The notes beneath the pieces are model-generated. The model did no database searches and was not told where the DNA came from. It was given only the letters and a program-made list of their open reading frames with translations. A stretch of DNA of 63,806 nucleotides, filler included, from Welwitschia mirabilis (lineage: Eukaryota): the NCBI GenBank assembly GCA_051453625.1. It is 8 parts of one record of this genome, joined end to end, with 100 filler letters (N's around TTAATTAATTAA, not from the genome) between each part and the next. Parts side by side here need not be neighbours in the genome. Positions count along the whole stretch, not along the records: positions 40,755 to 45,861 come from JBOZIK010000001.1; 7 more parts are not named here. One strand, written 5' to 3'. Positions within the stretch are counted from its first letter, which is position 1; the number at the start of each line of letters is the position of its first letter. Of the stretch, positions 1-63,806 are shown piece by piece. Position numbers and translations under genes: made by a program.

Positions 1-161
1 ATGAGGATTTCTTTTATGTGTCTAATGCAGGAGTCAATCCATCTCAGATATGAAAGAATCTCATCAGGAGATACTTCTTTTAGAGTTTCAGAGGGAGATT
101 TCTTGGAGGAGGCAAAGATATGCATGTGAGACAAGGTTGCACATCCAATGGGTGACATCGG

Positions 162-940
162 CTAAAGGGATTCCAACTTAGGATGAAAAGTAACTCCGAA
201 ATGGCAATAAATATTGGTGATAAGCATAGAGTAGGATAAAGCTCTAGTTCTGTGGTACTTCAACTGTGAGGCCATATTCTTTAGTATTATAACATGAGAA
301 TTAATGGAATGCTCAATTCCTACCAAATACATCAAATAGGTTTGATAGCAGGAGGTTCCATCACGATAGCCAGCTAAAGGTAAAAAGTTATAAGTGAAAA
401 TCAAATGAAGAAGCGATATTTGGAAGTTANNNNNNNNNNNNNNNNNNNNNNNNNNNNNNNNNNNNNNNNNNNNNNNNNNNNNNNNNNNNNNNNNNNNNNN
501 NNNNNNNNNNNNNNNNNNNNNNNNNNNNNTAGCTAAAGGTAAAAAGTTATAGGTGAAAATCAAATGAAGAAAGGGATATTTGGAAGTTAATAAAGAGGTA
601 GACAAATTGTACTTCTAAGTGTGCACCCTATCACAAAGCTCTCTGGTAACCACAGGTTTGTCTTCCATGGTGTCTCTAAGAGGCCAAAACTCCTCGTAGT
701 ATCCCCTTGGAAGATTAGTCAGTTAAGAGATAAGATTTACCATCACTCTTATCCTTTTACCCAAAATAAGGGTTTCAATAGTTTTGGAATCACAATCAAA
801 AGAGACATTACAGTGAAACATCCTAGTAAGAAATGGATAAGCCAAATCTAAAACATCTAAAAAGTGATCAAGAGCTTAACCTCTCACAAGCTGGATTACT
901 TCTCTGAGTTCCTTGAGCTCGGATGTAGCTATAGATTACT
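162..940 (-). pseudogene. Extra ORF of the Sirevirus-type element; Transposase_32 / 'putative plant transposon protein' (env-like) domain, with stops and an N gap
   Basis: The minus-strand translation gives LAYPFLTRMFHCN...LILGKRIRVMVNLIS*LTNLP...LLHLIFTYNFLPLAG...YLMYLV...INSHVIILKNM...ALSYSMLITNIYCHFGV. This follows the YPxLVxxFYxN / LLHxIxxxxLP / LPYGxLITxI pattern of plant retrotransposon extra ORFs. It is on the same strand as, and downstream of, the gag. Confidence 0.65.
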
Positions 941-3769
941 CTTNNNNNNNNNNNNNNNNNNNNNNNNNNNNNNNNNNNNNNNNNNNNNNNNNNNNNNNNN
1001 NNNNNNNNNNNNNNNNNNNNNNNNNNNNNNNNNNNNNNNNNNNNNNNNNNNNNNNNNNNNNNNNNNNNNNNNNNNNNNNNNNNNNNNNNNNNNNNNNNNN
1101 NNNNNNNNNNNNNNNNNNNNNNNNNNNNNNNNNNNNNNNNNNNNNNNNNNNNNNNNNNNNNNNNNNNNNNNNNNGAACATAATGAAATCAAGTTAGAATT
1201 CTATCTCTTTTATAGACTGAAGGCAATAGGGCAAAATGAAGAAAGAAATTGGATCCATCGACTATATTTCTGCATTGTAATCCATCAAGTTTAGTCAACC
1301 ACTTGAGGTTCTAGTTGACCCGTCGAGACATGGGTCTATAATACTAGAAGGGATCTGGGCAACCAGGCTAATAGGTCAGTCAACTGGTCACATCCAGTCA
1401 ACCAAATCATAGATCTAATTTACCGCCCTGTAATTAGCTAAGGGATGGTGACTAAACTTCCAAATCATTTTCATGATTAAGCGATTGATTATAGACACTG
1501 GGTGTTTCATTAGAATTTAAAAAATAATATTTAGTTTCATCAAAATTCCTCTTAATATTGTGATTTGCATAGAACATTTGATCAATATCNNNNNNNNNNN
1601 NNNNNNNNNNNNNNNNNNNNNNNNNNNNNNNNNNNNNNNNNNNNNNNNNNNNNNNNNNNNNNNNNNNNNNNNNNNNNNNNNNNNNNNNNNNNNNNNNNNN
1701 NNNNNNNNNNNNNNNNNNNNNNNNNNNNNNNNNNNNNNNNNNNNNNNNNNNNNNNNNNNNNNNNNNNNNNNNNNNNNNNTTGATGAATCCAGTGCCTTCT
1801 ATTTGTGTTGTTTCTTTATTTTCAAAGATGACTTCTCCTCCACTTATGCTCTTCAAGTTTTAAAAGCTTCATTTTTCTCTTAAAATATGCCTTAAAAAAC
1901 CACTATCTAGATACCAATTGTTCATATGTGGTCATTTGAAAGCTATATATGTTAAAAAACTTTGAAGATTATTAGCTTTAATCCACTTAGTCTTATTTGA
2001 CTTAGGTGGTACATTTTTCTTAGGAATAAACTTAAAGAGCAATGTGTTTACATTTTTAAAGCAAAGCATTAACTATCTAATTTTGCAAAAAGGTTTTGAA
2101 TGACCAACCTTACCATAAAAATTACACAAAAGATTAGGCACGTACTTACTTATCTGGTTTACCTATTTTTGTAATTTTAATATACTAGAGCCAATACTTG
2201 ATTTGTCTCCTGTGGGCTTTCATACTCCAAGCATCTGTTCCAATCTAGAAGAGCTACCAATAAATTTATTTATAAAAAAAAAAAAGGATCTTTTACCTGA
2301 GAAATTAGCTTGACATTGTCAGATTTGAACATATTATATTTCTCTTCCAATTCCTCCTTTTCTTTGGTAATAGATTTTACAGTTCTGTTTAATTCATTTA
2401 TTCTCTTGGCTAGCTTTTTACATTCCTCTTATAGCTTTTAACATGTTTCTTCTAGCTCATATTCTTTTTCATTTATCATATCCAAATCATTGGGCATTGA
2501 TGTGCTAGGAACATCCTTAAGAGTTGGCACAAAAGCCATGAATGAAAACTTTCTTTCTCTATATAATTCATGATCTGAATAGTTTTCCTCATCTTCATTA
2601 TCTCATATAGCCATGAATGAGGGATTCCTTGACTTTCTGTTATCTCTCATTATGTTGAGGCACTTATTTGCCATATATACAAATTCTTTACATCAGTAGC
2701 ATTGGATTTCTTTCCCCTTTTCTTGCTCTCTTCTTTGTTTTGAATTATTTCCCTTTGTATTCCTACTCAGTTCACCTTCCTTTTTCTTTCTATAAAGAAA
2801 TTTTTTGAATCTTCTGGCTAGAAAAGATACTTCATCATCATCAAATTCCTCATTTGATCTGTTAGATTTATAGTCTTCCTGCACATATTTTAAAGCAAAC
2901 CTTTTCTTTTATCTTTAACAAATTTAAGCTCATAGATTTGCAAATTACCTTGAAGTTCTTTCAATGCCATTTCATTAATGTTCTTGCTCTCTTTGATGGC
3001 TGTCACCTTTAGTTTAAATCTCTTGGGTAGGGAACTTAAGACTTTTATTATCACTTTTTTTTCCTCCATGCATTTTCTGAGGCTTGCCATTGATTTTATG
3101 ATATTTGTAAGTCTAGCAAAAAATTATTACAAAGTTTCTTCTTCATCCATATGAATATCTTCAAATTTAGAAATGAGTATCTGGAGTTTAGCTTATTTAA
3201 CAGTTGAGATTCCCTTGTGTGCTGCTTCAAGAATGTCCCAAGCTTCCTTATCATGGTTATAGTTTACTATTCGTTTGAATTCATCTACACACACTATACA
3301 AAAAATTGCATTAAGAGCACNNNNNNNNNNNNNNNNNNNNNNNNNNNNNNNNNNNNNNNNNNNNNNNNNNNNNNNNNNNNNNNNNNNNNNNNNNNNNNNN
3401 NNNNNNNNNNNNNNNNNNNNNNNNNNNNNNNNNNNNNNNNNNNNNNNNNNNNNNNNNNNNNNNNNNNNNNNNNNNNNNNNNNNNNNNNNNNNNNNNNNNN
3501 NNNNNNNNNNNNNNNNNNNNNNNNNNNNNNNNNNNNNNNNNNNNNNNNNNNNNNNNNNNNNNNNNNNNNNNNNNNNNNNNNNNNNNNNNNNNNNNNNNNN
3601 NNNNNNNNNNNNNNNNNNNNNNNNNNNNNNNNNNNNNNNNNNNNNNNNNNNNNNNNNNNNNNNNNNNNNNNNNNNNNNNNNNNNNNNNNNNNNNNNNNNN
3701 NNNNNNNNNNNNNNNNNNNNNNNNNNNNNNNNNNNNNNNNNNNNNNNNNNNNNNNNNNNNNNNNNNNAT

Positions 3770-5016
3770 AAGATACTGAAAGTAAAGAATCAAAACCAAA
3801 AGCACAAACTACCAATTTGATACAATCCAGATTTATAGTGGTTTAGAAAACTCTGCTACTCCACTCTCAGTGATCAGCTTATTCCAAGCTAGATCTCAGA
3901 TCTCTGTTACTCCATTAGTTATTCCAGGTTCACTTGTAATTGTTACAAACAGACTTTTCAAGGCTTAGTCTTAACCTATAACATAGACTTTTCAAGGCTT
4001 AGTATCAACGTATAACATAGACTTTTTAAGATTAAGTCTTAACCTATAGAAAACAATGATAGTGAATTAGTGATGCCTTAATAAGACAAATATCACTCGT
4101 TCTAAAAACATTATAATAGATAGAGCTATCCTCCTATAGAAATATACCAATGTAGCTCTAGATTTGACTAGGAAAGAAGTATATTTCCCAAAGGTAGATC
4201 ACCTCCTATGAGTAATATGGAATCTAAGATATAATAATGTTAATGCACAACTTGATTTTTTAGATCCAAAATGATTTAGCTGAGTGATAATGGTTCCAAA
4301 ATCTATTTGGATCATCTATAGCTTAGCTATTTATAATGAAAGGCTATTAGGGGTTATTACATTTAAATTGTACCTTCAACGGCTATAAATGCCTAGAAAA
4401 TAGCTACCTAATAGCTAAATAATGGATACATAATGTTTATAAAAATTTCTTTTCCATGCCCTCTGGTCAACCCCATAAAAATCTAGTCAACCCCATGTGG
4501 TGCCGTGAATTACACAGGTCACCCAAGAAAAAGATTCAGTCACCTCAGGTTTTTATGTTCCATGTCTGGTTGACCCCATCTGGGTCCGGTCGTCCTCAAT
4601 CCAATTGACCCCTTCTTAGGTCTGATCGATCCATTAACTCTCAGTCTGGGAATACTATCTATCAGATCCTCAAATCTAGTCAACCCCATAAAAAATTGGT
4701 CGACCCCTTACCATTTGATTTAGAAACTCTAGTTCTCTAAGTTACAGGTCTGGTTGATCCAAATAGAATCCGGTCGATTCCTCTAGAAGTAGTTTATTTT
4801 CCTTTAATAGCTTTAGATGCAGTTGACCCCTTTAGGATCCGATCGACCCCTCTGGAGGTTGATATAAGTAGATAGGCTTCTGGTGCATATTTTTGTTTCA
4901 TCTTTAACTTACAAAAAACTTAATATTTTCTACACAAAATATATAACATTGGTTATACAAAAGATATAAGTTTGACATCAATTGGTAAAACATAATCCAA
5001 TACTTACTTCTTTAAC
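3770..5016 (-). repeat. 5' LTR of the Sirevirus-type element with clustered palindromic repeat motifs
   Basis: About 13 degenerate copies of YGGTCGACCCC at 4460-4850; CAACGGCTA motif at about 4377; minus-strand TATA (plus-strand gctatttata) at about 4327; GATTTATAGTGGTT motif near the internal end. The PBS is presumably inside the gap 3321-3768. Boundaries are approximate. Confidence 0.65.
3949..4048. repeat. About 34-bp tandem repeat x3 inside the LTR
   Basis: The unit acatagacttttcaaggcttagt(c/a)tYaacStata is visible three times. Confidence 0.8.
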
Positions 5017-6439
5017 TGTGGTCGCACTCCCTTCATCATGGATAGTTAGATAATAAAATAATAATAATGTAGAGGCTATGGAATCAATGGTATTCCTAGT
5101 ATTATTAGAGGCATTGCTTGTTTCTTAGACTCTTCGTCTTTCCATATGATCATTTCATTTCTCAGGATTCAAGTGTTTGCTTTGAGAGTTAGATAAGTAA
5201 GTTTATTTTTGAATAACTCTTTGATCTTATCATTTATTGATTAAAGCATTTAATTTTTAACNNNNNNNNNNNNNNNNNNNNNNNNNNNNNNNNNNNNNNN
5301 NNNNNNNNNNNNNNNNNNNNNNNNNNNNNNNNNNNNNNNNNNNNNNNNNNNNNNNNNNNNNAGAGTTAGATAAGTAAGTTTATTTTTGAATAACTCTTTG
5401 ATCTTATCATTTATTGATTAAAGCATTTAATTTTTAACATCATCATAACCACTACCTTACTAAATAGAACTATTATACATGCATTTTTAAATTAAGTAAT
5501 GTTATGATTTCTTTCATGGGAGTCTGCTAGTTTAAAATTTAAGGTAGGTAGGCCATCTTCTATATGTTGCCTTATGTCCATTCTTTTTATTTTCTTTCAT
5601 GGTCTAGGTAGTTTTTTCAAAGCCATTTTCGTATTTTTTTAATCATTTTAAGACCTTCACATTAAATGGTTTCCATGTTTAGTTTTCATTTCTTACTTAG
5701 ATGAGTTTTCATAACACCTTTGTGATCATTATTTTTAGTATTTTCGAGTTCTACATGGCATTTAATCTTTTTTTTAATGGCACATTTATTGGGAATTCAT
5801 GGATCTGATTCATCCTAATTAGTACATTTTCACTAACTACTATTTCATGCTTGTCAAAATATTTCATACATCTCTATTTTTCAAATCTGACATTTTCATA
5901 CTCAGCTTTGCACTTGATTCAGAGATTTTTCCAAATTCAAAAACATCCATCATCCACTTTCTCACCTCCTCTACTTTCTTTATTTTATTAACCAATATAG
6001 GACGTATTATTAGAGGCATTGCTTGTTTTCTAGACTCTTCGTCTTTCCACATGATCATTTCATTTCTCAGGATTCAAGTGTTTGCTTTAAGAGTTAGATA
6101 AGTAAGTTTATTTTTGAATAACTCTTTGATCTTATCATTTATTGATTAAAGCATTTAATTTTTAACNNNNNNNNNNNNNNNNNNNNNNNNNNNNNNNNNN
6201 NNNNNNNNNNNNNNNNNNNNNNNNNNNNNNNNNNNNNNNNNNNNNNNNNNNNNNNNNNNNNNNNNNTTCAGAGATTTTTCCAAATTCAAAAACATCCATC
6301 ATCCACTTTCTCACCTCCTCTGCTTTCTTTATTTTATTAACCAATATAGGATGTATTATTTTTTCTCAGGGGGAGGGAAGGGAGGTAAGATTTATTTTCA
6401 TGGCTTATTTTCACAATTTTTAATTATTTTAGAGCTTCA

Positions 6440-7560
6440 AACTTTCATTCCATACACATGATCCTTTACATGTTATTTGCTATGTGATGTGTCTAAGACT
6501 ATTTATGAGCCTGTTTTATAATTTTTAGGTTGATTTTTTAAGACAATTTGGCTTGCAATTGTAGTTGTTCATCTGGTTTTTGTCAGGAATTGATAAAGGC
6601 TAACTGGGAGGCTATGATGCACTACCAAGTTGTGTGTATTTGATGGGGTATTATGAGCTATTTTGGAGGACATTTACAAGGTTCAGATGTAAATTTGAGG
6701 ATTATGAAGAATTGATGGCAGATCTTAGATATGTGCAATTCTTGGCATGATTAAAGACATTTATGGCACATTCTGATACACATGGATTTAGAGGAAGATC
6801 ATTGATGAAAAAGGCTAACCTCTCCTAAGTTAGAAGGATAAAGGAGATTATCATCCCCTATGTCATCTCCACAAGAGGTAAAACGATAACATATTAGATG
6901 CTTGTGTGGATTAGAGCTATCACTATTGAGTCACTGCTAGGTCATCTTTTATAAAGGGTTGTCATTGCCATGGTCATCCCCATGACATGTAGAATAATAA
7001 TTACAACATTTAATGCATCATCCCCTTTGTCATTCTCATAATAGATGGGATGAAATTTTAATTGTCAGCTGACATTTATTCATTTCATCCATTTCTTTTT
7101 TGTTATTCAGCATGTTTTATAGCACCTTTTGTGTGTCAGTTTTACTTTGTAACCCTATAAATAAGACCCCTTTTCAACTCTCTTGGGAATCTTCATTTGC
7201 ACCAAACATTCTCAGGATAGGAGATCGAAGGGTTAGAGATCCATCTAATGAGCTGCAGAAAGACGTTTCCTTGGTAAAGGGCTATGCATCCTCCATTGAG
7301 GATTGACTATTTTGTAATCCATATGTTGATTCTTTCTTAATACAAAACTCTATTTTTATTATACATCTTAATTTCATCATATTTTTCTTATGGTTTATGT
7401 TGCCCTTGATCTGGTGACAGTTTCATTGGTGATATAGGTCTTAAGAGTATCCTTTATGAAGGCTAAAAGGAAATAGATTAATTTTGCATTGCATTTAAAT
7501 TTAATTGCATTCACATTTGCATCGCATCTTTATTTCCTACATTATTCTTCATTTTTAGTT
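6440..7560 (+). mobile_element. LTR-like dispersed repeat (probable Ty3/gypsy LTR); inverted homologue at about 61200-62147
   Basis: TATA-like ctataaata at about 7155. The segment tatgttgcccttgatctggtgaca (about 7396-7419) is reverse-complemented at about 61345-61368, with further collinear matches (7250-7300 to 61470-61525; 6575-6670 to 62050-62145). Confidence 0.6.
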
Positions 7561-7599
7561 ATCATACAATTCTGGAAAATCCATCCTTATTCTTCTCTT

Positions 7600-8400
7600 G
7601 TAAGTATTCAATGAGATATGACATTTGGATCAATTCCTTTCATATTAGAGTATATATGCAAAAATACGCACTGGAATAAAAATCTTAGTCTAACCTTTGT
7701 AATTTTGGTGGTATTTCTAATTCTTGACACTGATTTATATAAAATTGAAAAATATTAAAGCCAATATCAATATTCCTCCTTAAGGGGTCTATGATGGCAT
7801 CCATTAAGTATACTGTTAGTATACTCATACCCTTTTGGTTATTAATAATTGGGGATAGGTTATAGAATACCATTTTAGAAATGATAAATGCTTTAGGATC
7901 CCTTACTTTATTAATATCAACTCATTCCTTTTTATTAGTGATACTTTGAAAATGTTTCAGACATAAGCTGGTATCCTCATTTTTATGTGATTTTGATAGT
8001 ATTCTTTCACTAAATGGTACACCAAGAATCATCCTTATTTCATTTAGTGAAATCTAAATCAGCACATTATTAACTAATGAGTATAATGTTAGTGANNNNN
8101 NNNNNNNNNNNNNNNNNNNNNNNNNNNNNNNNNNNNNNNNNNNNNNNNNNNNNNNNNNNNNNNNNNNNNNNNNNNNNNNNNNNNNNNNNNNNNNNATTTC
8201 ATCTAGTGAAATCTAAATCAGCACATTATTAACTAATGAGTATAATGTTAGTGATTCCTTTGATAACATCATGTTTCTATAAAAAGAGTATACTTATTCA
8301 TTATTGCATTTTTCCAAAAATGTTAATAGTTATACTAGTTGAGTTCAATTATTTGTTGTCTGAGTCTAGTGAAACAAGGATCTTTAAAAAGTTTTTCAAA
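7600..8400 (-). pseudogene. Degenerate Transposase_32-like retrotransposon accessory ORF
   Basis: Minus-strand translation VYSFYRNMM...YSLVNNVLI*ISLNEIRMILGVP...KMVFYNLSP...YLMDAIIDP...IDIGFNIF fits the xFYxN / SxVxGxxI / IxxILGxP / NLxP pattern. Partly duplicated across the 100-N gaps. Confidence 0.5.
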
Positions 8401-9359
8401 ATTTGAACTAGGGATAATTTTAATTTCTGCAAAAAACATGTTATGGTTTAGCTTTGGAATTCAATTTCTTTCTTATATAAAATGCTCATACAAGAAGTGT
8501 CATTAAAATCCAAGTACTCACCTAGTATCTTATTGAAAAAAATAGAACGCATTTTAAGAAAGTAAAAGCTTTTAACTGTGTAAAGAAATATTATTAATCT
8601 AAATAGTTTAAGCTAAATAACATTTTTACCTATGAAAGAAACAATAGATGAAGTTTCCATGATGTTNNNNNNNNNNNNNNNNNNNNNNNNNNNNNNNNNN
8701 NNNNNNNNNNNNNNNNNNNNNNNNNNNNNNNNNNNNNNNNNNNNNNNNNNNNNNNNNNNNNNNNNNACATCATGTTTCTATAAAAAGAGTATACTTATTC
8801 ATTATTGCATTTTTCCAAAAATGTTAATGGTTATACTAGTTGAGTTCAATTATTTGTTGTCTGAGTCTAGTGAAATGAGGATCTTTAAAAAGTTTTTTAA
8901 AATTTGAACTAGGGATAATTTTAATTTCTGTAAAAAACTTATTATGGTTTAGCTTTGAAATTCAATTTCTTTCTTATATAAAATGCTCATATAAGAAGTG
9001 TCATTAAAATCCAAGTACTCACCTAGTATCTTATTGAAAAAAATAGAATGCATTTTAAGAAAGTAAAAGCTTTTAACTGTGTAAAGAAATATTATTAATC
9101 TAAATAGTTTAAGCTAAATAACATTTTTACCTATGAAAGAAACAACAGATGAAGTTTCCATGATGTTTTCATATGTAATTAGAAGATAATAAAACAAATT
9201 GTGCACTAAAAACAAACTTAAAATAAACAATTTACTTATCACGACATTCTATTTATAGAAATTTATAGCTCCCTATCATGTGTTGGAGTTTGACTTGCTG
9301 CATTTTCTGATAAAGGGGTGGTCAAAGTCATCAAATGAGGTATCAACAAAATATACTAT

Positions 9360-10070
9360 AGCAGGGCTCAAAGAGGGTCTTCAACTATTCAAAGAGTCCT
9401 TTAAGTAAAAATTACAACTTCAAAGATAATCTTAAAGTAATAAAGGTTATTTGAAGGAGTCTTTCAAGTATGAATTATCTCTTCAAAAGAATTTTCTAAC
9501 AAACACTAAGCCCAAATGGGGTTTTTAAGCAATGAAGGGTTGCTCAAACTAGTATTTTGAGGAGTTATTGACAAAGTTCTATTAATAATTTAATATGACC
9601 ATAATTCATCCTTTGACTCTTATATATGGACACCAAAATTGAATGGAAAAGGCAATATTTAATCAGAAATCCAAAACTTGTCAAATCAGTGAGGCTGACA
9701 TATAAAAGGAGGCTTTTAAGATCTCAAAGAGATCTGAGGAATGGGCAATAAATCAAGAGAAAGACAAAGCCAACTCATTATTTAATTCATTCCCACTATG
9801 CTTGAGGTAGAACTCAAAGGGGATCTTTAAAAATGAAGGTTATTCAAAGGGGATCTTTGAGCTAATGCCAAGAGTAAAAAGGGAATAACAAACAAACAAA
9901 GGCTCAAGATGTTTTTAAAGACACCGTTGAAGGGGATTAGCCATCTGTTGAAGGGGTTTTCGACAGATGATGTGTAGCTTCGACACATCATCAAAAATAG
10001 ATTCTCTAGATTGCTTCAAGATTCAAAGGGGGTCTTTAAGTAATGAAGGTTACTCAAAAAGGATTCTCTA
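9360..10070. repeat. Dispersed degenerate ~28-bp motif (tcaaagggggtctttaagtaatgaaggttat)
   Basis: Recognisable copies at about 9368, 9420, 9510, 9814, 9843 and 10023. Confidence 0.5.
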
Positions 10071-10100
10071 AATTAATAAAGCCTACAAGGAATAAAGTCA

Positions 10101-10200
10101 NNNNNNNNNNNNNNNNNNNNNNNNNNNNNNNNNNNNNNNNNNNNTTAATTAATTAANNNNNNNNNNNNNNNNNNNNNNNNNNNNNNNNNNNNNNNNNNNN
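10101..10200. other. Scaffolding linker gap (44 N + TTAATTAATTAA + 44 N); also at 30111, 40655, 45862, 54791, 56690 and 62148
   Basis: An identical 12-mer with stops in all six frames is centred in 100-bp gaps; this is an assembly artefact. Confidence 0.95.
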
Positions 10201-13200
10201 AGATCCATTTTCTTGCTCTAATATGCCTATTTATAGATGCAGTGATAGAGAGTTTGTTATTCGTTCTTTTGCACCACCTATCTAGTTGTTATAGCCACTT
10301 TCCCTTTCTGTAGGATAGCTTCACTTAACTGACATGCATCACAAATTTAGATGATAATAATCTATAATGTATTATAATAATGTCATAATATATTACTCAA
10401 CATATTCTTCATTAATTTAGTAAGAACACAGCATAAATGTACATCCATTTCTAGGTCATCACTTATTTATAGATAACCTTATCTAAGTTCTATATTTTAC
10501 GTACACATTTTTTTAATAGAATTTAATTTTGAACGAGAGGAGGAGTAGTATAATACTCAAAAGCCAAGTGTTTAAGAGCTTGGTGAGGAAGTTGCTAGCA
10601 TGCAATGTGAAACTCACATCATTTTCTCTTTGTTGTTATGTAACTAGTTACTTCAGTGGGGGTTTGTAAATAATCCCAAATCAATCATCCTCTACTATAT
10701 CTAATGGTGGTGATGTAAAAAAAACAAAAGGTGAAAATGGCTTTAGACTTCATGCATATACAAAATGCAAAAGAGACAAATGAGAACAGTAATAATTTAG
10801 AGGAAATTTTTCAAATGACAAACGTGTGATCATAAACTTGGAATTTCGTTAAAATATTTTTGTAAAAATGGTAAACACATTTGAATAACTATATATGATA
10901 AGAACTTTTACTTAAAAATTCCTTTTACCTCTGCCTTAAATAACTAGATATAGAAAGAAGGTTTATGAGGCTAAAGATGTGGAATCTAGGATTTTAGAAG
11001 TGTCGAGATCAGTAGGGGTGGTTTTGATCTGGGAGCTGTAGCACACAGGGGGGCAGTGTTGGCTAGGTTTTAGACACTCAAGAAGTTTTATTCTTACTTT
11101 AAAGTTGCTTCAAAGTAGATTCTAAGGTGGGGCTTTAGCCATTAATATGAAGATAACATAGTTCTATAGGGAAAGGAAAACCCCCTTTTTGGACATAGAT
11201 GAAGATGCGTGTCTAGAAATAGAGAAGAAAATTCAATATAGCTTGAGAGATAAATTCATTTCATTAGGCCCTAGGCCTAGATTAGATCTCATCAGGGAAT
11301 GAATAGCCACCAAGTGGAGTTAGTAAAGTATGGGTTATTACCCTGCTAGAAGGCTTGGTCCTTTTTCATCTTAATAATGAACATGAAAGAAACAAAGATA
11401 TTACTAGAGGATTATGGTTCTTTAGAATAAGAAGACAAGAACTAGCTAAATGAACATAAGGATGCAAGTGGACCTGCATTTGTTTAAGAAATTACCCATT
11501 TGGATTTGAATACATAGATTCCTCCTTGAGTTCTAAGATGAAGATCTTCTAAAGAGAATCACTTCTCAATTTGAAAAACTAATTAAACTAAATAGTATTG
11601 CCATTAAACAAAATAGACTATTTCTAGTAAGATTTTGCATCTATCTTAGCCTTGAAGAAACCAAAGGGATTCAACCTATTAAGTTTAGTCCAAATGAGGA
11701 ATGTACAAGTTAGAAATTACCTACAAGAACCTCCTAGATGTGAGACATGTGAAAAGATTAAATACAAATCAAGGAAATATGTTAGAATAGAAAAAAATGC
11801 ATATACTATGGGAAAAAAGGCCATGAAAAGGATGAATGTAGGAAGAGATAAAGAGAAATTGATCATGAGCGGAAAGAAACTTACTCCTTCTATGGAAAAT
11901 CAGAACACAGACAAAGTGAGTGTTGGCATAAATAGAAAAGAGAGAAAATGGTCAAGAATACAATAACATATCCTAAGTAAAATAAAGACAAAGAAAACTA
12001 TAAGGACAATCCATTCTAGCACCTATCAGAAGAGGAGGGAGACATCCCCTAATTTAAGAAATAAGTAAACAAAGATGAGTTAAATGATGTTGAAACTCAC
12101 ACAAAATGTAGATCCAGTAATAGAGTGTTATGAAATAGGAAAATGGTAGAAAATATGGCAAATAGTTCCCAGGCAACAATCAAAGAAAAAACATCAAGGG
12201 GCACCCAAAAAGTAATAAAAATAGACCTAACGGAGTGCCTCTTTTGGAACTATAGGGGTTTAGGGTCCTCCTATAAAAAGAAGACTTTAAGAGATCTAAT
12301 TAGGAAGTATAACATAAATTTAGTTTGCTAACAAGAGATGAAGATATACAATAACATGATATTAGGTAATTTCTAGTAGCAATGGAATAAATTTACCTTG
12401 GCAGCACAAGGAAACTCAAAGAAATGATCACACTCATGAAAAAGTAGTCAAATTTAATCTATAGTAGGAAATACCATTTAACAATCTACCTCAAAGAAAA
12501 AGGATAGTCTATTACAAACATGTATATTTCACAAAACAACAAAAGAATCAATGCTACTATAACTACAGAGCTTAGTTATAAATAAAGCTAAATAACTAGT
12601 TATGAGGGATTTTAACCAATGCCTTCATAGATGGGAAAAAAATAGTGGGCGAAAACTAGAACAGCAAGGGAGCTGAGATCCTTAGAGACTTCATGGTGCA
12701 AGGGGATCTTTTAGATATTCTAATCATAAGACATAAATTCACATGATCTAATAGAAGAACTAGAGGTAATCAATTTATGTCCAGAATTGACATAATTCTG
12801 ACCAAGAAAGAAATAACTAAGATGACTGTTAAAGCATGGGGCCTAAACAGAATAGCTTATGATCATAGATCAATCAGATTCAGAATTGATATGGTAATAC
12901 CCCTTAGATCCCCCTTTAAAATGGATAGATCTTGGCTCTTAAGGGAAGAAACTAAGAGGGTATTTAAAAAGATTTGGGATCAATATGATGGTACCCTATC
13001 AATTACCTTTTTATAGATGGGTTTAAACACTCTCAAGACTTAAGGGATGGAGATAGAAGGAGAGAGAAAGGTTAAATTTAATAAGAAGCTAGAGTAAGAA
13101 TTAAGGGAGATTCAAGTAGAGTAGAAACGTGGAGTAGACCAGGATAGTATTCGCACAAAGCAATATACATGCCTTTTAAAATTACAAGAAATAAACTTAG

Positions 13201-16200
13201 ATGAAGAGCATTACTGAAGGGAAAGGTCTAGAATTAAGTGCTACAAGAAGGGGACAAGCATACTAAATTTATATTCTAATAGAATAATCAACACTAGATA
13301 AATAATAGAATCAAGAAGCTCATAATCAATAAACAAGTGATTAAAGATGATAAGGACATTACTGTAGAAATGAAGATCCATCTCAAAAACATATGGAATG
13401 GGAAGATATCATCCTTGAACTAATTTAGATAGATAAGAAAATTTGTAATGAGGATAATGCAAGCCTAAACAAGTCAATAGGCAAGAAAGAAGTACAAGTA
13501 GTAATTCAATTAATGAAGAATAACAAAGCCCTTGGGCCAAACAGGTGACTAGTAGAATTATTCAAGTCTCATTTATCCCTCATAAGAGATATCCTTCATG
13601 ACATTAAATAAGAAATCTTCACCAACAAGCACATTCCGATAGAGATTGACAAGACTCAAGTACTTGTAATATTTTGTACAAAATCTTTGTAAACAAATCA
13701 TAGGACTATAAACCCTTAGGTATTTGAAATATTCTATACAAAATCTTCATAAAAATAATGGTAGGTTGTATTACCTCCTACCTCCCAAGGTGATCTCTGT
13801 GAATCAAGTTGGCTTTATCTAATCTAGGTACATTTAAGATCAAATCCTTCTAACTCAAAAAATTATTCATTCTATCAAAAAACATAAATTTCCTTTACTT
13901 CTTGCTAAATTNNNNNNNNNNNNNNNNNNNNNNNNNNNNNNNNNNNNNNNNNNNNNNNNNNNNNNNNNNNNNNNNNNNNNNNNNNNNNNNNNNNNNNNNN
14001 NNNNNNNNNNNGGTACATTTAAGATCAAATCCTTCTAACTCACAAAATTATTCATTCTGTCAAAAAACATAAATTTCCTTTACTTCTTGCTAAATTAGAC
14101 ATAGAAAAGGCCTATGATTATGTGATCTAGAAAGCCTTCAGTTCTATCTTAAAGAAAACTAGCTTTAACTTTGATAACACTAACATCTGGTGAAACATGC
14201 AAGCTTTACCCAACTTCATCATAGAGGTTAATAGCTATAGATCTAAAGTTTTCTTAGTAGGCCACAGATTAAGGTAGGNNNNNNNNNNNNNNNNNNNNNN
14301 NNNNNNNNNNNNNNNNNNNNNNNNNNNNNAAATTCTCAAAAGGAATAGATTCTCAGGGATTAAAATAGAAAGCTAAATGTTCATTAATAATCACTACACA
14401 GATGATATAAACATCATAATTCAAGGCTCCTATCAATAGGCAAAAGCCACTAAAAACACTATAAACCTCTTTGCTAAGGCCACAGAACTCTGGACTAACT
14501 AGAATAATTCTAAAATACATATCCTTGACAAAAGCATTAGGAAGAGGAGTGATATTGCTAGAATCTTAGATGCTAAGATGGGGAATCTATAAGACATCTA
14601 TCTATGAATTCTGCTTAGAAATTAGCATAAGTCCCTAACTTGGAACCTTATCTTAGAGAATATTCAAAGGAAATTCAATACTTGATTCTTTCAAAAGTCA
14701 AGATTATCTCAGTAAATACCTAACTAATTTCTTTTTCAGGAATTTAGCCTCCATTGTTCCCCTCCCCCTTTCTTTTGTCAAGTTTATNNNNNNNNNNNNN
14801 NNNNNNNNNNNNNNNNNNNNNNNNNNNNNNNNNNNNNNNNNNNNNNNNNNNNNNNNNNNNNNNNNNNNNNNNNNNNNNNNNNNNNNNTGATATCACTAAC
14901 ATCTCGTGAAACATGCAAGCTTTACCCAACTTCAGCATAGAGGTTAATAGCTATAGATCTGAAGTTTTCTTAGTAGGTCACAGATTAAGGTAGGAGAACC
15001 CTTTATCCCCTTATCTCTTTCTATTTGTTATGAATTTTTTATAGGAAATGCTCAAAAGGAATAGAGTCTCAGGGATTGAAATAGAAAGCTAAATGTTCAT
15101 TAATAATCACAACATAGATGATATATTCCTCATGATTCAAGCCTCCTATCAATAGGCAAAAGCCACTAAAAACACTATAAACCTCTTTGCTAAGGCCACA
15201 GAACTTGGGACTAACTAGAATAAGTCTAGAATACATATCCTTGACAAAAGCATCAGGAAGAGGAGTGATATTGCTAGAATCTTAGATGCTAAGATGGGGG
15301 ATCTATAAGACATCTATCTATGAATTCTCCTCAGAAATTGGCATAAGTCCCTAACTTGGAACCTTATCTTGGAGAATATTCAAAGGAAATTTAATACTTG
15401 ATTCTTTCAAAAGTCAAGATTATCTCAGTAAATACCTATCTAATTGCTTTTTCAGGAATTTAGCCTCCATTGTTCCCCTCCCCCTTTCTTTTGTCAAGTT
15501 TATTATTAAAAAAATCAACAAAATGCTAAGGGAGTTCATCTAGTCTAAAAAAAAGGACAAAAGTTGCATTCATCTCTATAATGAAATCTTCTTGCTTGTC
15601 CTAAGGATGCAAGATGTTAAGGAATTCATAAACTAGAAGAGTGCTTACTCAAGTGACCTCACAAAATCATAAGGAAACTACTTATAGAAGGACAACCTTA
15701 GAGTAAACTAATCAATTATAAATACTCATACTAGACTACAAATGTAGAGGAGTATTATATTTGGAAGCATCTATCAAAATCCAAACGAGATTTAATCGAG
15801 CTAAATACACTTACTAATGACATAGCTAAATATATACTAATTAAGAAATATGGTAAAGATGAAGTTAATAGATGATTCTAGTGGGGGTAGATCCTTGATA
15901 AGATTAAGATCTTCTACTAGCTCAAAGGTCATTATAGACTATTAATAAGAGACTAGTTAATCAAACATGGCATCTAAGTTTCCTCTACATGTCTGATTTG
16001 CTAGTCAAATCAAGAAGATATTTACCATCTCTTCCATTACTGTAAGTGAAGAACAGACTTAATGGAATTCATAATAACTTATTACAAGACTAAATAGGAA
16101 ACTAAAAGGTAGATACTGAATGGGATTTGCCTGAAATTTTGGTAGATTTAGTGTACCTGCAATGATCTAATTTTTAGTAATACCCCTTCCTCTTCCCTAT

Positions 16201-16523
16201 TAATATAACAAGAAGAATTTGGTGGTATNNNNNNNNNNNNNNNNNNNNNNNNNNNNNNNNNNNNNNNNNNNNNNNNNNNNNNNNNNNNNNNNNNNNNNNN
16301 NNNNNNNNNNNNNNNNNNNNNNNNNNNNTAGGAAACTACAAGGTAGATACTGGATGGGATTTGCCTGAAAATTTGGTAGATTTAGTGTACCCGCAATGAT
16401 CTAATTTTTAGTAATACCCCTTTCTCTTCCCTATTAATATAACAAGAAGAATTTTGTGGTATCACTTGTAAATTAGATGGCAATGGGATTACTCTGATGT
16501 ATGAACCAATAAATCTAAGCCTT

Positions 16524-16965
16524 TTTTAGGGATGCTCGGCTCTATGGGATAAGGTGCAGCACCTAGGATAGGAATACCTACTATAAAAACTAAAGGGGAA
16601 GACTGATTATGATATTACTCCATTTTAGAGATGATGAAAAGCAGATATAACTACCTTTAAAAGAATTTCAATTGAAGTTAGTGAGGAATCTTTGGCCTAT
16701 CTTTGAAAAATTTTCTTAATTACAAAGGGTAAAGAGTGGCCTTCCATTTATTCTTAGGAGGCATTCCTAAACTTTCCAGTGGCCACATAAGTAAAAAAGC
16801 ACTTCCACCTCCTATGGCTTAGAGGCTAAGTTAGTGGACAAATACTTTAATTAGTCAGGCTAATGCTTGAAGCTATCCAATTTGCACTTTATTTTTCTTA
16901 AGGCCCCAGACCAAGGGAATCATGTTAACTTGCCTTAATTTTTCATTCAAATGTTGAGAAAGAAG
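16524..16965 (+). pseudogene. PMD/Transposase_32-like accessory domain in LINE copy A
   Basis: GCSALWDKVQHLG*EYLL*KLKG...ITPF*R...ISIEVSEESLA...HISKKALPPP...KLVDKYFN*SG*CLKLSNLHFIFLKA...VNLP*FFIQML aligns collinearly with copy B 41626-42132. Confidence 0.65.
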
Positions 16966-17461
16966 GATAATACCTAGCACTTTAAACTTATAATGGCTCT
17001 TTGGAGAGGTAGGAGGGACTCTAAGGTGAGTAGGGAGGCTCCCTCCTCTTTCCCACACTGTAGGATAATGACTAAGGCCCAATAGCCAAAGGGGGAAAAA
17101 AGAAAACTAAAAATGACAAAGTTCTCAAGAAGAGTAACAGAATGAGCTGGGTGTTTTACAACCTCAGAGGAAGATGACTTCGCTTCTATCTGAGGAAATT
17201 CATGAATAGGTAGAATCGATTCCACCTCCCCATGAAGATTATATGATAAAATAAAAGGAGGAGCAGGTCTAGCTTGAGCAGGATCAAGAGAAAATCCCTT
17301 ATAAGAAGTTAGAAAGCTCAGAGTCTAGTAAGGAGACAAAGTTATAAAACCAAATAAATTCCAATATAGAGAGAGAAAATTAGACTGTACAAAAAAACAT
17401 TGATATCGAGCAAGCAATGAGGGAGGCTTTGCATGTTACAATTTGAGGGATGAAGAGATGC

Positions 17462-17681
17462 TCCTTCCTGATCCTTAGCATCATTCACAGAGCTTATCTA
17501 AGTATCATCAAATTGAGCTTTTAGAAGAAGGCATTTGAAACTTCATCCTAATAAGAATAAAGTAGGAGCAAAGAAGTTTAAAGAGGTGAACCAGGCCTTT
17601 GAGGCCCTGATGGATGAAATGGGTTAGCTTCTGATCAAGTGCCACCATACTCACTTATTCCCAAGTTGTAGGGGATATTAA
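17462..17681 (+). pseudogene. DnaJ J-domain at the 3' end of LINE copy A (stops, 1-nt frameshift)
   Basis: SFLILSIIHRAYLSIIKLSF*KKA / LKLHPNKNKVGAKKFKEVNQAFEALMD...LFPSCRGY* matches J-domain helix II, the HPD loop (here HPN, one G>A change) and helix III. Confidence 0.8.
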
Positions 17682-18229
17682 TCTGTCATTTTCTCCTAGT
17701 TTCATCTCAGTTTTTCCTAATTCTATTGTTAATCACATTAGTAATAGGATTGAGACCTGTCCATCTAATTTTTGCTATTAATGCCTTTTGTTTTCATTCT
17801 AGTATTGTCCACGATATTACTCTGTGGATTTGTTATGTTATAGTCACATTTCCTTGTACTTCCTTACAAATGGGTGCTTTCATCCCATTATCTATAATTA
17901 CTACTTTCTAATATAAATTTGATTTTACTATTTTAAAAAGAAAAAAAAAGGAAATAACTAATTTGGTCAAGAAACAACCAATTTGAAATGTCTTTGGGAT
18001 TAACTTGATCATGTAGCTATGGAATGAAGACATGGATTTAGAGAAAGTGATTTAAAACCCCATTCCACTTTAGATTAAATCTTTAAGTTTTCCTATCTAT
18101 TTTTAACCACTATGAATGTTCTATCTATTTAAATTGAATATTTTTCCCTTTTTTTTAATTATAAGTAAGTAAGCTTTTGTGTCATATGATTGTCTAGCAA
18201 CACTTGGGATTATAACATAAGGATGCAAC

Positions 18230-18315
18230 ACAATATTCTCAAACCTACCAACATGGAGGCTTGAACTCTAAACCTCTAGGTCCATACGTCCATGATCTTA
18301 TCACTAAAGTAAGCA
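18230..18315 (-). mobile_element. Possible degenerate tRNA-derived SINE head
   Basis: On the minus strand, an A-box-like tactttagtga lies about 35 nt before a B-box-like gagttcaagcc. Confidence 0.3.
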
Positions 18316-18349
18316 TTCATTAACTAAATTGCAAAATTTATTAGCATGA

Positions 18350-21300
18350 AATCATTCACAGGTTTTCATGTTAAGCCAACTTAAAGGGTTTGTATTATAG
18401 TGGATATGATAGTATACTTACCTAAATCTATTAGAGTTTCTATTAATGGAATGGATATTATTTGAAAAGTTACTTATCTTACTATGCCTAGTCAACACTA
18501 TTATCACAAGGAACTAGATCATATGTGGGAATACTATCCCAGATTATTAAGTAAATATGAGGTAGAGAGGATTTTAGTTAAAAAAGTGGCAAACGAAATT
18601 CATGATTAAAGAAGCATAAATGATTCACTAGTTAACTCTTTTGAGGAGTAGGTTACTAAAAAGAGTAACAAAAAATAGTTACTGAGTTCATCTGAGAATC
18701 CTAAGGTTGATGCTAATACAAAAGTAAAAGCACATCAAATTTAAAATCTAAATGATATGTTTATTAAAGTAAACATTTTAGGAAATGTTTTAGTTTTAAA
18801 TAGCAAATATTTAAAGCAAATAACAAACAATAATAAATGACAAATAATAAGGAAGAAGTCATATGTGAAATTAATTAGAATAAATCCCTTGTTCAACTCC
18901 ATAGGATTCAACAATACATTAGTTAGATCAAGTTGCAGATCATTTAGTCAATCTAAAGGACAAAGTAGGATAACTTCCAATAGCTTTAAATACTAAAATT
19001 CATTCAAATAGCTTGAGGATAAGAGGTCCTTTCATCCTTGAGTTTCCTCATGAGATTTATTTCATGGAACATCTGTGGACTCTCAAATACTTGATGAAAA
19101 TATATTGTTTGAAAATATATTTTAAGAAAGNNNNNNNNNNNNNNNNNNNNNNNNNNNNNNNNNNNNNNNNNNNNNNNNNNNNNNNNNNNNNNNNNNNNNN
19201 NNNNNNNNNNNNNNNNNNNNNNNNNNNNNNTTGATGAAAATATATTGTTTGAGAATATATTTTAAGAAAGAAAATTTATGTGCTTTTCTTGCAAAAGGTT
19301 AGGATTCAAAACTACAATTTTCAAGTAAGTTATAATATCATTGCTTCTAATAGTATATATTTCCCCTTCTATCCTAATCACCAAGGATAAAAAGGAGGAG
19401 TTATTATTCTTTTTGATAAAAAACTAAAAATTATATTGTTGATTATGGAAGGGAACCTAAGGAAAATTGTGTTTATGTATGTTTGAAATCACATAATTTT
19501 ATTTTTATTTTTTTAATGGATTTATGCTTCTTGCATTTGTAAAAATCATTGTTATTTGTGGAATTAGCTTCATGTTTCTTAATGCTACTTGGTCAGTTGT
19601 GGGTGACTTTAATATGATAAAGAATGAGGTGGATGAATGGAGTGGTAGAAAAGGTATTTTACAGAAAATGTAACTTGATAATTAGATGCAATTCAAAGGA
19701 ATATTTCATCTTTAAAACGCCAAGTGGAGTTAATGACTATATAAATGACAAATGGTTTATTATGAATACTACAAGGAAAGGAATAAAGTTCATTACTTCT
19801 AGCTTAGATTATGCTTATATTACCATTAATGAGAATGTTCAATTATCCAAAATAAAAAACTTTCAATCTTTACTAATTACACTCAAGTGCTTTTTGATCA
19901 CTTTTCTATTTCTCAGTTAATTCAGTTTATAGAAGTAGCATGTATATGTAAAGATATTTACATCTTTAACACAACTCTTCTTTATATGACTCTCTATGTA
20001 AGCTTTTCCCTTAAATATAAAATCTTGATCCTTAACCTATTAGGAGGGGTGGTTGGATAAGTTGGTAAAATGATGGTGTTAGTCACATTCAATGTATACA
20101 TTATGATTAATTAGTGGCATTTAACATAAACTCATACTAATAGAATGTTGTTTCATATGTTAATTTCTACCAAAGACATCTTAATGCAAGGCATAGAACA
20201 CAAATGAATTTTAATCTTCTTCAAATTTCAGAGGAGAATCTTAAGCAAGTGTAACATTATTCGGGTAGAAGCGCACATCTTTATGCTTGTCTACTTAGTT
20301 ACATATAAAGGATTAAAGTTATCTTTATTTTTTTAATTTTCTAAGAGGTAAGCATTCACTTCCTTATTCTAAGGCTATTAATGATGAGAATAGTACTAAT
20401 AATTCTCAAGAAAATGTCCTTAAAGCCTTTCATAATTATTATTCCAGTCTTTTTTCAGCTACTCATGTGAATGATGGAGCCATTAAGAGATGTTTTAAAG
20501 CTCTTAATCCTTTTAATTAAAGCATTTTTTGTAAAGATAGTTCTTTATCTAGAGAATAATTTCTAAATTCTTTATAGCAACTTAAAAATGGATAAGCTTC
20601 TAGCATTGATGGTCTACATATGAAATTCTACAAGTTCTTTTGCAATAACATTAGGAGTGACACTTATAATGTTTATATTAAATGTCTTGACAAAGGATTT
20701 TTAGGGATTACCTTAACATTGGATTACTAAAGCTTCTTTCCACAATAAGTGACTTAGATAACATTAATCATTAGAGATCCATCACAATTTGCAAGGTCAT
20801 TTATAAAATCATTACCAATTCTCTTACTAATAGGTTGAAAAAATTGCTTCTTACTGTTATCAACAAAGATCAAACAGGTTTCATATAGAATAAATTAACT
20901 CTAGATAATGTTATTATAGTTGTAAAGTTTATGAATTAGGAATTCAATACTTCTCAAAATGTAATTCTTCTTAAACTAGACTTTGCCAAGGCTCATGATC
21001 ATCTTGATTAGTACTTCCTTTGAAGGTGGTTTGACATCAATGATTAGAATAAACCTTTAAAAGATGTGTAAATGCTATTAGCTAATGCTACATCTATTAT
21101 TTGTATGCATGGAGTATTCTTCTCTTTCATTCATTTTGAGATATGTATTAGATAAGGTTTCCTATCGAGTTCTTATTTTTTTTTATTATTAATCTAGATG
21201 CTTTAGGTGCTTTCCTAAAGGCTAACAATATGTGAGCTCATCCTTAACATATTGCTCTTCTTAATGAAGACATGGTTCTTCATTGTTAACTTACAACGAT

Positions 21301-22800
21301 ACTTTTCTCTTAGGTACCGAAATTGATTTTAAAGTGATAATTGACACTATTGATATTAACTTCCATGCTTTTGGTCCTAATATCAATTGGGAAAAAACAA
21401 AAGCCATTCATTCCAATTTTTACTAATTGCTTATCGTAAACTCTTAAGTATAATATCCACTAGCTTTCTTCTAATGATTATTTTATGCTCCTAGAGATCC
21501 ATCTAGCTTTAGTTAACACTTCCATGGCTATGTGGGAAAGGCTTATGAATAAAGTGAAACCTAAAGGTTTAAAATAAGTAGTTAAACATTTATCTCTAGC
21601 TAGAAGAGTTATTGTTTACTTTGATATTCTTAGCACAATTTCGATGTGTTATGCTTCTATTATGGCTTCTTCTATATTTTTCCATGATTCTGTTAATTAG
21701 ATAATTCCATGTTACTTATGGAAAAATTTCAATAACCACAAATTTTTCAATAGGATAACTTGGAGCACTTGTCAAGGAGCATGGCGGCTCATGAATCTAT
21801 TCCTTGGAAAATCAAGATTTTATTTTGGGTAGCCAAATGGATCATTAGGTCTTTAAGGGGAAAGAAACATGGAAAGCCTAGTTATTTGTAAAGATGCCAC
21901 AGAATGCATTGAATTCACTCAATTTTTTCATCTACTGAAATTTAAATGTAAGGTTTTCATGTGTTTTAACAAATTTGGAAATGCTAGCAAAAGGTCAAAG
22001 CATACCTTTCATGGAACCCTATGGGTTAACTCTTGATAGTTTTCAAACTCTTTCTCGTTATGATCTCTAGCCTTCAATATTGACAATAACCTTTTTGGCA
22101 CTTATTTTGAAAATAGAGTTAACAGCTTGGTGAAATTTGGTTTAATTCATCTTAATCAACTTATTTCTTGCAATGATGGTAATTATAGTGTTAGATGGTT
22201 AGCTCTTTAAACTATTGAAAATATTATGATGAAGCACAATTGGCAGATTAACTGTATAGATTGGTAGGAATATTGAAAATAGCCAGATGATACTACTTTT
22301 TGTAACTCTCCCCACTAGAAGGCTTAGTTATGGTTTAGCAATTTTCAAAATACTCGGCAACTAATGATTGGCAAATGGAATAGTGATTGGTTTGAGAACT
22401 AATGGAAAGCATTGTTTCATGCTCTCTAGAATTCTAAGGTCCATCTTAAACATAAAGTTTTTTTTTGGTGTCTTATGAATTAAGCCTTGCCTATTGGTCA
22501 TTATTTTCAACAGTATGAAATTAGTCAACCTATTTGTCCTACTTGCTAAAGTGAAGATAGTTTTCAACATATTTTTTAGAATAGTTTGGCAATGAATTTA
22601 TAGAGTTGGTTGCAATGTTTACTTCATCTTAGAACTCCTCTTGCCTGTTCAAATTCTATTTTACTCCAAAATATGGTTGATTGAGATTGCATTTTATTTG
22701 ACATGCTACTATCAAGTATGACACAATGATAAAACCTTTGATAACTCCATAGTTAGAATGAAAGTGTCACTTCTCAAAATAGTTACTTTACTATATAAAG
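18350..22800 (+). mobile_element. Heavily degraded LINE of a second family (L1/Tx1-like EN-RT)
   Basis: EN WSVVGDFNMI (about 19590); RT KNG*ASSIDGLHMKFYKFF (20585), DQTGFI (20868), LKLDFAKAHD (20970), INWEKTK (21382). Many stops. Ends just upstream of the host gene promoter. Confidence 0.75.
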
Positions 22801-22929
22801 CCATTAAAGCTCCTCATAAAAATAAATTTAAGATAATACTTTTTCTTATTTTACTATAATAAATAACCCATCTTGATCATTATAATTATAAGTATTTTTT
22901 TGGGCTTTTTCTGGCTTTTTGCCCTCTAA

Positions 22930-23270
22930 TTGGCTTGCTATAGCTTAACTGTCCCCGGGCAACCTCCAAAAACAAAAAGGCCGTCGAAAGCACCGAGGCA
23001 AATGCAATTCGTGGTCTCACAGAGGTCGTATGAAACCGAGGCTGCTTTGCGGTCTCAGGCGAAAAATCCTCTTTGAAANNNNNNNNNNNNNNNNNNNNNN
23101 NNNNNNNNNNNNNNNNNNNNNNNNNNNNNNNNNNNNNNNNNNNNNNNNNNNNNNNNNNNNNNNNNNNNNNNNNNNNNNGGGGTTCTTTTGTGAAAGAACA
23201 GAAAGGCTGACTGTTCGACGCCGAAAATCTCGGCCGAGAGTTTTCGAAATTGCTGTTTTTTTCAACAGAA
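22930..23270 (+). promoter_or_regulatory. CpG-retaining promoter/5' UTR region of the NYN gene
   Basis: Sharp local rise in GC and intact CpG (ccgtcg, accgag, cgacgccg, cggccg) against CpG-depleted flanks, immediately 5' of the ATG at 23271. Interrupted by a 100-N gap. Confidence 0.5.
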
Positions 23271-23511
23271 ATGCCAGACGAGGAGGAATTCGCAATAGCA
23301 AAGATTTCAGTATGGTGGGACATTGAGAATTGTCATGTTCCAAAGGGCGTGGATTCTCATTCCATTGCTCAAAACATAAGGTCCGCCCTCTCAAAGCTGG
23401 GCTACAAGGGATCTGTTTCAATTACTGCTTATGGCGACACCAAACATCTCTCTTCGTCTGTGCAAAAGGCTCTTACTGAAACTGGTGTAACCCTCCATCA
23501 CGTTCCTTCAG
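23271..23511 (+). CDS. NYN-domain (limkain-b1/MARF1-like) endoribonuclease, coding exon 1
   Basis: [26 protein letters not shown]...IRSAL...ITAYGD...HHVPS; WWDIENC is the NYN N-terminal motif. Phase-1 donor G|GTTCTC at 23511/23512. Confidence 0.93.
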
Positions 23512-24569
23512 GTTCTCCAATCTCTCTTTTTCCTAGTTTGCCCTTTTATAGGAAAAGTGAACTGTAGGGTTAGTGGACTGCTTCTTCTGTAGTAGTTGTG
23601 ATTAGAGGCAATACACTGTTAAAAATAAAGACTTCTGAGCATCATTAATCGTTTTGAAAATATTGTAACAAAGACTTCGTTTAGTGTTTTTCGAAAAAGA
23701 GAACTTATAACTTTGGTTTTTGGAAGACCTTCTTTATGTGATTCAAACAAGCAGTGCAATTTATGTTTCTGTTCCTTTTTTGCTATATTGCAAACTAAGA
23801 ATAGAAAGCAGTATGATATTTTTCTTGTTGTAAGCAGAATATCAGTCACTGAATTTTACATTATGGTCTAGAATGAAGCATGATTCTTTATCTTTTTCTT
23901 TGCCTTTTGTTTTCAAAAAGTTCAGGAATATTAGTCACAATTTTATCACCATTAAATCTTAAAGGATTTCGTCCAGCAAAGAAATGTTACAGTGAAAGTT
24001 TAAATGTTGCTAAGTCGTGAGTCGTGACCCTTTTGTCACCATTGTTTCTTAGCGATTTTCATCAAAAGAAGAAAAATGATGAAACAATAAAAATTTAAGA
24101 GAGCGTTTCTGGAATGATACTGTAAGTCATGTAGTGTTTAATATTAACATTGTGTTAGATACGCCTGTAACGTAGTGGACTAGTGGTGTTTCCATCGTTA
24201 TAAATATAGCTTATAAACGTATTGGGGTTTGACTGTTTGAGCCACTCAAGAGTTCATGCATCCCTACCTTTTCTGTTTTGACTTATGATAGCCTTATCTT
24301 ATATCTATTTTTTTCCTCAAAAACTTAAATGATTTTAGTTTGAATTTCATTAATATTTCTATCCAACCATTTTCAATGCAAGTATATTCAATATTTCTCT
24401 TCCTTCTTAACATACAATATTTCGTATATGTTTCCAAGATCCTTAGATAAATCTTGGATAAAGACTAGGTGCCAAATGATGAATACGTTTATGCTTAAAA
24501 CTGATTAAATACAAAAAGCCATAAAACATTCTTGAGCTTTGTATTGGGATGATTTATAATGGATTCTGG

Positions 24570-27500
24570 CTGCAGGAAAGAGTAAACACAGGAGAGAGTT
24601 CAGAAAGAGGGCAATTCTGATTCTTGCACCTTGCACAAGCCTGAATAGGTTGATGATGATGAGAAGCATGATACGCCTAGTGAAAATGTCTAGTCTAATC
24701 TAGACCAGCTTGAAGAAGAAAGCTTAAGTTTTAAATCTGAGTTTGATGTTAATGGTATTCAAATTGCAACACATTGGGTTCGAAGATCTGCTAGAGTTAT
24801 CAGATCACCTCAAAGGTACTCTCTGTCTTTACATTATGTGTTGGTTATAGATAAGGGAGAACTTAAATCCTTTGAAGAAGCTATTGCTTCTTCTGAATAT
24901 CATAAATGGAAAGCTACCATGCAAGAAGAAATGAAATCCCTAGAACGGAATCATACTTGGGATTTGGTTCCCTTACTGAAAAGACATAGGCCTTTAAAAT
25001 TCAAGTGGGTGTATGTCATCAAACAAGAGGCTGATAGTGGATAGGGCTTCAAAGCATGGGTGGTAGTGAAAGGGTACAACTAGAAACCAGGTATTGATTT
25101 TACAGAAATTTTCTCACCTATTGTGAAGCAGACATCTATTCGAATTTTGTTTGGCATGGTTGCTTGTTTAGATTTGGAGTTAGAGCAATGAGACATTAAA
25201 ATGACTTTTTTGCATGGCGATCTAGAAGAAGAAATTTATATGCATGTACCAGAGGGATTGGAAGTGGAAAATAGAAATCTTGTTTGTAGGTTGAGGAAGT
25301 CTCTTTATGGCTTGAAACAAACACCTTGTCCATGGTAAAAGAAGTTTGATGATTTTATGCAGAAACAGGGATACACCAATTGTGATTATGATCATTGTGT
25401 ATACCTTTACATGAGTGCTTTAGGCATGATTGTCATTCTTATGTTGTATGTTTATGATATGTTGGTCGCTAGAAATGACATGAAAGAAATCAAAAGACTG
25501 AAGCATGAAATGTCTTAAGACCTTTCAGCTAAAGATCTTCGACTAGCAAAAGAAACCCTTGGAATGAGGTTGTTTGGAGATAGATCATGTCACTGGTTAT
25601 GGTTGAGCTAACCTAAATATATTGATAAAGTTTTGAAACGTTTTAACATGCTAGATTGTAAACCTGTTTGTACTCCTCTAGCTACATGTTTCTAATTGAC
25701 TCATCAGGGTTGTCCTACTTCAGAGAAAGAGAAAGCAAAATCACAAGTGTGCCTTTTACATTAGCTATGGGAAGCATGATGTATGCCATGGTCTGTTCTA
25801 GACTAGACATTGGTCATGCAGTGGGAGTTTATCTCTCGTTTTATATGCAATCCAGGAAAATAGCATTGGGAAGCAATAAAATGGATACTTCGTTATTTGA
25901 AGGGAACCCCCAACTTATGAGTTTGTGTTTTGGCAACGCTGATTTCTATGTTATAGGGTATGTAGACGTCGATTATGCTAGTTGCAAGGATACTAGAAGG
26001 TCTACTACTAGTACATCTTTTGTCTATAATCAAATGTTGGTCTTTCCATTGCAAAAGCTGAGTATGTTGTCTTAACAGAAGCTGTTAAGGAGATGTTGAG
26101 GCCTTGTGGTCTTGTTGGTTGGTTTGGCCTTAGTCAAACCAAGTCTGTCATGCATTGTAATAGTCAGAGTGCCATAGATTTGACGAAGGACCTTGTTTAT
26201 CATGCCGAAACTAAGCACATTGATACTAAAATCATTTTATCAGTTAGAAGTTTGAAAAAGGCTTATTAGGTGTTTGGAAGATATACATGCATGCGAATCT
26301 TATTGATTCCTAGACAAAGGTTGTTGATGGTACAAAGCAAAAGGCATGTTGTGATGGAGTAGGTGTGCAGAGATTGTCTGGAAGGAAGGAAGTAAGCGTC
26401 TCTTGGAGCTGAATAAGTAGGTGCTTTTGAAAACCCCCCAAATTCTTTTTTCAAGTGGGAGAATGTTAGAAAAAGTGAAGCCAAATTTGTCTTTTTTTTG
26501 TTATAACATTATGTTTTAACGTTGACACTGTTATTGCATGCCTCTTTGTAATGTTGTAAATGTTGGGCATGCACTCCCCATGCATAGCTCGACAAGTGGA
26601 TAAATATGAAGGGTCTTGGTNNNNNNNNNNNNNNNNNNNNNNNNNNNNNNNNNNNNNNNNNNNNNNNNNNNNNNNNNNNNNNNNNNNNNNNNNNNNNNNN
26701 NNNNNNNNNNNNNNNNNNNNNNNNNNNNNNNNNNNNNNNNNNNNNNNNNNNNNNNNNNNNNNNNNNNNNNNNNNNNNNNNNNNNNNNNNNNNNNNNNNNN
26801 NNNNNNNNNNNNNNNNNNNNNNNNNNNNNNNNNNNNNNNNNNNNNNNGGCATGTTGTGAGGGAGTAGGGGTGCGGAGATTGTCTGGAAGGAAGGAAGTAA
26901 GCGTCTCTTGGAGCTACATAAGTAGGTGCTTTTGAAAACCCACCAAATTTTTTTTTCAAGTGGGAGAATGTTAGAAAAAGTGAAGCCAAATTTGTCTTTT
27001 TCTGGTTATAACATTATGTTTTAACGTTGACACTGTTATTGCATGCCTTTTTTGTAATGTTGTAAATGTTGGGCATGCATTCCCCATGCATAGCTCGACA
27101 AGTGGGTAAATATGAAGGGTCCTAGTTNNNNNNNAAGTCATGGCTCTTGATCTGATGATGAAGGGCAAAACAATTGGTATTAGAGCCATCGTTTTGGCTT
27201 GGTTTTGGGTTCGAATCTCCTTAGTGCCTTTTTGATTCATGTGAGTACTCGATATGTGAATTAAGAGGGGAGGTTGGGTATGCGCTTTTTATGCCTAGTG
27301 CGACGAGTGGGTAAATACGAAAGGTTCTAGTTTCCACCTAAGTCATGGCTTTTGGTGTGATGGTAGGTCCCAACAGTAAAAGGAGATTATGTTTTAACTC
27401 CTTAGGATATTTAAAAATGGGAAAGAAAAAGAAAAAAAAAAGGAAAGGAGAGGAACTTTCTAGAACTTTCTAGATTAACTTGGCATGAAACCCTAAACCT

Positions 27501-27712
27501 ATTTAAAGGTTTCTTAGCATTTTGTTTTGTATAAATTTCTTTTCCTTCTTGAAGAAGATTAAAAGCTCTGCCTGCTTCGTGTGGTTTTTCCCTGCGTTGG
27601 GGTTTTCCATGTTAAATCTTATGTGTTGTTCTTTTGCTTGTTGTTTTCATTTTAATCTTATGTGTTGTTCTTTTGCTTGTTGTTTTCATTTAGTATGTTG
27701 GTTTTCATAACA
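24570..27712 (+). mobile_element. 3' half of a Tork/Tnt1-type Ty1/copia element (RT-RNase H, PPT, 3' LTR) in intron 1
   Basis: WKATMQEEMKSLERNHTWDLVPL, FLHGDLEEEIYM, LRKSLYGLKQ, GSMMYAMVCSRLDI, GYVDVDYA, TKHID. PPT caagtgggagaa is followed by LTR TGTTAG at 26969 (duplicated at 26464 across a gap), ending ...cataACA at 27712. Confidence 0.9.
27067..27375 (+). mobile_element. Complete TRIM (terminal-repeat retrotransposon in miniature), 309 bp, nested in the copia LTR
   Basis: LTRs of about 105 bp at 27067-27172 and about 27273-27375; element termini TGTTGGG...CCCAACA; tRNA-Met PBS tggtattagagcc 27175-27187; PPT aagaggggag 27263-27272; 5-bp TSD GTAAA at 27062-27066 and 27376-27380. Confidence 0.92.
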
Positions 27713-30700
27713 CTATCACTATCAATCTGCATTCGTAAGATTTGCCTTGTTGGTCCATGGTCTTTCATGGCAAATTTCTTGCCTATTTCAGCCTTCAAGT
27801 ATTTTATTTTATTGCTGTCATTTCCTTTAAACAACATCTCATTAACATACTATGAAAGAACACAAAATTTGCCTCTTAAATCACCTGAAACATAAATGCA
27901 ATTGTCGAAATTGCTTTTAATGTATTGCTACTTCTTTGTGAAAACATGAAACTTGTTGTACCACTGCCTGGGAGCTTGTTTCAGCCCATACAAACTCCTG
28001 TTTAACTTGCAGAGCAAATCTGGTTTTCTTTTATTAATGAAACCTTTAGTCTGTTGCATTTAAATTGCTCAATTTAGGTTCCCCTGTAAGAATGCTGTTT
28101 TAACATCTACTGGTTCTAGTTCTAAATTCATATAAGCAATTAGTGATAAAACAATTCTAATAGAAAAATGCTTTACAACAAGTGAGAATATTTCTGTAAA
28201 ATTAATACCAGCATTTTGTTCATGGCCCTTCACAACCAGCCTAGGTTTGTATATTTTTGTGCCATTAGAATCTGTTTTCAGCTGGAAAACTATCTATTTT
28301 TCAATGCCTTTCTCCCCTTTGGAAGGGGCACCCAGTCCCATTTATGGTTATCATTCAGGGACTTCCATTTTTCCTTCATTGCTGCCTCCATTTCTCCACG
28401 TTAGGGGAAGTTTTAACTTCTGCAAATGTTGTAGGTTCTCCACAATCAGTAAGCAAAACATAATTCAAAGATGGAGAACACCTATCCGGTTGCTTTGTTA
28501 ACCTGGTGGACCTTCTCACCTAATGTTGCTTGTTCACTTGTTCTTCATCTTTAGCCTCTTGCTCATCATGTTCACCTTCAATCTGTTCACCTTCAATCTG
28601 TTCATCCTCATTTTGAGACATGTCTTTAGCTTTTTTTCTNNNNNNNNNNNNNNNNNNNNNNNNNNNNNNNNNNNNNNNNNNNNNNNNNNNNNNNNNNNNN
28701 NNNNNNNNNNNNNNNNNNNNNNNNNNNNNNNNNNNNNNNNNNNNNNNNNNNNNNNNNNNNNNNNNNNNNNNNNNNNNNNNNNNNNNNNNNNNNNNNNNNN
28801 NNNNNNNNNNNNNNNNNNNNNNNNNNNNNNNNNNNNNNNNNNNNNNNNNNNNNNNNNNNNNNNNNNNNNNNNNNNNNNNNNNNNNNNNNNNNNNNNNNNN
28901 NNNNNNNNNNNNNNNNNNNNNNNNNNNNNNNNNNNNNNNNNNNNNNNNNNNNNNNNNNNNNNNNNNNNNNNNNNNNNNNNNNNNNNNNNNNNNNNNNNNN
29001 NNNNNNNNNNNNNNNNNNNNNNNNNNNNNNNNNNNNNNNNNNNNNNNNNNNNNNNNNNNNNNNNNNNNNNNNNNNNNNNNNNNNNNNNNNNNNNNNNNNN
29101 NNNNNNNNNNNNNNNNNNNNNNNNNNNNNNNNNNNNNNNNNNNNNNNNNNNNNNNNNNNNNNNNNNNNNNNNNNNNNNNNNNNNNNNNNNNNNNNNNNNN
29201 NNNNNNNNNNNNNNNNNNNNNNNNNNNNNNNNNNNNNNNNNNNNNNNNNNNNNNNNNNNNNNNNNNNNNNNNNNNNNNNNNNNNNNNNNNNNNNNNNNNN
29301 NNNNNNNNNNNNNNNNNNNNNNNNNNNNNNNNNNNNNNNNNNNNNNNNNNNNNNNNNNNNNNNNNNNNNNNNNNNNNNNNNNNNNNNNNNNNNNNNNNNN
29401 NNNNNNNNNNNNNNNNNNNNNNNNNNCCTTTTAAAATTTACTCTACGTGACTTTCCAACTTCACAATCTTTATAGAATTCAAAGCAAGAAATAGGGATTT
29501 AGACTATAGTACCTTCAAACCCGATTGACTAATGTGTCTTAGCCACCTATGCCACAAGCTTGAATATGTTGTAACAGTTGTAGCCCCTTCTTACTTCCTA
29601 ATAGCAGCAACATGCAAGGTGTGCATGGAATCTTCCTTGGTTCCTTTCAAAACAGTCATAGCACCTTTGCTGATTTTCTAGGTACCTCCAGAAAAAGAGA
29701 GCCTACAACCCAACTTATCAAACTGTTCTACAACTAGTAAATTTTTGGTTATTTTTAGAACATGTCTAACATTTTTGATAATGATGTATTGTCCATCTTC
29801 TTGCTTTGACCCAGTCAGTGATGAAAATGTCGACAATTAGTTTATGTCGGCCGTCTGTAAAAGTCGTGTTGGGGAGACCTGTCGCCATGTCAGCGCAAAA
29901 TGTCTGCAATTGTTTTTATTTAAAAATTAATGGAAATTTGTTATTCACAGGATTTAAAAGCAACATATAGTTAAAAAAGCTAAAATAAGCAATTCAAATA
30001 TTCATTTAATGTGAATAGATAACTAGCAACTGATTCTCACATAGCCACATGGAAAGCAAAAGCTCTGAAAGCATTAAAATTTAAAAATTATAGTAAACAT
30101 TGTTCATTTCNNNNNNNNNNNNNNNNNNNNNNNNNNNNNNNNNNNNNNNNNNNNTTAATTAATTAANNNNNNNNNNNNNNNNNNNNNNNNNNNNNNNNNN
30201 NNNNNNNNNNATTTACTGTTGAGTCATTAAAAGATCCTTGTGAAGGTTTTGGGCCTTACTACGCATTTAGGTCAAAATTGTGACCTAAAATACTCACTGT
30301 GCGTTTTCTCTGCCAATGATCCAGCTCTAGTGCTCGAGTCTCCAGCAGTCCAGTGTGATTTCAAAGAGTGTGTTTTCTACTCTCGATCTCTCCAACAATC
30401 TAGCACACCAGTGTTTCTCTGCCTTCCATGATCTTCACCTTCGTGCTTCTCTATTCATGTGTGCTTCTCTCCAGTCTCCCACGTTTCTATGTTTTTCCCC
30501 TTTTGTGCGCTTTCCTTTTATGCAATAAAAGATTGGAAAATGTTGGCGACAGATTGAACAAAAATCGCGACTTTTACCAGATTTTTGCGTGGCGACTTGT
30601 CGCTGACATTTTGAATTTGTCAGCTCAAAATGTTGCCATGACAACGATTTTTTGGCGGTGTGAGGCGACATGTTGCCTAATAAAAAACAGAGGACCCAAT

Positions 30701-32174
30701 AATGCTCGTTCCTTGAATTTTGAATTCTGTACTATCTACAGCTCTAGTTACACTTGAGGAACATTCTTGATAAGAGCTGAGACAATCCCTTTTTGGATAG
30801 ATGGGAAAGGAAGCACCATTGTCTAATATTTGGACATCTTCATATTCTTGAGTCGCATTTGCCAAGGAATCTAAACAATTAAAAGTCAAAACTGGATCTT
30901 CATCCACTTGGTTAGAGGTTGAGTGTTCATCATTTTTCTCTGCAACAATGGTTGCTTCTATTGATCCTTTGAAGATTGTAATAGTCCTTTAAATGCCCTT
31001 TTTTTCTTATAGAACCAGCATTCTATGTTTTTGCCGCATGAAACTCCTTTGCTCTTGCTTTTTCTTCTGCTCTAGTCCCTCCTTTAATTCCTGCCTCTGC
31101 CTTCTACTGTCAAAACTCCTTTAGAAGTCTACAATTCATCTATGATTTCCTCGGAATCTTGAAGGTTAGAAAGAACCTACTCAAACATCATTGTAGAAAT
31201 GTTCATCGACGTGGTGATTGAGGTCATCACAACAGACCATAAAAGTAGAAGGCAATCTGAAAAAGCATATGACTTGGGCAAATTTGGAATCGTGATCTAA
31301 TACTCTTCTAACCTATTTAGGTTTCCCATCATCTCATCTAGATGTTCTCGAAGGGAAACCTCTAACTTCTTCTTAGCCCTAAAAACAATCTAGTATATTT
31401 GAAAAGTATTTATACTAAAAGCTTTGTCAAACCTGTTTTTCAAAGCCTGTCCCAGATCATATGGGTCCATGTTAGTTTTGATGGATACCATGACATTGAT
31501 GCCTTAGGCTAGATGAATGTATGATAGCACTTTGGCCTTAAGCTTCATCTAGTCTTCATTCTCTATGGACAACGGTTTAGATGCATCAAGAGCTTCCACA
31601 GAATCCTTCTGAACCAAGACAGCCTTCATCAAAATGCTCTAGTTTCATTCTACGAGTTTGTCTGTCTTATTGATCCTTTCCATTTTGACTTGCTGTATGG
31701 ATGAAAAATTAGCTGCATTGAACTGCCCAAGAAATTCCCCTGAAGAAAATACCCACTTGTTCTGCTTTGCTCCTCTCGGACTTGCGTTGCTACGCTTGCT
31801 ACATTCACAAGCTTTACTGGTACAAACCAAGAAAAGCTCCCAAAACCCCCAACCAAGGCTTTGATACTAGTTGTTGTAAAACAAATACAACAACAGAAAA
31901 ATAACAAGCAAAAAGGAGCAACACATGAATTTTATGTGGAAACCTTTCCAGCAAAAAACCACGAGAAAACAGTGCAGAGCACTTATTAGTGCTTTGGAGC
32001 AAAAATGATGATAATATGTTACAACCAAATCTCCCTTTTATGAACACCCTCTTAGAGTTTTAATCCTAACTCCCCCTTTTTCACCCTTTTAGGGTTTTAT
32101 CACACTTCAAAGGAGTTTTAGAAATAAAAGTGACTCTAAAATTAACATAAAAAGGATTTGGCTTCATAACAACA
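27713..32174 (-). mobile_element. Tork/Tnt1-type Ty1/copia element (5' LTR, PBS, gag, PR, INT in gap, partial RT) in intron 1
   Basis: LTR 31872-32174; PBS (plus-strand gctttgatacta) 31858-31869; gag MKAVLVQKD; protease ILDNGASF; GAG-pre-integrase LWHRWLRHIS (about 29540); RT VDVKTAFLQG, LNRSLYGLKQAPRQWY and FAMKDHG, truncated exactly at the LTR end of the plus-strand element. Confidence 0.9.
29816..30692. mobile_element. Non-autonomous hAT-like DNA transposon interrupting the copia protease
   Basis: The protease reading resumes on both sides; 8-bp TSD gacccagt (29808-29815) / gacccaat (30693-30700); subterminal TGTCGCC/GGCGACA-type repeats at both ends; TIRs are weak; contains a scaffold gap. 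Confidence 0.65.
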
Positions 32175-34814
32175 GATTGCAGGGACATTTGTGAAAAAAT
32201 GATTTTGCCTAATTTATTGATTTCATAAGTCTTGCTTTTGAAAAACAATTTAAGGTAAGTAAACATTATTTACCCACAAAGTTTATTCCTTGTAGGCACG
32301 CATTACCTAGCAGTAATGTGATCCATGGAAACTCTGTTCTGTATGATAGCGATTTGAAGAAATAATACTGAAAAGCAGTGATATGTTGTGACTTGCCAGC
32401 AGTACAAAAAGTAATTCCAGATTTTATGTTACAAAGACTGCAAGGTGCATGCTCACATGCAAACTTCTAGATGCAAGTGATTTTAGAATGAGAAGCAGAA
32501 ATTTGGGGGAGGCTTTGATTCCCCTTCCTACATGAGAGGATCATCATGTATTAACTGCGAGTGGTTGTTCCTCAGGTGCATAGTCCACAAGGTCTGAAAG
32601 GTTCTTCTGATACATTGAGATAAATCATTTATATGTCTCTGCAGTCTGTGTTGGGAAGCCTGTCTCGGATATTAGTCATGAAACACATGGGAGTATAGAT
32701 TTTTGACATTCCAGTGGCTGTTGAAAGGGGGTTCCTCCTCATCTGACTCGTTCATTTGTTAACAAGGCTACAGAGGATCTCTAAGGGTTTATCAACAGGA
32801 CTTAGGAAGTTTAGGAATGACTTTCTGTTGAGTATTCTCTGACAGCATTGGTAGAATCTTTGATAAATTTGTGATTACGCACAGGGTATGACTGCATGTG
32901 ACCATTCTTTTTGGGCCATTGGTTTTATAAGGTGGGGCTAAAGTGTATTCCATTGGAAGTCTTAGCATTTTGCAATGGAGCAATCAATGTTCTACCGGCT
33001 TTCCAAGGAAATTCTCCTGCCTTGAGGCTTTTGACATAAATTTATCTGTTCACCTGTGCATGTTTTCATTTCTTTCTTTTCATAGTAATCAAATTTATGT
33101 GAATAAGAATTAATGAACAACAATTGATCCTGCGTAAATAATAAACTTATTTAGTTGTTTTTTTTCTTATGGCATGCTTCCTTCAGGGCTTTCTACTTAC
33201 CTTTTCATGGAACTTCTATTAGCGCCTTGATGTACATGCAATTAGTTGTCAGTTTTCTTAAAATGTGTTTTTTCTATCAATGCTGCACTCAAAGCTTCCT
33301 TCCTCACTTACTCACTCAACAGATTTTCCAAAATGTTGTTTGACCTAAATTTGGCAGATGTCATTGACTTGATTTAATGAATTGTTTGTTCCTTATCATC
33401 ATGTAGAGAACTCAATTAAAACAATGCTTCAGTCTCAAATTCATTTCTTGAGTTTTGTCTCCCATAAAAAACTGGATACCTACTGTTTAGGTACTTAAAT
33501 TCATCTTTAAAGTTAAGAATGAACAAGAGCCTTTAGGAGGAATCAAACAATTTGCTATTTATTACTTTTTTGTGGTGGGTCACAGGATACTGACCTCTTA
33601 CGGCTTGCAACAGACTCAAACCATCTGCCTGTTTTTTCAAACATAACTGCACAGAGAACTGAAAAACAATACATAAGTTTTTTTCCCCTCATCAAGCTCC
33701 TTCAAGTAAATGATTTCCGCTATAAATAATATCTATAAATATCTTGTTTAATTTTCACATCCATTAATTGTTTTACCTGTCGTAGTGTTAAGATTGTAAA
33801 CAGCTCAACAATTAACATACAAAGTATTGACTGCTTTGATTTTAAAATTTGAAAAGATGCATTGTCAATACAGGGCAGAACAACTAATGCTTTCATGTGT
33901 CATTATCATTTAATCTCCCATCCCTTTTAAACCATATTTTTGACTTCAACTTTTAATAAGTGCAAAAACTTGCTGCTTGTCTTTTCCTCATGCCATGACT
34001 GTGGTTACATGTAAGTTGCTCTCTCAAGATGGGATTTGGATGATCTGACCCAGTCTGTGATACATCCGCTTGTCTAAACTGTTCAACTCGCCATACAGTG
34101 CACCTTTCTGAGAGAATGTAAGTACATCACAGTCTGCGTGTGCTGTCTTAACTAGAGTTGACACAGTTGGGAGAGGCATGGTGTAGTACTGGCTCTAATT
34201 TCAATCAATATCTATGTTATGGATATCCTTAAATCCCATAAACATTAACAACTATTTAATATTGATTGTGATATGGTACACAAATTCCTTAGATTCTTCT
34301 ATTCATGAGTTGGAGAGTCACATTAGTAGCCTCATGTTCGGATGTGAATGATTTTGTTGAGCTTGGAAGTTTTGTATGTTTAAGAGCACCTACATTCACC
34401 AATTTGTCTATGGCCTTGCCCTTTTTCCAGCTCCCGTACTTTAACTATAGTCATCGCAGTAGTGACAGCTAGTGACAGCTCTATCCTTCAATGCCAATTT
34501 GATAAATTGCTTATGATCATGTTTTTTAACCACTGTGAAACGTGATTGTATAATCCTTTCTCTTGCCACAATTTTGACATTTTATGTTTTATTTTCTTTG
34601 CATTCACGCTTGACATCTTCTGTCCTTCGAGCTGGGCATTGCTAGTCATTAATCTTTTATGATGCTGTTATCAATTTTTTAATAAGCATGAAGGATTTTG
34701 TTGTGTATACACATGTTCAAGTAATTGAAATTGTCTCTAGCTTTTCTTTGGTGTATAGTTATTTGTTACATTCCTTGTATACTTTCTTATTGCCCGGTTT
34801 GGTTTAACATGCAG

Positions 34815-35868
34815 GTGGAAAGGATACAAGCGACAAAAAAATATTGGTTGACATGTTATTTTGGGCAGTTGACAATCCAGCACCAGCAAACTATATGCTA
34901 ATTTCAGGGGACCGTGATTTTTCTAATGCACTTCATCAGCTCCGATTGAGGAGATATAATATCTTGTTGGCAAGGCCTCCTCAACATGTGTCCCCACCTC
35001 TTATCGGTGCAGCACAAAAGGTTTTGCTTTGGGGAAACTTAGCAAGGGGTGAACCAGCTTTACAACTGTCATCTGCTGGTAATCATTCAAGTGAGAAAAT
35101 ATCAAAGGCTAGCTCTTCAATTGAAATTGGTGGAGGAGACACAAAAGAGATTATTAGACGTACACATTCAGAACCAAATCCACTTTCTTTCTCTTACCAT
35201 CCAACACATTCAAACAATTTTGAGAAAATGGCAGAAGAAAAGCAATCAGAAACTACTTGTGCTTTCGAGCATTATTCTACCAACAATTCTGTTACTTATG
35301 ATCAGAGAAATTATGTGGCTGCAAATAATCACCTTCAATCTAACGCTCAACCTTTTGCCATGGATGGCTTGTCTCGTGCCAGTATAATTGAAACAAGAGA
35401 TAAAATGGCTGCTGATTCTATGAAGCAGATGCCATATACTCATCCAAATCAGAAACTTAATCATTTTGAACCACACTACTCAATGCCAAATCAATTTCTA
35501 TCTCAGGAAAAAAGCATCAATAGCTATGATTCTCATTTAGGTATCACATTACAGGCTTTAGAATTCCTGAGGGAAAATCAGCTATCACCAACTGAAGAAA
35601 ATATCAGAGATTGCATTCATTATGGAAACCTGTGTAGTTCAGCATTCGATATTCACTATCTTTTGGAAACTGCCATTGAGAAAAAGCAGATATTGATTCT
35701 GAGGGTTGGGGGAGCGTCCCGTTTATTCATTAAACCAAATACTCAACTATGGAAATGTGTGGACCCTTTCAATATGTACGATAACTACCCAAGGGCAGCA
35801 TGGGATGGATTTGAAAATTTTTTGGCAAGTTCTGAAGGGCATAATTTATTTGCGAGATCTGAGAAACG
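34815..35868 (+). CDS. NYN-domain endoribonuclease, coding exon 2
   Basis: Acceptor TGCAG at 34814 joins in frame to give HVPSG-GKDTSDKKILVDMLFWAVDNPAPANYMLISGDRDFSNALHQLRLRRYNILLA. Open to the donor CG|GTAAGT at 35868/35869. Confidence 0.95.
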
Positions 35869-35960
35869 GTAAGTTGATAGTATTTTCTTCTCTATATTTG
35901 TCTTCTTAATTTTCGCAGAGTTCAAAACGCTTCAAAAACACGTTTGCCTTTGGTGAACAG

Positions 35961-36171
35961 TTACCATGCTGCACTTATATTGAAGTCCTATTGTCTAAGG
36001 CATTCTTCACTTGGCACAATTCTTCATATGTTGCAACTTGCCATAAACAAGAAATGGATAGTCCCTAGCCGCCAAACAGGCTGGCAGCCTTTAGTTATCT
36101 GCATTGGTTCTAGTATGAAACCATCAAATATCATGAACAGTGTAATGGCTTTGTCATTTAGTCACAAGTAG
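35961..36171 (+). CDS. NYN-domain endoribonuclease, coding exon 3 (stop TAG 36169-36171)
   Basis: Acceptor AACAG at 35960; phase-2 join gives R-YHAALILKSYCL...KKWI...GWQPL, the conserved C-terminus of this plant family. Total CDS is 1506 nt = 501 aa plus stop. Confidence 0.9.
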
Positions 36172-36794
36172 AGCTGTGTTTCAAAAATAAGAACACAGAC
36201 TCTGCTCCAGTTAGAAATGCTTTCTAGAGATTTTAACATGTGAAGTTACCTGGCGGCATCGCATTGACTTCACATCATTTAAAGTTGATTCCATTAAGTG
36301 TATACTCTGTGAAATATCGAAATAGTCCAGAGGTTATATATGCAGTATACATAAGGCTCCTATATAGCATTCAAAGGAAAGCCAGAATGCATTTGTTCCA
36401 ACTTTCAGCAGTTCATCAAAGGATTCGTTGTATGTTGGTTTTGTTTGTTGATCCATTGCTGAAATAGTAATCATGCGAGAAAACTGATTGTATGTAGTTT
36501 TTGAGAGATTGCTCTTTAGAAGGCATCTCTACAGTTTACTCATTTTGTGTTAGTGAACAATGAACATTGTTACTGTGCAGAGAGTGATGTTGGGGTTTGT
36601 GGTATTTTGCACATCTGTAAGCTAATAATTTCTGATGGTGGTTCTTCTTATTAAAATGAAATGTGTGAAGCATAGGTGAGAGAATATCAAATTCGAAGCT
36701 TTTAGTGACTGTATCATCCTTTGGGAGTACAGTTACCATGATTGCCTAAATAAATGATTTAATTATGCTTCAGTCTTATAGCATGCAAATTAAG

Positions 36795-36865
36795 TCATTT
36801 AAAGATTCAAACCCATGACCTTTTGAATCTACTAGTTGGACTACCATCCCACTATCTAATCCCAT
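36795..36865 (-). mobile_element. Possible degenerate tRNA-derived SINE head; related sequence at about 47410-47480 (+)
   Basis: Minus strand has A-box-like tagatagtgg and B-box-like gggtttgaatc; shares gatgRtagtccaacYa with the 47413 region. Confidence 0.3.
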
Positions 36866-39419
36866 GTTTATTAGAGTAGTAGGAAGACATAATATAACCA
36901 ACATCATGACTTGGTTCTTAGAAACGAGAGAAGAGTCAAATCCTCCTCTCCAAATTAATTATGCAAAAACTCTGTGAAACAAATAGCCTAATGGTTGTAT
37001 TTGTTTTATGTATATTTTCCAATACATGCTGTTATGCATTTTTGGAAGACTAGAAATATATCATAAAACCCATGTAAAGAATGCTCCAAATATATTTGTC
37101 ATAACAAAAACAATACACATGGTACATGGAAAGTGGAACTTTCATGGTGGCAGTCATTTGTTTTACTTGTTCAATATATGTGACCACCTTTATGAGAAGC
37201 GTGTTTGGTCATGCCTTTTCATGCAACTGATTGAAATTGTTTAGTTGTTTGGAAACTTGAAATTTAGCATGCTTGTGCATTTGAAGTTCATTTCTTTAGA
37301 CTTTTTTTTAGACATTGCAACATTTATAAAGTTGTTTATTTTTAAAAAAAATGGAGTGTGAGGGTTACTAGGAAAATTGATATATGAAATTATCAGTTGT
37401 GTTATTTCTTTACAAACTTTGGCACGGTGATAGCACGTTTGACTTACATCAAAAAGCTAAGTGCCTTTTCATGTAACGTTTAAAAAAGCATCAATCATTT
37501 AGAATTCGAGTTCCTTGTGTTTTAATTTAAAAAGAAAAATTAATGAAGAAAAAAAAACTTAACACTAATGAATTATCTCTTTCATTTGTGGAATTATCCA
37601 TAAGTTTGAGTTGTACGTTGAAGAGGTATGAGCTTCTTTTCTTCAGCATTTTTGTGATTTCATAGAACAATTTTTCAATCCGTGGATTGCATTTATAATA
37701 ATTGTTAAGCTTGTTTTAAGTGAAATACATTTTTGTTTTTCCTATTTTGAGAATATGAATTGGGCGAGATAAGATTTTGAAGCAGAAAACACTTTAACCT
37801 ATGCAATAAACCTTTATAAATATTTTATGTATATATATAAAGCTATATCTAATAATAAGTAACAACAAAAGAAGGGGAAAGAGAATATGTCACTATATTA
37901 TGAGATCGTTGAGCATTTAAAAATCTTCATTATTTCTTATCATTCACCCTACCTATTCATAGGCAAACCAAAACAACTTTGGTGGTTGAGGGAAGAGACA
38001 TCTTCCCCTACTTAGTTTTATAGTATTTGTTAGTAAGGAACATAGTCTAGTATGCCATTGCTATATGGTGCATTGATATAGCTTAAAACACACATAGGTC
38101 TAAGCACTAAGGTGTTAAACTACATCAAAGAGGGTACCATGTTGGACAACAAAACAGCCAAGACGACAAAGCGATAGACGAGTTGGTGACCTATGTAATC
38201 CAGAAGCACATTGGTGGTGTTATTAGCATGCTTGAATGTCTTCACCATCTTTGGGCTTTCGCTAGGGTGGATCTAGAAAGTGAATTTTTATACAACTTTT
38301 TAATATTATCCATCAGGGCTTTATACAAAACTCTTAGAAGATTAGTTAGTCATGTACGTGATAGTATTTAAAAGCAAAAGAGTAAGGAGGCCATAAAAAA
38401 TTTATTTAAGGGGAAGAAAAAGCAATGTAGACACTTAAAAAGACATTTGTTTTAATTAAAAATGATAGGCTTAAATACAAGGAAGTGGCTAATATTGGCA
38501 TTCATAGATTGTGGATCCAATCCCACAAATACTGGATCTTTCCACTCAACAAGATGAACAATTAACTAAAACAACTTTTATTTATATTTAGTGAGGGCAT
38601 TCACTTGTGTGTTGCTTATTAAAAAAATGTAAACTTAAAAACTTATTTGTAATAATCTTTAAAGGAAATTTCTCATAATATTGTATCATTGAAAATACAC
38701 GCTATAAGGTGAAGGGAACTAGGCACTTGGTGGGGAAGGGGAAAGATTGAGTGGGAAGCACACAAAGAGGTTGATATTGTGGGCATAATTCCTCAATACA
38801 ACTTGTTCTTACATGAGAGTTTCAAAGAGAGAGAGAGAGTTTAGGTGCGACGTTAATCCTCAATACAACAACCTTTTATCAAGTACATTTTGGTTTAAAG
38901 TTTTCAAATAGAAAGCCGAAAAAGCAAAGCTGGTGGATATGTATGAATAGTTTGCGTAAGGTTGTATTTACAAGGAGCCTATGATATGAGAAATCTTGGA
39001 TTATATTTAATTAATAAATTGAATATGCCTTTTGTATCACTTGTTCTTCCTAAAGTATGATAATTTCGATTGAATAGTAACAATATTATTGAAAAGAATC
39101 CAAATTAAACAAATATTTATGAGGGGATGTTAAACTTAAAACTCTTAGTGTTTGGACCTACCCTTGTAAGTATAGCCATAAAAATCATCCAAGAAAATGA
39201 TTTTATTGCGCATAGCGCCTTGAAGAAGTTTTTGGTTGTAAGTAGAGTATCAAAAGTTTCAAACTCACAACCTTCATGTGGAAGATAAGTGTGTTACTAG
39301 TTGGATTATCAACCCATTGGCGACAAGAATATTTGTCAATCAAGCACATTTTAAATATGTAATAGACATATTTGTTTGATATTTAAGTTCGCCCTAGGGA
39401 ATTTTTCCCCTCTAAGGCA

Positions 39420-40260
39420 ATTTTCTTTAATCCTCTGACAAGGCTATAACAGAAATTCAACTTAAAGAAAAAGAAATTCAATGATCAGGTAATGCATCAT
39501 TATAACTAAAGATAAACTCTTTGATAGTAATAAAAAAGCTTTGAGTATTCTTTACTAAGCGATCCTTAAGTGATATAAAAGCACTTTCATAGTATTTGCT
39601 CTGTCCATTGGTTATAGACTAGGCAAGGGTGGGCATGGAGGTCTAAATGAAAAGGATATGGTTTAGAGTAATCAAATTTTAAGGAGGCACACATAAAACT
39701 AAGTAATGCCCATTTAGTTAGTGCTTTTATAGGCAAAGGAGATGAGTAAGCTCCACTAAATTTTTGCCACTTGAGTGTGGATCTAAAATGTAATACTTTG
39801 CAAAATCGTATTCTTAAGTCTTGAAAAGTAGAATTATCAATTCTTTCAAAAATATGATTGCATCAACATTTCTAGATTGCATGTAGGATATTAGATTCGA
39901 AACAGTCCAAAGGAATAAATAGTGTTTTGGAAGATAGGACTCTCTAAGAAGAATATGCTTTAGTTTGAATGAAATCCTCGTAAGGATATAAGAACCCACG
40001 TCTAAGTTTTTTAAGCCATGAAGCACTCAATGAAGCAACGCTAGAAACTAGCTTCATTAATGCACGAAGTGTAGGAAACAACTTCAGAATTCATATGACG
40101 AATCTTTTTACTAAACGGTAGACTTTGATGAAGGAGATAGCATAAGAAATGTTATTGTTTTGATAAGGCAAATAATTTGTAGACGCTTTAATCTCTTCAT
40201 ATTCATTAACTGTTTGAGTCTAAGGTATGTCATGATTTATCACAAGAGTTTTCCATAAAT
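39420..40260 (-). mobile_element. 5'-truncated LINE 3' fragment (zf-RVT region), same family as 47890-51410
   Basis: Collinear nucleotide similarity to 47900-48650 (shared agtaataaaaaagcttt, ttttaaggaggcaca, tctagattgcatg, ctctaagaagaatatgcttt). Confidence 0.7.
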
Positions 40261-40272
40261 ATGTCTTCCAAA

Positions 40273-40637
40273 TGTTACGAAAATACAGGAAAGCAGTGCA
40301 GAGCTCTATTATCTTCTTAAAGAGTACAAGCTAAGAACAAGCTTCAAGCCAACAGTAGGCTTTAGGCAAAGAATGCCTCATAGTGCTCTATCAACTCTCT
40401 TTCTTGCAAACAAACAACCGTCACACTACCATTAAATAGGCCAAGGGTTATAACCAATTAGAGTTATGAGTCAAAACCCTAGAGAGGGTACCATTCCTTT
40501 TTTGACACATGTCCCATCTTTACCTAACACCCCCAAGGATGGTTTAAAATAGAAACTTCTTTTTACATATTAAAGTGGGGCCAACGTAAAACATAACATC
40601 AGGTACAATACAATAAATTTGGCTTCACATATTAACA
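40273..40637 (-). mobile_element. 3' LTR of another Tork-type copia, with adjacent PPT
   Basis: The minus strand reads caagtggcagaa (PPT) then TGTTAATATGTGAAGCCAAATTT, sharing tgaagccaaat with both intronic LTRs. The remainder is lost in the gap. Confidence 0.65.
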
Positions 40638-40972
40638 TTCTGCCACTTGAAGACNNNNNNNNNNNNNNNNNNNNNNNNNNNNNNNNNNNNNNNNNNNNTT
40701 AATTAATTAANNNNNNNNNNNNNNNNNNNNNNNNNNNNNNNNNNNNNNNNNNNNAGTAAAGGTATTTTGTTAATTATTCAGGAGAGGACTATGAAATAGA
40801 ATAAAAATTGGGGTGAAACCACCCCTGAGGAAATAGACTAAATACAAGGGACTGCCTATTTAGAAGAGTAAAAGCATAGAACTACTAATAAGCTAGAGGC
40901 AAAAATGCCCTACACTACCAGAAGTTACATAATGCTTAAGTTTGAAAAGAAAAAGACCTAGGAGGAAGAGAA

Positions 40973-41190
40973 TTAGAGTCCTCTATAGAATGGAAACAAA
41001 TCACCATGATTGTGGTTGAGCAAGAAATAACCCATATCATTAGAGAGTATCTCAACCTCCTTGAATTCTTTAGCACCTGCTAGATTTTTATCTGGATGAA
41101 ATCTGAGGGCTGTCTTTCTATAGATGGACTTGATAGCTTGAGTAGGGCTCTGTGAAAGAGTCCTAATGTGATAAATGGATATCTCTTTAG
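40973..41190 (-). pseudogene. DnaJ J-domain at the 3' end of LINE copy B
   Basis: YPFITLGLFHRA / AIKSIYRKTALRFHPDKNLAGAKEFKEV-EILSNDMG...LFPFYRGL*: intact HPD motif, a frameshift after helix I and a small deletion in helix III. Confidence 0.85.
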
Positions 41191-41625
41191 ACCTTAAATT
41201 GTTCTCAACATAACTTCCCATCGAGCAACATTCATGTGAATGTCCTCTTGAGGGTGAGGTTGAATTTCTACTAAAGAAGAATCTAAGGTATAGTTCTAAG
41301 TAGGGATGGGGCTCGTTACGAGCTAAGGATAGGTCTAGTAATGCCTACCTTACTCTTAGGAGTTAGGGGCAGGAATTTTTGAATTAGCTCTTAAGCTGTC
41401 CCATGGATAGGCTCCTAAGCTATCTCCTGTTGGGTTGGGAGCAAAAACATCTCCTCTAAATAATGAACTAGGGATTCCTTCTATAATGGCTCTTCTTTTG
41501 GAGGCCCTCCTTGGAGGAGTCTAATATGGATGTAATTGGAGAGGAGGCAGAGGGGCCTCTTTTACCCTGATTTCTTGGGCTACTCTCCACAGAGCTAGAA
41601 CTAAATCCAAATGCCTTGAGGAATA

Positions 41626-42132
41626 TTTCCTTTAAAGAGATTAGATAACAAAGAATGGAAAATTCACCTAACACCCTAGGTCAAGGGCTTTAAGAAAAGG
41701 AAAATAAATACCTAAAAGTTTAGAGTAATTCCCAGACTGAATGATATAGTGGTTAACTAACTTTATGCCTAATCCTCATGGGGGTGGTAGCATCTTTCTA
41801 CTAATGTGCCTTCTTGGAAATTTAGAAGCCCAATTAGGGAAGAAGTGAAGCACTTCACATTACTCTCAGCTTCCAAACTGAATACATTCTCCTTCTGTAG
41901 GAATCTTCAACACCCTAGAGAGGGAATCTTTAGTGATCTCTATAGGGATTCTTCTGAATGTTATGCACCTGTCTTTCCATCATCTATAAAAGGGGGCGAT
42001 ATCAACCCTGTGATCTCCCCTAAGCTTGTGCAGGAGGGGTTCCCATCCCATAGCTTGCACTTTTTCCCACAAGACAGGGCAACCTTCAAAGAGGTCAGGG
42101 TCAAAAGTCTTGATTGTAGGCATGGCTTCCAT
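41626..42132 (-). pseudogene. PMD/Transposase_32-like accessory domain in LINE copy B, in the same frame as the post-zf-RVT motif
   Basis: MEAMPTIKTFDPDLFEGCPVLWEKVQAMGWEPLLHKLRGDHRVDIAPFYR*WKDRCITFRRIPIEITKDSLSRVLKIPTEGE...HISRKMLPPP*GLGIKLVNHYIIQSGNYSKLLGIYFPFLKAL...VNFPFFVI*SL. Confidence 0.7.
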
Positions 42133-45100
42133 TGTGAGTTAGATTTGGAAATGTTAGTATTTCATCTTCTTTATAGTATTTAAAGGTAAAGGTAAGGATA
42201 CATTATTAAAAATCAGATCATTTTTAATTCTTTAAATCTACCAAAACATCAAGCAGATCCTATCCGTTAATTGTGTATCAAGGGTGTTGCAGGTCTGATG
42301 ATACTTCTTCATAATGAAGATTAATTATTTAATTCAAGTGTAATGATGAAATAAATACTATGCTATTTTAGGACTTAATTGGCAGATGGGATAGTTTATG
42401 TCCAGTTGAAATCCTCTTTTGAGTAATTGGTCTCTAGTTAAGATTCTATGGTGGTCCTTTAACTAATAAAAGACTTTAGTTTTTTTCGGAATTTGACCTT
42501 TCTATACTTATTGTAGGAGTCATCTTTTACATATTTCTTTAAGAAAAGCTATTNNNNNNNNNNNNNNNNNNNNNNNNNNNNNNNNNNNNNNNNNNNNNNN
42601 NNNNNNNNNNNNNNNNNNNNNNNNNNNNNNNNNNNNNNNNNNNNNNNNNNNNNNNNNNNNNNNNNNNNNNNNNNNNNNNNNNNNNNNNNNNNNNNNNNNN
42701 NNNNNNNNNNNNNNNNNNNNNNNNNNNNNNNNNNNNNNNNNNNNNNNNNNNNNNNNNNNNNNNNNNNNNNNNNNNNNNNNNNNTGGGTAATAATCTCTTA
42801 TTTTTAGAGATAAATTTGGTGATGATCTTTTTCTTCTTAATCATATAAACTCCTTTAAGATCTTATTAATTTTTTGGATAATATTTCTTAGGGGAAGTAA
42901 TAATGGAAGCTATGTAACATAAATAAGAAATTAAACAAGAGTTTATGAGGATGATTTTAGTTTTGAATAAGAGAAATTTTTTCTGCCAAGAGTTCTGCTA
43001 CCTTTGAATAAACTTAATGATGTAATTTTAAGTAACGGTCTTATGCCAGTTTCACAGGGGAATTCTAAGGTATATATCCTAAAGGTCTCCTAATTTTGCA
43101 TTAGGATTTAGATGATTTTGCCCTCTCTAATAAATTTTTTGTCCAAAGTGTGGATTCTTGACTTATTCTAGTTGGTCTATAAACCTATAACTACTATAAA
43201 AAGTTTCATAGAATTTTTTATTGCTTTTTTTTTATTGGCATGAAGCCCTGGTTATGATGATGGTATTATCTANNNNNNNNNNNNNNNNNNNNNNNNNNNN
43301 NNNNNNNNNNNNNNNNNNNNNNNNNNNNNNNNNNNNNNNNNNNNNNNNNNNNNNNNNNNNNNNNNNNNNNNNNNNNNNNNNNNNNNNNNNNNNNNNNNNN
43401 NNNNNNNNNNNNNNNNNNNNNNNNNNNNNNNNNNNNNNNNNNNNNNNNNNNNNNNNNNNNNNNNNNNNNNNNNNNNNNNNNNNNNNNNNNNNNNNNNNNN
43501 NNNNNNNNNNNNNNNNNNNNNNNNNNNNNNNNNNNNNNNNNNNNNNNNNNNNNNNNNNNNNNNNNNNNNNNNNNNNNNNNNNNNNNNNNNNNNNNNNNNN
43601 NNNNNNNNNNNNNNNNNNNNNNNNNNNNNNNNNNNNNNNNNNNNNNNNNNNNNNNNNNNNNNNNNNNNNNNNNNNNNNNNNNNNNNNNNNNNNNNNNNNN
43701 NNNNNNNNNNNNNNNNNNNNNNNNNNNNNNNNNNNNNNNNNNNNNNNNNNNNNNNNNNNNNNNNNNNNNNNNNNNNNNNNNNNNNNNNNNNNNNNNNNNN
43801 NNNNNNNNNNNNNNNNNNNNNNNNNNNNNNNNNNNNNNNNNNNNNNNNNNNNNNNNNNNNNNNNNNNNNNNNNNNNNNNNNNNNNNNNNNNNNNNNNNNN
43901 NNNNNNNNNNNNNNNNNNNNNNNNNNNNNNNNNNNNNNNNNNNNNNNNNNNNNNNNNNNNNNNNNNNNNNNNNNNNNNNNNNNNNNNNNNNNNNNNNNNN
44001 NNNNNNNNNNNNNNNNNNNNNNNNNNNNNNNNNNNNNNNNNNNNNNNNNNNNNNNNNNNNNNNNNNNNNNNNNNNNNNNNNNNNNNNNNNNNNNNNNNNN
44101 NNNNNNNNNNNNNNNNNNNNNNNNNNNNNNNNNNNNNNNNNNNNNNNNNNNNNNNNNNNNNNNNNNNNNNNNNNNNNNNNTTTTTTATTGCTTTTTTTTA
44201 TTGGCATGAAGCCCTGGTTATGATGATGGTATTATCTACATAGTGATTGTTGATAAAAGTTTGACCTCCACTTCTAATTCCTGTAACTCCATTTCTTCTT
44301 AAAAAACCTATAAAACATTCATTACAAAGAGAAAAATATATGGGGATAGGGGGTCTCTTTGTCTTACCCCTCTACCTACTAAAAATAAATTTGATTTATG
44401 ATTGTTGATCTCCACACTGAATTCAACTAAAGATTGCATATCTAGCCATAAATTAATAACATCTTGAGGAAAAATAGTTTTTCTAAGGATACATCCTAGT
44501 GCTTGCCAACTAATTAAATCATAAGCTTTAGCAATATATAACTTAGTAATAAGGAGAGGACATTTATATTTTTTTAATAAAATGAATGATTTCATGAGTC
44601 AGGAGGATTTGGTCTTAGATATACCTAGATCAGATAAAGCTGGCTTGGTTTTCTAAAATCACATTTAGAAGCAGGAGGTGATACAACCAACTATGATTTT
44701 TGCAAAAATTCTATGAAGAACATTACATACACCTATGAGCCTAAAATTATCTGATTTGCTAGTGTTCCTTTTCTTAGGGATAAGAANNNNNNNNNNCCTA
44801 GTTCTATTCATTTCCTTAGGGACTCATTTATTATGAAAAACTTCCTGCATCACATCCTAAAGGTCATTCCCTAATATAGAGAAATAAGATTTAAAAGTTT
44901 AATTAACCATCCATCAAGGTCAAGGGCTCTATTATTCTTCATAGATCTTATAGAAGCCAAGACCTCCTTTCTACTTAGAGGTTTAGCAAACATAGAGTTG
45001 TCTTCACTCGAGATTTTCTTAATTTATGGAANNNNNNNNNNNNNNNNNNNNNNNNNNNNNNNNNNNNNNNNNNNNNNNNNNNNNNNNNNNNNNNNNNNNN

Positions 45101-47889
45101 NNNNNNNNNNNNNNNNNNNNNNNNNNNNNNNNNNNNNNNNNNNNNNNNNNNNNNNNNNNNNNNNNNNNNNNNNNNNNNNNNNNNNNNNNNNNNNNNNNNN
45201 NNNNNNNNNNNNNNNNNNNNNNNNNNNNNNNNNNNNNNNNNNNNNNNNNNNNNNNNNNNNNNNNNNNNNNNNNNNNNNNNNNNNNNNNNNNNNNNNNNNN
45301 NNNNNNNNNNNNNNNNNNNNNNNNNNNNNNNNNNNNNNNNNNNNNNNNNNNNNNNNNNNNNNNNNNNNNNNNNNNNNNNNNNNNNNNNNNNNNNNNNNNN
45401 NNNNNNNNNNNNNNNNNNNNNNNNNNNNNNNNNNNNNNNNNNNNNNNNNNNNNNNNNNNNNNNNNNNNNNNNNNNNNNNNNNNNNNNNNNNNNNNNNNNN
45501 NNNNNNNNNNNNNNNNNNNNNNNNNNNNNNNNNNNNNNNNNNNNNNNNNNNNNNNNNNNNNNNNNNNNNNNNNNNNNNNNNNNNNNNNNNNNNNNNNNNN
45601 NNNNNNNNNNNNNNNNNNNNNNNNNNNNTCAAATGAGATTTTACTTAAATCCTTGCCTATAAGAATTCTATTAATTTTAGACATAATCAAATATTTATCT
45701 ACTCTTCCATTGGACAAAGTGTACTTGCACCCAGTGATAGGGATGTCTGTAAGAGAGTTTTTTGTCAAAACGTCTTTTAGGATTGAGGCTTCTTTGGAAT
45801 TTTAATTGTCATCCTCAGATTTTTCCTAGTGATGAAGAAATTGATTAAAGTTACCCAAGATNNNNNNNNNNNNNNNNNNNNNNNNNNNNNNNNNNNNNNN
45901 NNNNNTTAATTAATTAANNNNNNNNNNNNNNNNNNNNNNNNNNNNNNNNNNNNNNNNNNNNTTTGCTTATGGTAGCATATGCTCTGATTGTGTTTGGTCT
46001 TCTCACAAAACGTACATGTTTCCTTTGGCTTTTTCTTAATGTTAATCAGCCATTTTCTACATTCTTCTCTTAAATGACCCAATATTCCACAATGTGAACA
46101 TTTCTTTTTATGAGGAGCACATCCCTAAAAAGATGTCCTAATTTTTTTAAACCCATGAAAGGAACTAGAAGATTCTCATAAGTAATGTCAATCTCACAAA
46201 TACTCCATTTAGATCTAAATTTTATGTATTGAATCTACTTTGTATTCTTTAGGCTCATCCCAATACAAAATTTAGTTAACACTAGTTTTATCTATTTAAT
46301 AGTGATCCTGTCAAGTTTGATAAGTTCACCAAAATGAGCCACCATTTTTCTTAAGGGATATTCATCCCAAAACTCTAATGGAAACTTGTGAATGTGGATA
46401 CAACTTGGTAACCTCTTAAATAGGTTTTGGTTCATTTATACCCGTGACATCCATTTAGCTAGGGCAAGACCTCAAACCNNNNNNNNNNNNNNNNNNNNNN
46501 NNNNNNNNNNNNNNNNNNNNNNNNNNNNNNNNNNNNNNNNNNNNNNNNNNNNNNNNNNNNNNNNNNNNNNNNNNNNNNNNNNNNNNNNNNNNNNNNNNNN
46601 NNNNNNNNNNNNNNNNNNNNNNNNNNNNNNNNNNNNNNNNNNNGATGAAACAAACTTTTGATTAGACAGTATTTAAGTTTCTTATCAATATCACAGCATG
46701 CATCTTCATTAATGTCTAAAAATAGGGATTCCCCTTTCCTAAAGAACTAATTCTTTTGCATTTTAGGGCCAAACCCCTTGAAAAACCCCCTAAAAGTAGA
46801 TTAGCATTGAGTATTAAAAATATTCTGCAACTTACCCATAGTAGGCCTATCTGGCTGCTGAAATCACCCCCACATACTATGACAAAGGATTAAAACCACT
46901 TCCATTGATCTGTGGCCTTCTAAGCCTCACTCCCTCCTATGCTTCAGATTTGCCAAACCCTAGTAGAGTTTCAAAACCTTAGCAGAGCTCCTCGGTGTAG
47001 TTGTTATAATTGAAAATTATTTTATAAAGATTGGATACCTTAGTTAATATTTTATAATGCCTTGAATATTAGCATTCATTTAGAAAAGTGTGATGGTAGT
47101 ATTTTTTGGGAGAGGTATGTTCATAAAAAATTTTAAGTTCAACAATTCCATTCATTTATTAAGAAAACTTCTTTATTTCAAAATCATAATCGTTCAATCA
47201 ATATAACCTTATAAAAGATAATATATCTTAGAAATNNNNNNNNNNNNNNNNNNNNNNNNNNNNNNNNNNNNNNNNNNNNNNNNNNNNNNNNNNNNNNNNN
47301 NNNNNNNNNNNNNNNNNNNNNNNNNNNNNNNNNNNTCTTAGAAATATCCATGTATAAAATTAAGTAATTTCATAGTAATGTACTATTTAAAAGAATAATA
47401 GACTACTAATAAGATGATAGTCCAACCAGGGTGGTGGTGTTCATCTATTTAAGAGATTCTGGTTTTAAATCCTTAAATAATTGCTTGACATACTATAAGG
47501 TCTTAAATGTGATTAGATTTTTTATTTCAGTGATCATAGTGGTCATAGTTCTAGAGGAAGGCATGGTCACTAAAAAGTTTTAAGTTTAATGTTTTGCTCC
47601 TAATAGAATAGTGGATCAAAAATCAATTTAATTATTTATTATATTTATAATCAATTAGAAGTATATAAATATTAATCAATGTTCAACATATCATTAGAAC
47701 ATGCATTATAATTAATTTTAGAGTCCTATATTTAATCACAAACTTCAATTTGCAACTACATTTATATAATCTATGGATATTAAAACTTATATCTAAAAAT
47801 GTTTAATTAATTATTAGTTATAATGTGGTGTCAAAATCTAAATCGTAATTTGATATTAACTTAAAAAAATCCAAAATACATAGGAATAA

Positions 47890-50800
47890 TAAGATTAAGA
47901 AGCCTTTAACAAGGCTATAGAGATAGTACAACTAAAAAAGTTTCTATGAACTAGAAATAAATTATAATAGTCAAAGTTAAGCTCTTTAGAAGTAATAAAA
48001 AAGCTTTAAGCATCATTTGTAATATGATCCTTAAGTTGTATAAAAATACTCCTATGGTATTTACTTTATCCACTAGATATAGGCTATGTAGGATATAACA
48101 TAAGCGTCTAAATGAAAATACTATTCTATGTAATAACTAGATTTTAAGGAGGCACATTTGAAATGAAGTAAGATCCATCTAACTACTAATCTACTTATTA
48201 AAGAAAATAGTTAACCTCTTATGGCATTTCATTTCATACATTTGGAACTAAAAAGTAATACTTTGCAAATAGAATCTTAAGTTTAGAAAAGCAGAGTTAG
48301 TGATTCTTTAAAAAATATGATTGCATTAATTTTTCTAGATTGCATGATGGATGAAGGATTTTAAACACTTCTAAAGAAATACATAATGCCTTTAAATATT
48401 TTAGAACATCTCTAAGAAGAATATGCTTTTATGTTGAATGGTATCAAAAAGGCATAATAATACATGTCTAAGAATTTTGACCCATAAATAAATAAATGAA
48501 GTAATGTTAAAAACTATCTTTACTATTATAAGAAGGATAGGTAGCAGGTGCAAATTTCATATGGAAAAGCCTTTTACCTATAGGTAAACCTTGATGAAGA
48601 ATATGCCACAAAAAGTGCTATTATTTTAACAAAGGAGGTAATTTCTAGTTAGTTATGAGTTATGAAAAGCCATTAGGTGAAGCCATCTCCTTTGTAATCA
48701 ATCATTTATGGTTCATAATTCATCTAAAAGTAATAATAAGTTGAGAAATAAATATCTTATAAAAAATGGAGGATTTCTTAGTTAATTCCAATTTAAAAAC
48801 CTAGATATTTGTAAGGATTGATTTGTAAAATATCATCCTTTTGAAAATTCATATGCTTTCTCAGTTTGTGATAGTTAAGAGTAGGAATTCCTTTTCTTTT
48901 GCAATATATAGAAATCTAAATTTCTCTTAAATCTTCTTTAATTTTGGATAATTATCCTTATAATGCAAAATCTCCCACATTTTCCTTTTACTTTTATAGT
49001 AAATGAAAAGACAATATTTGATTCCCCTCTTAGTTCATTTTATAAATATATTTAGCTAACCTTAAAATAATATTTTAATTTAGTAGTATTCCAACATCTT
49101 AGAGATGCAAACTTAGCTATTTTAGTATCTAGCTATAGACATCAAGTAGTAAGGGGTTAAAATACACTTAGAATTATTTAATAAAAACATACTGACTAAA
49201 TTATTACATCTTTTCTAACTATTTTTTTAATAGCTATTTCTACTAAGATATTGAATATCATTTATGAATTGAAATACACATATATATTTCAATCTTGTAA
49301 CCTTCCAAAATATTTAAATGTCTTGCAGTATTCATTTTCCTCTTGTGCTTAGTAGCTTTAAAATATATTTTGGATTTTTTTACCTTACCTTTAAACCTAT
49401 ATTACTTTTTATTTTATCCATGTTACTTGTAATTTTTTATCTTTAATCATAGTGGATTTACTAATAATTAAAGTGTCATGCATGTAGTAGTTATATGAAA
49501 TAATGTACCTAAAAAGAATAATATGTATCTTCTATAGGTAATATCTAATGAAAATCTTTCACTATGTTGTGAGTTCAAACAAAAATTCACAGACTTGTTA
49601 TAAAATTCCTTTTCAATCATGACACCATAACATTTAATGTATCTTTTTAACTCACAATCATAAGCTTTCCTTAAATGTAATAGACATGATTTAGAGCACC
49701 ATTTTCCCACACTTTCAAAGTTGCTTAACTTGAAGATAAAACCAAGGAAATATAAGCATTGACATAAAGAACTTGGCAAATAGCTTTTTCTTCACTCATG
49801 GAAGTGTTATCTTAGCAAAATCATGCCTTTAATCAATTCNNNNNNNNNNNNNNNNNNNNNNNNNNNNNNNNNNNNNNNNNNNNNNNNNNNNNNNNNNNNN
49901 NNNNNNNNNNNNNNNNNNNNNNNNNNNNNNNNNNNNNNNTGATGGATGAAGTATTTGAAACACTTCTAAAGAAATACATAATGCCTTTGAAGATTTTAGA
50001 ATATCTCTAAGAAGAATATGCTTTCATGTTGAATCGTATCAAAAAGGAATAATAATTCATGTCTAAGAATTTTAACCCATAAGGAAATGAATGAAGTAAT
50101 GTTAAAAACTATCTTTACTATTATAAGAAGGGTAGGTAGCAGGTTCAAATTTCATATGGGAAAGCCTTTTTCTATAGGTAGACCTTGATGAATAAGATGC
50201 AACAAAAAGTACTATTATTTTAACAAAGGAGGTAATTTCTAGTTAGTTATGAGTTATGAAAAGCCATTAGGTGAAGTCATCTCCTTTGTAATCAAATATT
50301 TATGGTTCATAATTCATCTAAAAGTAATAATAAGTTGAGAAACAAATATCTTATAAAAAAAGGGAGGATTTATTAGTTAATTCCAATTTAAAAAACTAGA
50401 TATTTGTAAGGATTAGTTTGTAAAATATCATCCTTTTGAAAATTTAGATGCTTTCTCAATTTGTGATACTTATGAGTAGGAATTCCTTTTCTTTTACAAT
50501 ATAGAGAAATATAAATTTCTCTTAACTCTTCTTTAATTTTGAATAAGCATCCTTATAATGCAAAATCTCCCACATTTTTATTTTACTTTTATAGTAAATG
50601 AAGAGACAATACTTGATTCCCCTCTTAGTTCATTCTATAAATACATTTAGCTAACCTTAATATAATCTTTTAATTTAGTAGAATTAAAACATCTTAGAGA
50701 TGTAAACTTAGCTATTTTAGTACCTAGCTATAGATATCAGGTAGTAAGGGGTCAAAATACACTTAGCATTATTTAATAAAAACATACTGACTAAATTATT

Positions 50801-51410
50801 ACATCTTTTCTAACTGTTTTTTTAATAGCTATTTCTACTAAGCTATTAAATATCATTTATGAATCAAAATACACATATAAATTTCAATCTTGTAACATTT
50901 CAAAATATTTAAATGTCTTGCAGTATTCATTTTCCTCTTATGCTTAGTAGCATAAAAATATATTTTGGATTATTTTAACTTACCTTTAAACCTGTATTAA
51001 TTTTTATTTTATCCATGTTACTTATAATTTNNNNNNNNNNNNNNNNNNNNNNNNNNNNNNNNAAATAATGTACTTAAAAAGAATAATCTATGTCTTCTAT
51101 AGGTAATATCTAATAAAAATCTTTCACTATGTTGTAAAGTCAAATAAAAATTCACAGAATTTTTATAAATTTCCTTTTCAATCATGACATTTAATGTATC
51201 TTTTTAACTCATAATCATAAGTGTTTCTTAAATGTAATAGACATTATTTAGAGCATCATTTCTCCACACTTTCAAAGTTGCTTTACTTGAAGATAAAATC
51301 AAGAAAATAGAAGCATTGACATAAAGAACTTAGCAAATAGCTTTCTCTTCACTCATGGAAGTGTTATCTTAGCAAAAGCATTTCTTTAATCAATTCTAGA
51401 TTACATTGCA
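47890..51410 (-). mobile_element. LINE ORF2 3' portion (RT C-terminus plus zf-RVT), third family; about 1.5 kb duplicated across the gap 49841-49939
   Basis: LPPLLK**HFLWHILHQGLPIGKRLFHMKFAPATYPSY...DSF*HYF (about 48490-48645) fits the zf-RVT pattern; 48345-49840 recurs at 49940-51395. Confidence 0.75.
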
Positions 51411-53787
51411 AGCATGATGTTTATAATACACAAGAGCTAGCAAGAAACTGTTATAACATTTCATTTTTAAAAAAAAATAATAACATAAAATAGAAAATTA
51501 TATGAAGGAGTTGCATAATATAATAACATAATAAGATAATGTAACATATTATTAGGATAAATTTCTCTTAGCTACTATCATTGTCAATAGTAACAAGCAT
51601 TCAAAAGACTTGTGATTAACAAGAACAAGTAGATACATTTAAAAAACATAAGATTAATAATAATATTAACTTATTACGCTTTCATTAATTAGTTTCATAT
51701 ATTTATTTTAATATTTATTAGTGTTACACTATTATATTTTTAATTAACAGTTGTTACTTTATTAATAGATGATTACACCTAAGTGATGCATTTGTTATGG
51801 TTAACATAGTCTAAAAAAGTTATAAAGAGTAAAGCATCATAGTGTAGTATTTATCATAAGATATAGGATTAACATCAAAATTAGAATTAGAAGTATAATT
51901 GATGTATTTATTTTTTATTTATTTCTTTAAAAATAATGCTTATAACTAGTATATGAGGCAAGCTATTAGGTGCTAAGGTTTGTATGCACAACATGCTCCT
52001 ATACCTAGGGATATGTGAAAACCCTACTGAAAATTTAATAATGTGCTTGCATTTATAAGTAAGCTCATCAATGTAAGAAGTAAGAAGGAGAAAAAAATTT
52101 CAGTTTGAAAAATCTTGCTGATGCTCTTCTATTTTCCAACAAATGGCATAAGGGCATTCGCACTATGATTTTAAGGCTCTTGGTATTTTTTGGCCATTGT
52201 TGATCTTCTTTGAGCTTCTTGTGGCCTCTATCTTTCTTGTTCTAGAGCTATAAGAGGCTTTTAATTTAGATCTTCCTAATATTCTTAGCAACTCCTTGAG
52301 CACTCAATGCTTCTTATTGCTTTTGCATACTTTTACAAGTTTTTAAATGTGTTTTTTGTGAGATTTATTTGTATTTCCATTTGAAATTATTAAGGAAGAT
52401 TCTATTAGTATACTGAGAGGATTCTATTATTTTATTTGCATGCAATAGTTTGAAAGAATGTTTACATCTCTAGTAGAATGAAGTTGACCATTTCTTACAA
52501 CATGTTTTTTAGGCTACTCACAATGAAGTTTGCCAAAGCAAACCTCTTTTCTTCTATATAGTATAGATTGCCCTCATGTTCCAAGCCTCTTCCATACTTG
52601 CCACTTGCATGTAGTGTACCTATTATCATCAATACTGTGCTTGCCATCCTTTGCCAACTGTTTTGTACTTGTGCTAACACTGTTTACTACTTTGCCATTC
52701 ATTAAGCTTACTTATCACTCTACTATGTTTACAAGAAGCTTACTTGTTTGAAAATTCTATAGGTTTTAATGTTCCTTTTTGTAGAAATTTTTTGGAGTTA
52801 AATGCTAAAAAGAAAAGCAAAATGCTGAATCCCATTATTTTACCTTTATTTGCATTTTAAACATTGTTTTTTGTGCTACTAAATTGTAAGTGGCTGCTTC
52901 CTTATAAAAATGATTAGCTACTATCATCAGAAGCTATTCCNNNNNNNNNTCATGCTTATCATTTTTACACACTAAAGCTTTTATTTTTTTTCTTTTTCTA
53001 ATAAAAAGAAAAGAAAAAAGAATGGATTTCACTATGAACAAACTCTTTGAAAAAGGCCTCTATAGAACTACCATTATCTCTGTAAATTGCCTCTAAAACT
53101 ACTTCATTTAAAAGTACTTCCTTTAAAACTATAGTTTCCCTCATGCCTTGACATGCTGCAGCCAGTGCATCTAGACTGTGTGCTACTAAGCATTCTTGCT
53201 ATGCAACCTCTATTGCTTTTTTTGCCTATAGTCTCTACCTCTTGGTGCTTAGCTACCTTTCTTGTGTGCACAATCTACCACTGTTACTTACTTAACATTT
53301 TATGACTCATGCCTCTGCCCTTGTCATGCTACAACTAGTACTAGCTTATCATTGTAGTATTCATGCTCTTGCTGTGCAATTGTCCTCCTCTGAGTTGCTT
53401 TTACTGGCATGCCTTCTTTCCATTTCCTATGCAGTCTTTAGCTCTTCTCCACTAGTTTACTCATTGTATCTCTCTCACTTGCCTACTGTAGCTCCACTAC
53501 CCACAAGATTGTATCTGGTTATGCCACTAGGTGACTCTATCACTACCTGTTGCGATATGATTCTTGCAGGCCTAAGCTCTTTGTACCTTTATCTACTCTT
53601 CCATTGCTCCTCATCCATGTCTCTGTGCTTGTGCTATGTAACTAAATCCTTGCCATCATAGGCTTGCTTCTACCTCCTCTCTTAATGTGTTATTCATCCT
53701 TTCTACTTTCTGCTCTGTTATTATACTACTGCTAGTGGTAATGGAAAATTGTTCTTCACTATTTCATTGCAAGTTTTGAATACTAAT

Positions 53788-54790
53788 TGTTGAGAACGTA
53801 TTATCATTAATAAAATTAATGAGTTTTAATAGAGTTAGTTATTGTGCAGAGATTTTTCAGCACCAGGCGACCACTATATAAATCCGAGCAACTGACCTAT
53901 TATATCAACATACACTGAACAATAAGTGGATGGCTGTATGAAATTCAAAGAGTGACTGGACTATTAGTAAGGTAAAACTGCTTCAAAATTGAGTGATCAA
54001 GCTTCCCAGTCAGTTTAAATGAACTGCTAATTAGATGAAGACTAATTCTAGCATGGGTGACCATGCATGTTGTGTAGAGCGACCGAGTTTCAAATTTGTT
54101 ATAGGTTGAGATAAAAGCTACTGACCTATCATATGCTCAAGGGCGACTGAACTATATTATACAAATTTTAGTCTACTAACAATAAGGATGATTGAGTGTA
54201 TAATTAAGGACAACTGCATCCTACCCAGAAATGATCATAAAGAGGTCGACTGAGATCTCAATTTAGGGTGACCTAAATAAGGTCGACCCCATATTTATTG
54301 AATGACAACTAAATGTTCCTATACAACAGACTGATAAATTTGACTTAAGAAAGGACGACCAAATGAAATAGATAAGGGAGACTAAAAGTTCCTATTTAAC
54401 AGACTGACAAATATGAGTCAAGAAAGGGTGACCAAATGAAATGGACAAGGGCGATCGAATACTAGGACAACTGAGTTTATTTTAAGATCAATTCAACATA
54501 TTACAAATATAACTATTATGCTTTTATAGTTTATCAAAAATTGCAAAATTCATTGTAATAATCTACTTTTTATCTCCAAATGACTAACTTTTATGGCTGC
54601 TCTATTTAAGTACCTTCCTTTTTAAAGTGAAGGCTACCTCTTTTGATATTGAAATGTTACAACAATCATTTTGTACTTGAACTACTATGAGTTTAGATTT
54701 CTTTTAGAAACTTTTCTTTGTACCTATGCTTGTAAGAGCTTACTATGCATCTTGTTCCTATGTAGCATAACTATGCATTTGTGCACTTTG
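53788..54790 (+). mobile_element. Sirevirus-type LTR fragment
   Basis: Begins TGTTGAG; many degenerate GGGCGACC/GGTCGACC motifs at 53865-54475; TATA-like ctctatttaa at about 54600; ends at a scaffold gap. Confidence 0.55.
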
Positions 54791-54890
54791 NNNNNNNNNN
54801 NNNNNNNNNNNNNNNNNNNNNNNNNNNNNNNNNNTTAATTAATTAANNNNNNNNNNNNNNNNNNNNNNNNNNNNNNNNNNNNNNNNNNNN

Positions 54891-56689
54891 CCGGACGTCC
54901 CTGTACATTACATCCGATTTTAAGGTCGGACGTCCTAGTTAGCAGGCCAGACGTCCCTGTACATTTCATCTGCGTTCAAGGTTGGATGTCCCGGGTAACA
55001 GGGTCAGACGTCCCCATATATTTGGCCGTGTACAGGGTAGGATGTCCCAGAAAAAATCTCGGACGTCTTGAAAGGCACAACTTTTGATTTTCACATTCGT
55101 TGAAGCACGCCACTGCCTAACTTTTGATCATCATTGAAATATAAAGTCTCCACAATCTCCCCCTTTTCAGTGATGACAAACAGTTACCTAGATTTGGTCA
55201 AGATAATCAATTGAACACTCCCCTTTAAGCTATGCTTCTGAGATAACCTGTAATCTGTATAGAGAAACAAACAACCACATGTATCCTCGCAGACACTTTA
55301 GTGCAATGGAGTTCTACAAATATTGATATTGCATATGTAAATCGATCGACATTTCATATATAAATCTGGGAATTACTCTCCCCCTTTGTCATTATTGAAA
55401 AACAATAATAAACTGAAAAAAGCACATTGGACAAACCATTTAAAGAAAAGTATTTTTCATTAAAGCTTGGAAGAGTACATAGTAATGGAATCAGATATGG
55501 TCATCACACAAAAAGGGGAAATACAGATAATAGGAGAAAGAGAGGAAGAGAATAGAATGTTAGGATCAAAGAAGCACCATAGAGGGGGGGGGGGGGGGNN
55601 NNNNNNNNNNNNNNNNNNNNNNNNNNNNNNNNNNNNNNNNNNNNNNNNNNNNNNNNNNNNNNNNNNNNNNNNNNNNNNNNNNNNNNNNNNNNNNNNNNTT
55701 CAGCTACCCCATTTTGTTGAGGAGTTCTCGGGGCTGAGAGTTGATGAGATATGCCATGATGATCACAAAAACTCTCAAATTTCTCATTTACAAACTCTTC
55801 ATCTCTATCAGATCTAATAGACTTGATAGCGTAACCTCTTTCGTTTTGAATTCTTCTACAAATCTTAGCAAAGGCGTTGAAGGCTTTATCTTTACTACTC
55901 AGAAAGGAGACCCAACAAAAATGAGAGAAATCATTAACCATAACTAGGAAATATCTTTTTCCTCCAATACTTCTAGTTTGAACTGGACCGACTAAATCCA
56001 TGTGAATTAGATCCAAAGGTCTCAAAGAAGTCGTAACAGTCTTACTTTTAAAATGAGTCTTAGTGATCTTCCTTTAACACATGACTCGCACAATTTGGCT
56101 TGATCAAGGCTAAGCTTAGGCACTCCTCTTACAAATTTTTTTGAGACAATTTTCGATAAATCTTTAAGGTTGATATGCCCTAGTCTTTTATGTCATATGT
56201 TGATATCATCACTTTTGGCAAAATAGTAGTCTTTACTCATTTGATTGTTGGTTTTTCCAATTACATACGTGCATCTAGACCTATTGCTTGTAAGCGCAAT
56301 TTTATCAGTAATAGCATTTCGGACCACACATTTGTCTTGGTAGAATAAAACAATGTTGCCTCTATCACAAATTTGAGAAACGCTTAAAAGATTGCGCTTT
56401 AATCCATTTATAAGATACACATCATGAATTGTTGGATGATCATTATTGGTGCTTACAATTCCCTTGTCAACAATCAAACCTTTACTGTTATCTCCAAAGG
56501 TTACCTCTCCACCGTTGTAGTCTTCAAAAGATGTGAGTAGGTTCTTCTCCCCTGTCATGTGCCTAGAACACCCACTATCTAAATACCACATAGTACGATC
56601 TTGAGCCTTGAAGGCAGCATGCGCAAACAGAGAAGGCAAATTTTTCTTAACCCATAGATATTTCGAATGACGCTGTTGACTAGGTTGAG
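54891..56689 (-). mobile_element. Sirevirus (SIRE) Ty1/copia fragment: protease, GAG-pre-integrase, integrase core, multi-PPT region and start of 3' LTR
   Basis: WYLDSGCSRHMTG (56193-56639); LDLIHMDLVGP...IRSD...SAPRTPQQNGVAE (55700-56025); three PPT copies (plus-strand ctcccc(c)ttt at about 55157, 55218, 55378); LTR start at 55154; seven GGACGTCC-type palindromes at 54891-55070. Confidence 0.9.
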
Positions 56690-59600
56690 NNNNNNNNNNN
56701 NNNNNNNNNNNNNNNNNNNNNNNNNNNNNNNNNTTAATTAATTAANNNNNNNNNNNNNNNNNNNNNNNNNNNNNNNNNNNNNNNNNNNNATATATTTTAT
56801 ATTTTATTTACGCATTTCAATTCTTAGTAAATGTGATAGGTATACTATATTATGAATAGACATTCTTTTTTTTGTATTATGTGATTGATAGATTTTATGT
56901 TTCTTAAAATAAATGAGCATGTGAATAATTATATGCACTCTTACCTAGAACCAAGAATGATAAATGAGTAGATTTATGCTACAATGACTTTTTATTTTCT
57001 TAAGATGTGTAAGGACACTTAGTTCATAATAAATTTATTTTTTCAATTGGAATTAAAGAGTTTATCTCATTATTCCATAAAACAAACTTGAAATTTGTGC
57101 ACTTATCCTTTTGATGCATGTTTTGGATGAATTAAACTTACTTATGAGCCTATGAAGGATTAAGAAGGAGCTAACATAAGGAAATGATGCATGTAATTAA
57201 ATTTACTAATCAAATAAATAAGATTACTCACACTAGTTACTTGCATAAGTCATAAATATGATCTCTCTTTTTATTTCAATATCACTTATTACTCATCCCA
57301 CTTATTAATGATTAATCATGTGATCTTGTGATCTTGAGCTATGCACCTTTGTTTATCTATATATAGATATTCTTTTCTCTCTTACAAAGAGGAAATACTT
57401 TTCATTTTTCTATACAAGGGCATTTCCTTCTTTTCTCTCTCTTTCTTTCATTCTCTTACTTATGGAGCTTAGAGCTTGGAAGTTTCAAGTTAAGGAACTG
57501 TTGATTTTGGATCTTCATCAATCTTCAACTTTCAAGAACTTACTAATCTTTTTAAGGAAGCTCTTTACTCATATTATCCATATGTTTTCATTTAATATTC
57601 TAGTAGAATGATGTAATACTTGCATGATACCACTATTCATGATATATCATAAAGTTATTTTATTCCCTCCTATTAGCTCTTACTATGATGTGAGGAGATA
57701 TGAGGGATCTCTTATGCTTGGTGATAGAGTTTAGTAATAGACTATTATGGCCAAGTGACCACTTCAAGAATTCACTATATACTTAGGTACTGATATTCAT
57801 CTTGTAATAATATATTATTAAATAATCATGCATAAGGTCTATCTTATTAGGGGCATAGTCTTATCCTTAAAAAAAATCTCTTTCAAGATAGTACTCCTTC
57901 ATGATAATCCTAAGGCTTATTATAAATGCTTTTGTGAATTGATTTAATTATTTTTTCTAAACTAATTTTCACTAGTAGTATTTAGTAAAGTTATATTATA
58001 AATTATAAGTTTGCCTATTGTATTCATTATTTTACTAATTCAAATTATTGTATAATTAGATGTTGAGCCTCTATTATATTTTCTTTAGCAAAAGTTAAAT
58101 TTCTAAGATAGCGACATAGGATAAAAATATCATACCTTATTAATTAGTACGTAAAAATTACTAAATTTTTTTTGGTAAGCCTAGGATTATGTTATGAACA
58201 TGAAAATGTAAAAAAGTAATTTTTTTGATGTGTAATTATTTTTAAGAAATTTATTCATTAAAATACATTAGGAAATAAATGCAAAAAATATTAAGCAATT
58301 AAGTTATATTTCTATAACTAACAATAATAATATATGAAAATGTGAGCATCCTAAGTTGTAGGTAATTAAAAAATATTTCCAAATTACTTGTCTTAGTGTA
58401 GTGTGGTAGGGCTATAATTTTAGAAAACTTGACAATTTTTAACTTTAAATCATGTTATTAAAAATATAATTTTTAGATTTTCAAGATAGCTTAATTTAGT
58501 TTCTAATAATCCTATTATGAGTTTAGTTTATGAAAAATTGCTTTAATTTATTTTTACTTCATAATTAATTAATTATTAAATTTTTATAATGATGTATTTT
58601 AGAGCTTAAAAACATTATAAATAACGTTTTAAATTATAGAAAAAATATTATATTAAATTCTATAAGAATTTTAAGTATATAAGATAAGTTTCAATTAGTA
58701 TCTTTAAGTTACATTACTTAAAAATAATATTTTATTAAGAGAAATACCTTTTTTACCATTTTCCTTCATCTTACTTTGCATGTGTATGCTTGTAGGAGTT
58801 CTCAACTTAGTAGTTTAATTAACATAAATAATCCTTAATTTATCATTGATTTTCTTAACTTATAATATAGCCATGTAAGTATTAAATAGAGTATTATGTC
58901 TTATTAATCATACTTGAGATATACTTTTTTTTTAATCTTCATTTCACTTATCCATGAAGATTGTCATATGAGTATGGGAATATACTTCTAGGATTGACAT
59001 AGTTTTAGGTATGGATTAGTTTCTTTAAATACATTATTAAAATGTAATTTGATATATTTTAAATATTTTTATTATTATTAAAAGAAATAAAATAAAAAAT
59101 ATCCACTTTATTTATATAGAAAAGAAAATAATATTTCCTTTATTTAAATTTTCATTATTATAATCTTGAATATAAAAATGTTCTAGTATGCATGCTTTTT
59201 CTTTTATAATTATTTCTATAAAATGAATCTAATAATGATTAGAATTATTATAACTAGGTAAATAATCCCTTAAATAATCATATTAATTAGAATTATATGC
59301 ATGTATTTATGTGATGTATCCATTATACAGGACTAAATCAAGAAAATCCTAATAATGATTATTTCTATGCTTGGATTTCATCATCAAGTTGGGTTGCATT
59401 GCATTTTTTTTTCAATAGCCTTCTAGAAGTGGATTTGATCATCACTCTCTTATTCTACCCATGTATTACTCCAACTTAATATCTCGACCCCTTGACATCG
59501 ATGGATCATGTTGCACTATTTGGAGATGTTTTAAGGAAGTGGGGGTTATTTGTAAATATGCATGTACCTCATGTAATGCCCAACACCTGTATTGAGGGTA

Positions 59601-60952
59601 TATTGAGGTAAATTATAAGCCTATGGTGTTGAGCCTAGTTATGTTTGTTTAGTTTCAAATTGGAAGTAGAACCAACTCATGTCCAAAGTATGACCGAATA
59701 TCAAGTTAAAATATCATTAATGGCAGTTGTAATTGATTATTATATTGATTATCTTTAAACTTACCCATATATGTTTATAATAAGTTTAGATATCCTTAAC
59801 CATTTATAAAATATCTTTCTATGTGATGAAAAACTAGGAAGAAATGGAGGATAAAAACTTATGATATCACTATATAATGATAGTATAATTTGTTTTTCTT
59901 AAAATATAAAAATGATAGTAAAGAAATAAGTAAAACTTGATCATAATTTTTACTATGTCTATTAGATAATAATATTAAAGAATGAAAGAAAAGAAAAAGA
60001 AAAAATATATAGTTCTTAATTAGGATACAAAAAGTAGGATATCATAAATTAGTATTAGAGTTCTAGGTTAAATCATACCTATGTTAAGCACTTATAAATT
60101 TATAAGAATATAAATCCATCATAACTCAGTTTTTGGATTGGACTTACAAGCACGAATTTTTTTAATCTAAAAACTAAGTTACATCATATTAATTAAACAT
60201 CATAGTAAATTAATTAAGTTGTGACCTACAGAGTTACCTCTCAGTTATCCATAGAATTCATGTCAGGTGAACTATGTAATGATAGCTTACCTAAGTAATA
60301 CCATAACTAATCTATAGGTTAATTAGAAATCTTGATTAGGACGACACCTAGGAAGTGTATAAGTTGTGATCGAGTGGTTGGGTACTCCAATAGCTAAGTA
60401 ATTAGACCTATGTAATGCTCATCTAGAGGAGTTTAGATAACATATAGTTCTAACTTAGATTTCGTTCTAATCTCCACTAATATACATAAGCATACGATAG
60501 ATCAAAGTGATTTGTATCAGTGGCATGTGATAATACTAAGTATGAAAGAATGCAAGGAATAATGTAAGAACTCAATATTCAAACCAACATATATAAATAT
60601 CACATACATATAAATAGACATATGCATAAGAACTATATATAAAAGTGTAAGAGGTAGCTTGTTAAAACCTCTCAAAGTTACAACATCCAATCTTATTAAG
60701 ATGTTCTAATGCATGATTGATGATAATATACATATATATTAATATAAATCAGATATATGGGTACCCAAAAACACACATACATATGTATATATAGTGAAAC
60801 CCTTAGTCATTAAATCAAAATATCTAGTAATAACCTCCATCAGCAAGCACAAGAGACTCCTTGTATCTCACTAGCATCTTAGTAAAAGCTAAGGCGATGG
60901 AAGTATCATAATAGAATAACATTATACTAAACTCATGCAAAAATATTATTAG

Positions 60953-60995
60953 CATACACACACACATATACACACATATACACACATATATACAT
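60953..60995. repeat. Compound (AC)n/(AT)n microsatellite
   Basis: catacacacacacatatacacacatatacacacatatatacat. Confidence 0.8.
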
Positions 60996-61199
60996 GTCAT
61001 TTTATTTGGGTACCTATTGCGATGTATATTTATGCAAGTTTTTATATTCAAAGAGATCCTGTCATTTATAACCAAAATAGATATCTTACACAATATATCA
61101 CACTAGTATGAGTGGGAGTAGATCTAAAATGTTATGTTCATATTGAAGACTATGAGATGAGACTCAGATTACTTTGCAAAAAAGTAATAGGAACTAGAA

Positions 61200-62147
61200 A
61201 TAAAAAATAATGCAAGAAATAAAATGTATAATGCAAATGCTAGATGCAACCAAATCTAACATGCAATATAAAAATGGAACTAAGATTACTTACTTTTAAA
61301 CTTAACAAAGGCTACTCTTAATAATCTATATCACCTAAGAAATTGTCACCAGATCAAGGGCAACATAGACTATAAGGATCATCAAAGAAACTAATATGCA
61401 AATATGAAAATAATACAAGTTTTATATTAAGAAACAGTAATAAGCATCTTAGTTACAAAACAGCCAGGTCTCAATGGAGGATACATAGCCCTTCATCAAG
61501 TCCATGTCTTTCTGCAATACTCAAAATAAATATCCCACCCTTTGATCTCCTGTTATGAGAATTTTTGGTGTAATGAAGATAATAAGGAGAGCCAAGGGGG
61601 GACTTATTTATAACAACTTTTAATATAAAATGACAAACAGAAGGCACGGAGTAGATGCACTCATTTACAGGTAAGAAATGGACGAAATGGTCAAGGGTTA
61701 GCTGTCAGAGCCAGTTATATGTTAGTGTTGTCCTATTAGGTCATCTAAACAATGAGGTAAATGATAAATCTTCATAAAAGTTAACTTAATAGGCAATTCA
61801 TTAAACAACTTAGTAGTCCATGTTAGCTATCATTGTCCTACCTATCGTCTAGATGACCGAGGGGATGAAGGTCTTCTTTAGTCAATTTTCTGAGAAGAAA
61901 CTTAGTATTTTCATCAATAATCCTATTCCAAGGCTTTATGCATTAGAATGATCTTAAGTACATCAAATCTAGGTAAAAGTTACACATTCATGATATTTCC
62001 TATTGTATCTCCAAAATCCTCATAATTGCACCTAAACCTGTGTAAAAGTCCTAAAAAACAACTCATAAAACCCCATCAAATAACCACAAATTGGAACATA
62101 AAATAGCCCTCCACTTAGCCTTTGTATCAGTCTCTGACAACAATCAA
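61200..62147 (-). mobile_element. LTR-like repeat, inverted homologue of 6440-7560 (probably extends left to about 60200)
   Basis: Reverse-complement collinear matches to 6575-7530. Confidence 0.6.
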
Positions 62148-63806
62148 NNNNNNNNNNNNNNNNNNNNNNNNNNNNNNNNNNNNNNNNNNNNTTAATTAAT
62201 TAANNNNNNNNNNNNNNNNNNNNNNNNNNNNNNNNNNNNNNNNNNNNAGAAATAAAAAGGTTTTAACCCTTTCTTTATATATGTATAAATAATAATAATT
62301 ATTAAAAAAAAAAGTGTTCCAACTGTTTTAAAATATTAAAAAAATAAAATAAATATTATGAAGGGGAAAGAACATATTATTAAGGGTCTAGTGTAGACAC
62401 CTTCATCGTTTAGGTTAAAATAATAATAATAATAATAATAGTAAAAGAAAAAGACGCATGATGTTGTAGCGATCATTTTGGAAATAGTAAGGAGTCAGCC
62501 ATTATAGAAAGAGCCCACATGTAGTGAACATATGACATTATTTTTAGTAACATATTAGATCTTAACAGTTACTGAATAATGATGACGATGATAATAATAA
62601 TAATAAATAAATAAATAAAAACCCAACTAGATTTTAATAATAATAATTTACAACTAAGCCTCCTTTAATGTGTAACACCTTTATCATGTGGGTGGGAGAA
62701 TCAAACTACCCATCCAATTTTTATTCTTATTTGTCCTTACCCGTTACATCAGTGTTTAATAATGACAAATGAAGAGGCATTATGAAAAGGACACATGTCC
62801 GTGGGAGCATTATGTTCGAGGCCAAAATAAAATGGAGGAGAGATCCGCATGAATTACTATCATCTATTACCTGACATGACCTCGTTCCTATGATTTTAAT
62901 GGCTCCATTACCTTGTGAGTGAATAATAGTGGGCTTGAGGACCATCGCATCTTATTTTGAGAAGCAAAGTCAGGCATAACCTTTTTGGTTATACTTGCTT
63001 GACAAGGGCCCATAAGAGAGATGTTATAGGCATATTTTTACCATCAAGGAATTCCCACCAAAAAAATGACTACTGCCATAGCTATTGAAGGTTATCGAGT
63101 CAAAGACATTCACAAAATGATAATAGCTTTTACACATTCAAGTGCTAAATTTGGGTATGGTATGTACGAAGCAGACTGCGTGTAAATCAACTTAAGGTAA
63201 GGCGCCATGAAATCATCTTGCAAAATTCATATTAGTTATGCTTTCCTTTTCAATCCCCTTATCCAAGGTCAAAAGAGCATAGAAATAAGTTTGTTAACAT
63301 TTTTAGAGGGCATGCATTCTCAGGTCCTCATTTACGTTCTAATTTTTAGGGTTAAAATTCGGATGTCTCATATGTTCTAGCTTAGTTTACCGAATCTCGT
63401 AAATTATCTCTTCAACTCACAGATGAAGAAAGAGTGGATGACGCTGAAGGTTTTTTCTATGTATTTCTTTAAAGTAAAGGACAACAGACTTCTGCATGAT
63501 AATGAGGGTCGCTGGTTGTGCTTGTCATACAAAAGCTTTCCGAGGTTGCGAAGAGTCTTGTACAGATGAGAGAGTGCACTTCTACAGTCAGCTTATGAGG
63601 CTTCTATTGTAAAATGTGTTGTAAAATAAATCTGGTTAATGAATAGTACTTAACATATCTGCAAATATGTTGGTAATACATAGAATGAAAGCAAACATAT
63701 ACATCTATATGACAACATACAATAACCTAAAGTGAGTTCATTTTCAATTTCATATGGGCATAGTAACATTAAAATAGAGCTCTCTCAAATAGAAAATGAA
63801 GTAACT

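Follow-up and report, generated by a model that had tools for sequence, protein, structure and literature searches.

We identified two diverged copies of a LINE in a stretch of Welwitschia mirabilis DNA (hereafter the window, 63,806 nucleotides including filler) that both carry an accessory domain and a J-domain downstream of the reverse transcriptase (RT). Our preferred reading, to which we assign a probability of roughly 60%, is that they belong to a LINE family of L1 type with poly(A) tails in a very AT-rich plant genome, and that the family's coding region extends past the zf-RVT, with a J-domain serving the element through Hsp70. After the zf-RVT, the product would comprise a remote relative of Transposase_32 and ATHILA ORF-1 of ~170–200 aa, a basic linker with little conservation and, at the C-terminus, a J-domain, which would be followed by about 25 residues, a stop codon, a 3' UTR of about 250 nt and poly(A). 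As the sequence-only reading of this DNA had supposed, the literature gave no description of a LINE with this architecture (Repbase and Dfam lie outside that search).

Two decayed copies with one order of parts

Copy A lies on the + strand (10947–17951) and copy B on the - strand (about 40755–46750), and no third copy is present in the window. A tblastn comparison of A with B produced 20 HSPs running from 11162 to 17675 in A and from 46746 down to 40979 in B, in the common order ORF1, RT, zf-RVT, an extra domain of roughly 200 aa, an unconserved linker, a J-domain and a stop codon at the identical aligned place. This order holds in two lineages sharing only 33–78% protein identity. DNA likeness is confined to two short patches of 69–73%, so the copies are not a recent segmental duplication.

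The earlier description of two near-full-length copies in a common order stands for the collinearity from ORF1 to the J-domain, but not for completeness. Both copies are badly decayed, with frame shifts throughout and, in a single frame, 183 stops in A and 122 in B; no intact family copy was seen, which counts against our main reading. Across the window, which is a chain of scaffolds, there are 41 runs of N and 7 linkers. Copy A spans 7005 bases, inflated by 351 N and by three duplications exactly at gaps (Table 1), giving a real length of ~5.9 kb. Since these duplications sit at gaps, the scaffold may combine reads from several family copies. Copy B contains about 2.0 kb of N, is interrupted by one scaffold linker and has its 3' UTR truncated by another, so that its tail is not visible. 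Its 3' limit is as originally placed at about 40755, and at the other end, drawn at about 46995, the protein match to A begins at 46746.

Table 1. Features of LINE copies A and B, in positions of the window.
Feature	Position	Strand	Basis or remark
Candidate 5' target-site duplication of A, AAATAACTA	10938–10946	+	same 9-mer after A-tail at 17952–17960
A presumed 5' UTR	10947–11161	+	between candidate duplication and first protein match to B at 11162
A ORF1 remnant (DUF4283-like region, CCHC zinc-knuckle remnant)	11162–11966	+	Pfam; tblastn to B
A presumed endonuclease remnant	12230–13016	+	position and motifs read in translation
A RT remnant	13435–15542	+	tblastn to B RT; gaps and assembly duplications 1 and 2 add to its length
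A assembly duplication 1	13827–13911 = 14012–14096		at gap
A assembly duplication 2	14172–14787 = 14888–15503		at gap
A zf-RVT	15882–16049	+	PF13966, 34 bits vs cut-off 27.5, E 4.9e-8
A assembly duplication 3	16095–16228 = 16329–16462		at gap
A accessory domain	16482–17050	+	tblastn to B; zf-RVT frame at start; two internal frame shifts
A linker, basic and low-complexity	17051–17450	+	no A–B protein match
A J-domain (HPN for HPD), short C-terminal tail, stop 17679–17681	17455–17681	+	PF00226 at 17517–17618
A 3' UTR and A-rich tail	17682–17951	+	sequence; poly(A)-ending contigs
B ORF1 remnant	45966–46746	-	beyond linker 45862–45961; tblastn to A ORF1
B RT	44311–44781	-	PF00078 (RVT_1), 38.7 bits vs cut-off 29.6, E 1.1e-9
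B zf-RVT region	42199–42498	-	tblastn to A 15885–16184; accessory-domain frame, same N-free contig
B accessory domain	41464–42132	-	single frame, 7 stops; Met start aligned to relatives' start
B J-domain (HPD kept, one internal frame shift), stop 40973–40975	40973–41215	-	PF00226 at 41051–41149
B 3' UTR fragment	40755–40972	-	cut by linker 40655–40754

We scanned both copies against Pfam with stops read as X, and scanned the J segments and the extra domain as short pieces as well. The ORF1 remnants, 45–54% identical by tblastn, matched DUF4283 below its cut-off of 27.2 bits (A, 18.3 bits at about 11423–11641; B, 20.3 bits at about 46280–46468), and RVT_1 in A also scored under its cut-off (18.9 bits, about 15000–15239). 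An endonuclease had been listed in the common order; the region in A gave no Pfam and no PDB match and is presumed from motif reading and position, with 12651–12827 being 41% identical to B by tblastn. The remark that no RNase H is evident held up: three-frame scans of each copy matched no RNase H family at E<=0.01.

The module and J-domain are physically continuous with the end of ORF2. A single N-free contig of B (40755–42553) covers the zf-RVT, accessory domain, J-domain and stop, and one of A, from 16329 onward, covers the end of the ORF2 core, module, J-domain, tail and flank. In both copies, the accessory domain is in the frame of the preceding zf-RVT.

Copy A ends in an A-rich tail at 17951, as first noted. 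The 9-bp repeat flanking it is a weak, unconfirmed candidate for a target-site duplication: a match arose in 754 of 5000 shuffles (~15% chance), and the 9-mer occurs also at 12590 and 12811. The proposed 3' hairpin fared unevenly. The A 3' UTR folded no better than shuffles (z -0.40) and neither it nor the B fragment contains an inverted repeat of at least 8 bases, but the B fragment did fold better (z -3.11, 0/200 shuffles as good).

The accessory domain and the J-domain

The accessory domains of A and B matched each other by tblastn in two segments of A (16353–16712, E 8e-17; 16816–17043, E 5e-11). The domain itself had no Pfam match at E<=10, neither to PMD nor to Transposase_32, the two labels it had been given. 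Searching a protein collection of 1.84 billion entries returned 6 proteins at E<1e-3, and the B domain is 64% identical to P0001, a 91-aa ORF from a transcript (E 1e-29). Comparing the module trio with 11 relatives by hhalign gave 98.5% probability (E 3.9e-15, 159 columns), and two relatives scored on PF20167 themselves (P0007, 40.6 bits; P0004, 25.4 bits). The closest named Atlas clusters, which are leads only, were PF20167 (0.89) and ATHILA ORF-1 (0.88), and a passage of one source calls Transposase_32 related to Athila ORF1 (PMC11728184). These comparisons suggest that the accessory domain is a remote relative of the Transposase_32/ATHILA-ORF1-like group, lying below the Pfam cut-off; part of the original label survives only remotely, by way of relatives that themselves score under that cut-off. 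We rejected PMD identity, as PF10536 matched neither the module nor relatives P0001–P0006 or P0007. A DnaJ match was absent from the scanned relatives P0001–P0007.

The J-domain assignment was borne out. On short pieces from the single copies, PF00226 scored 32.9 bits in A and 29.2 bits in B, both above the cut-off of 27.8; in the whole-copy scans DnaJ scored 25.3 and 22.5 bits. All 20 of the 20 PDB matches of the B segment were J-domains (best 2och_A, E 4e-7), with helix II, HPD and helix III aligned. Copy A reads HPN, as do three RNA reads of a relative, and no majority change appeared at this codon among the family-contig matches listed. In E. coli DnaJ, replacing the Asp of HPD by Asn abolishes the stimulation of Hsp70. 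The HPN in A and some transcribed relatives weakens a simple co-chaperone reading for that subfamily.

Family copies, constraint and competing explanations

To gauge the family, we used contigs of two DNA runs at a likeness of at least 80% (about 2970 contig pieces per run). Summed word depth was 214–2107 over the RT, 122–612 over the zf-RVT stretch, 75–302 over the module, 37–67 in the linker's lowest bins (17054–17281, the two lowest inside the element), 389–798 over the J-domain, above the adjoining linker and UTR, and 6.6–24, or background, in the flank after 17965, past the A-tail; such depth sums do not count copies, and a cut at 80% likeness confounds conservation with abundance. From the two runs, 33 and 35 contigs depart from copy A at 17920 into poly(A). 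The module and J-domain are present in many related genomic copies, with poly(A) following shortly after. No RT–module or RT–J fusion was found in protein collections or metagenome contigs, a weak negative given decayed queries and masked repeats.

In both the module and the J-domain, amino-acid-changing differences between A and B are fewer than silent ones, to the same degree as in the RT. Identity at codon positions 1, 2 and 3 was 0.63, 0.67 and 0.38 for the module and 0.65, 0.73 and 0.46 for the J-domain. Computed as pN/pS, the ratio was 0.44 for the module (bootstrap 0.35–0.55, 173 codons), 0.33 for the J-domain (0.20–0.52, 47 codons), 0.44 for the RT and 0.28 for ORF1, values drawn from codon alignments of protein-level HSPs, which bias toward low pN. 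A control of two near-identical assembly pieces gave 0.70–1.11, with a wide interval. Together, the N-free continuity, the two-run contigs reaching a shared poly(A) end and the RT-like synonymous excess uphold the sequence-only reading's view that the module is a family feature and not a one-off.

We propose that the whole coding sequence of a transposon-derived J-protein gene, including its start codon, was captured at the 3' end of a LINE. Capture would have occurred by read-through or template switching and been tolerated by a poly(A)-recognising L1; recognition of the 3' poly(A) by plant L1s is described in excerpts of PMC3472496. The founder element would then have amplified and split into subfamilies. 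The J-domain, with its HPD in B, would recruit host Hsp70/Hsc70 in cis to the element's protein or RNP and so aid folding, RNP assembly or remodelling, and the Transposase_32-like domain may be the client- or nucleic-acid-binding part.

The same parts and role could instead reside in a separate third ORF, with the module and J-domain translated from their own start codon by reinitiation or from a subgenomic or spliced RNA, rather than as the C-terminus of ORF2p. We consider this a tentative alternative with somewhat less than even odds. A Met occupies the same aligned column in B, in the transcript ORF P0001 and in the stand-alone relatives P0003–P0006, and each copy has stops in the short stretch, roughly 20 codons, that separates the ORF2 core from this Met. 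Those stops differ in place between A and B, however, in copies that have stops everywhere, and at the Met column A reads Asn. Moreover, the module begins in the zf-RVT frame in both copies, and the end of the A J-domain returns to that frame.

That the module is a passenger is unlikely. On this reading, transduction or template switching would have added part of a host or transposon gene to the 3' end of a single founder LINE, and later copies would have carried it as untranslated cargo with no role in the element. Excerpts of PMC3472496 indicate that foreign 3' sequence can ride on poly(A)-recognising plant L1s, and the unconserved linker, the replacement of HPD by HPN in copy A and the three RNA reads, and the lack of an intact copy or predicted fusion protein all fit such an origin. 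At this distance, however, untranslated cargo is expected to diverge past recognition, as the linker has. Third codon positions are near saturation, pN/pS in the module and J-domain is as low as in the RT, the two lineages share the aligned position of the stop, and the J-domain bins are deeper than the adjoining linker and UTR.

Plant J-proteins work with methyl-DNA readers. By analogy with these proteins only, the module might act on chromatin instead of the element's RNP, as a J-protein whose targeting domain derives from a transposon and which counteracts host silencing factors or is mistaken for them. This is the anti-silencing role suggested by the sequence-only reading, an idea we consider improbable. 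The basic linker is compatible with it, as are the Transposase_32/ATHILA ORF-1-like domains borne by transposons (passages of PMC11728184; Atlas leads). Against this, no sequence feature points to chromatin, Pfam detects no reader or binding domain, and fold prediction for the accessory domain was of low confidence (pLDDT 44.4 and 46.5).

Finally, scaffold mis-joins, or two chance events that each nested an unrelated element or gene next to a LINE, are very improbable explanations even with so many N runs and linkers, the duplications at gaps in copy A and a family repetitive enough to invite chimeric assembly, since single N-free contigs span zf-RVT to J-domain in B and ORF2 core end through tail in A, order, frame and stop agree in both diverged copies, and two independent DNA runs both yield contigs across the stretch that end in poly(A) after the J-domain.

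Comparison with known systems

In plant L1-clade LINEs, ORF1 consists of DUF4283 and a CCHC knuckle, and ORF2 consists of an endonuclease, RT and zf-RVT, with RNase H in some, normally ending at the zf-RVT or RNase H. The present family resembles them in its weak DUF4283 ORF1 remnants, RVT_1, zf-RVT, A-rich tail, high copy number and absence of LTRs. It differs in having ~400 further codons past the zf-RVT, encoding the Transposase_32-like domain, linker and J-domain, and in that no RNase H was detected in the present copies.

PF20167 (Transposase_32) and PF03078 (ATHILA ORF-1) proteins occur in plant Ty3-gypsy Athila elements and as stand-alone plant ORFs. The module appears remotely homologous to them over ~160 columns (hhalign 98.5%), relatives score 25–41 bits on PF20167, and the start Met falls at the same aligned column. 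In contrast to those proteins, the module belongs to a non-LTR element, precedes a J-domain and has no Pfam match at E<=10.

The J-domain aligns through helix II, HPD and helix III with those of class A/B Hsp40s (C. elegans dnj-12, yeast Sis1, human DNAJA1 and DNAJB1; E to 4e-7). Whereas the Hsp40 J-domain is N-terminal, that of the LINE is C-terminal, and the LINE copies have no G/F region, zinc-finger domain or C-terminal client-binding domain; copy A also departs in its HPN. Polyomavirus T antigens offer a precedent for a selfish element, here a DNA virus, whose own N-terminal J-domain with HPD uses host Hsc70. This likeness would be one of function only, implying no homology beyond the J fold.

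State of the two LINE copies

The two LINE copies in this window, copy A and copy B, are both heavily decayed, with 183 stops in one frame of copy A and 122 in one frame of copy B. Comparing them by tblastn produced 20 collinear HSPs at 33-78% identity, leading from 11162-17675 in copy A to 46746-40979 in copy B, and at the DNA level (blastn) they resembled each other in two short patches only, at 69-73%. No third copy was found within the window. With stops read as X, a Pfam scan gave 38.7 bits to PF00078 in the RT of copy B (cut-off 29.6) and only 18.9 bits in that of copy A, which aligns to the copy B RT by tblastn. A zf-RVT lies 3' of the RT in copy A (PF13966, 34 bits; cut-off 27.5) and is visible in copy B via homology to copy A only. 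DUF4283 scored 18.3 bits in copy A and 20.3 bits in copy B, both below its cut-off of 27.2, and a CCHC knuckle remnant of ORF1 was read from the translations of the copies. The presumed endonuclease is based on a reading of motifs and a 59-aa match between the copies, the corresponding region of copy B being mostly N; three frames of copy A 12100-13100 yielded no Pfam match to an endonuclease at E ≤ 0.01 and no PDB match at E ≤ 1. Pfam detected no RNase H in either copy, in agreement with the sequence-only reading.

Copy A has an A-rich tail and ends at 17951, and 10947 is a plausible 5' end. We considered a 9-bp repeat at 10938-10946 and 17952-17960 as its target-site duplication and rejected it as not significant, as shuffles matched it in 754 of 5000 cases (15%); the same word occurs twice more in the window. 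A 3' hairpin had also been proposed for copy A. Its 3' UTR folds like shuffled sequence (z -0.40), and this claim was not sustained; the 3' UTR fragment of copy B folds better than shuffles (z -3.11). Neither 3' UTR contains an inverted repeat of at least 8 bases.

As assembled, the window is a draft rich in gaps (41 runs of N), and its GC content is 16-38% per 2 kb; PMC8275611 gives 29.07% for the Welwitschia mirabilis genome. The low GC and the nearest database protein, a Welwitschia mirabilis transcript ORF, suggest a gnetophyte-like gymnosperm as the source. Seven identical six-frame stop linkers (N44-TTAATTAATTAA-N44) indicate that the window strings together scaffolds that were assembled separately. 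One join falls inside copy B and appears correct, because copy B is collinear across it. N makes up about 2.0 kb of copy B, whose 3' UTR is truncated by another linker. In copy A, three duplications flanking gaps look like unmerged overlaps or mixed repeat-family copies; they inflate the element by about 1.1 kb, giving a true length of about 5.9 kb. An identity of 87% for the 616-bp duplication was discarded as an effect of 51 N, the real differences numbering only 28.

Elsewhere in the window, one open stretch of 354 codons, probably a host-gene exon, is the only long coding region observed to be intact. A pol remnant of an LTR retrotransposon (integrase core and Pol beta-barrel) is interrupted by a gap and a scaffold linker.

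Positions of features in the window
Feature	Position	Strand	Detail
Copy A	10947-17951	+	decayed LINE
Copy B	about 40755-46750	-	decayed LINE
J-domain piece, copy A	17517-17618	+	PF00226, 32.9 bits
J-domain piece, copy B	41051-41149	-	PF00226, 29.2 bits
Aligned stop, copy A	17679-17681	+
Aligned stop, copy B	40973-40975	-
A-rich tail, copy A	17935-17951	+
Copy A duplication flanking a 100-N gap	13827-14096		97.6% identity
Copy A duplication flanking a 100-N gap	14172-15503		about 95% identity, N set aside
Copy A duplication flanking a 100-N gap	16095-16462		95.5% identity
Linker constructs	10101-10200, 30111-30210, 40655-40754, 45862-45961 (join inside copy B), 54791-54890, 56690-56789, 62148-62247
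Open 354-codon stretch	34808-35869	+	NYN 52.1 bits, DUF7625 76.3 bits
LTR-retrotransposon pol remnant	55699-56070, 56193-56687	-	rve 63 bits, Pol_BBD 71.6 bits

The J-domain and the accessory module

The J-domain claimed for the 3' end of these elements was borne out: short pieces of both copies pass the PF00226 cut-off of 27.8 bits, and whole-frame scans gave 25.3 bits (copy A) and 22.5 bits (copy B). The match covers profile positions 12-56 of 63. Searching PDB with the copy B piece (phmmer) returned 20 sequences, all 20 of them J-domains, and the best match, dnj-12 (E 4e-7), aligned over helix II, HPD and helix III. About 25 similar residues follow the J-domain in both copies, and then a stop at one aligned place, which points to a common ORF end.

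The tripeptide is HPD in copy B and HPN in copy A, and HPN also occurs in three RNA reads from a relative, all from one run. In the copy A subfamily, HPN may have arisen by decay, through deamination at a site in CHG context; alternatively, it may be a true loss of Hsp70 coupling. Where related contigs from two DNA runs differ from copy A across 14888-18300, C>T (211 and 218) and G>A (214 and 215) predominate. This excess is a signature of methylated-cytosine deamination, a process that would also account for the very low GC.

The accessory module, a stretch of roughly 200 aa between the zf-RVT and the linker that precedes the J-domain, had no Pfam match at E ≤ 10. Of 1.84 billion representatives searched in full with HMMER, only six proteins matched at E < 1e-3, none longer than 593 aa. 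The closest database protein, P0001, is a 91-aa transcript ORF with the source name Welwitschia mirabilis and 64% identity to the module (E 1e-29); a Ginkgo protein (P0002) carries the domain twice, in two stretches that match the module, and the remaining four matches are unnamed ORFs of 144-271 aa with 23-27% identity to it. In the alignment, P0001, P0003 and P0005 all open with Met-Gly at a common column; in P0004 and P0006 the initial Met is followed by another residue. AlphaFold models were too poor for use (pLDDT 44.4 for the module, 46.5 for its relative P0005).

The domain had been called PMD and Transposase_32-like. The first name had to be dropped, as PF10536 matched neither the module (E ≤ 10) nor P0001-P0006 (E ≤ 0.1) nor P0007 (E ≤ 0.01). 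The second held as remote homology: hhalign of a module trio against 11 relatives gave 98.5% probability (E 3.9e-15, 159 columns). It did not hold as PF20167 membership: the module had no match at E ≤ 10, and even P0007, at 40.6 bits, and P0004, at 25.4 bits, fell below the Pfam cut-off of 45 bits. As leads, the named Atlas clusters nearest to P0001, the database ORF that stood in for the module as query, were PF20167 (0.89) and ATHILA ORF-1 (0.88). PMC11728184 describes Transposase_32 as related to Athila ORF1. Judged by profile comparison, the module is a remote relative of the Transposase_32/ATHILA-ORF1 group and not a member by the Pfam rule.

The module and J-domain could form the C-terminus of ORF2 or a separate ORF3 with its own start. 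The module starts in the zf-RVT frame in both copies, and copy A is back in this frame by the end of the J-domain, which fits a C-terminal extension of ORF2. A separate ORF3 is a tentative reading with a substantial minority of the probability. In its favor, copy B, P0001 and the stand-alone relatives P0003-P0006 share a Met start at one aligned column, and the interval from the ORF2 core to this Met contains stops in both copies; against it stand the frame shared with the zf-RVT and the different places of the pre-Met stops in copies A and B. The Met that copy B has in common with these ORFs suggests that a whole coding sequence may have been captured.

Coding constraint and spread through the family

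Codon positions 1, 2 and 3 of copies A and B had identities of 0.63, 0.67 and 0.38 in the module, 0.65, 0.73 and 0.46 in the J-domain, and 0.66, 0.71 and 0.51 in the RT. We calculated pN/pS as Nei-Gojobori proportions, leaving out codons with stops, N or gaps and the first copy of the 616-bp duplicate. As a control, the near-identical duplicate inside copy A gave 0.70-1.11, with wide intervals. The values are conservative in that neutral decay after insertion drives pN/pS towards 1; the codon alignments came from protein-level matches, a bias in the opposite direction. The linker had no tblastn match between the copies at all, as expected for an unconstrained spacer. These codon-level comparisons show coding constraint on the module and J-domain, and it is unlikely that the two are passive cargo.

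pN/pS between copies A and B, and summed word depth, by region; summed word depth is not copy number, and its 80% threshold mixes abundance with conservation
Region	pN/pS	Summed word depth
ORF1	0.28
Endonuclease	0.45
RT	0.44 (bootstrap 0.39-0.51)	214-2107
zf-RVT	0.49	122-612 (zf-RVT stretch)
Module	0.44 (bootstrap 0.35-0.55, 173 codons)	75-302
Lowest linker bins (17054-17281)		37-67
J-domain	0.33 (bootstrap 0.20-0.52, 47 codons)	389-798
3' UTR		98-112
228 bases after tail		6.6-24

Words of 16329-17951 were found in 13 DNA runs from four studies, which fall under two organism labels; no RNA run was among those listed as containing them. We mapped two DNA runs, as Logan contigs, and two RNA runs to 14888-18300 at a likeness of at least 80%; each DNA run contributed about 2970 contig pieces. 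At 17920, 33 and 35 contigs diverge from copy A into T-rich sequence and then poly(A). Upstream of 17540, where copy A shifts frame, 31 and 47 contigs carry a common sequence that reads as the helix-II part of the J-domain, in frame with the tripeptide. The depth profile and the poly(A) exits indicate that the repeated unit contains the module and J-domain and ends just downstream. The proposal that the module is a family feature is thus upheld, with related contigs from both DNA runs covering the module and J-domain to the poly(A) end; we show both the architecture and its spread through the family. About 250 bases past the copy A tail, at 18194-18300, contig depth is back up to 55-92, where another repeat probably starts.

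The RNA runs contributed 64 and 27 reads at a likeness of at least 80%, of which 59 and 23 were less than 90% alike and 64 and 25 overlapped the stretch only in part. So few reads are too little to claim expression of the LINE family.

A proposed capture of a J-protein sequence and its possible role

We conclude that the two copies represent a genuine LINE lineage whose 3' coding module is novel and under selection. Our boldest reading, to which we give a probability of roughly 0.35, is that it would be the first retrotransposon known to carry its own Hsp70 co-chaperone, having captured a complete Athila-type J-protein gene that was then selected through diversification. In the reading that we favor, a poly(A)-recognizing L1 (PMC3472496) would have acquired, at its 3' end, the entire coding sequence of a transposon-derived J-protein. 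The J-domain would bring host Hsp70 to the element's own protein or RNP in cis, and the Transposase_32-like domain would provide client or nucleic-acid binding. The gain to the LINE is likely to be either Hsc70 at the RNP in cis or interference with J-protein-dependent silencing; a chromatin or anti-silencing role is, taken as a rival to the co-chaperone reading, quite improbable. Copy B is free of N over 40755-42553, with zf-RVT, module, J-domain and stop all inside, as is copy A from 16329 on, through the end of the ORF2 core, module, J-domain, tail and flank, and an assembly artefact is barely credible.

The architecture is provisionally regarded as previously undescribed. Searches of the full-text literature turned up no paper on a LINE or other retrotransposon with a J-domain. 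Among proteins, we found no fusions: the module matched none of 359 candidates of 392-2000 aa and the copy B RT none of 47 candidates of 1228-3908 aa. Profile searching among proteins of similar length to the module gave 43 matches, all of 65-306 aa. All of these protein-level negatives, the HMMER pass included, are weak, given the decay of the queries and the usual masking of repeats ahead of gene calling. In metagenome contigs, the module alignment gave 165 pattern matches, none of them confirmed by tblastn.

Repeat libraries and annotators may miscall copies of this family as DnaJ or 'plant transposon protein' genes. The module may help explain the success of LINEs in very large, heavily methylated gymnosperm genomes and, if it was captured as proposed, would amount to an exchange of domains across transposon classes, with an Athila-ORF1-like domain in a non-LTR element. 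LINEs are thought to depend on whichever host chaperones they happen to encounter. A selected J-domain in a LINE, if true, would mean that chaperone recruitment can limit retrotransposition, and HPD versus non-HPD copies would then offer a natural handle on that limitation.

What the first reader, a model, noticed from the sequence alone, without database searches (positions are those of the whole stretch)
40973..41190. J-domain with intact HPD at the 3' end of LINE copy B
Seen: PFITLGLFHRA...IKSIYRKTALRFHPDKNLAGAKEFKEV. It aligns to copy A (FLILSIIHRA...IKLSF*KKA/LKLHPNKNKVGAKKFKEVNQAFEAL) and shares a family-specific tail (MG.xL...H..LFP..RG.*) ending in a stop at the same position. Conservation concentrates on functional J residues while codons differ, which suggests past purifying selection (inference). 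There are no introns and no G/F or zinc-finger region, so it is not a type I/II host DnaJ gene.
Basis: partly seen in the sequence, partly recalled or inferred. Interest (0 to 1): 0.85.

Follow-up and report, generated by a model that had tools for sequence, protein, structure and literature searches.

The report
Plant LINE family carrying a J-domain
Two dead copies of a plant jumping gene (a LINE retrotransposon) both end in the remains of a J-domain, the module that recruits the cell's Hsp70 chaperone, and the way the copies differ shows the module was once a working, selected part of the element.

Summary
On the minus strand, 41184-40973 holds a decayed J-domain. HPD is intact (41098-41090). 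The domain has a 1-nt frameshift and a 12-nt deletion in helix III. A second copy lies on the plus strand at 17459-17681 and reads HPN.

The two are not independent pseudogenes. They close two colinear, about 6-kb, heavily decayed L1-type LINE copies with DUF4283/CCHC, RT and zf-RVT.

Between zf-RVT and the J-domain lies a roughly 190-codon domain related to Transposase_32/Athila-ORF1. It starts at an ATG shared with a Welwitschia transcript ORF, so a third ORF of about 386 codons is likely.

Differences between A and B fall mostly on third codon positions, in the J blocks as in RT and ORF1 (J: 52, 65 and 38 of 89 identical; permutation p=0.0004). The module was therefore translated while the lineages diverged.

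Public DNA runs of two organisms give thousands of contigs at 80% likeness or more, over the J part too. Their consensus overhangs read as canonical helices II and III.

No intact copy was seen and no function was tested. Paper searches found no LINE with a J-domain. I rate it a new variant of a known kind.

The parts
40973..41184 (-). Copy B J-domain remnant plus family tail. Helix I (YPFITLGLFHRA) is at 41181-41146 in the ORF3 frame. Helix II to the stop is in the -1 frame.
   Evidence: (Pfam DnaJ 27.7 bits, E 2.8e-6).
41090..41098 (-). HPD codons CAT CCA GAT of copy B.
41135..41145 (-). 11-nt span between helix I and helix II of copy B. Copy A has 12 nt here, so B carries a 1-nt deletion and frameshift. 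Some family contigs carry an extra base behind 41143.
   Evidence: table 4: 8 contigs and 26.3 of 153.5 summed depth in X1; 1 contig in X5.
41053..41054 (-). Site of a 12-nt in-frame deletion in helix III of copy B, the four codons that follow FKEV in copy A. Contig overhangs starting here read VNQAFEVLSD.
   Evidence: columns 208-219. table 7 (overhangs before 41055: 64 contigs in X1, 40 in X5, 4 RNA reads in X12).
40973..40975 (-). TAA stop of the J frame in copy B, aligned with the TAA of copy A at 17679-17681.
40756..40972 (-). 3' untranslated part of copy B, cut off by an artificial linker gap at 40755. It is also repeated in the genome.
   Evidence: table 2 (summed depth 1070/398 and 737/507) and table 3 (69 contigs at 40892)..
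41185..41559 (-). Poorly conserved linker of copy B with a basic patch (PPRRASKRR). It is in the same frame as the middle domain and helix I.
   Evidence: No A/B tblastx block here. Lowest depth bin, 142, at 41296-41430.
41560..42132 (-). Copy B middle domain, related to Transposase_32/Athila ORF1. It starts at ATG 42132-42130, the proposed ORF3 start.
   Evidence: 6 hits; P0002 64% identical, E 2.5e-29; Met1 of P0002 aligns to 42132.
42202..42498 (-). Copy B zf-RVT region, the end of ORF2. In-frame TAA codons at 42156-42154 and 42141-42139 follow it.
   Evidence: (zf-RVT E 0.059 in B).
44311..44781 (-). Copy B reverse transcriptase core.
   Evidence: RVT_1 E 9.8e-10, 38.9 bits, cut-off 29.6.
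45634..45825 (-). Copy B endonuclease C-terminal block, colinear with copy A 12636-12827. Assigned by motifs seen by eye, not by Pfam.
   Evidence: No Pfam endonuclease hit.
45966..46761 (-). Copy B ORF1 remnant (DUF4283-like and CCHC knuckle).
   Evidence: DUF4283 E 4.1e-4, zf-CCHC E 0.09; both below cut-off.
17459..17681 (+). Copy A J-domain remnant. It has HPN at 17544-17552, internal stops, a frameshift after KKA and a TAA stop at 17679-17681.
   Evidence: (Pfam DnaJ 29.6 bits, E 7.4e-7).
16483..17028 (+). Copy A middle domain. The ATG at 16483 aligns with the start of P0002 and with the B ATG.
   Evidence: (P0002 49% identical, E 5.5e-18).
11147..16462 (+). Copy A ORF1, endonuclease, RT and zf-RVT. 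It is decayed, and unmerged contig overlaps lie around its N gaps.
   Evidence: (zf-RVT E 4.4e-8, 34.1 bits; DUF4283 E 0.0018; RVT_1 E 0.03).
17682..17949 (+). Copy A 3' untranslated part, ending in an A-rich tract (AAAAAGAAAAAAAAA, about 17936-17949). This is the likely poly(A) end of the element.

Best explanation
The J-like stretch is the decayed C-terminal J-domain of the last reading frame of an L1-type plant LINE family. The host is probably a gymnosperm: the closest protein is from a Welwitschia transcriptome.

Element plan, seen in both window copies:
- ORF1: DUF4283 plus a CCHC knuckle.
- ORF2: endonuclease, reverse transcriptase, zf-RVT.
- A stop codon, a short spacer and a shared ATG.
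- A frame of about 386 codons, with a Transposase_32/Athila-ORF1-like domain, a loosely conserved basic linker and a J-domain (helix I, basic helix II, HPD, helix III).
- A short family-specific tail, TAA, about 250 nt of 3' UTR and an A-rich end.

Shown: the two copies are colinear, and they diverged mostly at third codon positions in every block, J included. The J-bearing frame was therefore translated and under purifying selection in the active ancestors. The family is highly repeated in two organisms. Both window copies are dead (stops, independent frameshifts, HPD changed to HPN in A, a 12-nt deletion in B).

Inferred: in active elements the HPD loop and basic helix II dock on host cytosolic Hsp70 and trigger ATP hydrolysis. 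Hsp70 then clamps onto whatever the N-terminal domain holds, namely the LINE proteins or RNP. This would help their folding, assembly, remodelling or nuclear entry.

I put about 60:40 on a separate ORF3 against a C-terminal extension of ORF2.
For: - J identity: Pfam DnaJ in both copies. The best PDB matches are J-domains, aligned through YRK.AL..HPDKN..GA..FK. The Atlas feature search gives DnaJ clusters at 0.90.
- Colinearity: tblastx blocks run in the same order from ORF1 to J, A 11147-17675 against B 46761-40979. Pfam finds DUF4283, RVT_1, zf-RVT and DnaJ in both copies.
- Contiguity: J and zf-RVT of B lie in one N-free piece, 40756-42553.
- Selection: identity at codon positions 1/2/3 is 52/65/38 of 89 in J and 86/97/46 of 135 in the middle domain. 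Permutation p, taking the best of three phases, is 0.0004 and 0 of 20000. pS is about 0.8 against pN about 0.33 in frame, and the out-of-frame readings lack this gap. RT, EN and ORF1 blocks show the same pattern.
- Independent decay: the frameshifts lie at different places in A and B.
- Family level: 15967 contigs (X1) and 10755 contigs (X5) were laid on 40756-44786 at 80% likeness or more. Between 91 and 107 contigs in X1 cover the listed J positions. Summed depth in J bin 41026-41160 is 2784/2088, against 1100-2300 in most bins over the middle domain and zf-RVT (535/395 at 42106-42240) and 4000-8900 over the RT core. Overhang consensuses translate by hand to LSYRKKALQL before HPD and VNQAFEVLSD after FKE.
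- ORF3 start: Met1 of P0002, a Welwitschia TRINITY ORF, aligns to B ATG 42132 and next to A ATG 16483. Stop codons lie just upstream in both copies.
- Frame continuity: the middle domain and helix I of B share one frame across the linker.
Against: - No intact copy was seen. The B frame has 14 stops before helix I.
- Linkage of J to the LINE rests on 2 of 2 window copies. The public contigs are too short to bridge RT and J (table 8: listed pieces 199-388 nt).
- Protein searches with the B J frame found nothing (longer, near). P0002 found no longer relative. No full-length ORF3 or ORF2-J protein is therefore on record here.
- Only about a sixth of the summed depth spanning 41143 carries the frame-restoring base.
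- Helix IV is absent or replaced in both copies.
- AlphaFold models were of too low confidence to use: pLDDT 40.4 for the B frame and 37.8 for a middle-domain relative.
- Few RNA reads were laid (99 and 28), and none was 95% alike or more.
- tblastx blocks are picked by protein similarity, which favours the in-frame signal. The permutation control corrects only for the choice of phase.
- Hsp70 recruitment is pure inference.
Confidence: 0.75

Rival explanations
1. Passenger sequence. A host J-protein exon (or the whole middle-domain-plus-J piece) was picked up once by 3' read-through or template switching. It was then carried along as untranslated 3' baggage of the LINE and never served the element.
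For: - 3' transduction and gene-fragment capture by LINEs are common (established knowledge, recalled).
- The J-domain lacks helix IV and runs into an odd tail, as expected if translation ran from an exon into non-coding sequence.
- No intact copy was seen.
- No protein relative with this architecture was found.
Against: - Divergence between A and B in the J blocks concentrates on third codon positions exactly as in RT and ORF1. Untranslated baggage would not show this.
- The tail and its stop are conserved between copies that differ at about 40% of bases.
- The middle domain and helix I share a frame in B.
Confidence: 0.13
2. Host or domesticated gene. The middle domain plus J-domain is a cellular gene family. 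The two window loci are old duplicates of one chimeric locus, a LINE next to or fused with that gene, and not transposed copies.
For: - Relatives of the middle domain exist as annotated proteins, for example Ginkgo Gb_10421.
- Only two linked copies were seen.
Against: - Thousands of contigs at 80% likeness or more cover the J, middle-domain and 3' UTR parts in two organisms.
- Homology between A and B fades within about 20 nt after the stop and does not extend further into the flanks.
- The whole LINE body, not only the module, shows coding-type divergence.
- Copy A ends in an A-rich tract.
Confidence: 0.06
3. Independent processed pseudogenes of host DnaJ genes that landed by chance beside two LINE copies, or a chance resemblance to a J-domain.
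For: Processed pseudogenes of J-proteins are common (recalled). Each Pfam hit is close to the cut-off.
Against: - Both J stretches sit at the same place in a colinear 6-kb element. They share about 1.2 kb of upstream homology, a non-J tail and the stop.
- Two independent Pfam and PDB matches fall at colinear positions.
Confidence: 0.02

Closest known systems
Plant L1-clade LINEs (ORF1 with DUF4283/zinc knuckle; ORF2 with APE endonuclease, RT and zf-RVT; some with an added RNase H domain)
   Same: The backbone domains come in the same order. The family is highly repeated. Copy A has an A-rich 3' end. Plant L1 elements are known to take up extra domains such as RNase H (recalled, not read here).
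   Different: About 1.2 kb of extra coding sequence follows zf-RVT: a Transposase_32-like domain and a J-domain, probably as a third ORF. No RNase H (RVT_3) match was found. None of the paper searches listed in the Full report section found a LINE with a J-domain.
Class C (type III) J-domain proteins
   Same: It has a J-domain with HPD and basic helix II as the only chaperone-related part. No G/F region or zinc finger follows.
   Different: It is encoded by a retrotransposon. The J-domain is at the C-terminus. Helix IV is replaced by a short family-specific tail. The window copies are broken, and activity is untested.
J-domains of polyomavirus T antigens (a parasite-encoded J-domain that recruits host Hsc70; recalled, not tested here)
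   Same: The idea is the same: a selfish genetic element carries its own J-domain and does not rely on host co-chaperones.
   Different: That is a DNA virus of animals with an N-terminal J-domain. No sequence relationship was examined. Here the carrier is a plant non-LTR retrotransposon.
Athila additional ORF / Pfam Transposase_32 (PF20167) and ATHILA ORF1 (PF03078)
   Same: Relatives of the middle domain touch these families: P0005 matches PF20167 at E 1.5e-5. Atlas gives Transposase_32 at 0.88 and ATHILA at 0.87 for P0004. A basic GG(K/R)KRK-like patch follows the domain in Ginkgo P0003, in copy A and in the sunflower Athila aORF (RGGKRKL; PMC11728184, passages read).
   Different: The window sequences themselves give no Pfam hit. 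All scores are below the curated cut-off of 45 bits. The known carriers are Ty3/gypsy LTR elements, not LINEs, and none is reported with a J-domain.
LINEs with other acquired C-terminal domains, e.g. insect R1 with a tobamovirus-like SF1 helicase (PMC4686597; seen only as title and start of abstract in the listing)
   Same: It is a precedent for a non-LTR element gaining a foreign domain downstream of RT.
   Different: The domain, the host kingdom and the likely role all differ.

Membership tests
J-domain (Pfam PF00226 DnaJ) | Profile match at or above the curated cut-off (27.8 bits) | tested here: met
   Copy A fragment 17520-17681 scores 29.6 bits, E 7.4e-7. The copy B frame scores 27.7 bits, E 2.8e-6, just below the cut-off. 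Both are partial matches (profile 21-56 and 13-47 of 63) because of the frameshifts.
J-domain (Pfam PF00226 DnaJ) | HPD tripeptide in the loop between helices II and III | tested here: met
   Copy B has CAT CCA GAT at 41098-41090. Copy A has HPN, CAT CCT AAT, so it does not meet the feature. No frequent variant at the B HPD bases is among the 40 best-supported differences shown; 967 more were not shown.
J-domain (Pfam PF00226 DnaJ) | Complete four-helix domain readable in one frame | tested here: not met
   Both copies are frameshifted between helix I and the HPD. B lacks 4 codons of helix III. Neither has a recognisable helix IV. The AlphaFold model of the B frame has pLDDT 40.4.
J-domain (Pfam PF00226 DnaJ) | Stimulates Hsp70 ATPase in an HPD-dependent way | not testable with these tools
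   This needs biochemistry on a natural intact family member.
Class A/B (type I/II) DnaJ/Hsp40 | G/F-rich region after the J-domain, and for class A a CxxCxGxG zinc-finger domain and a C-terminal substrate-binding domain | tested here: not met
   The stop codon comes 26 codons (B) and 30 codons (A) after FKEV. No DnaJ_CXXCXGXG or DnaJ_C hit appears in any sense frame of either copy.
L1-type plant LINE | Reverse transcriptase (RVT_1) followed by zf-RVT | tested here: met
   RVT_1 scores 38.9 bits in B (cut-off 29.6) and zf-RVT 34.1 bits in A (cut-off 27.5). The partner copies give weak hits only, E 0.03 and 0.059.
L1-type plant LINE | APE-type endonuclease upstream of RT | tested here: inconclusive
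   Pfam gives no hit. A colinear block, 12636-12827 against 45825-45634, and motifs seen by eye in the translations (WNYRGLG, RDFN, YDHRSI) look like the recalled APE motifs.
L1-type plant LINE | ORF1 with DUF4283 and a CCHC knuckle | tested here: inconclusive
   DUF4283 scores 18.4-22.4 bits against a cut-off of 27.2. zf-CCHC has E 0.09. The blocks are colinear in both copies.
L1-type plant LINE | Poly(A) or A-rich 3' end and target-site duplication | tested here: inconclusive
   An A-rich tract lies at about 17936-17949 in copy A. Only a 9-bp repeat, AAATAACTA at 17952 and 10938, could be a target-site duplication; a match that short could be chance (not calculated). The 3' end of copy B is lost in a linker gap.
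L1-type plant LINE | Dispersed high-copy family | tested here: met
   15967 and 10755 contigs were laid at 80% likeness or more in runs of two organisms.
Transposase_32 (PF20167) / ATHILA ORF1 (PF03078) | Profile match at or above the curated cut-off (45 bits for PF20167) | tested here: not met
   The window's middle domain gives 0 Pfam families even at E up to 10. Of its 6 HMMER relatives, only P0005 touches PF20167, at 25.4 bits. The Atlas scores of 0.88 and 0.87 are leads only. I call it 'related to', not a member.

The most novel reading that the evidence does not exclude
An active LINE lineage of gymnosperms (Gnetales-like) encodes its own Hsp70 co-chaperone. This is a third protein that joins an Athila-ORF1/Transposase_32-like domain to a working J-domain and brings host Hsp70 to the retrotransposon's RNP. 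As far as my searches reach, it would be the first J-domain protein encoded by a eukaryotic retrotransposon. It would also link an accessory protein of LTR elements (Athila aORF) to a non-LTR element.
Probability: 0.4. Interest if true: 0.8.

Novelty: new variant of a known kind. Interest (0 to 1): 0.62.

Why it matters
Retrotransposons depend on host chaperones, but they are not known to bring their own co-chaperone; some viruses do (recalled: polyomavirus T antigens, closterovirus Hsp70 homologues). A LINE family that kept a J-domain under selection would show that recruiting Hsp70 can pay for a non-LTR element.

It would give a natural handle for asking which step of LINE replication needs Hsp70. 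It would also add a case of module exchange between LTR and non-LTR elements, through the Transposase_32-like domain.

For annotation, it warns that many 'DnaJ domain' hits in large gymnosperm genomes may be transposon copies and not chaperone genes.

Tried and rejected
- The whole genome of the window is not held.
- blastn of copy B against the window found no DNA-level match to copy A's J region. Only protein-level searches did.
- Protein index searches found nothing: the B J frame in 'longer' mode (131 candidates, none at E up to 0.001), the B J frame in 'near' mode (5 candidates, none), and P0002 in 'longer' mode (77 candidates, none). The word index is weak for decayed queries, so this is weak evidence.
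- Pfam gave no family for the window's middle domain at E up to 10 and none for the endonuclease region.
- AlphaFold of P0004 with a 7-row alignment gave pLDDT 37.8. The B J frame alone gave 40.4. Both were too poor for a fold search, so none was run.
- Rfam found no match at gathering score in the window.
- No RNA holder was listed for the stretch. RNA raw reads gave 99 and 28 laid reads, none 95% alike or more. This copy is not visibly expressed, and nothing follows for the family beyond low-level reads.
- Donor phylogeny of the J-domain was not attempted. No plant protein set could still be searched, and about 60 decayed residues would not resolve it.
- The target-site duplication search gave only a 9-bp match.
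- The 3' UTRs of A and B show no clear similarity beyond about 20 nt after the stop.
- The ARCADE preprint found concerns the DnaJ central domain and genome size, not transposons (passages read).

Full report
**What the window is.** It is 63.8 kb of a draft eukaryotic assembly with about 32% G+C and 41 runs of N. Seven of these runs are 44 N + TTAATTAATTAA + 44 N, which are artificial linkers. No whole genome is held for it. It carries Ty1/copia pieces (rve, Pol_BBD) and a split NYN-domain gene, so it is a plant. The closest protein to the element studied here comes from a Welwitschia mirabilis transcriptome, and the next from Ginkgo. A gymnosperm, perhaps of the Gnetales, is therefore my inference.

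**The observation.** On the minus strand a stop-to-stop frame, 40973..41344, reads ...IKSIYRKTALRFHPDKNLAGAKEFKEV..., then a tail ending YRGL and TAA.
- Pfam DnaJ matches it at E 2.8e-6 and 27.7 bits (cut-off 27.8).
- The best solved-structure matches are J-domains: dnj-12 at E 1.4e-6, then DNAJC5, Sis1 and DNAJA1.

tblastn with the B peptide finds one more copy, on the plus strand near 17520-17675 (E 1.4e-9). It reads ...FLILSIIHRAYLSIIKLSF*KKA, then after a frameshift LKLHPNKNKVGAKKFKEVNQAFEALMDEMG*...CRGY and TAA. Its Pfam DnaJ score is 29.6 bits, E 7.4e-7, and its top PDB match is again dnj-12.

In the DNA alignment:
- B is one base short of A in the 12-nt span between helix I and helix II.
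- A carries one extra base after KKA.
- B lacks 12 nt (4 codons) of helix III.
- The two TAA stops are aligned.

The damage is therefore independent in the two copies. An ancestor with a single-frame J-domain of canonical spacing (four residues between ...RA and IK..YRK) is implied.

**Context.** tblastx of 10-19 kb against the reverse complement of 40-48 kb gives a colinear chain of blocks from A 11147 / B 46761 to A 17675 / B 40979.
- Pfam on the three sense frames of each copy, with stops read as X, finds DUF4283, RVT_1, zf-RVT and DnaJ in both copies. RVT_1 in B (38.9 bits) and zf-RVT in A (34.1 bits) are above their cut-offs.
- The endonuclease is not found by Pfam. It is visible as a colinear block and as motifs I recognise by eye.
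- In B, zf-RVT, everything downstream and the J-domain lie on one N-free piece, 40756-42553.
- In A, the 100-N gap before the middle domain is flanked by nearly identical overlapping ends, 16095-16228 and 16329-16462. This supports contiguity.
- Copy A ends about 255 nt after the stop in an A-rich tract. A 9-bp repeat is at best a weak candidate for a target-site duplication.

These are two old copies of one L1-type LINE family. The J stretch is its 3'-most coding part, and the two are not independent pseudogenes.

**The piece between zf-RVT and J.** It has no Pfam family. An exhaustive HMMER search of 1.84 billion representative proteins gave 6 hits:
- P0002: 91 aa, 64% identical, E 2.5e-29, a Welwitschia TRINITY ORF.
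- P0003: a 593-aa Ginkgo protein with two copies of the domain.
- Four unnamed proteins, P0004 to P0007.

One relative, P0005, touches Pfam Transposase_32 at E 1.5e-5, below the cut-off. The Atlas feature search puts P0004 next to Transposase_32 (0.88) and ATHILA (0.87) clusters, which are leads only. A paper on sunflower elements places Transposase_32 in an additional ORF of Athila elements, relates it to ATHILA ORF1, and predicts an NLS, RGGKRKL (PMC11728184, passages read). Similar basic patches follow the domain in Ginkgo P0003 (KGGRKRK), in copy A (PKGEKRKLK) and in copy B (PPRRASKRR).

**ORF3 or ORF2 extension.** Met1 of P0002 aligns to an ATG in B (42132-42130) and beside an ATG in A (16483). 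In-frame stops lie just upstream in both copies. In B the frame from this ATG runs, with 14 stops but no net shift, through the linker to helix I. I therefore favour a third ORF of about 386 codons: Transposase_32-like domain, basic linker, J-domain. One of the two upstream stops of B (42141-42139) is changed in most family contigs (A>T at 42141, 148.9 of 176.3 summed depth in X1). A read-through extension of ORF2 therefore stays possible.

**Was it ever functional?** For each gap-free A/B block I counted identity by codon position. Third positions are 0.30-0.48 identical in all blocks but the most conserved RT block (0.64). First and second positions are 0.51-0.83 identical. This holds in ORF1, EN, RT, zf-RVT, the middle domain and all three J blocks.
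- Nei-Gojobori proportions for J are pS 0.81 and pN 0.33. The two out-of-frame readings of the same alignments give pS 0.37-0.58 and pN 0.36-0.47.
- A permutation test that takes the best of the three phases gives p = 0.0004 for J (52, 65 and 38 of 89 identical). For the middle domain it gives 0 of 20000 (86, 97 and 46 of 135).

The blocks were found by protein similarity, which biases towards such a signal. About four codons at the start of the Jmid block are mis-phased in A. The effect is still large, and it is the same in J as in RT. The A and B lineages therefore separated while the J frame was being translated and selected, that is, as active elements.

**Family level.** One search for sequencing runs found DNA runs of organism A (0.67-0.73 of the 31-mers) and organism B (0.10-0.22), and added raw RNA runs of organism A. 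I laid X1, X5, X12 and X15 on 40756-44786 at 80% likeness or more.
- 15967 contigs (X1) and 10755 contigs (X5) were laid, mostly under 95% alike.
- Every non-N bin is covered. Summed depth is 2784/2088 in the J bin 41026-41160. It is mostly 1100-2300 over the middle domain and zf-RVT (535/395 in bin 42106-42240). It is 142/135 in the linker bin 41296-41430 and 4000-8900 in the RT core.
- The tool warns that summed depth is not a copy number. Even so, 91-107 separate X1 contigs cover the listed J positions.
- Overhangs of contigs that leave copy B at 41098 (58 in X1, 46 in X5) and at 41055 (64 in X1, 40 in X5) have consensuses which I translated by hand. They read LSYRKKALQL (X5: STYKKKALHL) directly before HPD, and VNQAFEVLSD directly after FKE. 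These are canonical helices II and III, and they restore the four codons B lacks.
- Eight X1 contigs and one X5 contig carry an extra base behind 41143, where B is one base short. This is only 26.3 of 153.5 summed depth there.
- RNA reads are few (99 and 28), none is 95% alike or more, and they lie on both strands. A few carry the same canonical overhangs.

**Mechanism (inferred).** A J-domain with HPD and a basic helix II is, by established knowledge of the Hsp70 system, a device for docking on Hsp70-ATP and triggering hydrolysis, so that Hsp70 clamps a nearby client. At the C-terminus of a transposon protein whose N-terminal domain is shared with accessory proteins of Athila elements, and with an NLS-like patch, it would most simply deliver host Hsp70 to the element's own proteins or RNP for folding, assembly, remodelling or nuclear import. 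None of this was tested. Helix IV is missing, which may or may not matter.

**Comparison and novelty.** The backbone is an ordinary plant L1. LINEs with added domains are known: RNase H in plant L1 (recalled), and an SF1 helicase in insect R1 (PMC4686597, listing only). Parasite-encoded J-domains are known in polyomaviruses (recalled).

The following full-text searches returned no paper describing a J-domain in a LINE or other retrotransposon:
- non-LTR retrotransposon / J domain / plant
- LINE / DnaJ / retrotransposon / ORF2 / additional domain
- Welwitschia / LINE / DnaJ
- retrotransposon / 'encodes a J domain'
- LINE / gymnosperm / ORF3 / non-LTR
- transposable element / DnaJ domain / gene capture / retrotransposon

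That library lacks most subscription journals, and Repbase-type repeat libraries could not be searched, so 'not in print' is provisional. I rate the finding a new variant of a known kind.

**Verdict.** Confidence is 0.75 that this is a family-level, formerly selected J-domain frame of a LINE. It is about 0.4 that it acted as a true Hsp70 co-chaperone. The two window copies themselves are dead.

Noticed in passing
10101-10200, 30111-30210, 40655-40754, 45862-45961, 54791-54890, 56690-56789, 62148-62247: Seven gaps have the form 44 N + TTAATTAATTAA + 44 N. These are artificial linkers with stops in all frames, so the window is joined from separate contigs and adjacency across these points rests on scaffolding only. 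One lies inside copy B, between ORF1 and the endonuclease, and one cuts off its 3' end.
   Followed up: partly
16095-16228 vs 16329-16462; 14012-14456 vs 14889-15170: Copy A contains near-identical duplicated stretches on either side of 100-N gaps. These look like unmerged overlapping contig ends, not biological repeats.
   Followed up: partly
23211-23564 (+) and 34808-35869 (+): A host-like gene lies in two pieces about 11 kb apart. The first holds NYN profile positions 1-67. The second holds NYN 72-141 plus DUF7625 (E 2e-21). The interval holds copia-like ORFs (24694-26075), which gave no Pfam hit. The two LINE copies flank this gene in opposite orientation.
   Followed up: partly
55699-56073 (-) and 56193-56687 (-); 3193-3318 (-): These are Ty1/copia-type retrotransposon pieces: integrase core rve (E 3.5e-17) and Pol_BBD (E 6.8e-20). 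A gag-like ORF edge at 3193-3318 gave no Pfam hit.
   Followed up: partly
40756-44786 (family contigs): Differences between copy B and the family contigs are mostly transitions. In X1, A>G 196, G>A 224, C>T 161 and T>C 136 places, against 6-45 places for each transversion. This fits decay of methylated repeats in an AT-rich genome. The HPD-to-HPN change in copy A is also a G-to-A transition.
   Followed up: no
17952-17960 and 10938-10946: The 9-bp repeat AAATAACTA lies directly after the A-rich end of copy A and about 200 nt upstream of its first ORF1 homology. It could be a target-site duplication or chance.
   Followed up: partly
P0003 (Ginkgo Gb_10421, 593 aa): An annotated Ginkgo protein carries two tandem copies of the Transposase_32-like domain, each followed by a basic or low-complexity stretch, and has no Pfam family at E up to 1. 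It may be another transposon-derived or domesticated member of this domain family.
   Followed up: no

Follow-up and report, generated by a model that had tools for sequence, protein, structure and literature searches.

A Transposase_32-like domain and a J domain in the 3' accessory module of an L1-type LINE family from Welwitschia mirabilis

A decayed L1-type LINE in the window (the whole stretch of 63,806 nucleotides of Welwitschia mirabilis DNA analyzed here) carries, on the 3' side of the zf-RVT motif of ORF2, an accessory module of about 385 codons that consists of a Transposase_32-like domain, a fast-evolving linker and a J domain. LINEs are known, in rare cases, to have acquired extra domains; what appears to be new here is the combination of a Transposase_32-like domain with a J domain in an L1-type LINE family. 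The explanation that best covers all of the observations, and that we hold to be reasonably probable as a whole, is that this was once a constrained accessory module of an abundant LINE, captured once, translated from its own ATG as an ORF3, and serving to recruit Hsp70.

The window is AT-rich (32% G+C), contains 42 runs of N, and holds two copies of the element, both of them now dead. Copy B lies on the minus strand and is a decayed L1-type LINE interrupted by N gaps. It is collinear with copy A from ORF1 until slightly beyond the J domain (A 11130 corresponds to B 46777 and A 17699 to B 40958 by blastn/tblastx), with a DNA identity of about 60-73% across the collinear stretch; beyond the J domain the likeness fades. 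Upstream of zf-RVT are RT motifs and an ORF1 of the CCHC/DUF4283 type, the RT and CCHC motifs having been spotted by eye. The DUF4283 match in copy A is weak (E 0.0013, under the cut-off) and Pfam did not recover RVT_1 from the broken frames; zf-RVT of copy A is found at E 6.4e-8 (33.6 bits vs a cut-off of 27.5), and copy A has an A-rich run at about 17935-17949, some 255 bases past the module stop. An ORF1 with DUF4283/CCHC, an RT, a zf-RVT motif and an A-rich 3' end are the features of a plant L1-type LINE. Neither copy is intact, copy A having more stops and frameshifts than copy B, and a tblastn search with the copy B translation found no third copy of the domain within the window.

In copy B, one minus-strand frame (codon starts at 42549-3k) runs for 399 codons, from 42549 to 41353, with 20 stops and no frameshift. 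It reads, in order, zf-RVT, FW*I*RIKNDLIF, TAA, TAA, the ATG of MEAM, GWEPLLHKLRG, IEITKDSLSRVLKIPTEGE, LPPP*, YIIQSGNYS, FLKAL, and VNFPFF; from ATG 42132 onward it holds 9 stops in 261 codons (protein P0002). The original prediction, that an extra domain frame follows zf-RVT in this copy and is broken by stops only, therefore stands, all of the strings it quoted having been found. Its proposal that copy A preserves the domain holds as well: tblastn aligns the copy B translation there at 42-50% amino acid identity, in two pieces (16521-16712, 50% over 64 residues; 16795-17043, 42% over 83 residues), with one frameshift near 16730. The conserved domain reaches to about 41560, so the end first given for it, 41626, falls inside the domain. 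The features are as follows.

40958..46777, minus strand: portion of LINE copy B collinear with copy A (blastn/tblastx), with ORF1 region, RT, zf-RVT and accessory module
42367..42513, minus strand: decayed zf-RVT motif of ORF2 (Pfam PF13966, E 0.005, residues 13-61 of P0001)
42208..42246, minus strand: FW*I*RIKNDLIF after zf-RVT, both of its stops common to copy A
42133..42207, minus strand: poorly conserved spacer of 25 codons from the ORF2 tail to the ATG, with TAA 42156-42154 and TAA 42141-42139; family depth dips here
42130..42132, minus strand: ATG of MEAM, where the accessory ORF may start; aligned ATG in copy A at 16483-16485, Met in relatives
41560..42132, minus strand: Transposase_32-like domain of about 190 residues, with 7 internal stops and no frameshift (phmmer, hhalign, codon-phased A/B differences)
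41251..41559, minus strand: variable linker of about 100 codons; A/B mismatches not codon-phased, lowest family depth of the stretch
40976..41250, minus strand: conserved stretch before the J domain, and J domain (Pfam DnaJ), with HPD at 41098-41090 and a 1-nt frameshift near 41141-41146
40973..40975, minus strand: stop codon of the module, matched in position by that of copy A (17679-17681)
16449..17043, plus strand: copy A spacer, ATG (16483-16485) and Transposase_32-like domain, with a frameshift near 16730
17390..17681, plus strand: copy A conserved stretch before the J domain, J domain (HPN at 17544-17552) and stop (Pfam DnaJ, E 3.6e-7)

The J domain, which the original prediction had missed, ends the module in both copies, past the variable linker. 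The DnaJ family (PF00226) matches copy A at E 3.6e-7 (30.6 bits, above the Pfam cut-off of 27.8) and copy B at E 2.9e-6 (27.7 bits, just under the same cut-off), and 19 J-domain sequences of the PDB are found at E <= 0.01, the best at 1.4e-6. Helices I-III are recognizable. The HPD tripeptide is present in copy B, which reads FHPDKN (41098-41090), and is one change off in copy A, which reads HPN (17544-17552). Helix I of copy B is still in frame with ORF2 and the upstream domain; the loss of one nucleotide near 41141-41146 then shifts the frame, and helix III is 12 nt shorter than in copy A. Near 41055, family contigs and RNA reads have loose ends whose consensus gives, on manual translation, NQAFEVLSD, the usual helix III motif. 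Neighbors of the J-domain ORF in the Atlas are leads only.

Decayed as they are, the two copies retain a record of past selection. Copies A and B were aligned as nucleotides with MAFFT, blind to frame, and their mismatches were tallied by codon position 1/2/3 of copy B. Across the Transposase_32-like domain these number 72/61/120 (p 4.4e-6), with the excess in the transversions (32/17/69, p 6.9e-9) and the transitions flat (40/44/51, p 0.45). A third-position excess is likewise seen in zf-RVT (39/31/57, p 0.015) and in the parts of the J domain taken together (36/23/49, p 0.009), while the linker (55/61/55, p 0.81) and the 3' UTR (33/28/31, p 0.81) are flat. This pattern indicates purifying selection on both the Transposase_32-like domain and the J domain during the divergence of the A and B lineages. 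It fits a history in two phases, in which active lineages diverged under purifying selection and then decayed neutrally, with many transitions. Because the linker has no coding signal, the two domains need not form one ORF. Two trivial sources of the codon-phase signal were ruled out: a choice of tblastx segments, by the frame-blind alignment, and deamination bias, by the location of the signal in transversions. Codon-phased differences in the copy B frame, the collinearity of the two copies and the match to a transcript labeled Welwitschia (below) together argue that the feature is not a product of chance.

The decay of both copies consists mostly of point changes to stops, and many of these coincide. 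Between A (11459-17675) and B (46444-40979), 13 of 883 aligned codons are stops in both copies, vs 1.25 expected if stops arose independently, and the common positions include both stops of W*I*. In our reading, codons that turn easily into stops (Trp, Gln, and Arg) decayed in parallel in the two copies, since 7 of the 13 differ in stop codon between the copies, since a stop private to one copy often faces Q, W, or R in the other (7 of 14 in B, 15 of 28 in A), and since relative P0003 carries R, R, and Q at places where B has stops. Parallel C-to-T and G-to-A changes in a heavily methylated genome are the likely source. The common stops could instead have been inherited from an ancestor that was already dead, but such descent would leave the phased transversions unexplained.

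As to how the module was translated, we slightly prefer an accessory module with its own start (ORF3) to an ORF2 tail that is fused or reached by read-through; both states, fused and separate, may occur within the family. At the DNA level copy A retains the ATG, and relatives from other sources (P0003, P0004, P0005, and P0007) begin with Met exactly at the place of the copy B ATG, reading MGATP, MRGNP, MGGPL, and MGGPC vs MEAMP. Both window copies, moreover, have a stop three codons upstream of the ATG and in phase with it (TAA in B and, aligned with it, TAG 16474-16476 in A). From the ATG to the conserved LF.GC there are 53 nt in A vs 54 nt in B, and the ATG of copy A is out of phase today.

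The strongest rival, a possible arrangement if on our reckoning an unlikely one, makes the module a C-terminal extension of ORF2p, with endonuclease, RT, zf-RVT, Transposase_32-like domain, and J domain encoded by one ORF. Copy B fits it well, since zf-RVT, spacer, domain, and J helix I share one frame, free of indels, over about 1.4 kb. The original prediction had looked to the conservation of the two TAA codons before MEAM to separate the two arrangements. Of these, TAA 42141 reads AAA in 88% of the family depth from a DNA run (X4) of the organism to which the window apparently belongs, and in 95% of that from a run under a second organism label (X5), which favors fusion. The other two spacer stops (B 42156 and A near 16440) are not common to both copies, and none is shared in the ORF2 frame. 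Three further stops of copy B in the zf-RVT region, which appear among the best-supported 40 of 652 differing places, are found in B alone or in a minority of copies. There is also a precedent for fusion in the R1 LINEs of insects, which are reported to have a helicase domain added C-terminally in ORF2 (PMC4686597). In copy A, too, the ORF2 tail and the domain are currently in the same frame, but the spacer differs by 2 nt between the copies and, past the ATG, A lacks 1 nt, so that the identity of frame in A depends on compensating indels; the same frame would be met by chance one time in three. The kept ATG, the Met of the relatives and the in-phase upstream stops of both copies weigh on the side of a separate start.

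The module belongs to an abundant family. Contigs at least 80% alike were aligned to the stretch, with 7205 matching contig pieces from X4 and 4471 from X5. In X4, where summed depth counts all such contigs and is not a copy number, the ranges are 2454-7124 for zf-RVT, 509-1357 for the spacer, 982-5240 for the domain, 135-614 for the linker, 984-5704 for the J domain with the stretch before it, and 649-1247 for the 3' UTR. The module is thus repeated about as often as the 3' end of ORF2, in two organisms. That another element lies nested within both copies was considered and ruled out by their collinearity and by the even depth of the family. Low-level transcription is seen for diverged relatives: RNA reads number 39 in run X12 and 20 in run X15, of which 35 and 18, respectively, are under 90% alike, and most overlap the stretch only partly. 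Expression of this locus itself was not seen in these two RNA runs.

Abundance and codon phase also bear on a second rival, in which the module is a fragment of a host or transposon gene, acquired by 3' transduction or template switching and carried passively, with no role for the LINE. Several observations would suit such cargo: LINEs do transduce their 3' flanks, the domain occurs in its relatives as a stand-alone ORF with the same Met at its start, neither window copy is still alive, and no constraint is seen on the linker. We nevertheless judge it improbable. The third-position excess (most clearly in the transversions) arose between LINE lineages that already bore the module, while the linker and 3' UTR stayed flat, and the depth of the module is of the same order as that of the ORF2 3' end in both organisms.

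The identity of the upstream domain was harder to establish. P0002, the copy B translation from the ATG, has no Pfam match at E <= 10, the two domain pieces of copy A have none either, and the only match of the long piece P0001 is zf-RVT. A phmmer (HMMER) search of 1.84 billion representative proteins with the window translation returned six proteins at E <= 0.001, gymnosperm or plant-like overall. The closest, P0003, is labeled as an ORF of a Welwitschia mirabilis transcript (91 residues; E 1.5e-29, 64% identity over residues 2-89). P0004, labeled as a Ginkgo biloba protein, contains two tandem copies of the domain and is the sole longer protein among the HMMER matches of all lengths; the other four come from short contigs. 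A word-index protein search gave no matches of near length for P0002, and for alignment A2 just two proteins, both already known. As an observation in its own right, P0004 (593 residues) has no J domain, so that stand-alone, duplicated forms of the domain exist in a second gymnosperm.

One of the six relatives, P0006 (E 3.7e-5 to the window translation in the same search), opens the way to a known family, matching Transposase_32 (PF20167) at E 1.5e-5. It has 33 further relatives, of which 12 were scanned against Pfam; 9 of the 12 match PF20167 exclusively and 3 match nothing. The best PF20167 match is that of P0009 (E 3.1e-10, 40.6 bits, profile positions 3-169 of 177), and the other matching relatives, P0006 included, score 15.8-25.4 bits, every score lying under the gathering cut-off of 45. 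When the window subfamily (alignment A4, 6 rows) was compared by hhalign with the P0006 subfamily (alignment A3, 26 rows), the two aligned over 185 columns with a probability of 99.0 and E 2.7e-18; the partner in this comparison is a subfamily that matches PF20167, not PF20167 itself, so the link to Transposase_32 is transitive. Neighbors of P0005 in the Atlas, a lead only, include, at rank 2, a cluster of PF20167 (0.88) and, at rank 10, one that is partly ATHILA (0.87). Neither the window translation nor its relatives reach the 45 bits of the Pfam rule, and for this reason we classify the domain as a remote relative, not a member, of Transposase_32; profile methods support remote homology across the whole domain, and on these sequence comparisons it appears to be such a relative. 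According to PMC11728184, a sunflower Athila element has PF20167 in an extra ORF on its 3' side, and the family is related to ATHILA ORF-1 (PF03078); the label "LTR-retrotransposon-type" is taken here from that single source.

The original prediction had named PMD and Transposase_32 together as the likely type. The second name survives, by way of the P0006 subfamily, and the first does not, PF10536 being absent from every scan. The exchange of domains between LTR and non-LTR elements that it also proposed is a putative origin of the domain, in either direction. PMD (PF10536), RVT_3 and RNase_H gave no match with the window translation at E <= 10 or with 18 relatives at E <= 0.1 to 1, and RNase H was likewise absent among the rows of a fold search with the model of relative P0009, a model of moderate confidence. 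A diverged RNase H, the outcome named beforehand as speaking against the prediction, was therefore not found; the sole family to match was PF20167. That the domain is nonetheless of the PMD type, or that it is a diverged form of the RNase H usually found as an extra domain in plant L1, is very hard to credit: some plant L1 elements carry RNase H at this place and the motif pattern W...F...I.IT.D.L...L.IP..GE bears some resemblance to the N-terminal part of PMD, but against these points stand the Pfam results and a best fold match to VANC21.

That fold match was obtained from the relative P0009; the AlphaFold model of the window domain itself, with a mean pLDDT of 51.5, was set aside. The best of five models of P0009 has a pLDDT of 74.2 and a pTM of 0.69, the other four lying at pLDDT 45-65. 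Foldseek found nothing in the PDB at E <= 0.001 with this model; DNA-bound VANC21 came second in its ranking (TMq 0.44). A second fold search, independent of Foldseek, placed VANC21 first of 48,161 chains at a Z of 6.5, which is below the level of trust advised for the tool (rmsd 4.2, 178 residues); the match covers residues 1-196 of the model, and the next row has a Z of 4.0 over 65 residues. A profile of alignment A7 against PDB sequences gave 0 matches at E <= 10, and there was no Pfam match to the VANC families (DUF1985/DUF287). The likeness of the predicted fold to VANC21 may be taken as a lead.

J domains recruit Hsp70 and switch on its ATPase, a property established for the family, and this suggests how an ORF3 with its own start could have served the element. 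We infer a single capture of the module together with its start codon. Translation would have begun at ATG 42132 by reinitiation a few codons past the ORF2 stop, and the J domain would be predicted to bring host Hsp70 to the target, of whatever kind, of the Transposase_32-like domain. The bound target may be nucleic acid, if the weak fold match of the modeled relative to DNA-bound VANC21 is a guide. The predicted outcome is that assembly, remodeling, or targeting of the LINE ribonucleoprotein is aided.

A bolder version of this mechanism follows from VANC proteins, which, according to PMC5735166, bind short DNA motifs and strip silencing marks from their own transposon. By analogy, the LINE might encode its own counter-silencing or targeting factor, composed of a VANC-like, sequence-specific nucleic-acid binder and a J domain that would recruit Hsp70 to remodel chromatin- or RNP-bound complexes. 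We give this version little credence. If it were true, a non-LTR element could spread despite very heavy cytosine methylation, and the Transposase_32 / ATHILA ORF-1 family would gain its first functional handle.

Comparison with known systems places the module among accessory proteins of plant transposable elements. To our knowledge, Transposase_32 and ATHILA ORF-1 have no known function. Like the window domain, the Transposase_32 / ATHILA ORF-1 (PF03078) proteins of Athila-type Ty3/gypsy elements are non-enzymatic accessory proteins of a retroelement, and remote homology to them probably extends over about 170-185 positions by way of the intermediate subfamily; unlike them, the window domain belongs to a non-LTR element, in which it stands on the 3' side of zf-RVT with a J domain after it. 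VANC21 of the Mutator-like transposon VANDAL21 (PDB 9lnk/9lnj) is likewise an accessory protein of a plant transposon, but it has no sequence similarity to the window domain, belongs to a DNA transposon and is without a J domain. With the J-domain (DnaJ/Hsp40) co-chaperones the module shares a DnaJ match in both copies, HPD in copy B, and helices I-III; unlike in those proteins, the J domain here is C-terminal, in a retrotransposon, and beside a Transposase_32-like domain.

Among LINEs themselves, the plant L1 elements with an archaeal-type RNase H have also gained a foreign domain on the 3' side of ORF2. The same is reported for insect R1 with its viral SF1 helicase domain (PMC4686597). Unlike either case, the window LINE has gained a different type of domain, has gained two domains together and may encode them as a separate ORF. 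In a full-text literature search, in which subscription journals were thinly covered and a report may thus be in print, we found no J domain or Transposase_32-like domain reported in any LINE. The case is of wider interest for bringing a domain of the Transposase_32 kind, in a non-LTR element and under past purifying selection, together with a J domain whose biochemistry is well understood. It offers two leads: the element may exploit host chaperones, and the client or nucleic acid may be bound by the Transposase_32-like domain.

Some minor observations concern the gaps and repeats of the window. The gap at 40655-40754 is made up of 44 N, TTAATTAATTAA, and 44 N, and its inner letters read as a stop in all six frames, as in artificial contig joins. 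The same layout of 44 N, 12 bases, and 44 N (compared for layout only) recurs at 10101-10200, 30111-30210, 45862-45961, 54791-54890, 56690-56789, and 62148-62247. Adjacency across these gaps may not be real, and one of them cuts the 3' end of copy B. Other N gaps are flanked by repeats of 94-97% identity: 8266-8565 vs 8767-9066, 14330-14629 vs 15046-15345, 16120-16216 vs 16347-16415, and 26343-26547 vs 26848-27052. These look like assembly redundancy (overlapping contig ends or haplotypes) and not biology; in copy A, such redundancy duplicates part of the RT and zf-RVT tail. A tandem unit of about 1.5 kb also occurs twice across an N gap (48345-49839 and 49940-51396; families D4-D8), with 92-94% identity and a spacing of about 1595 bases.
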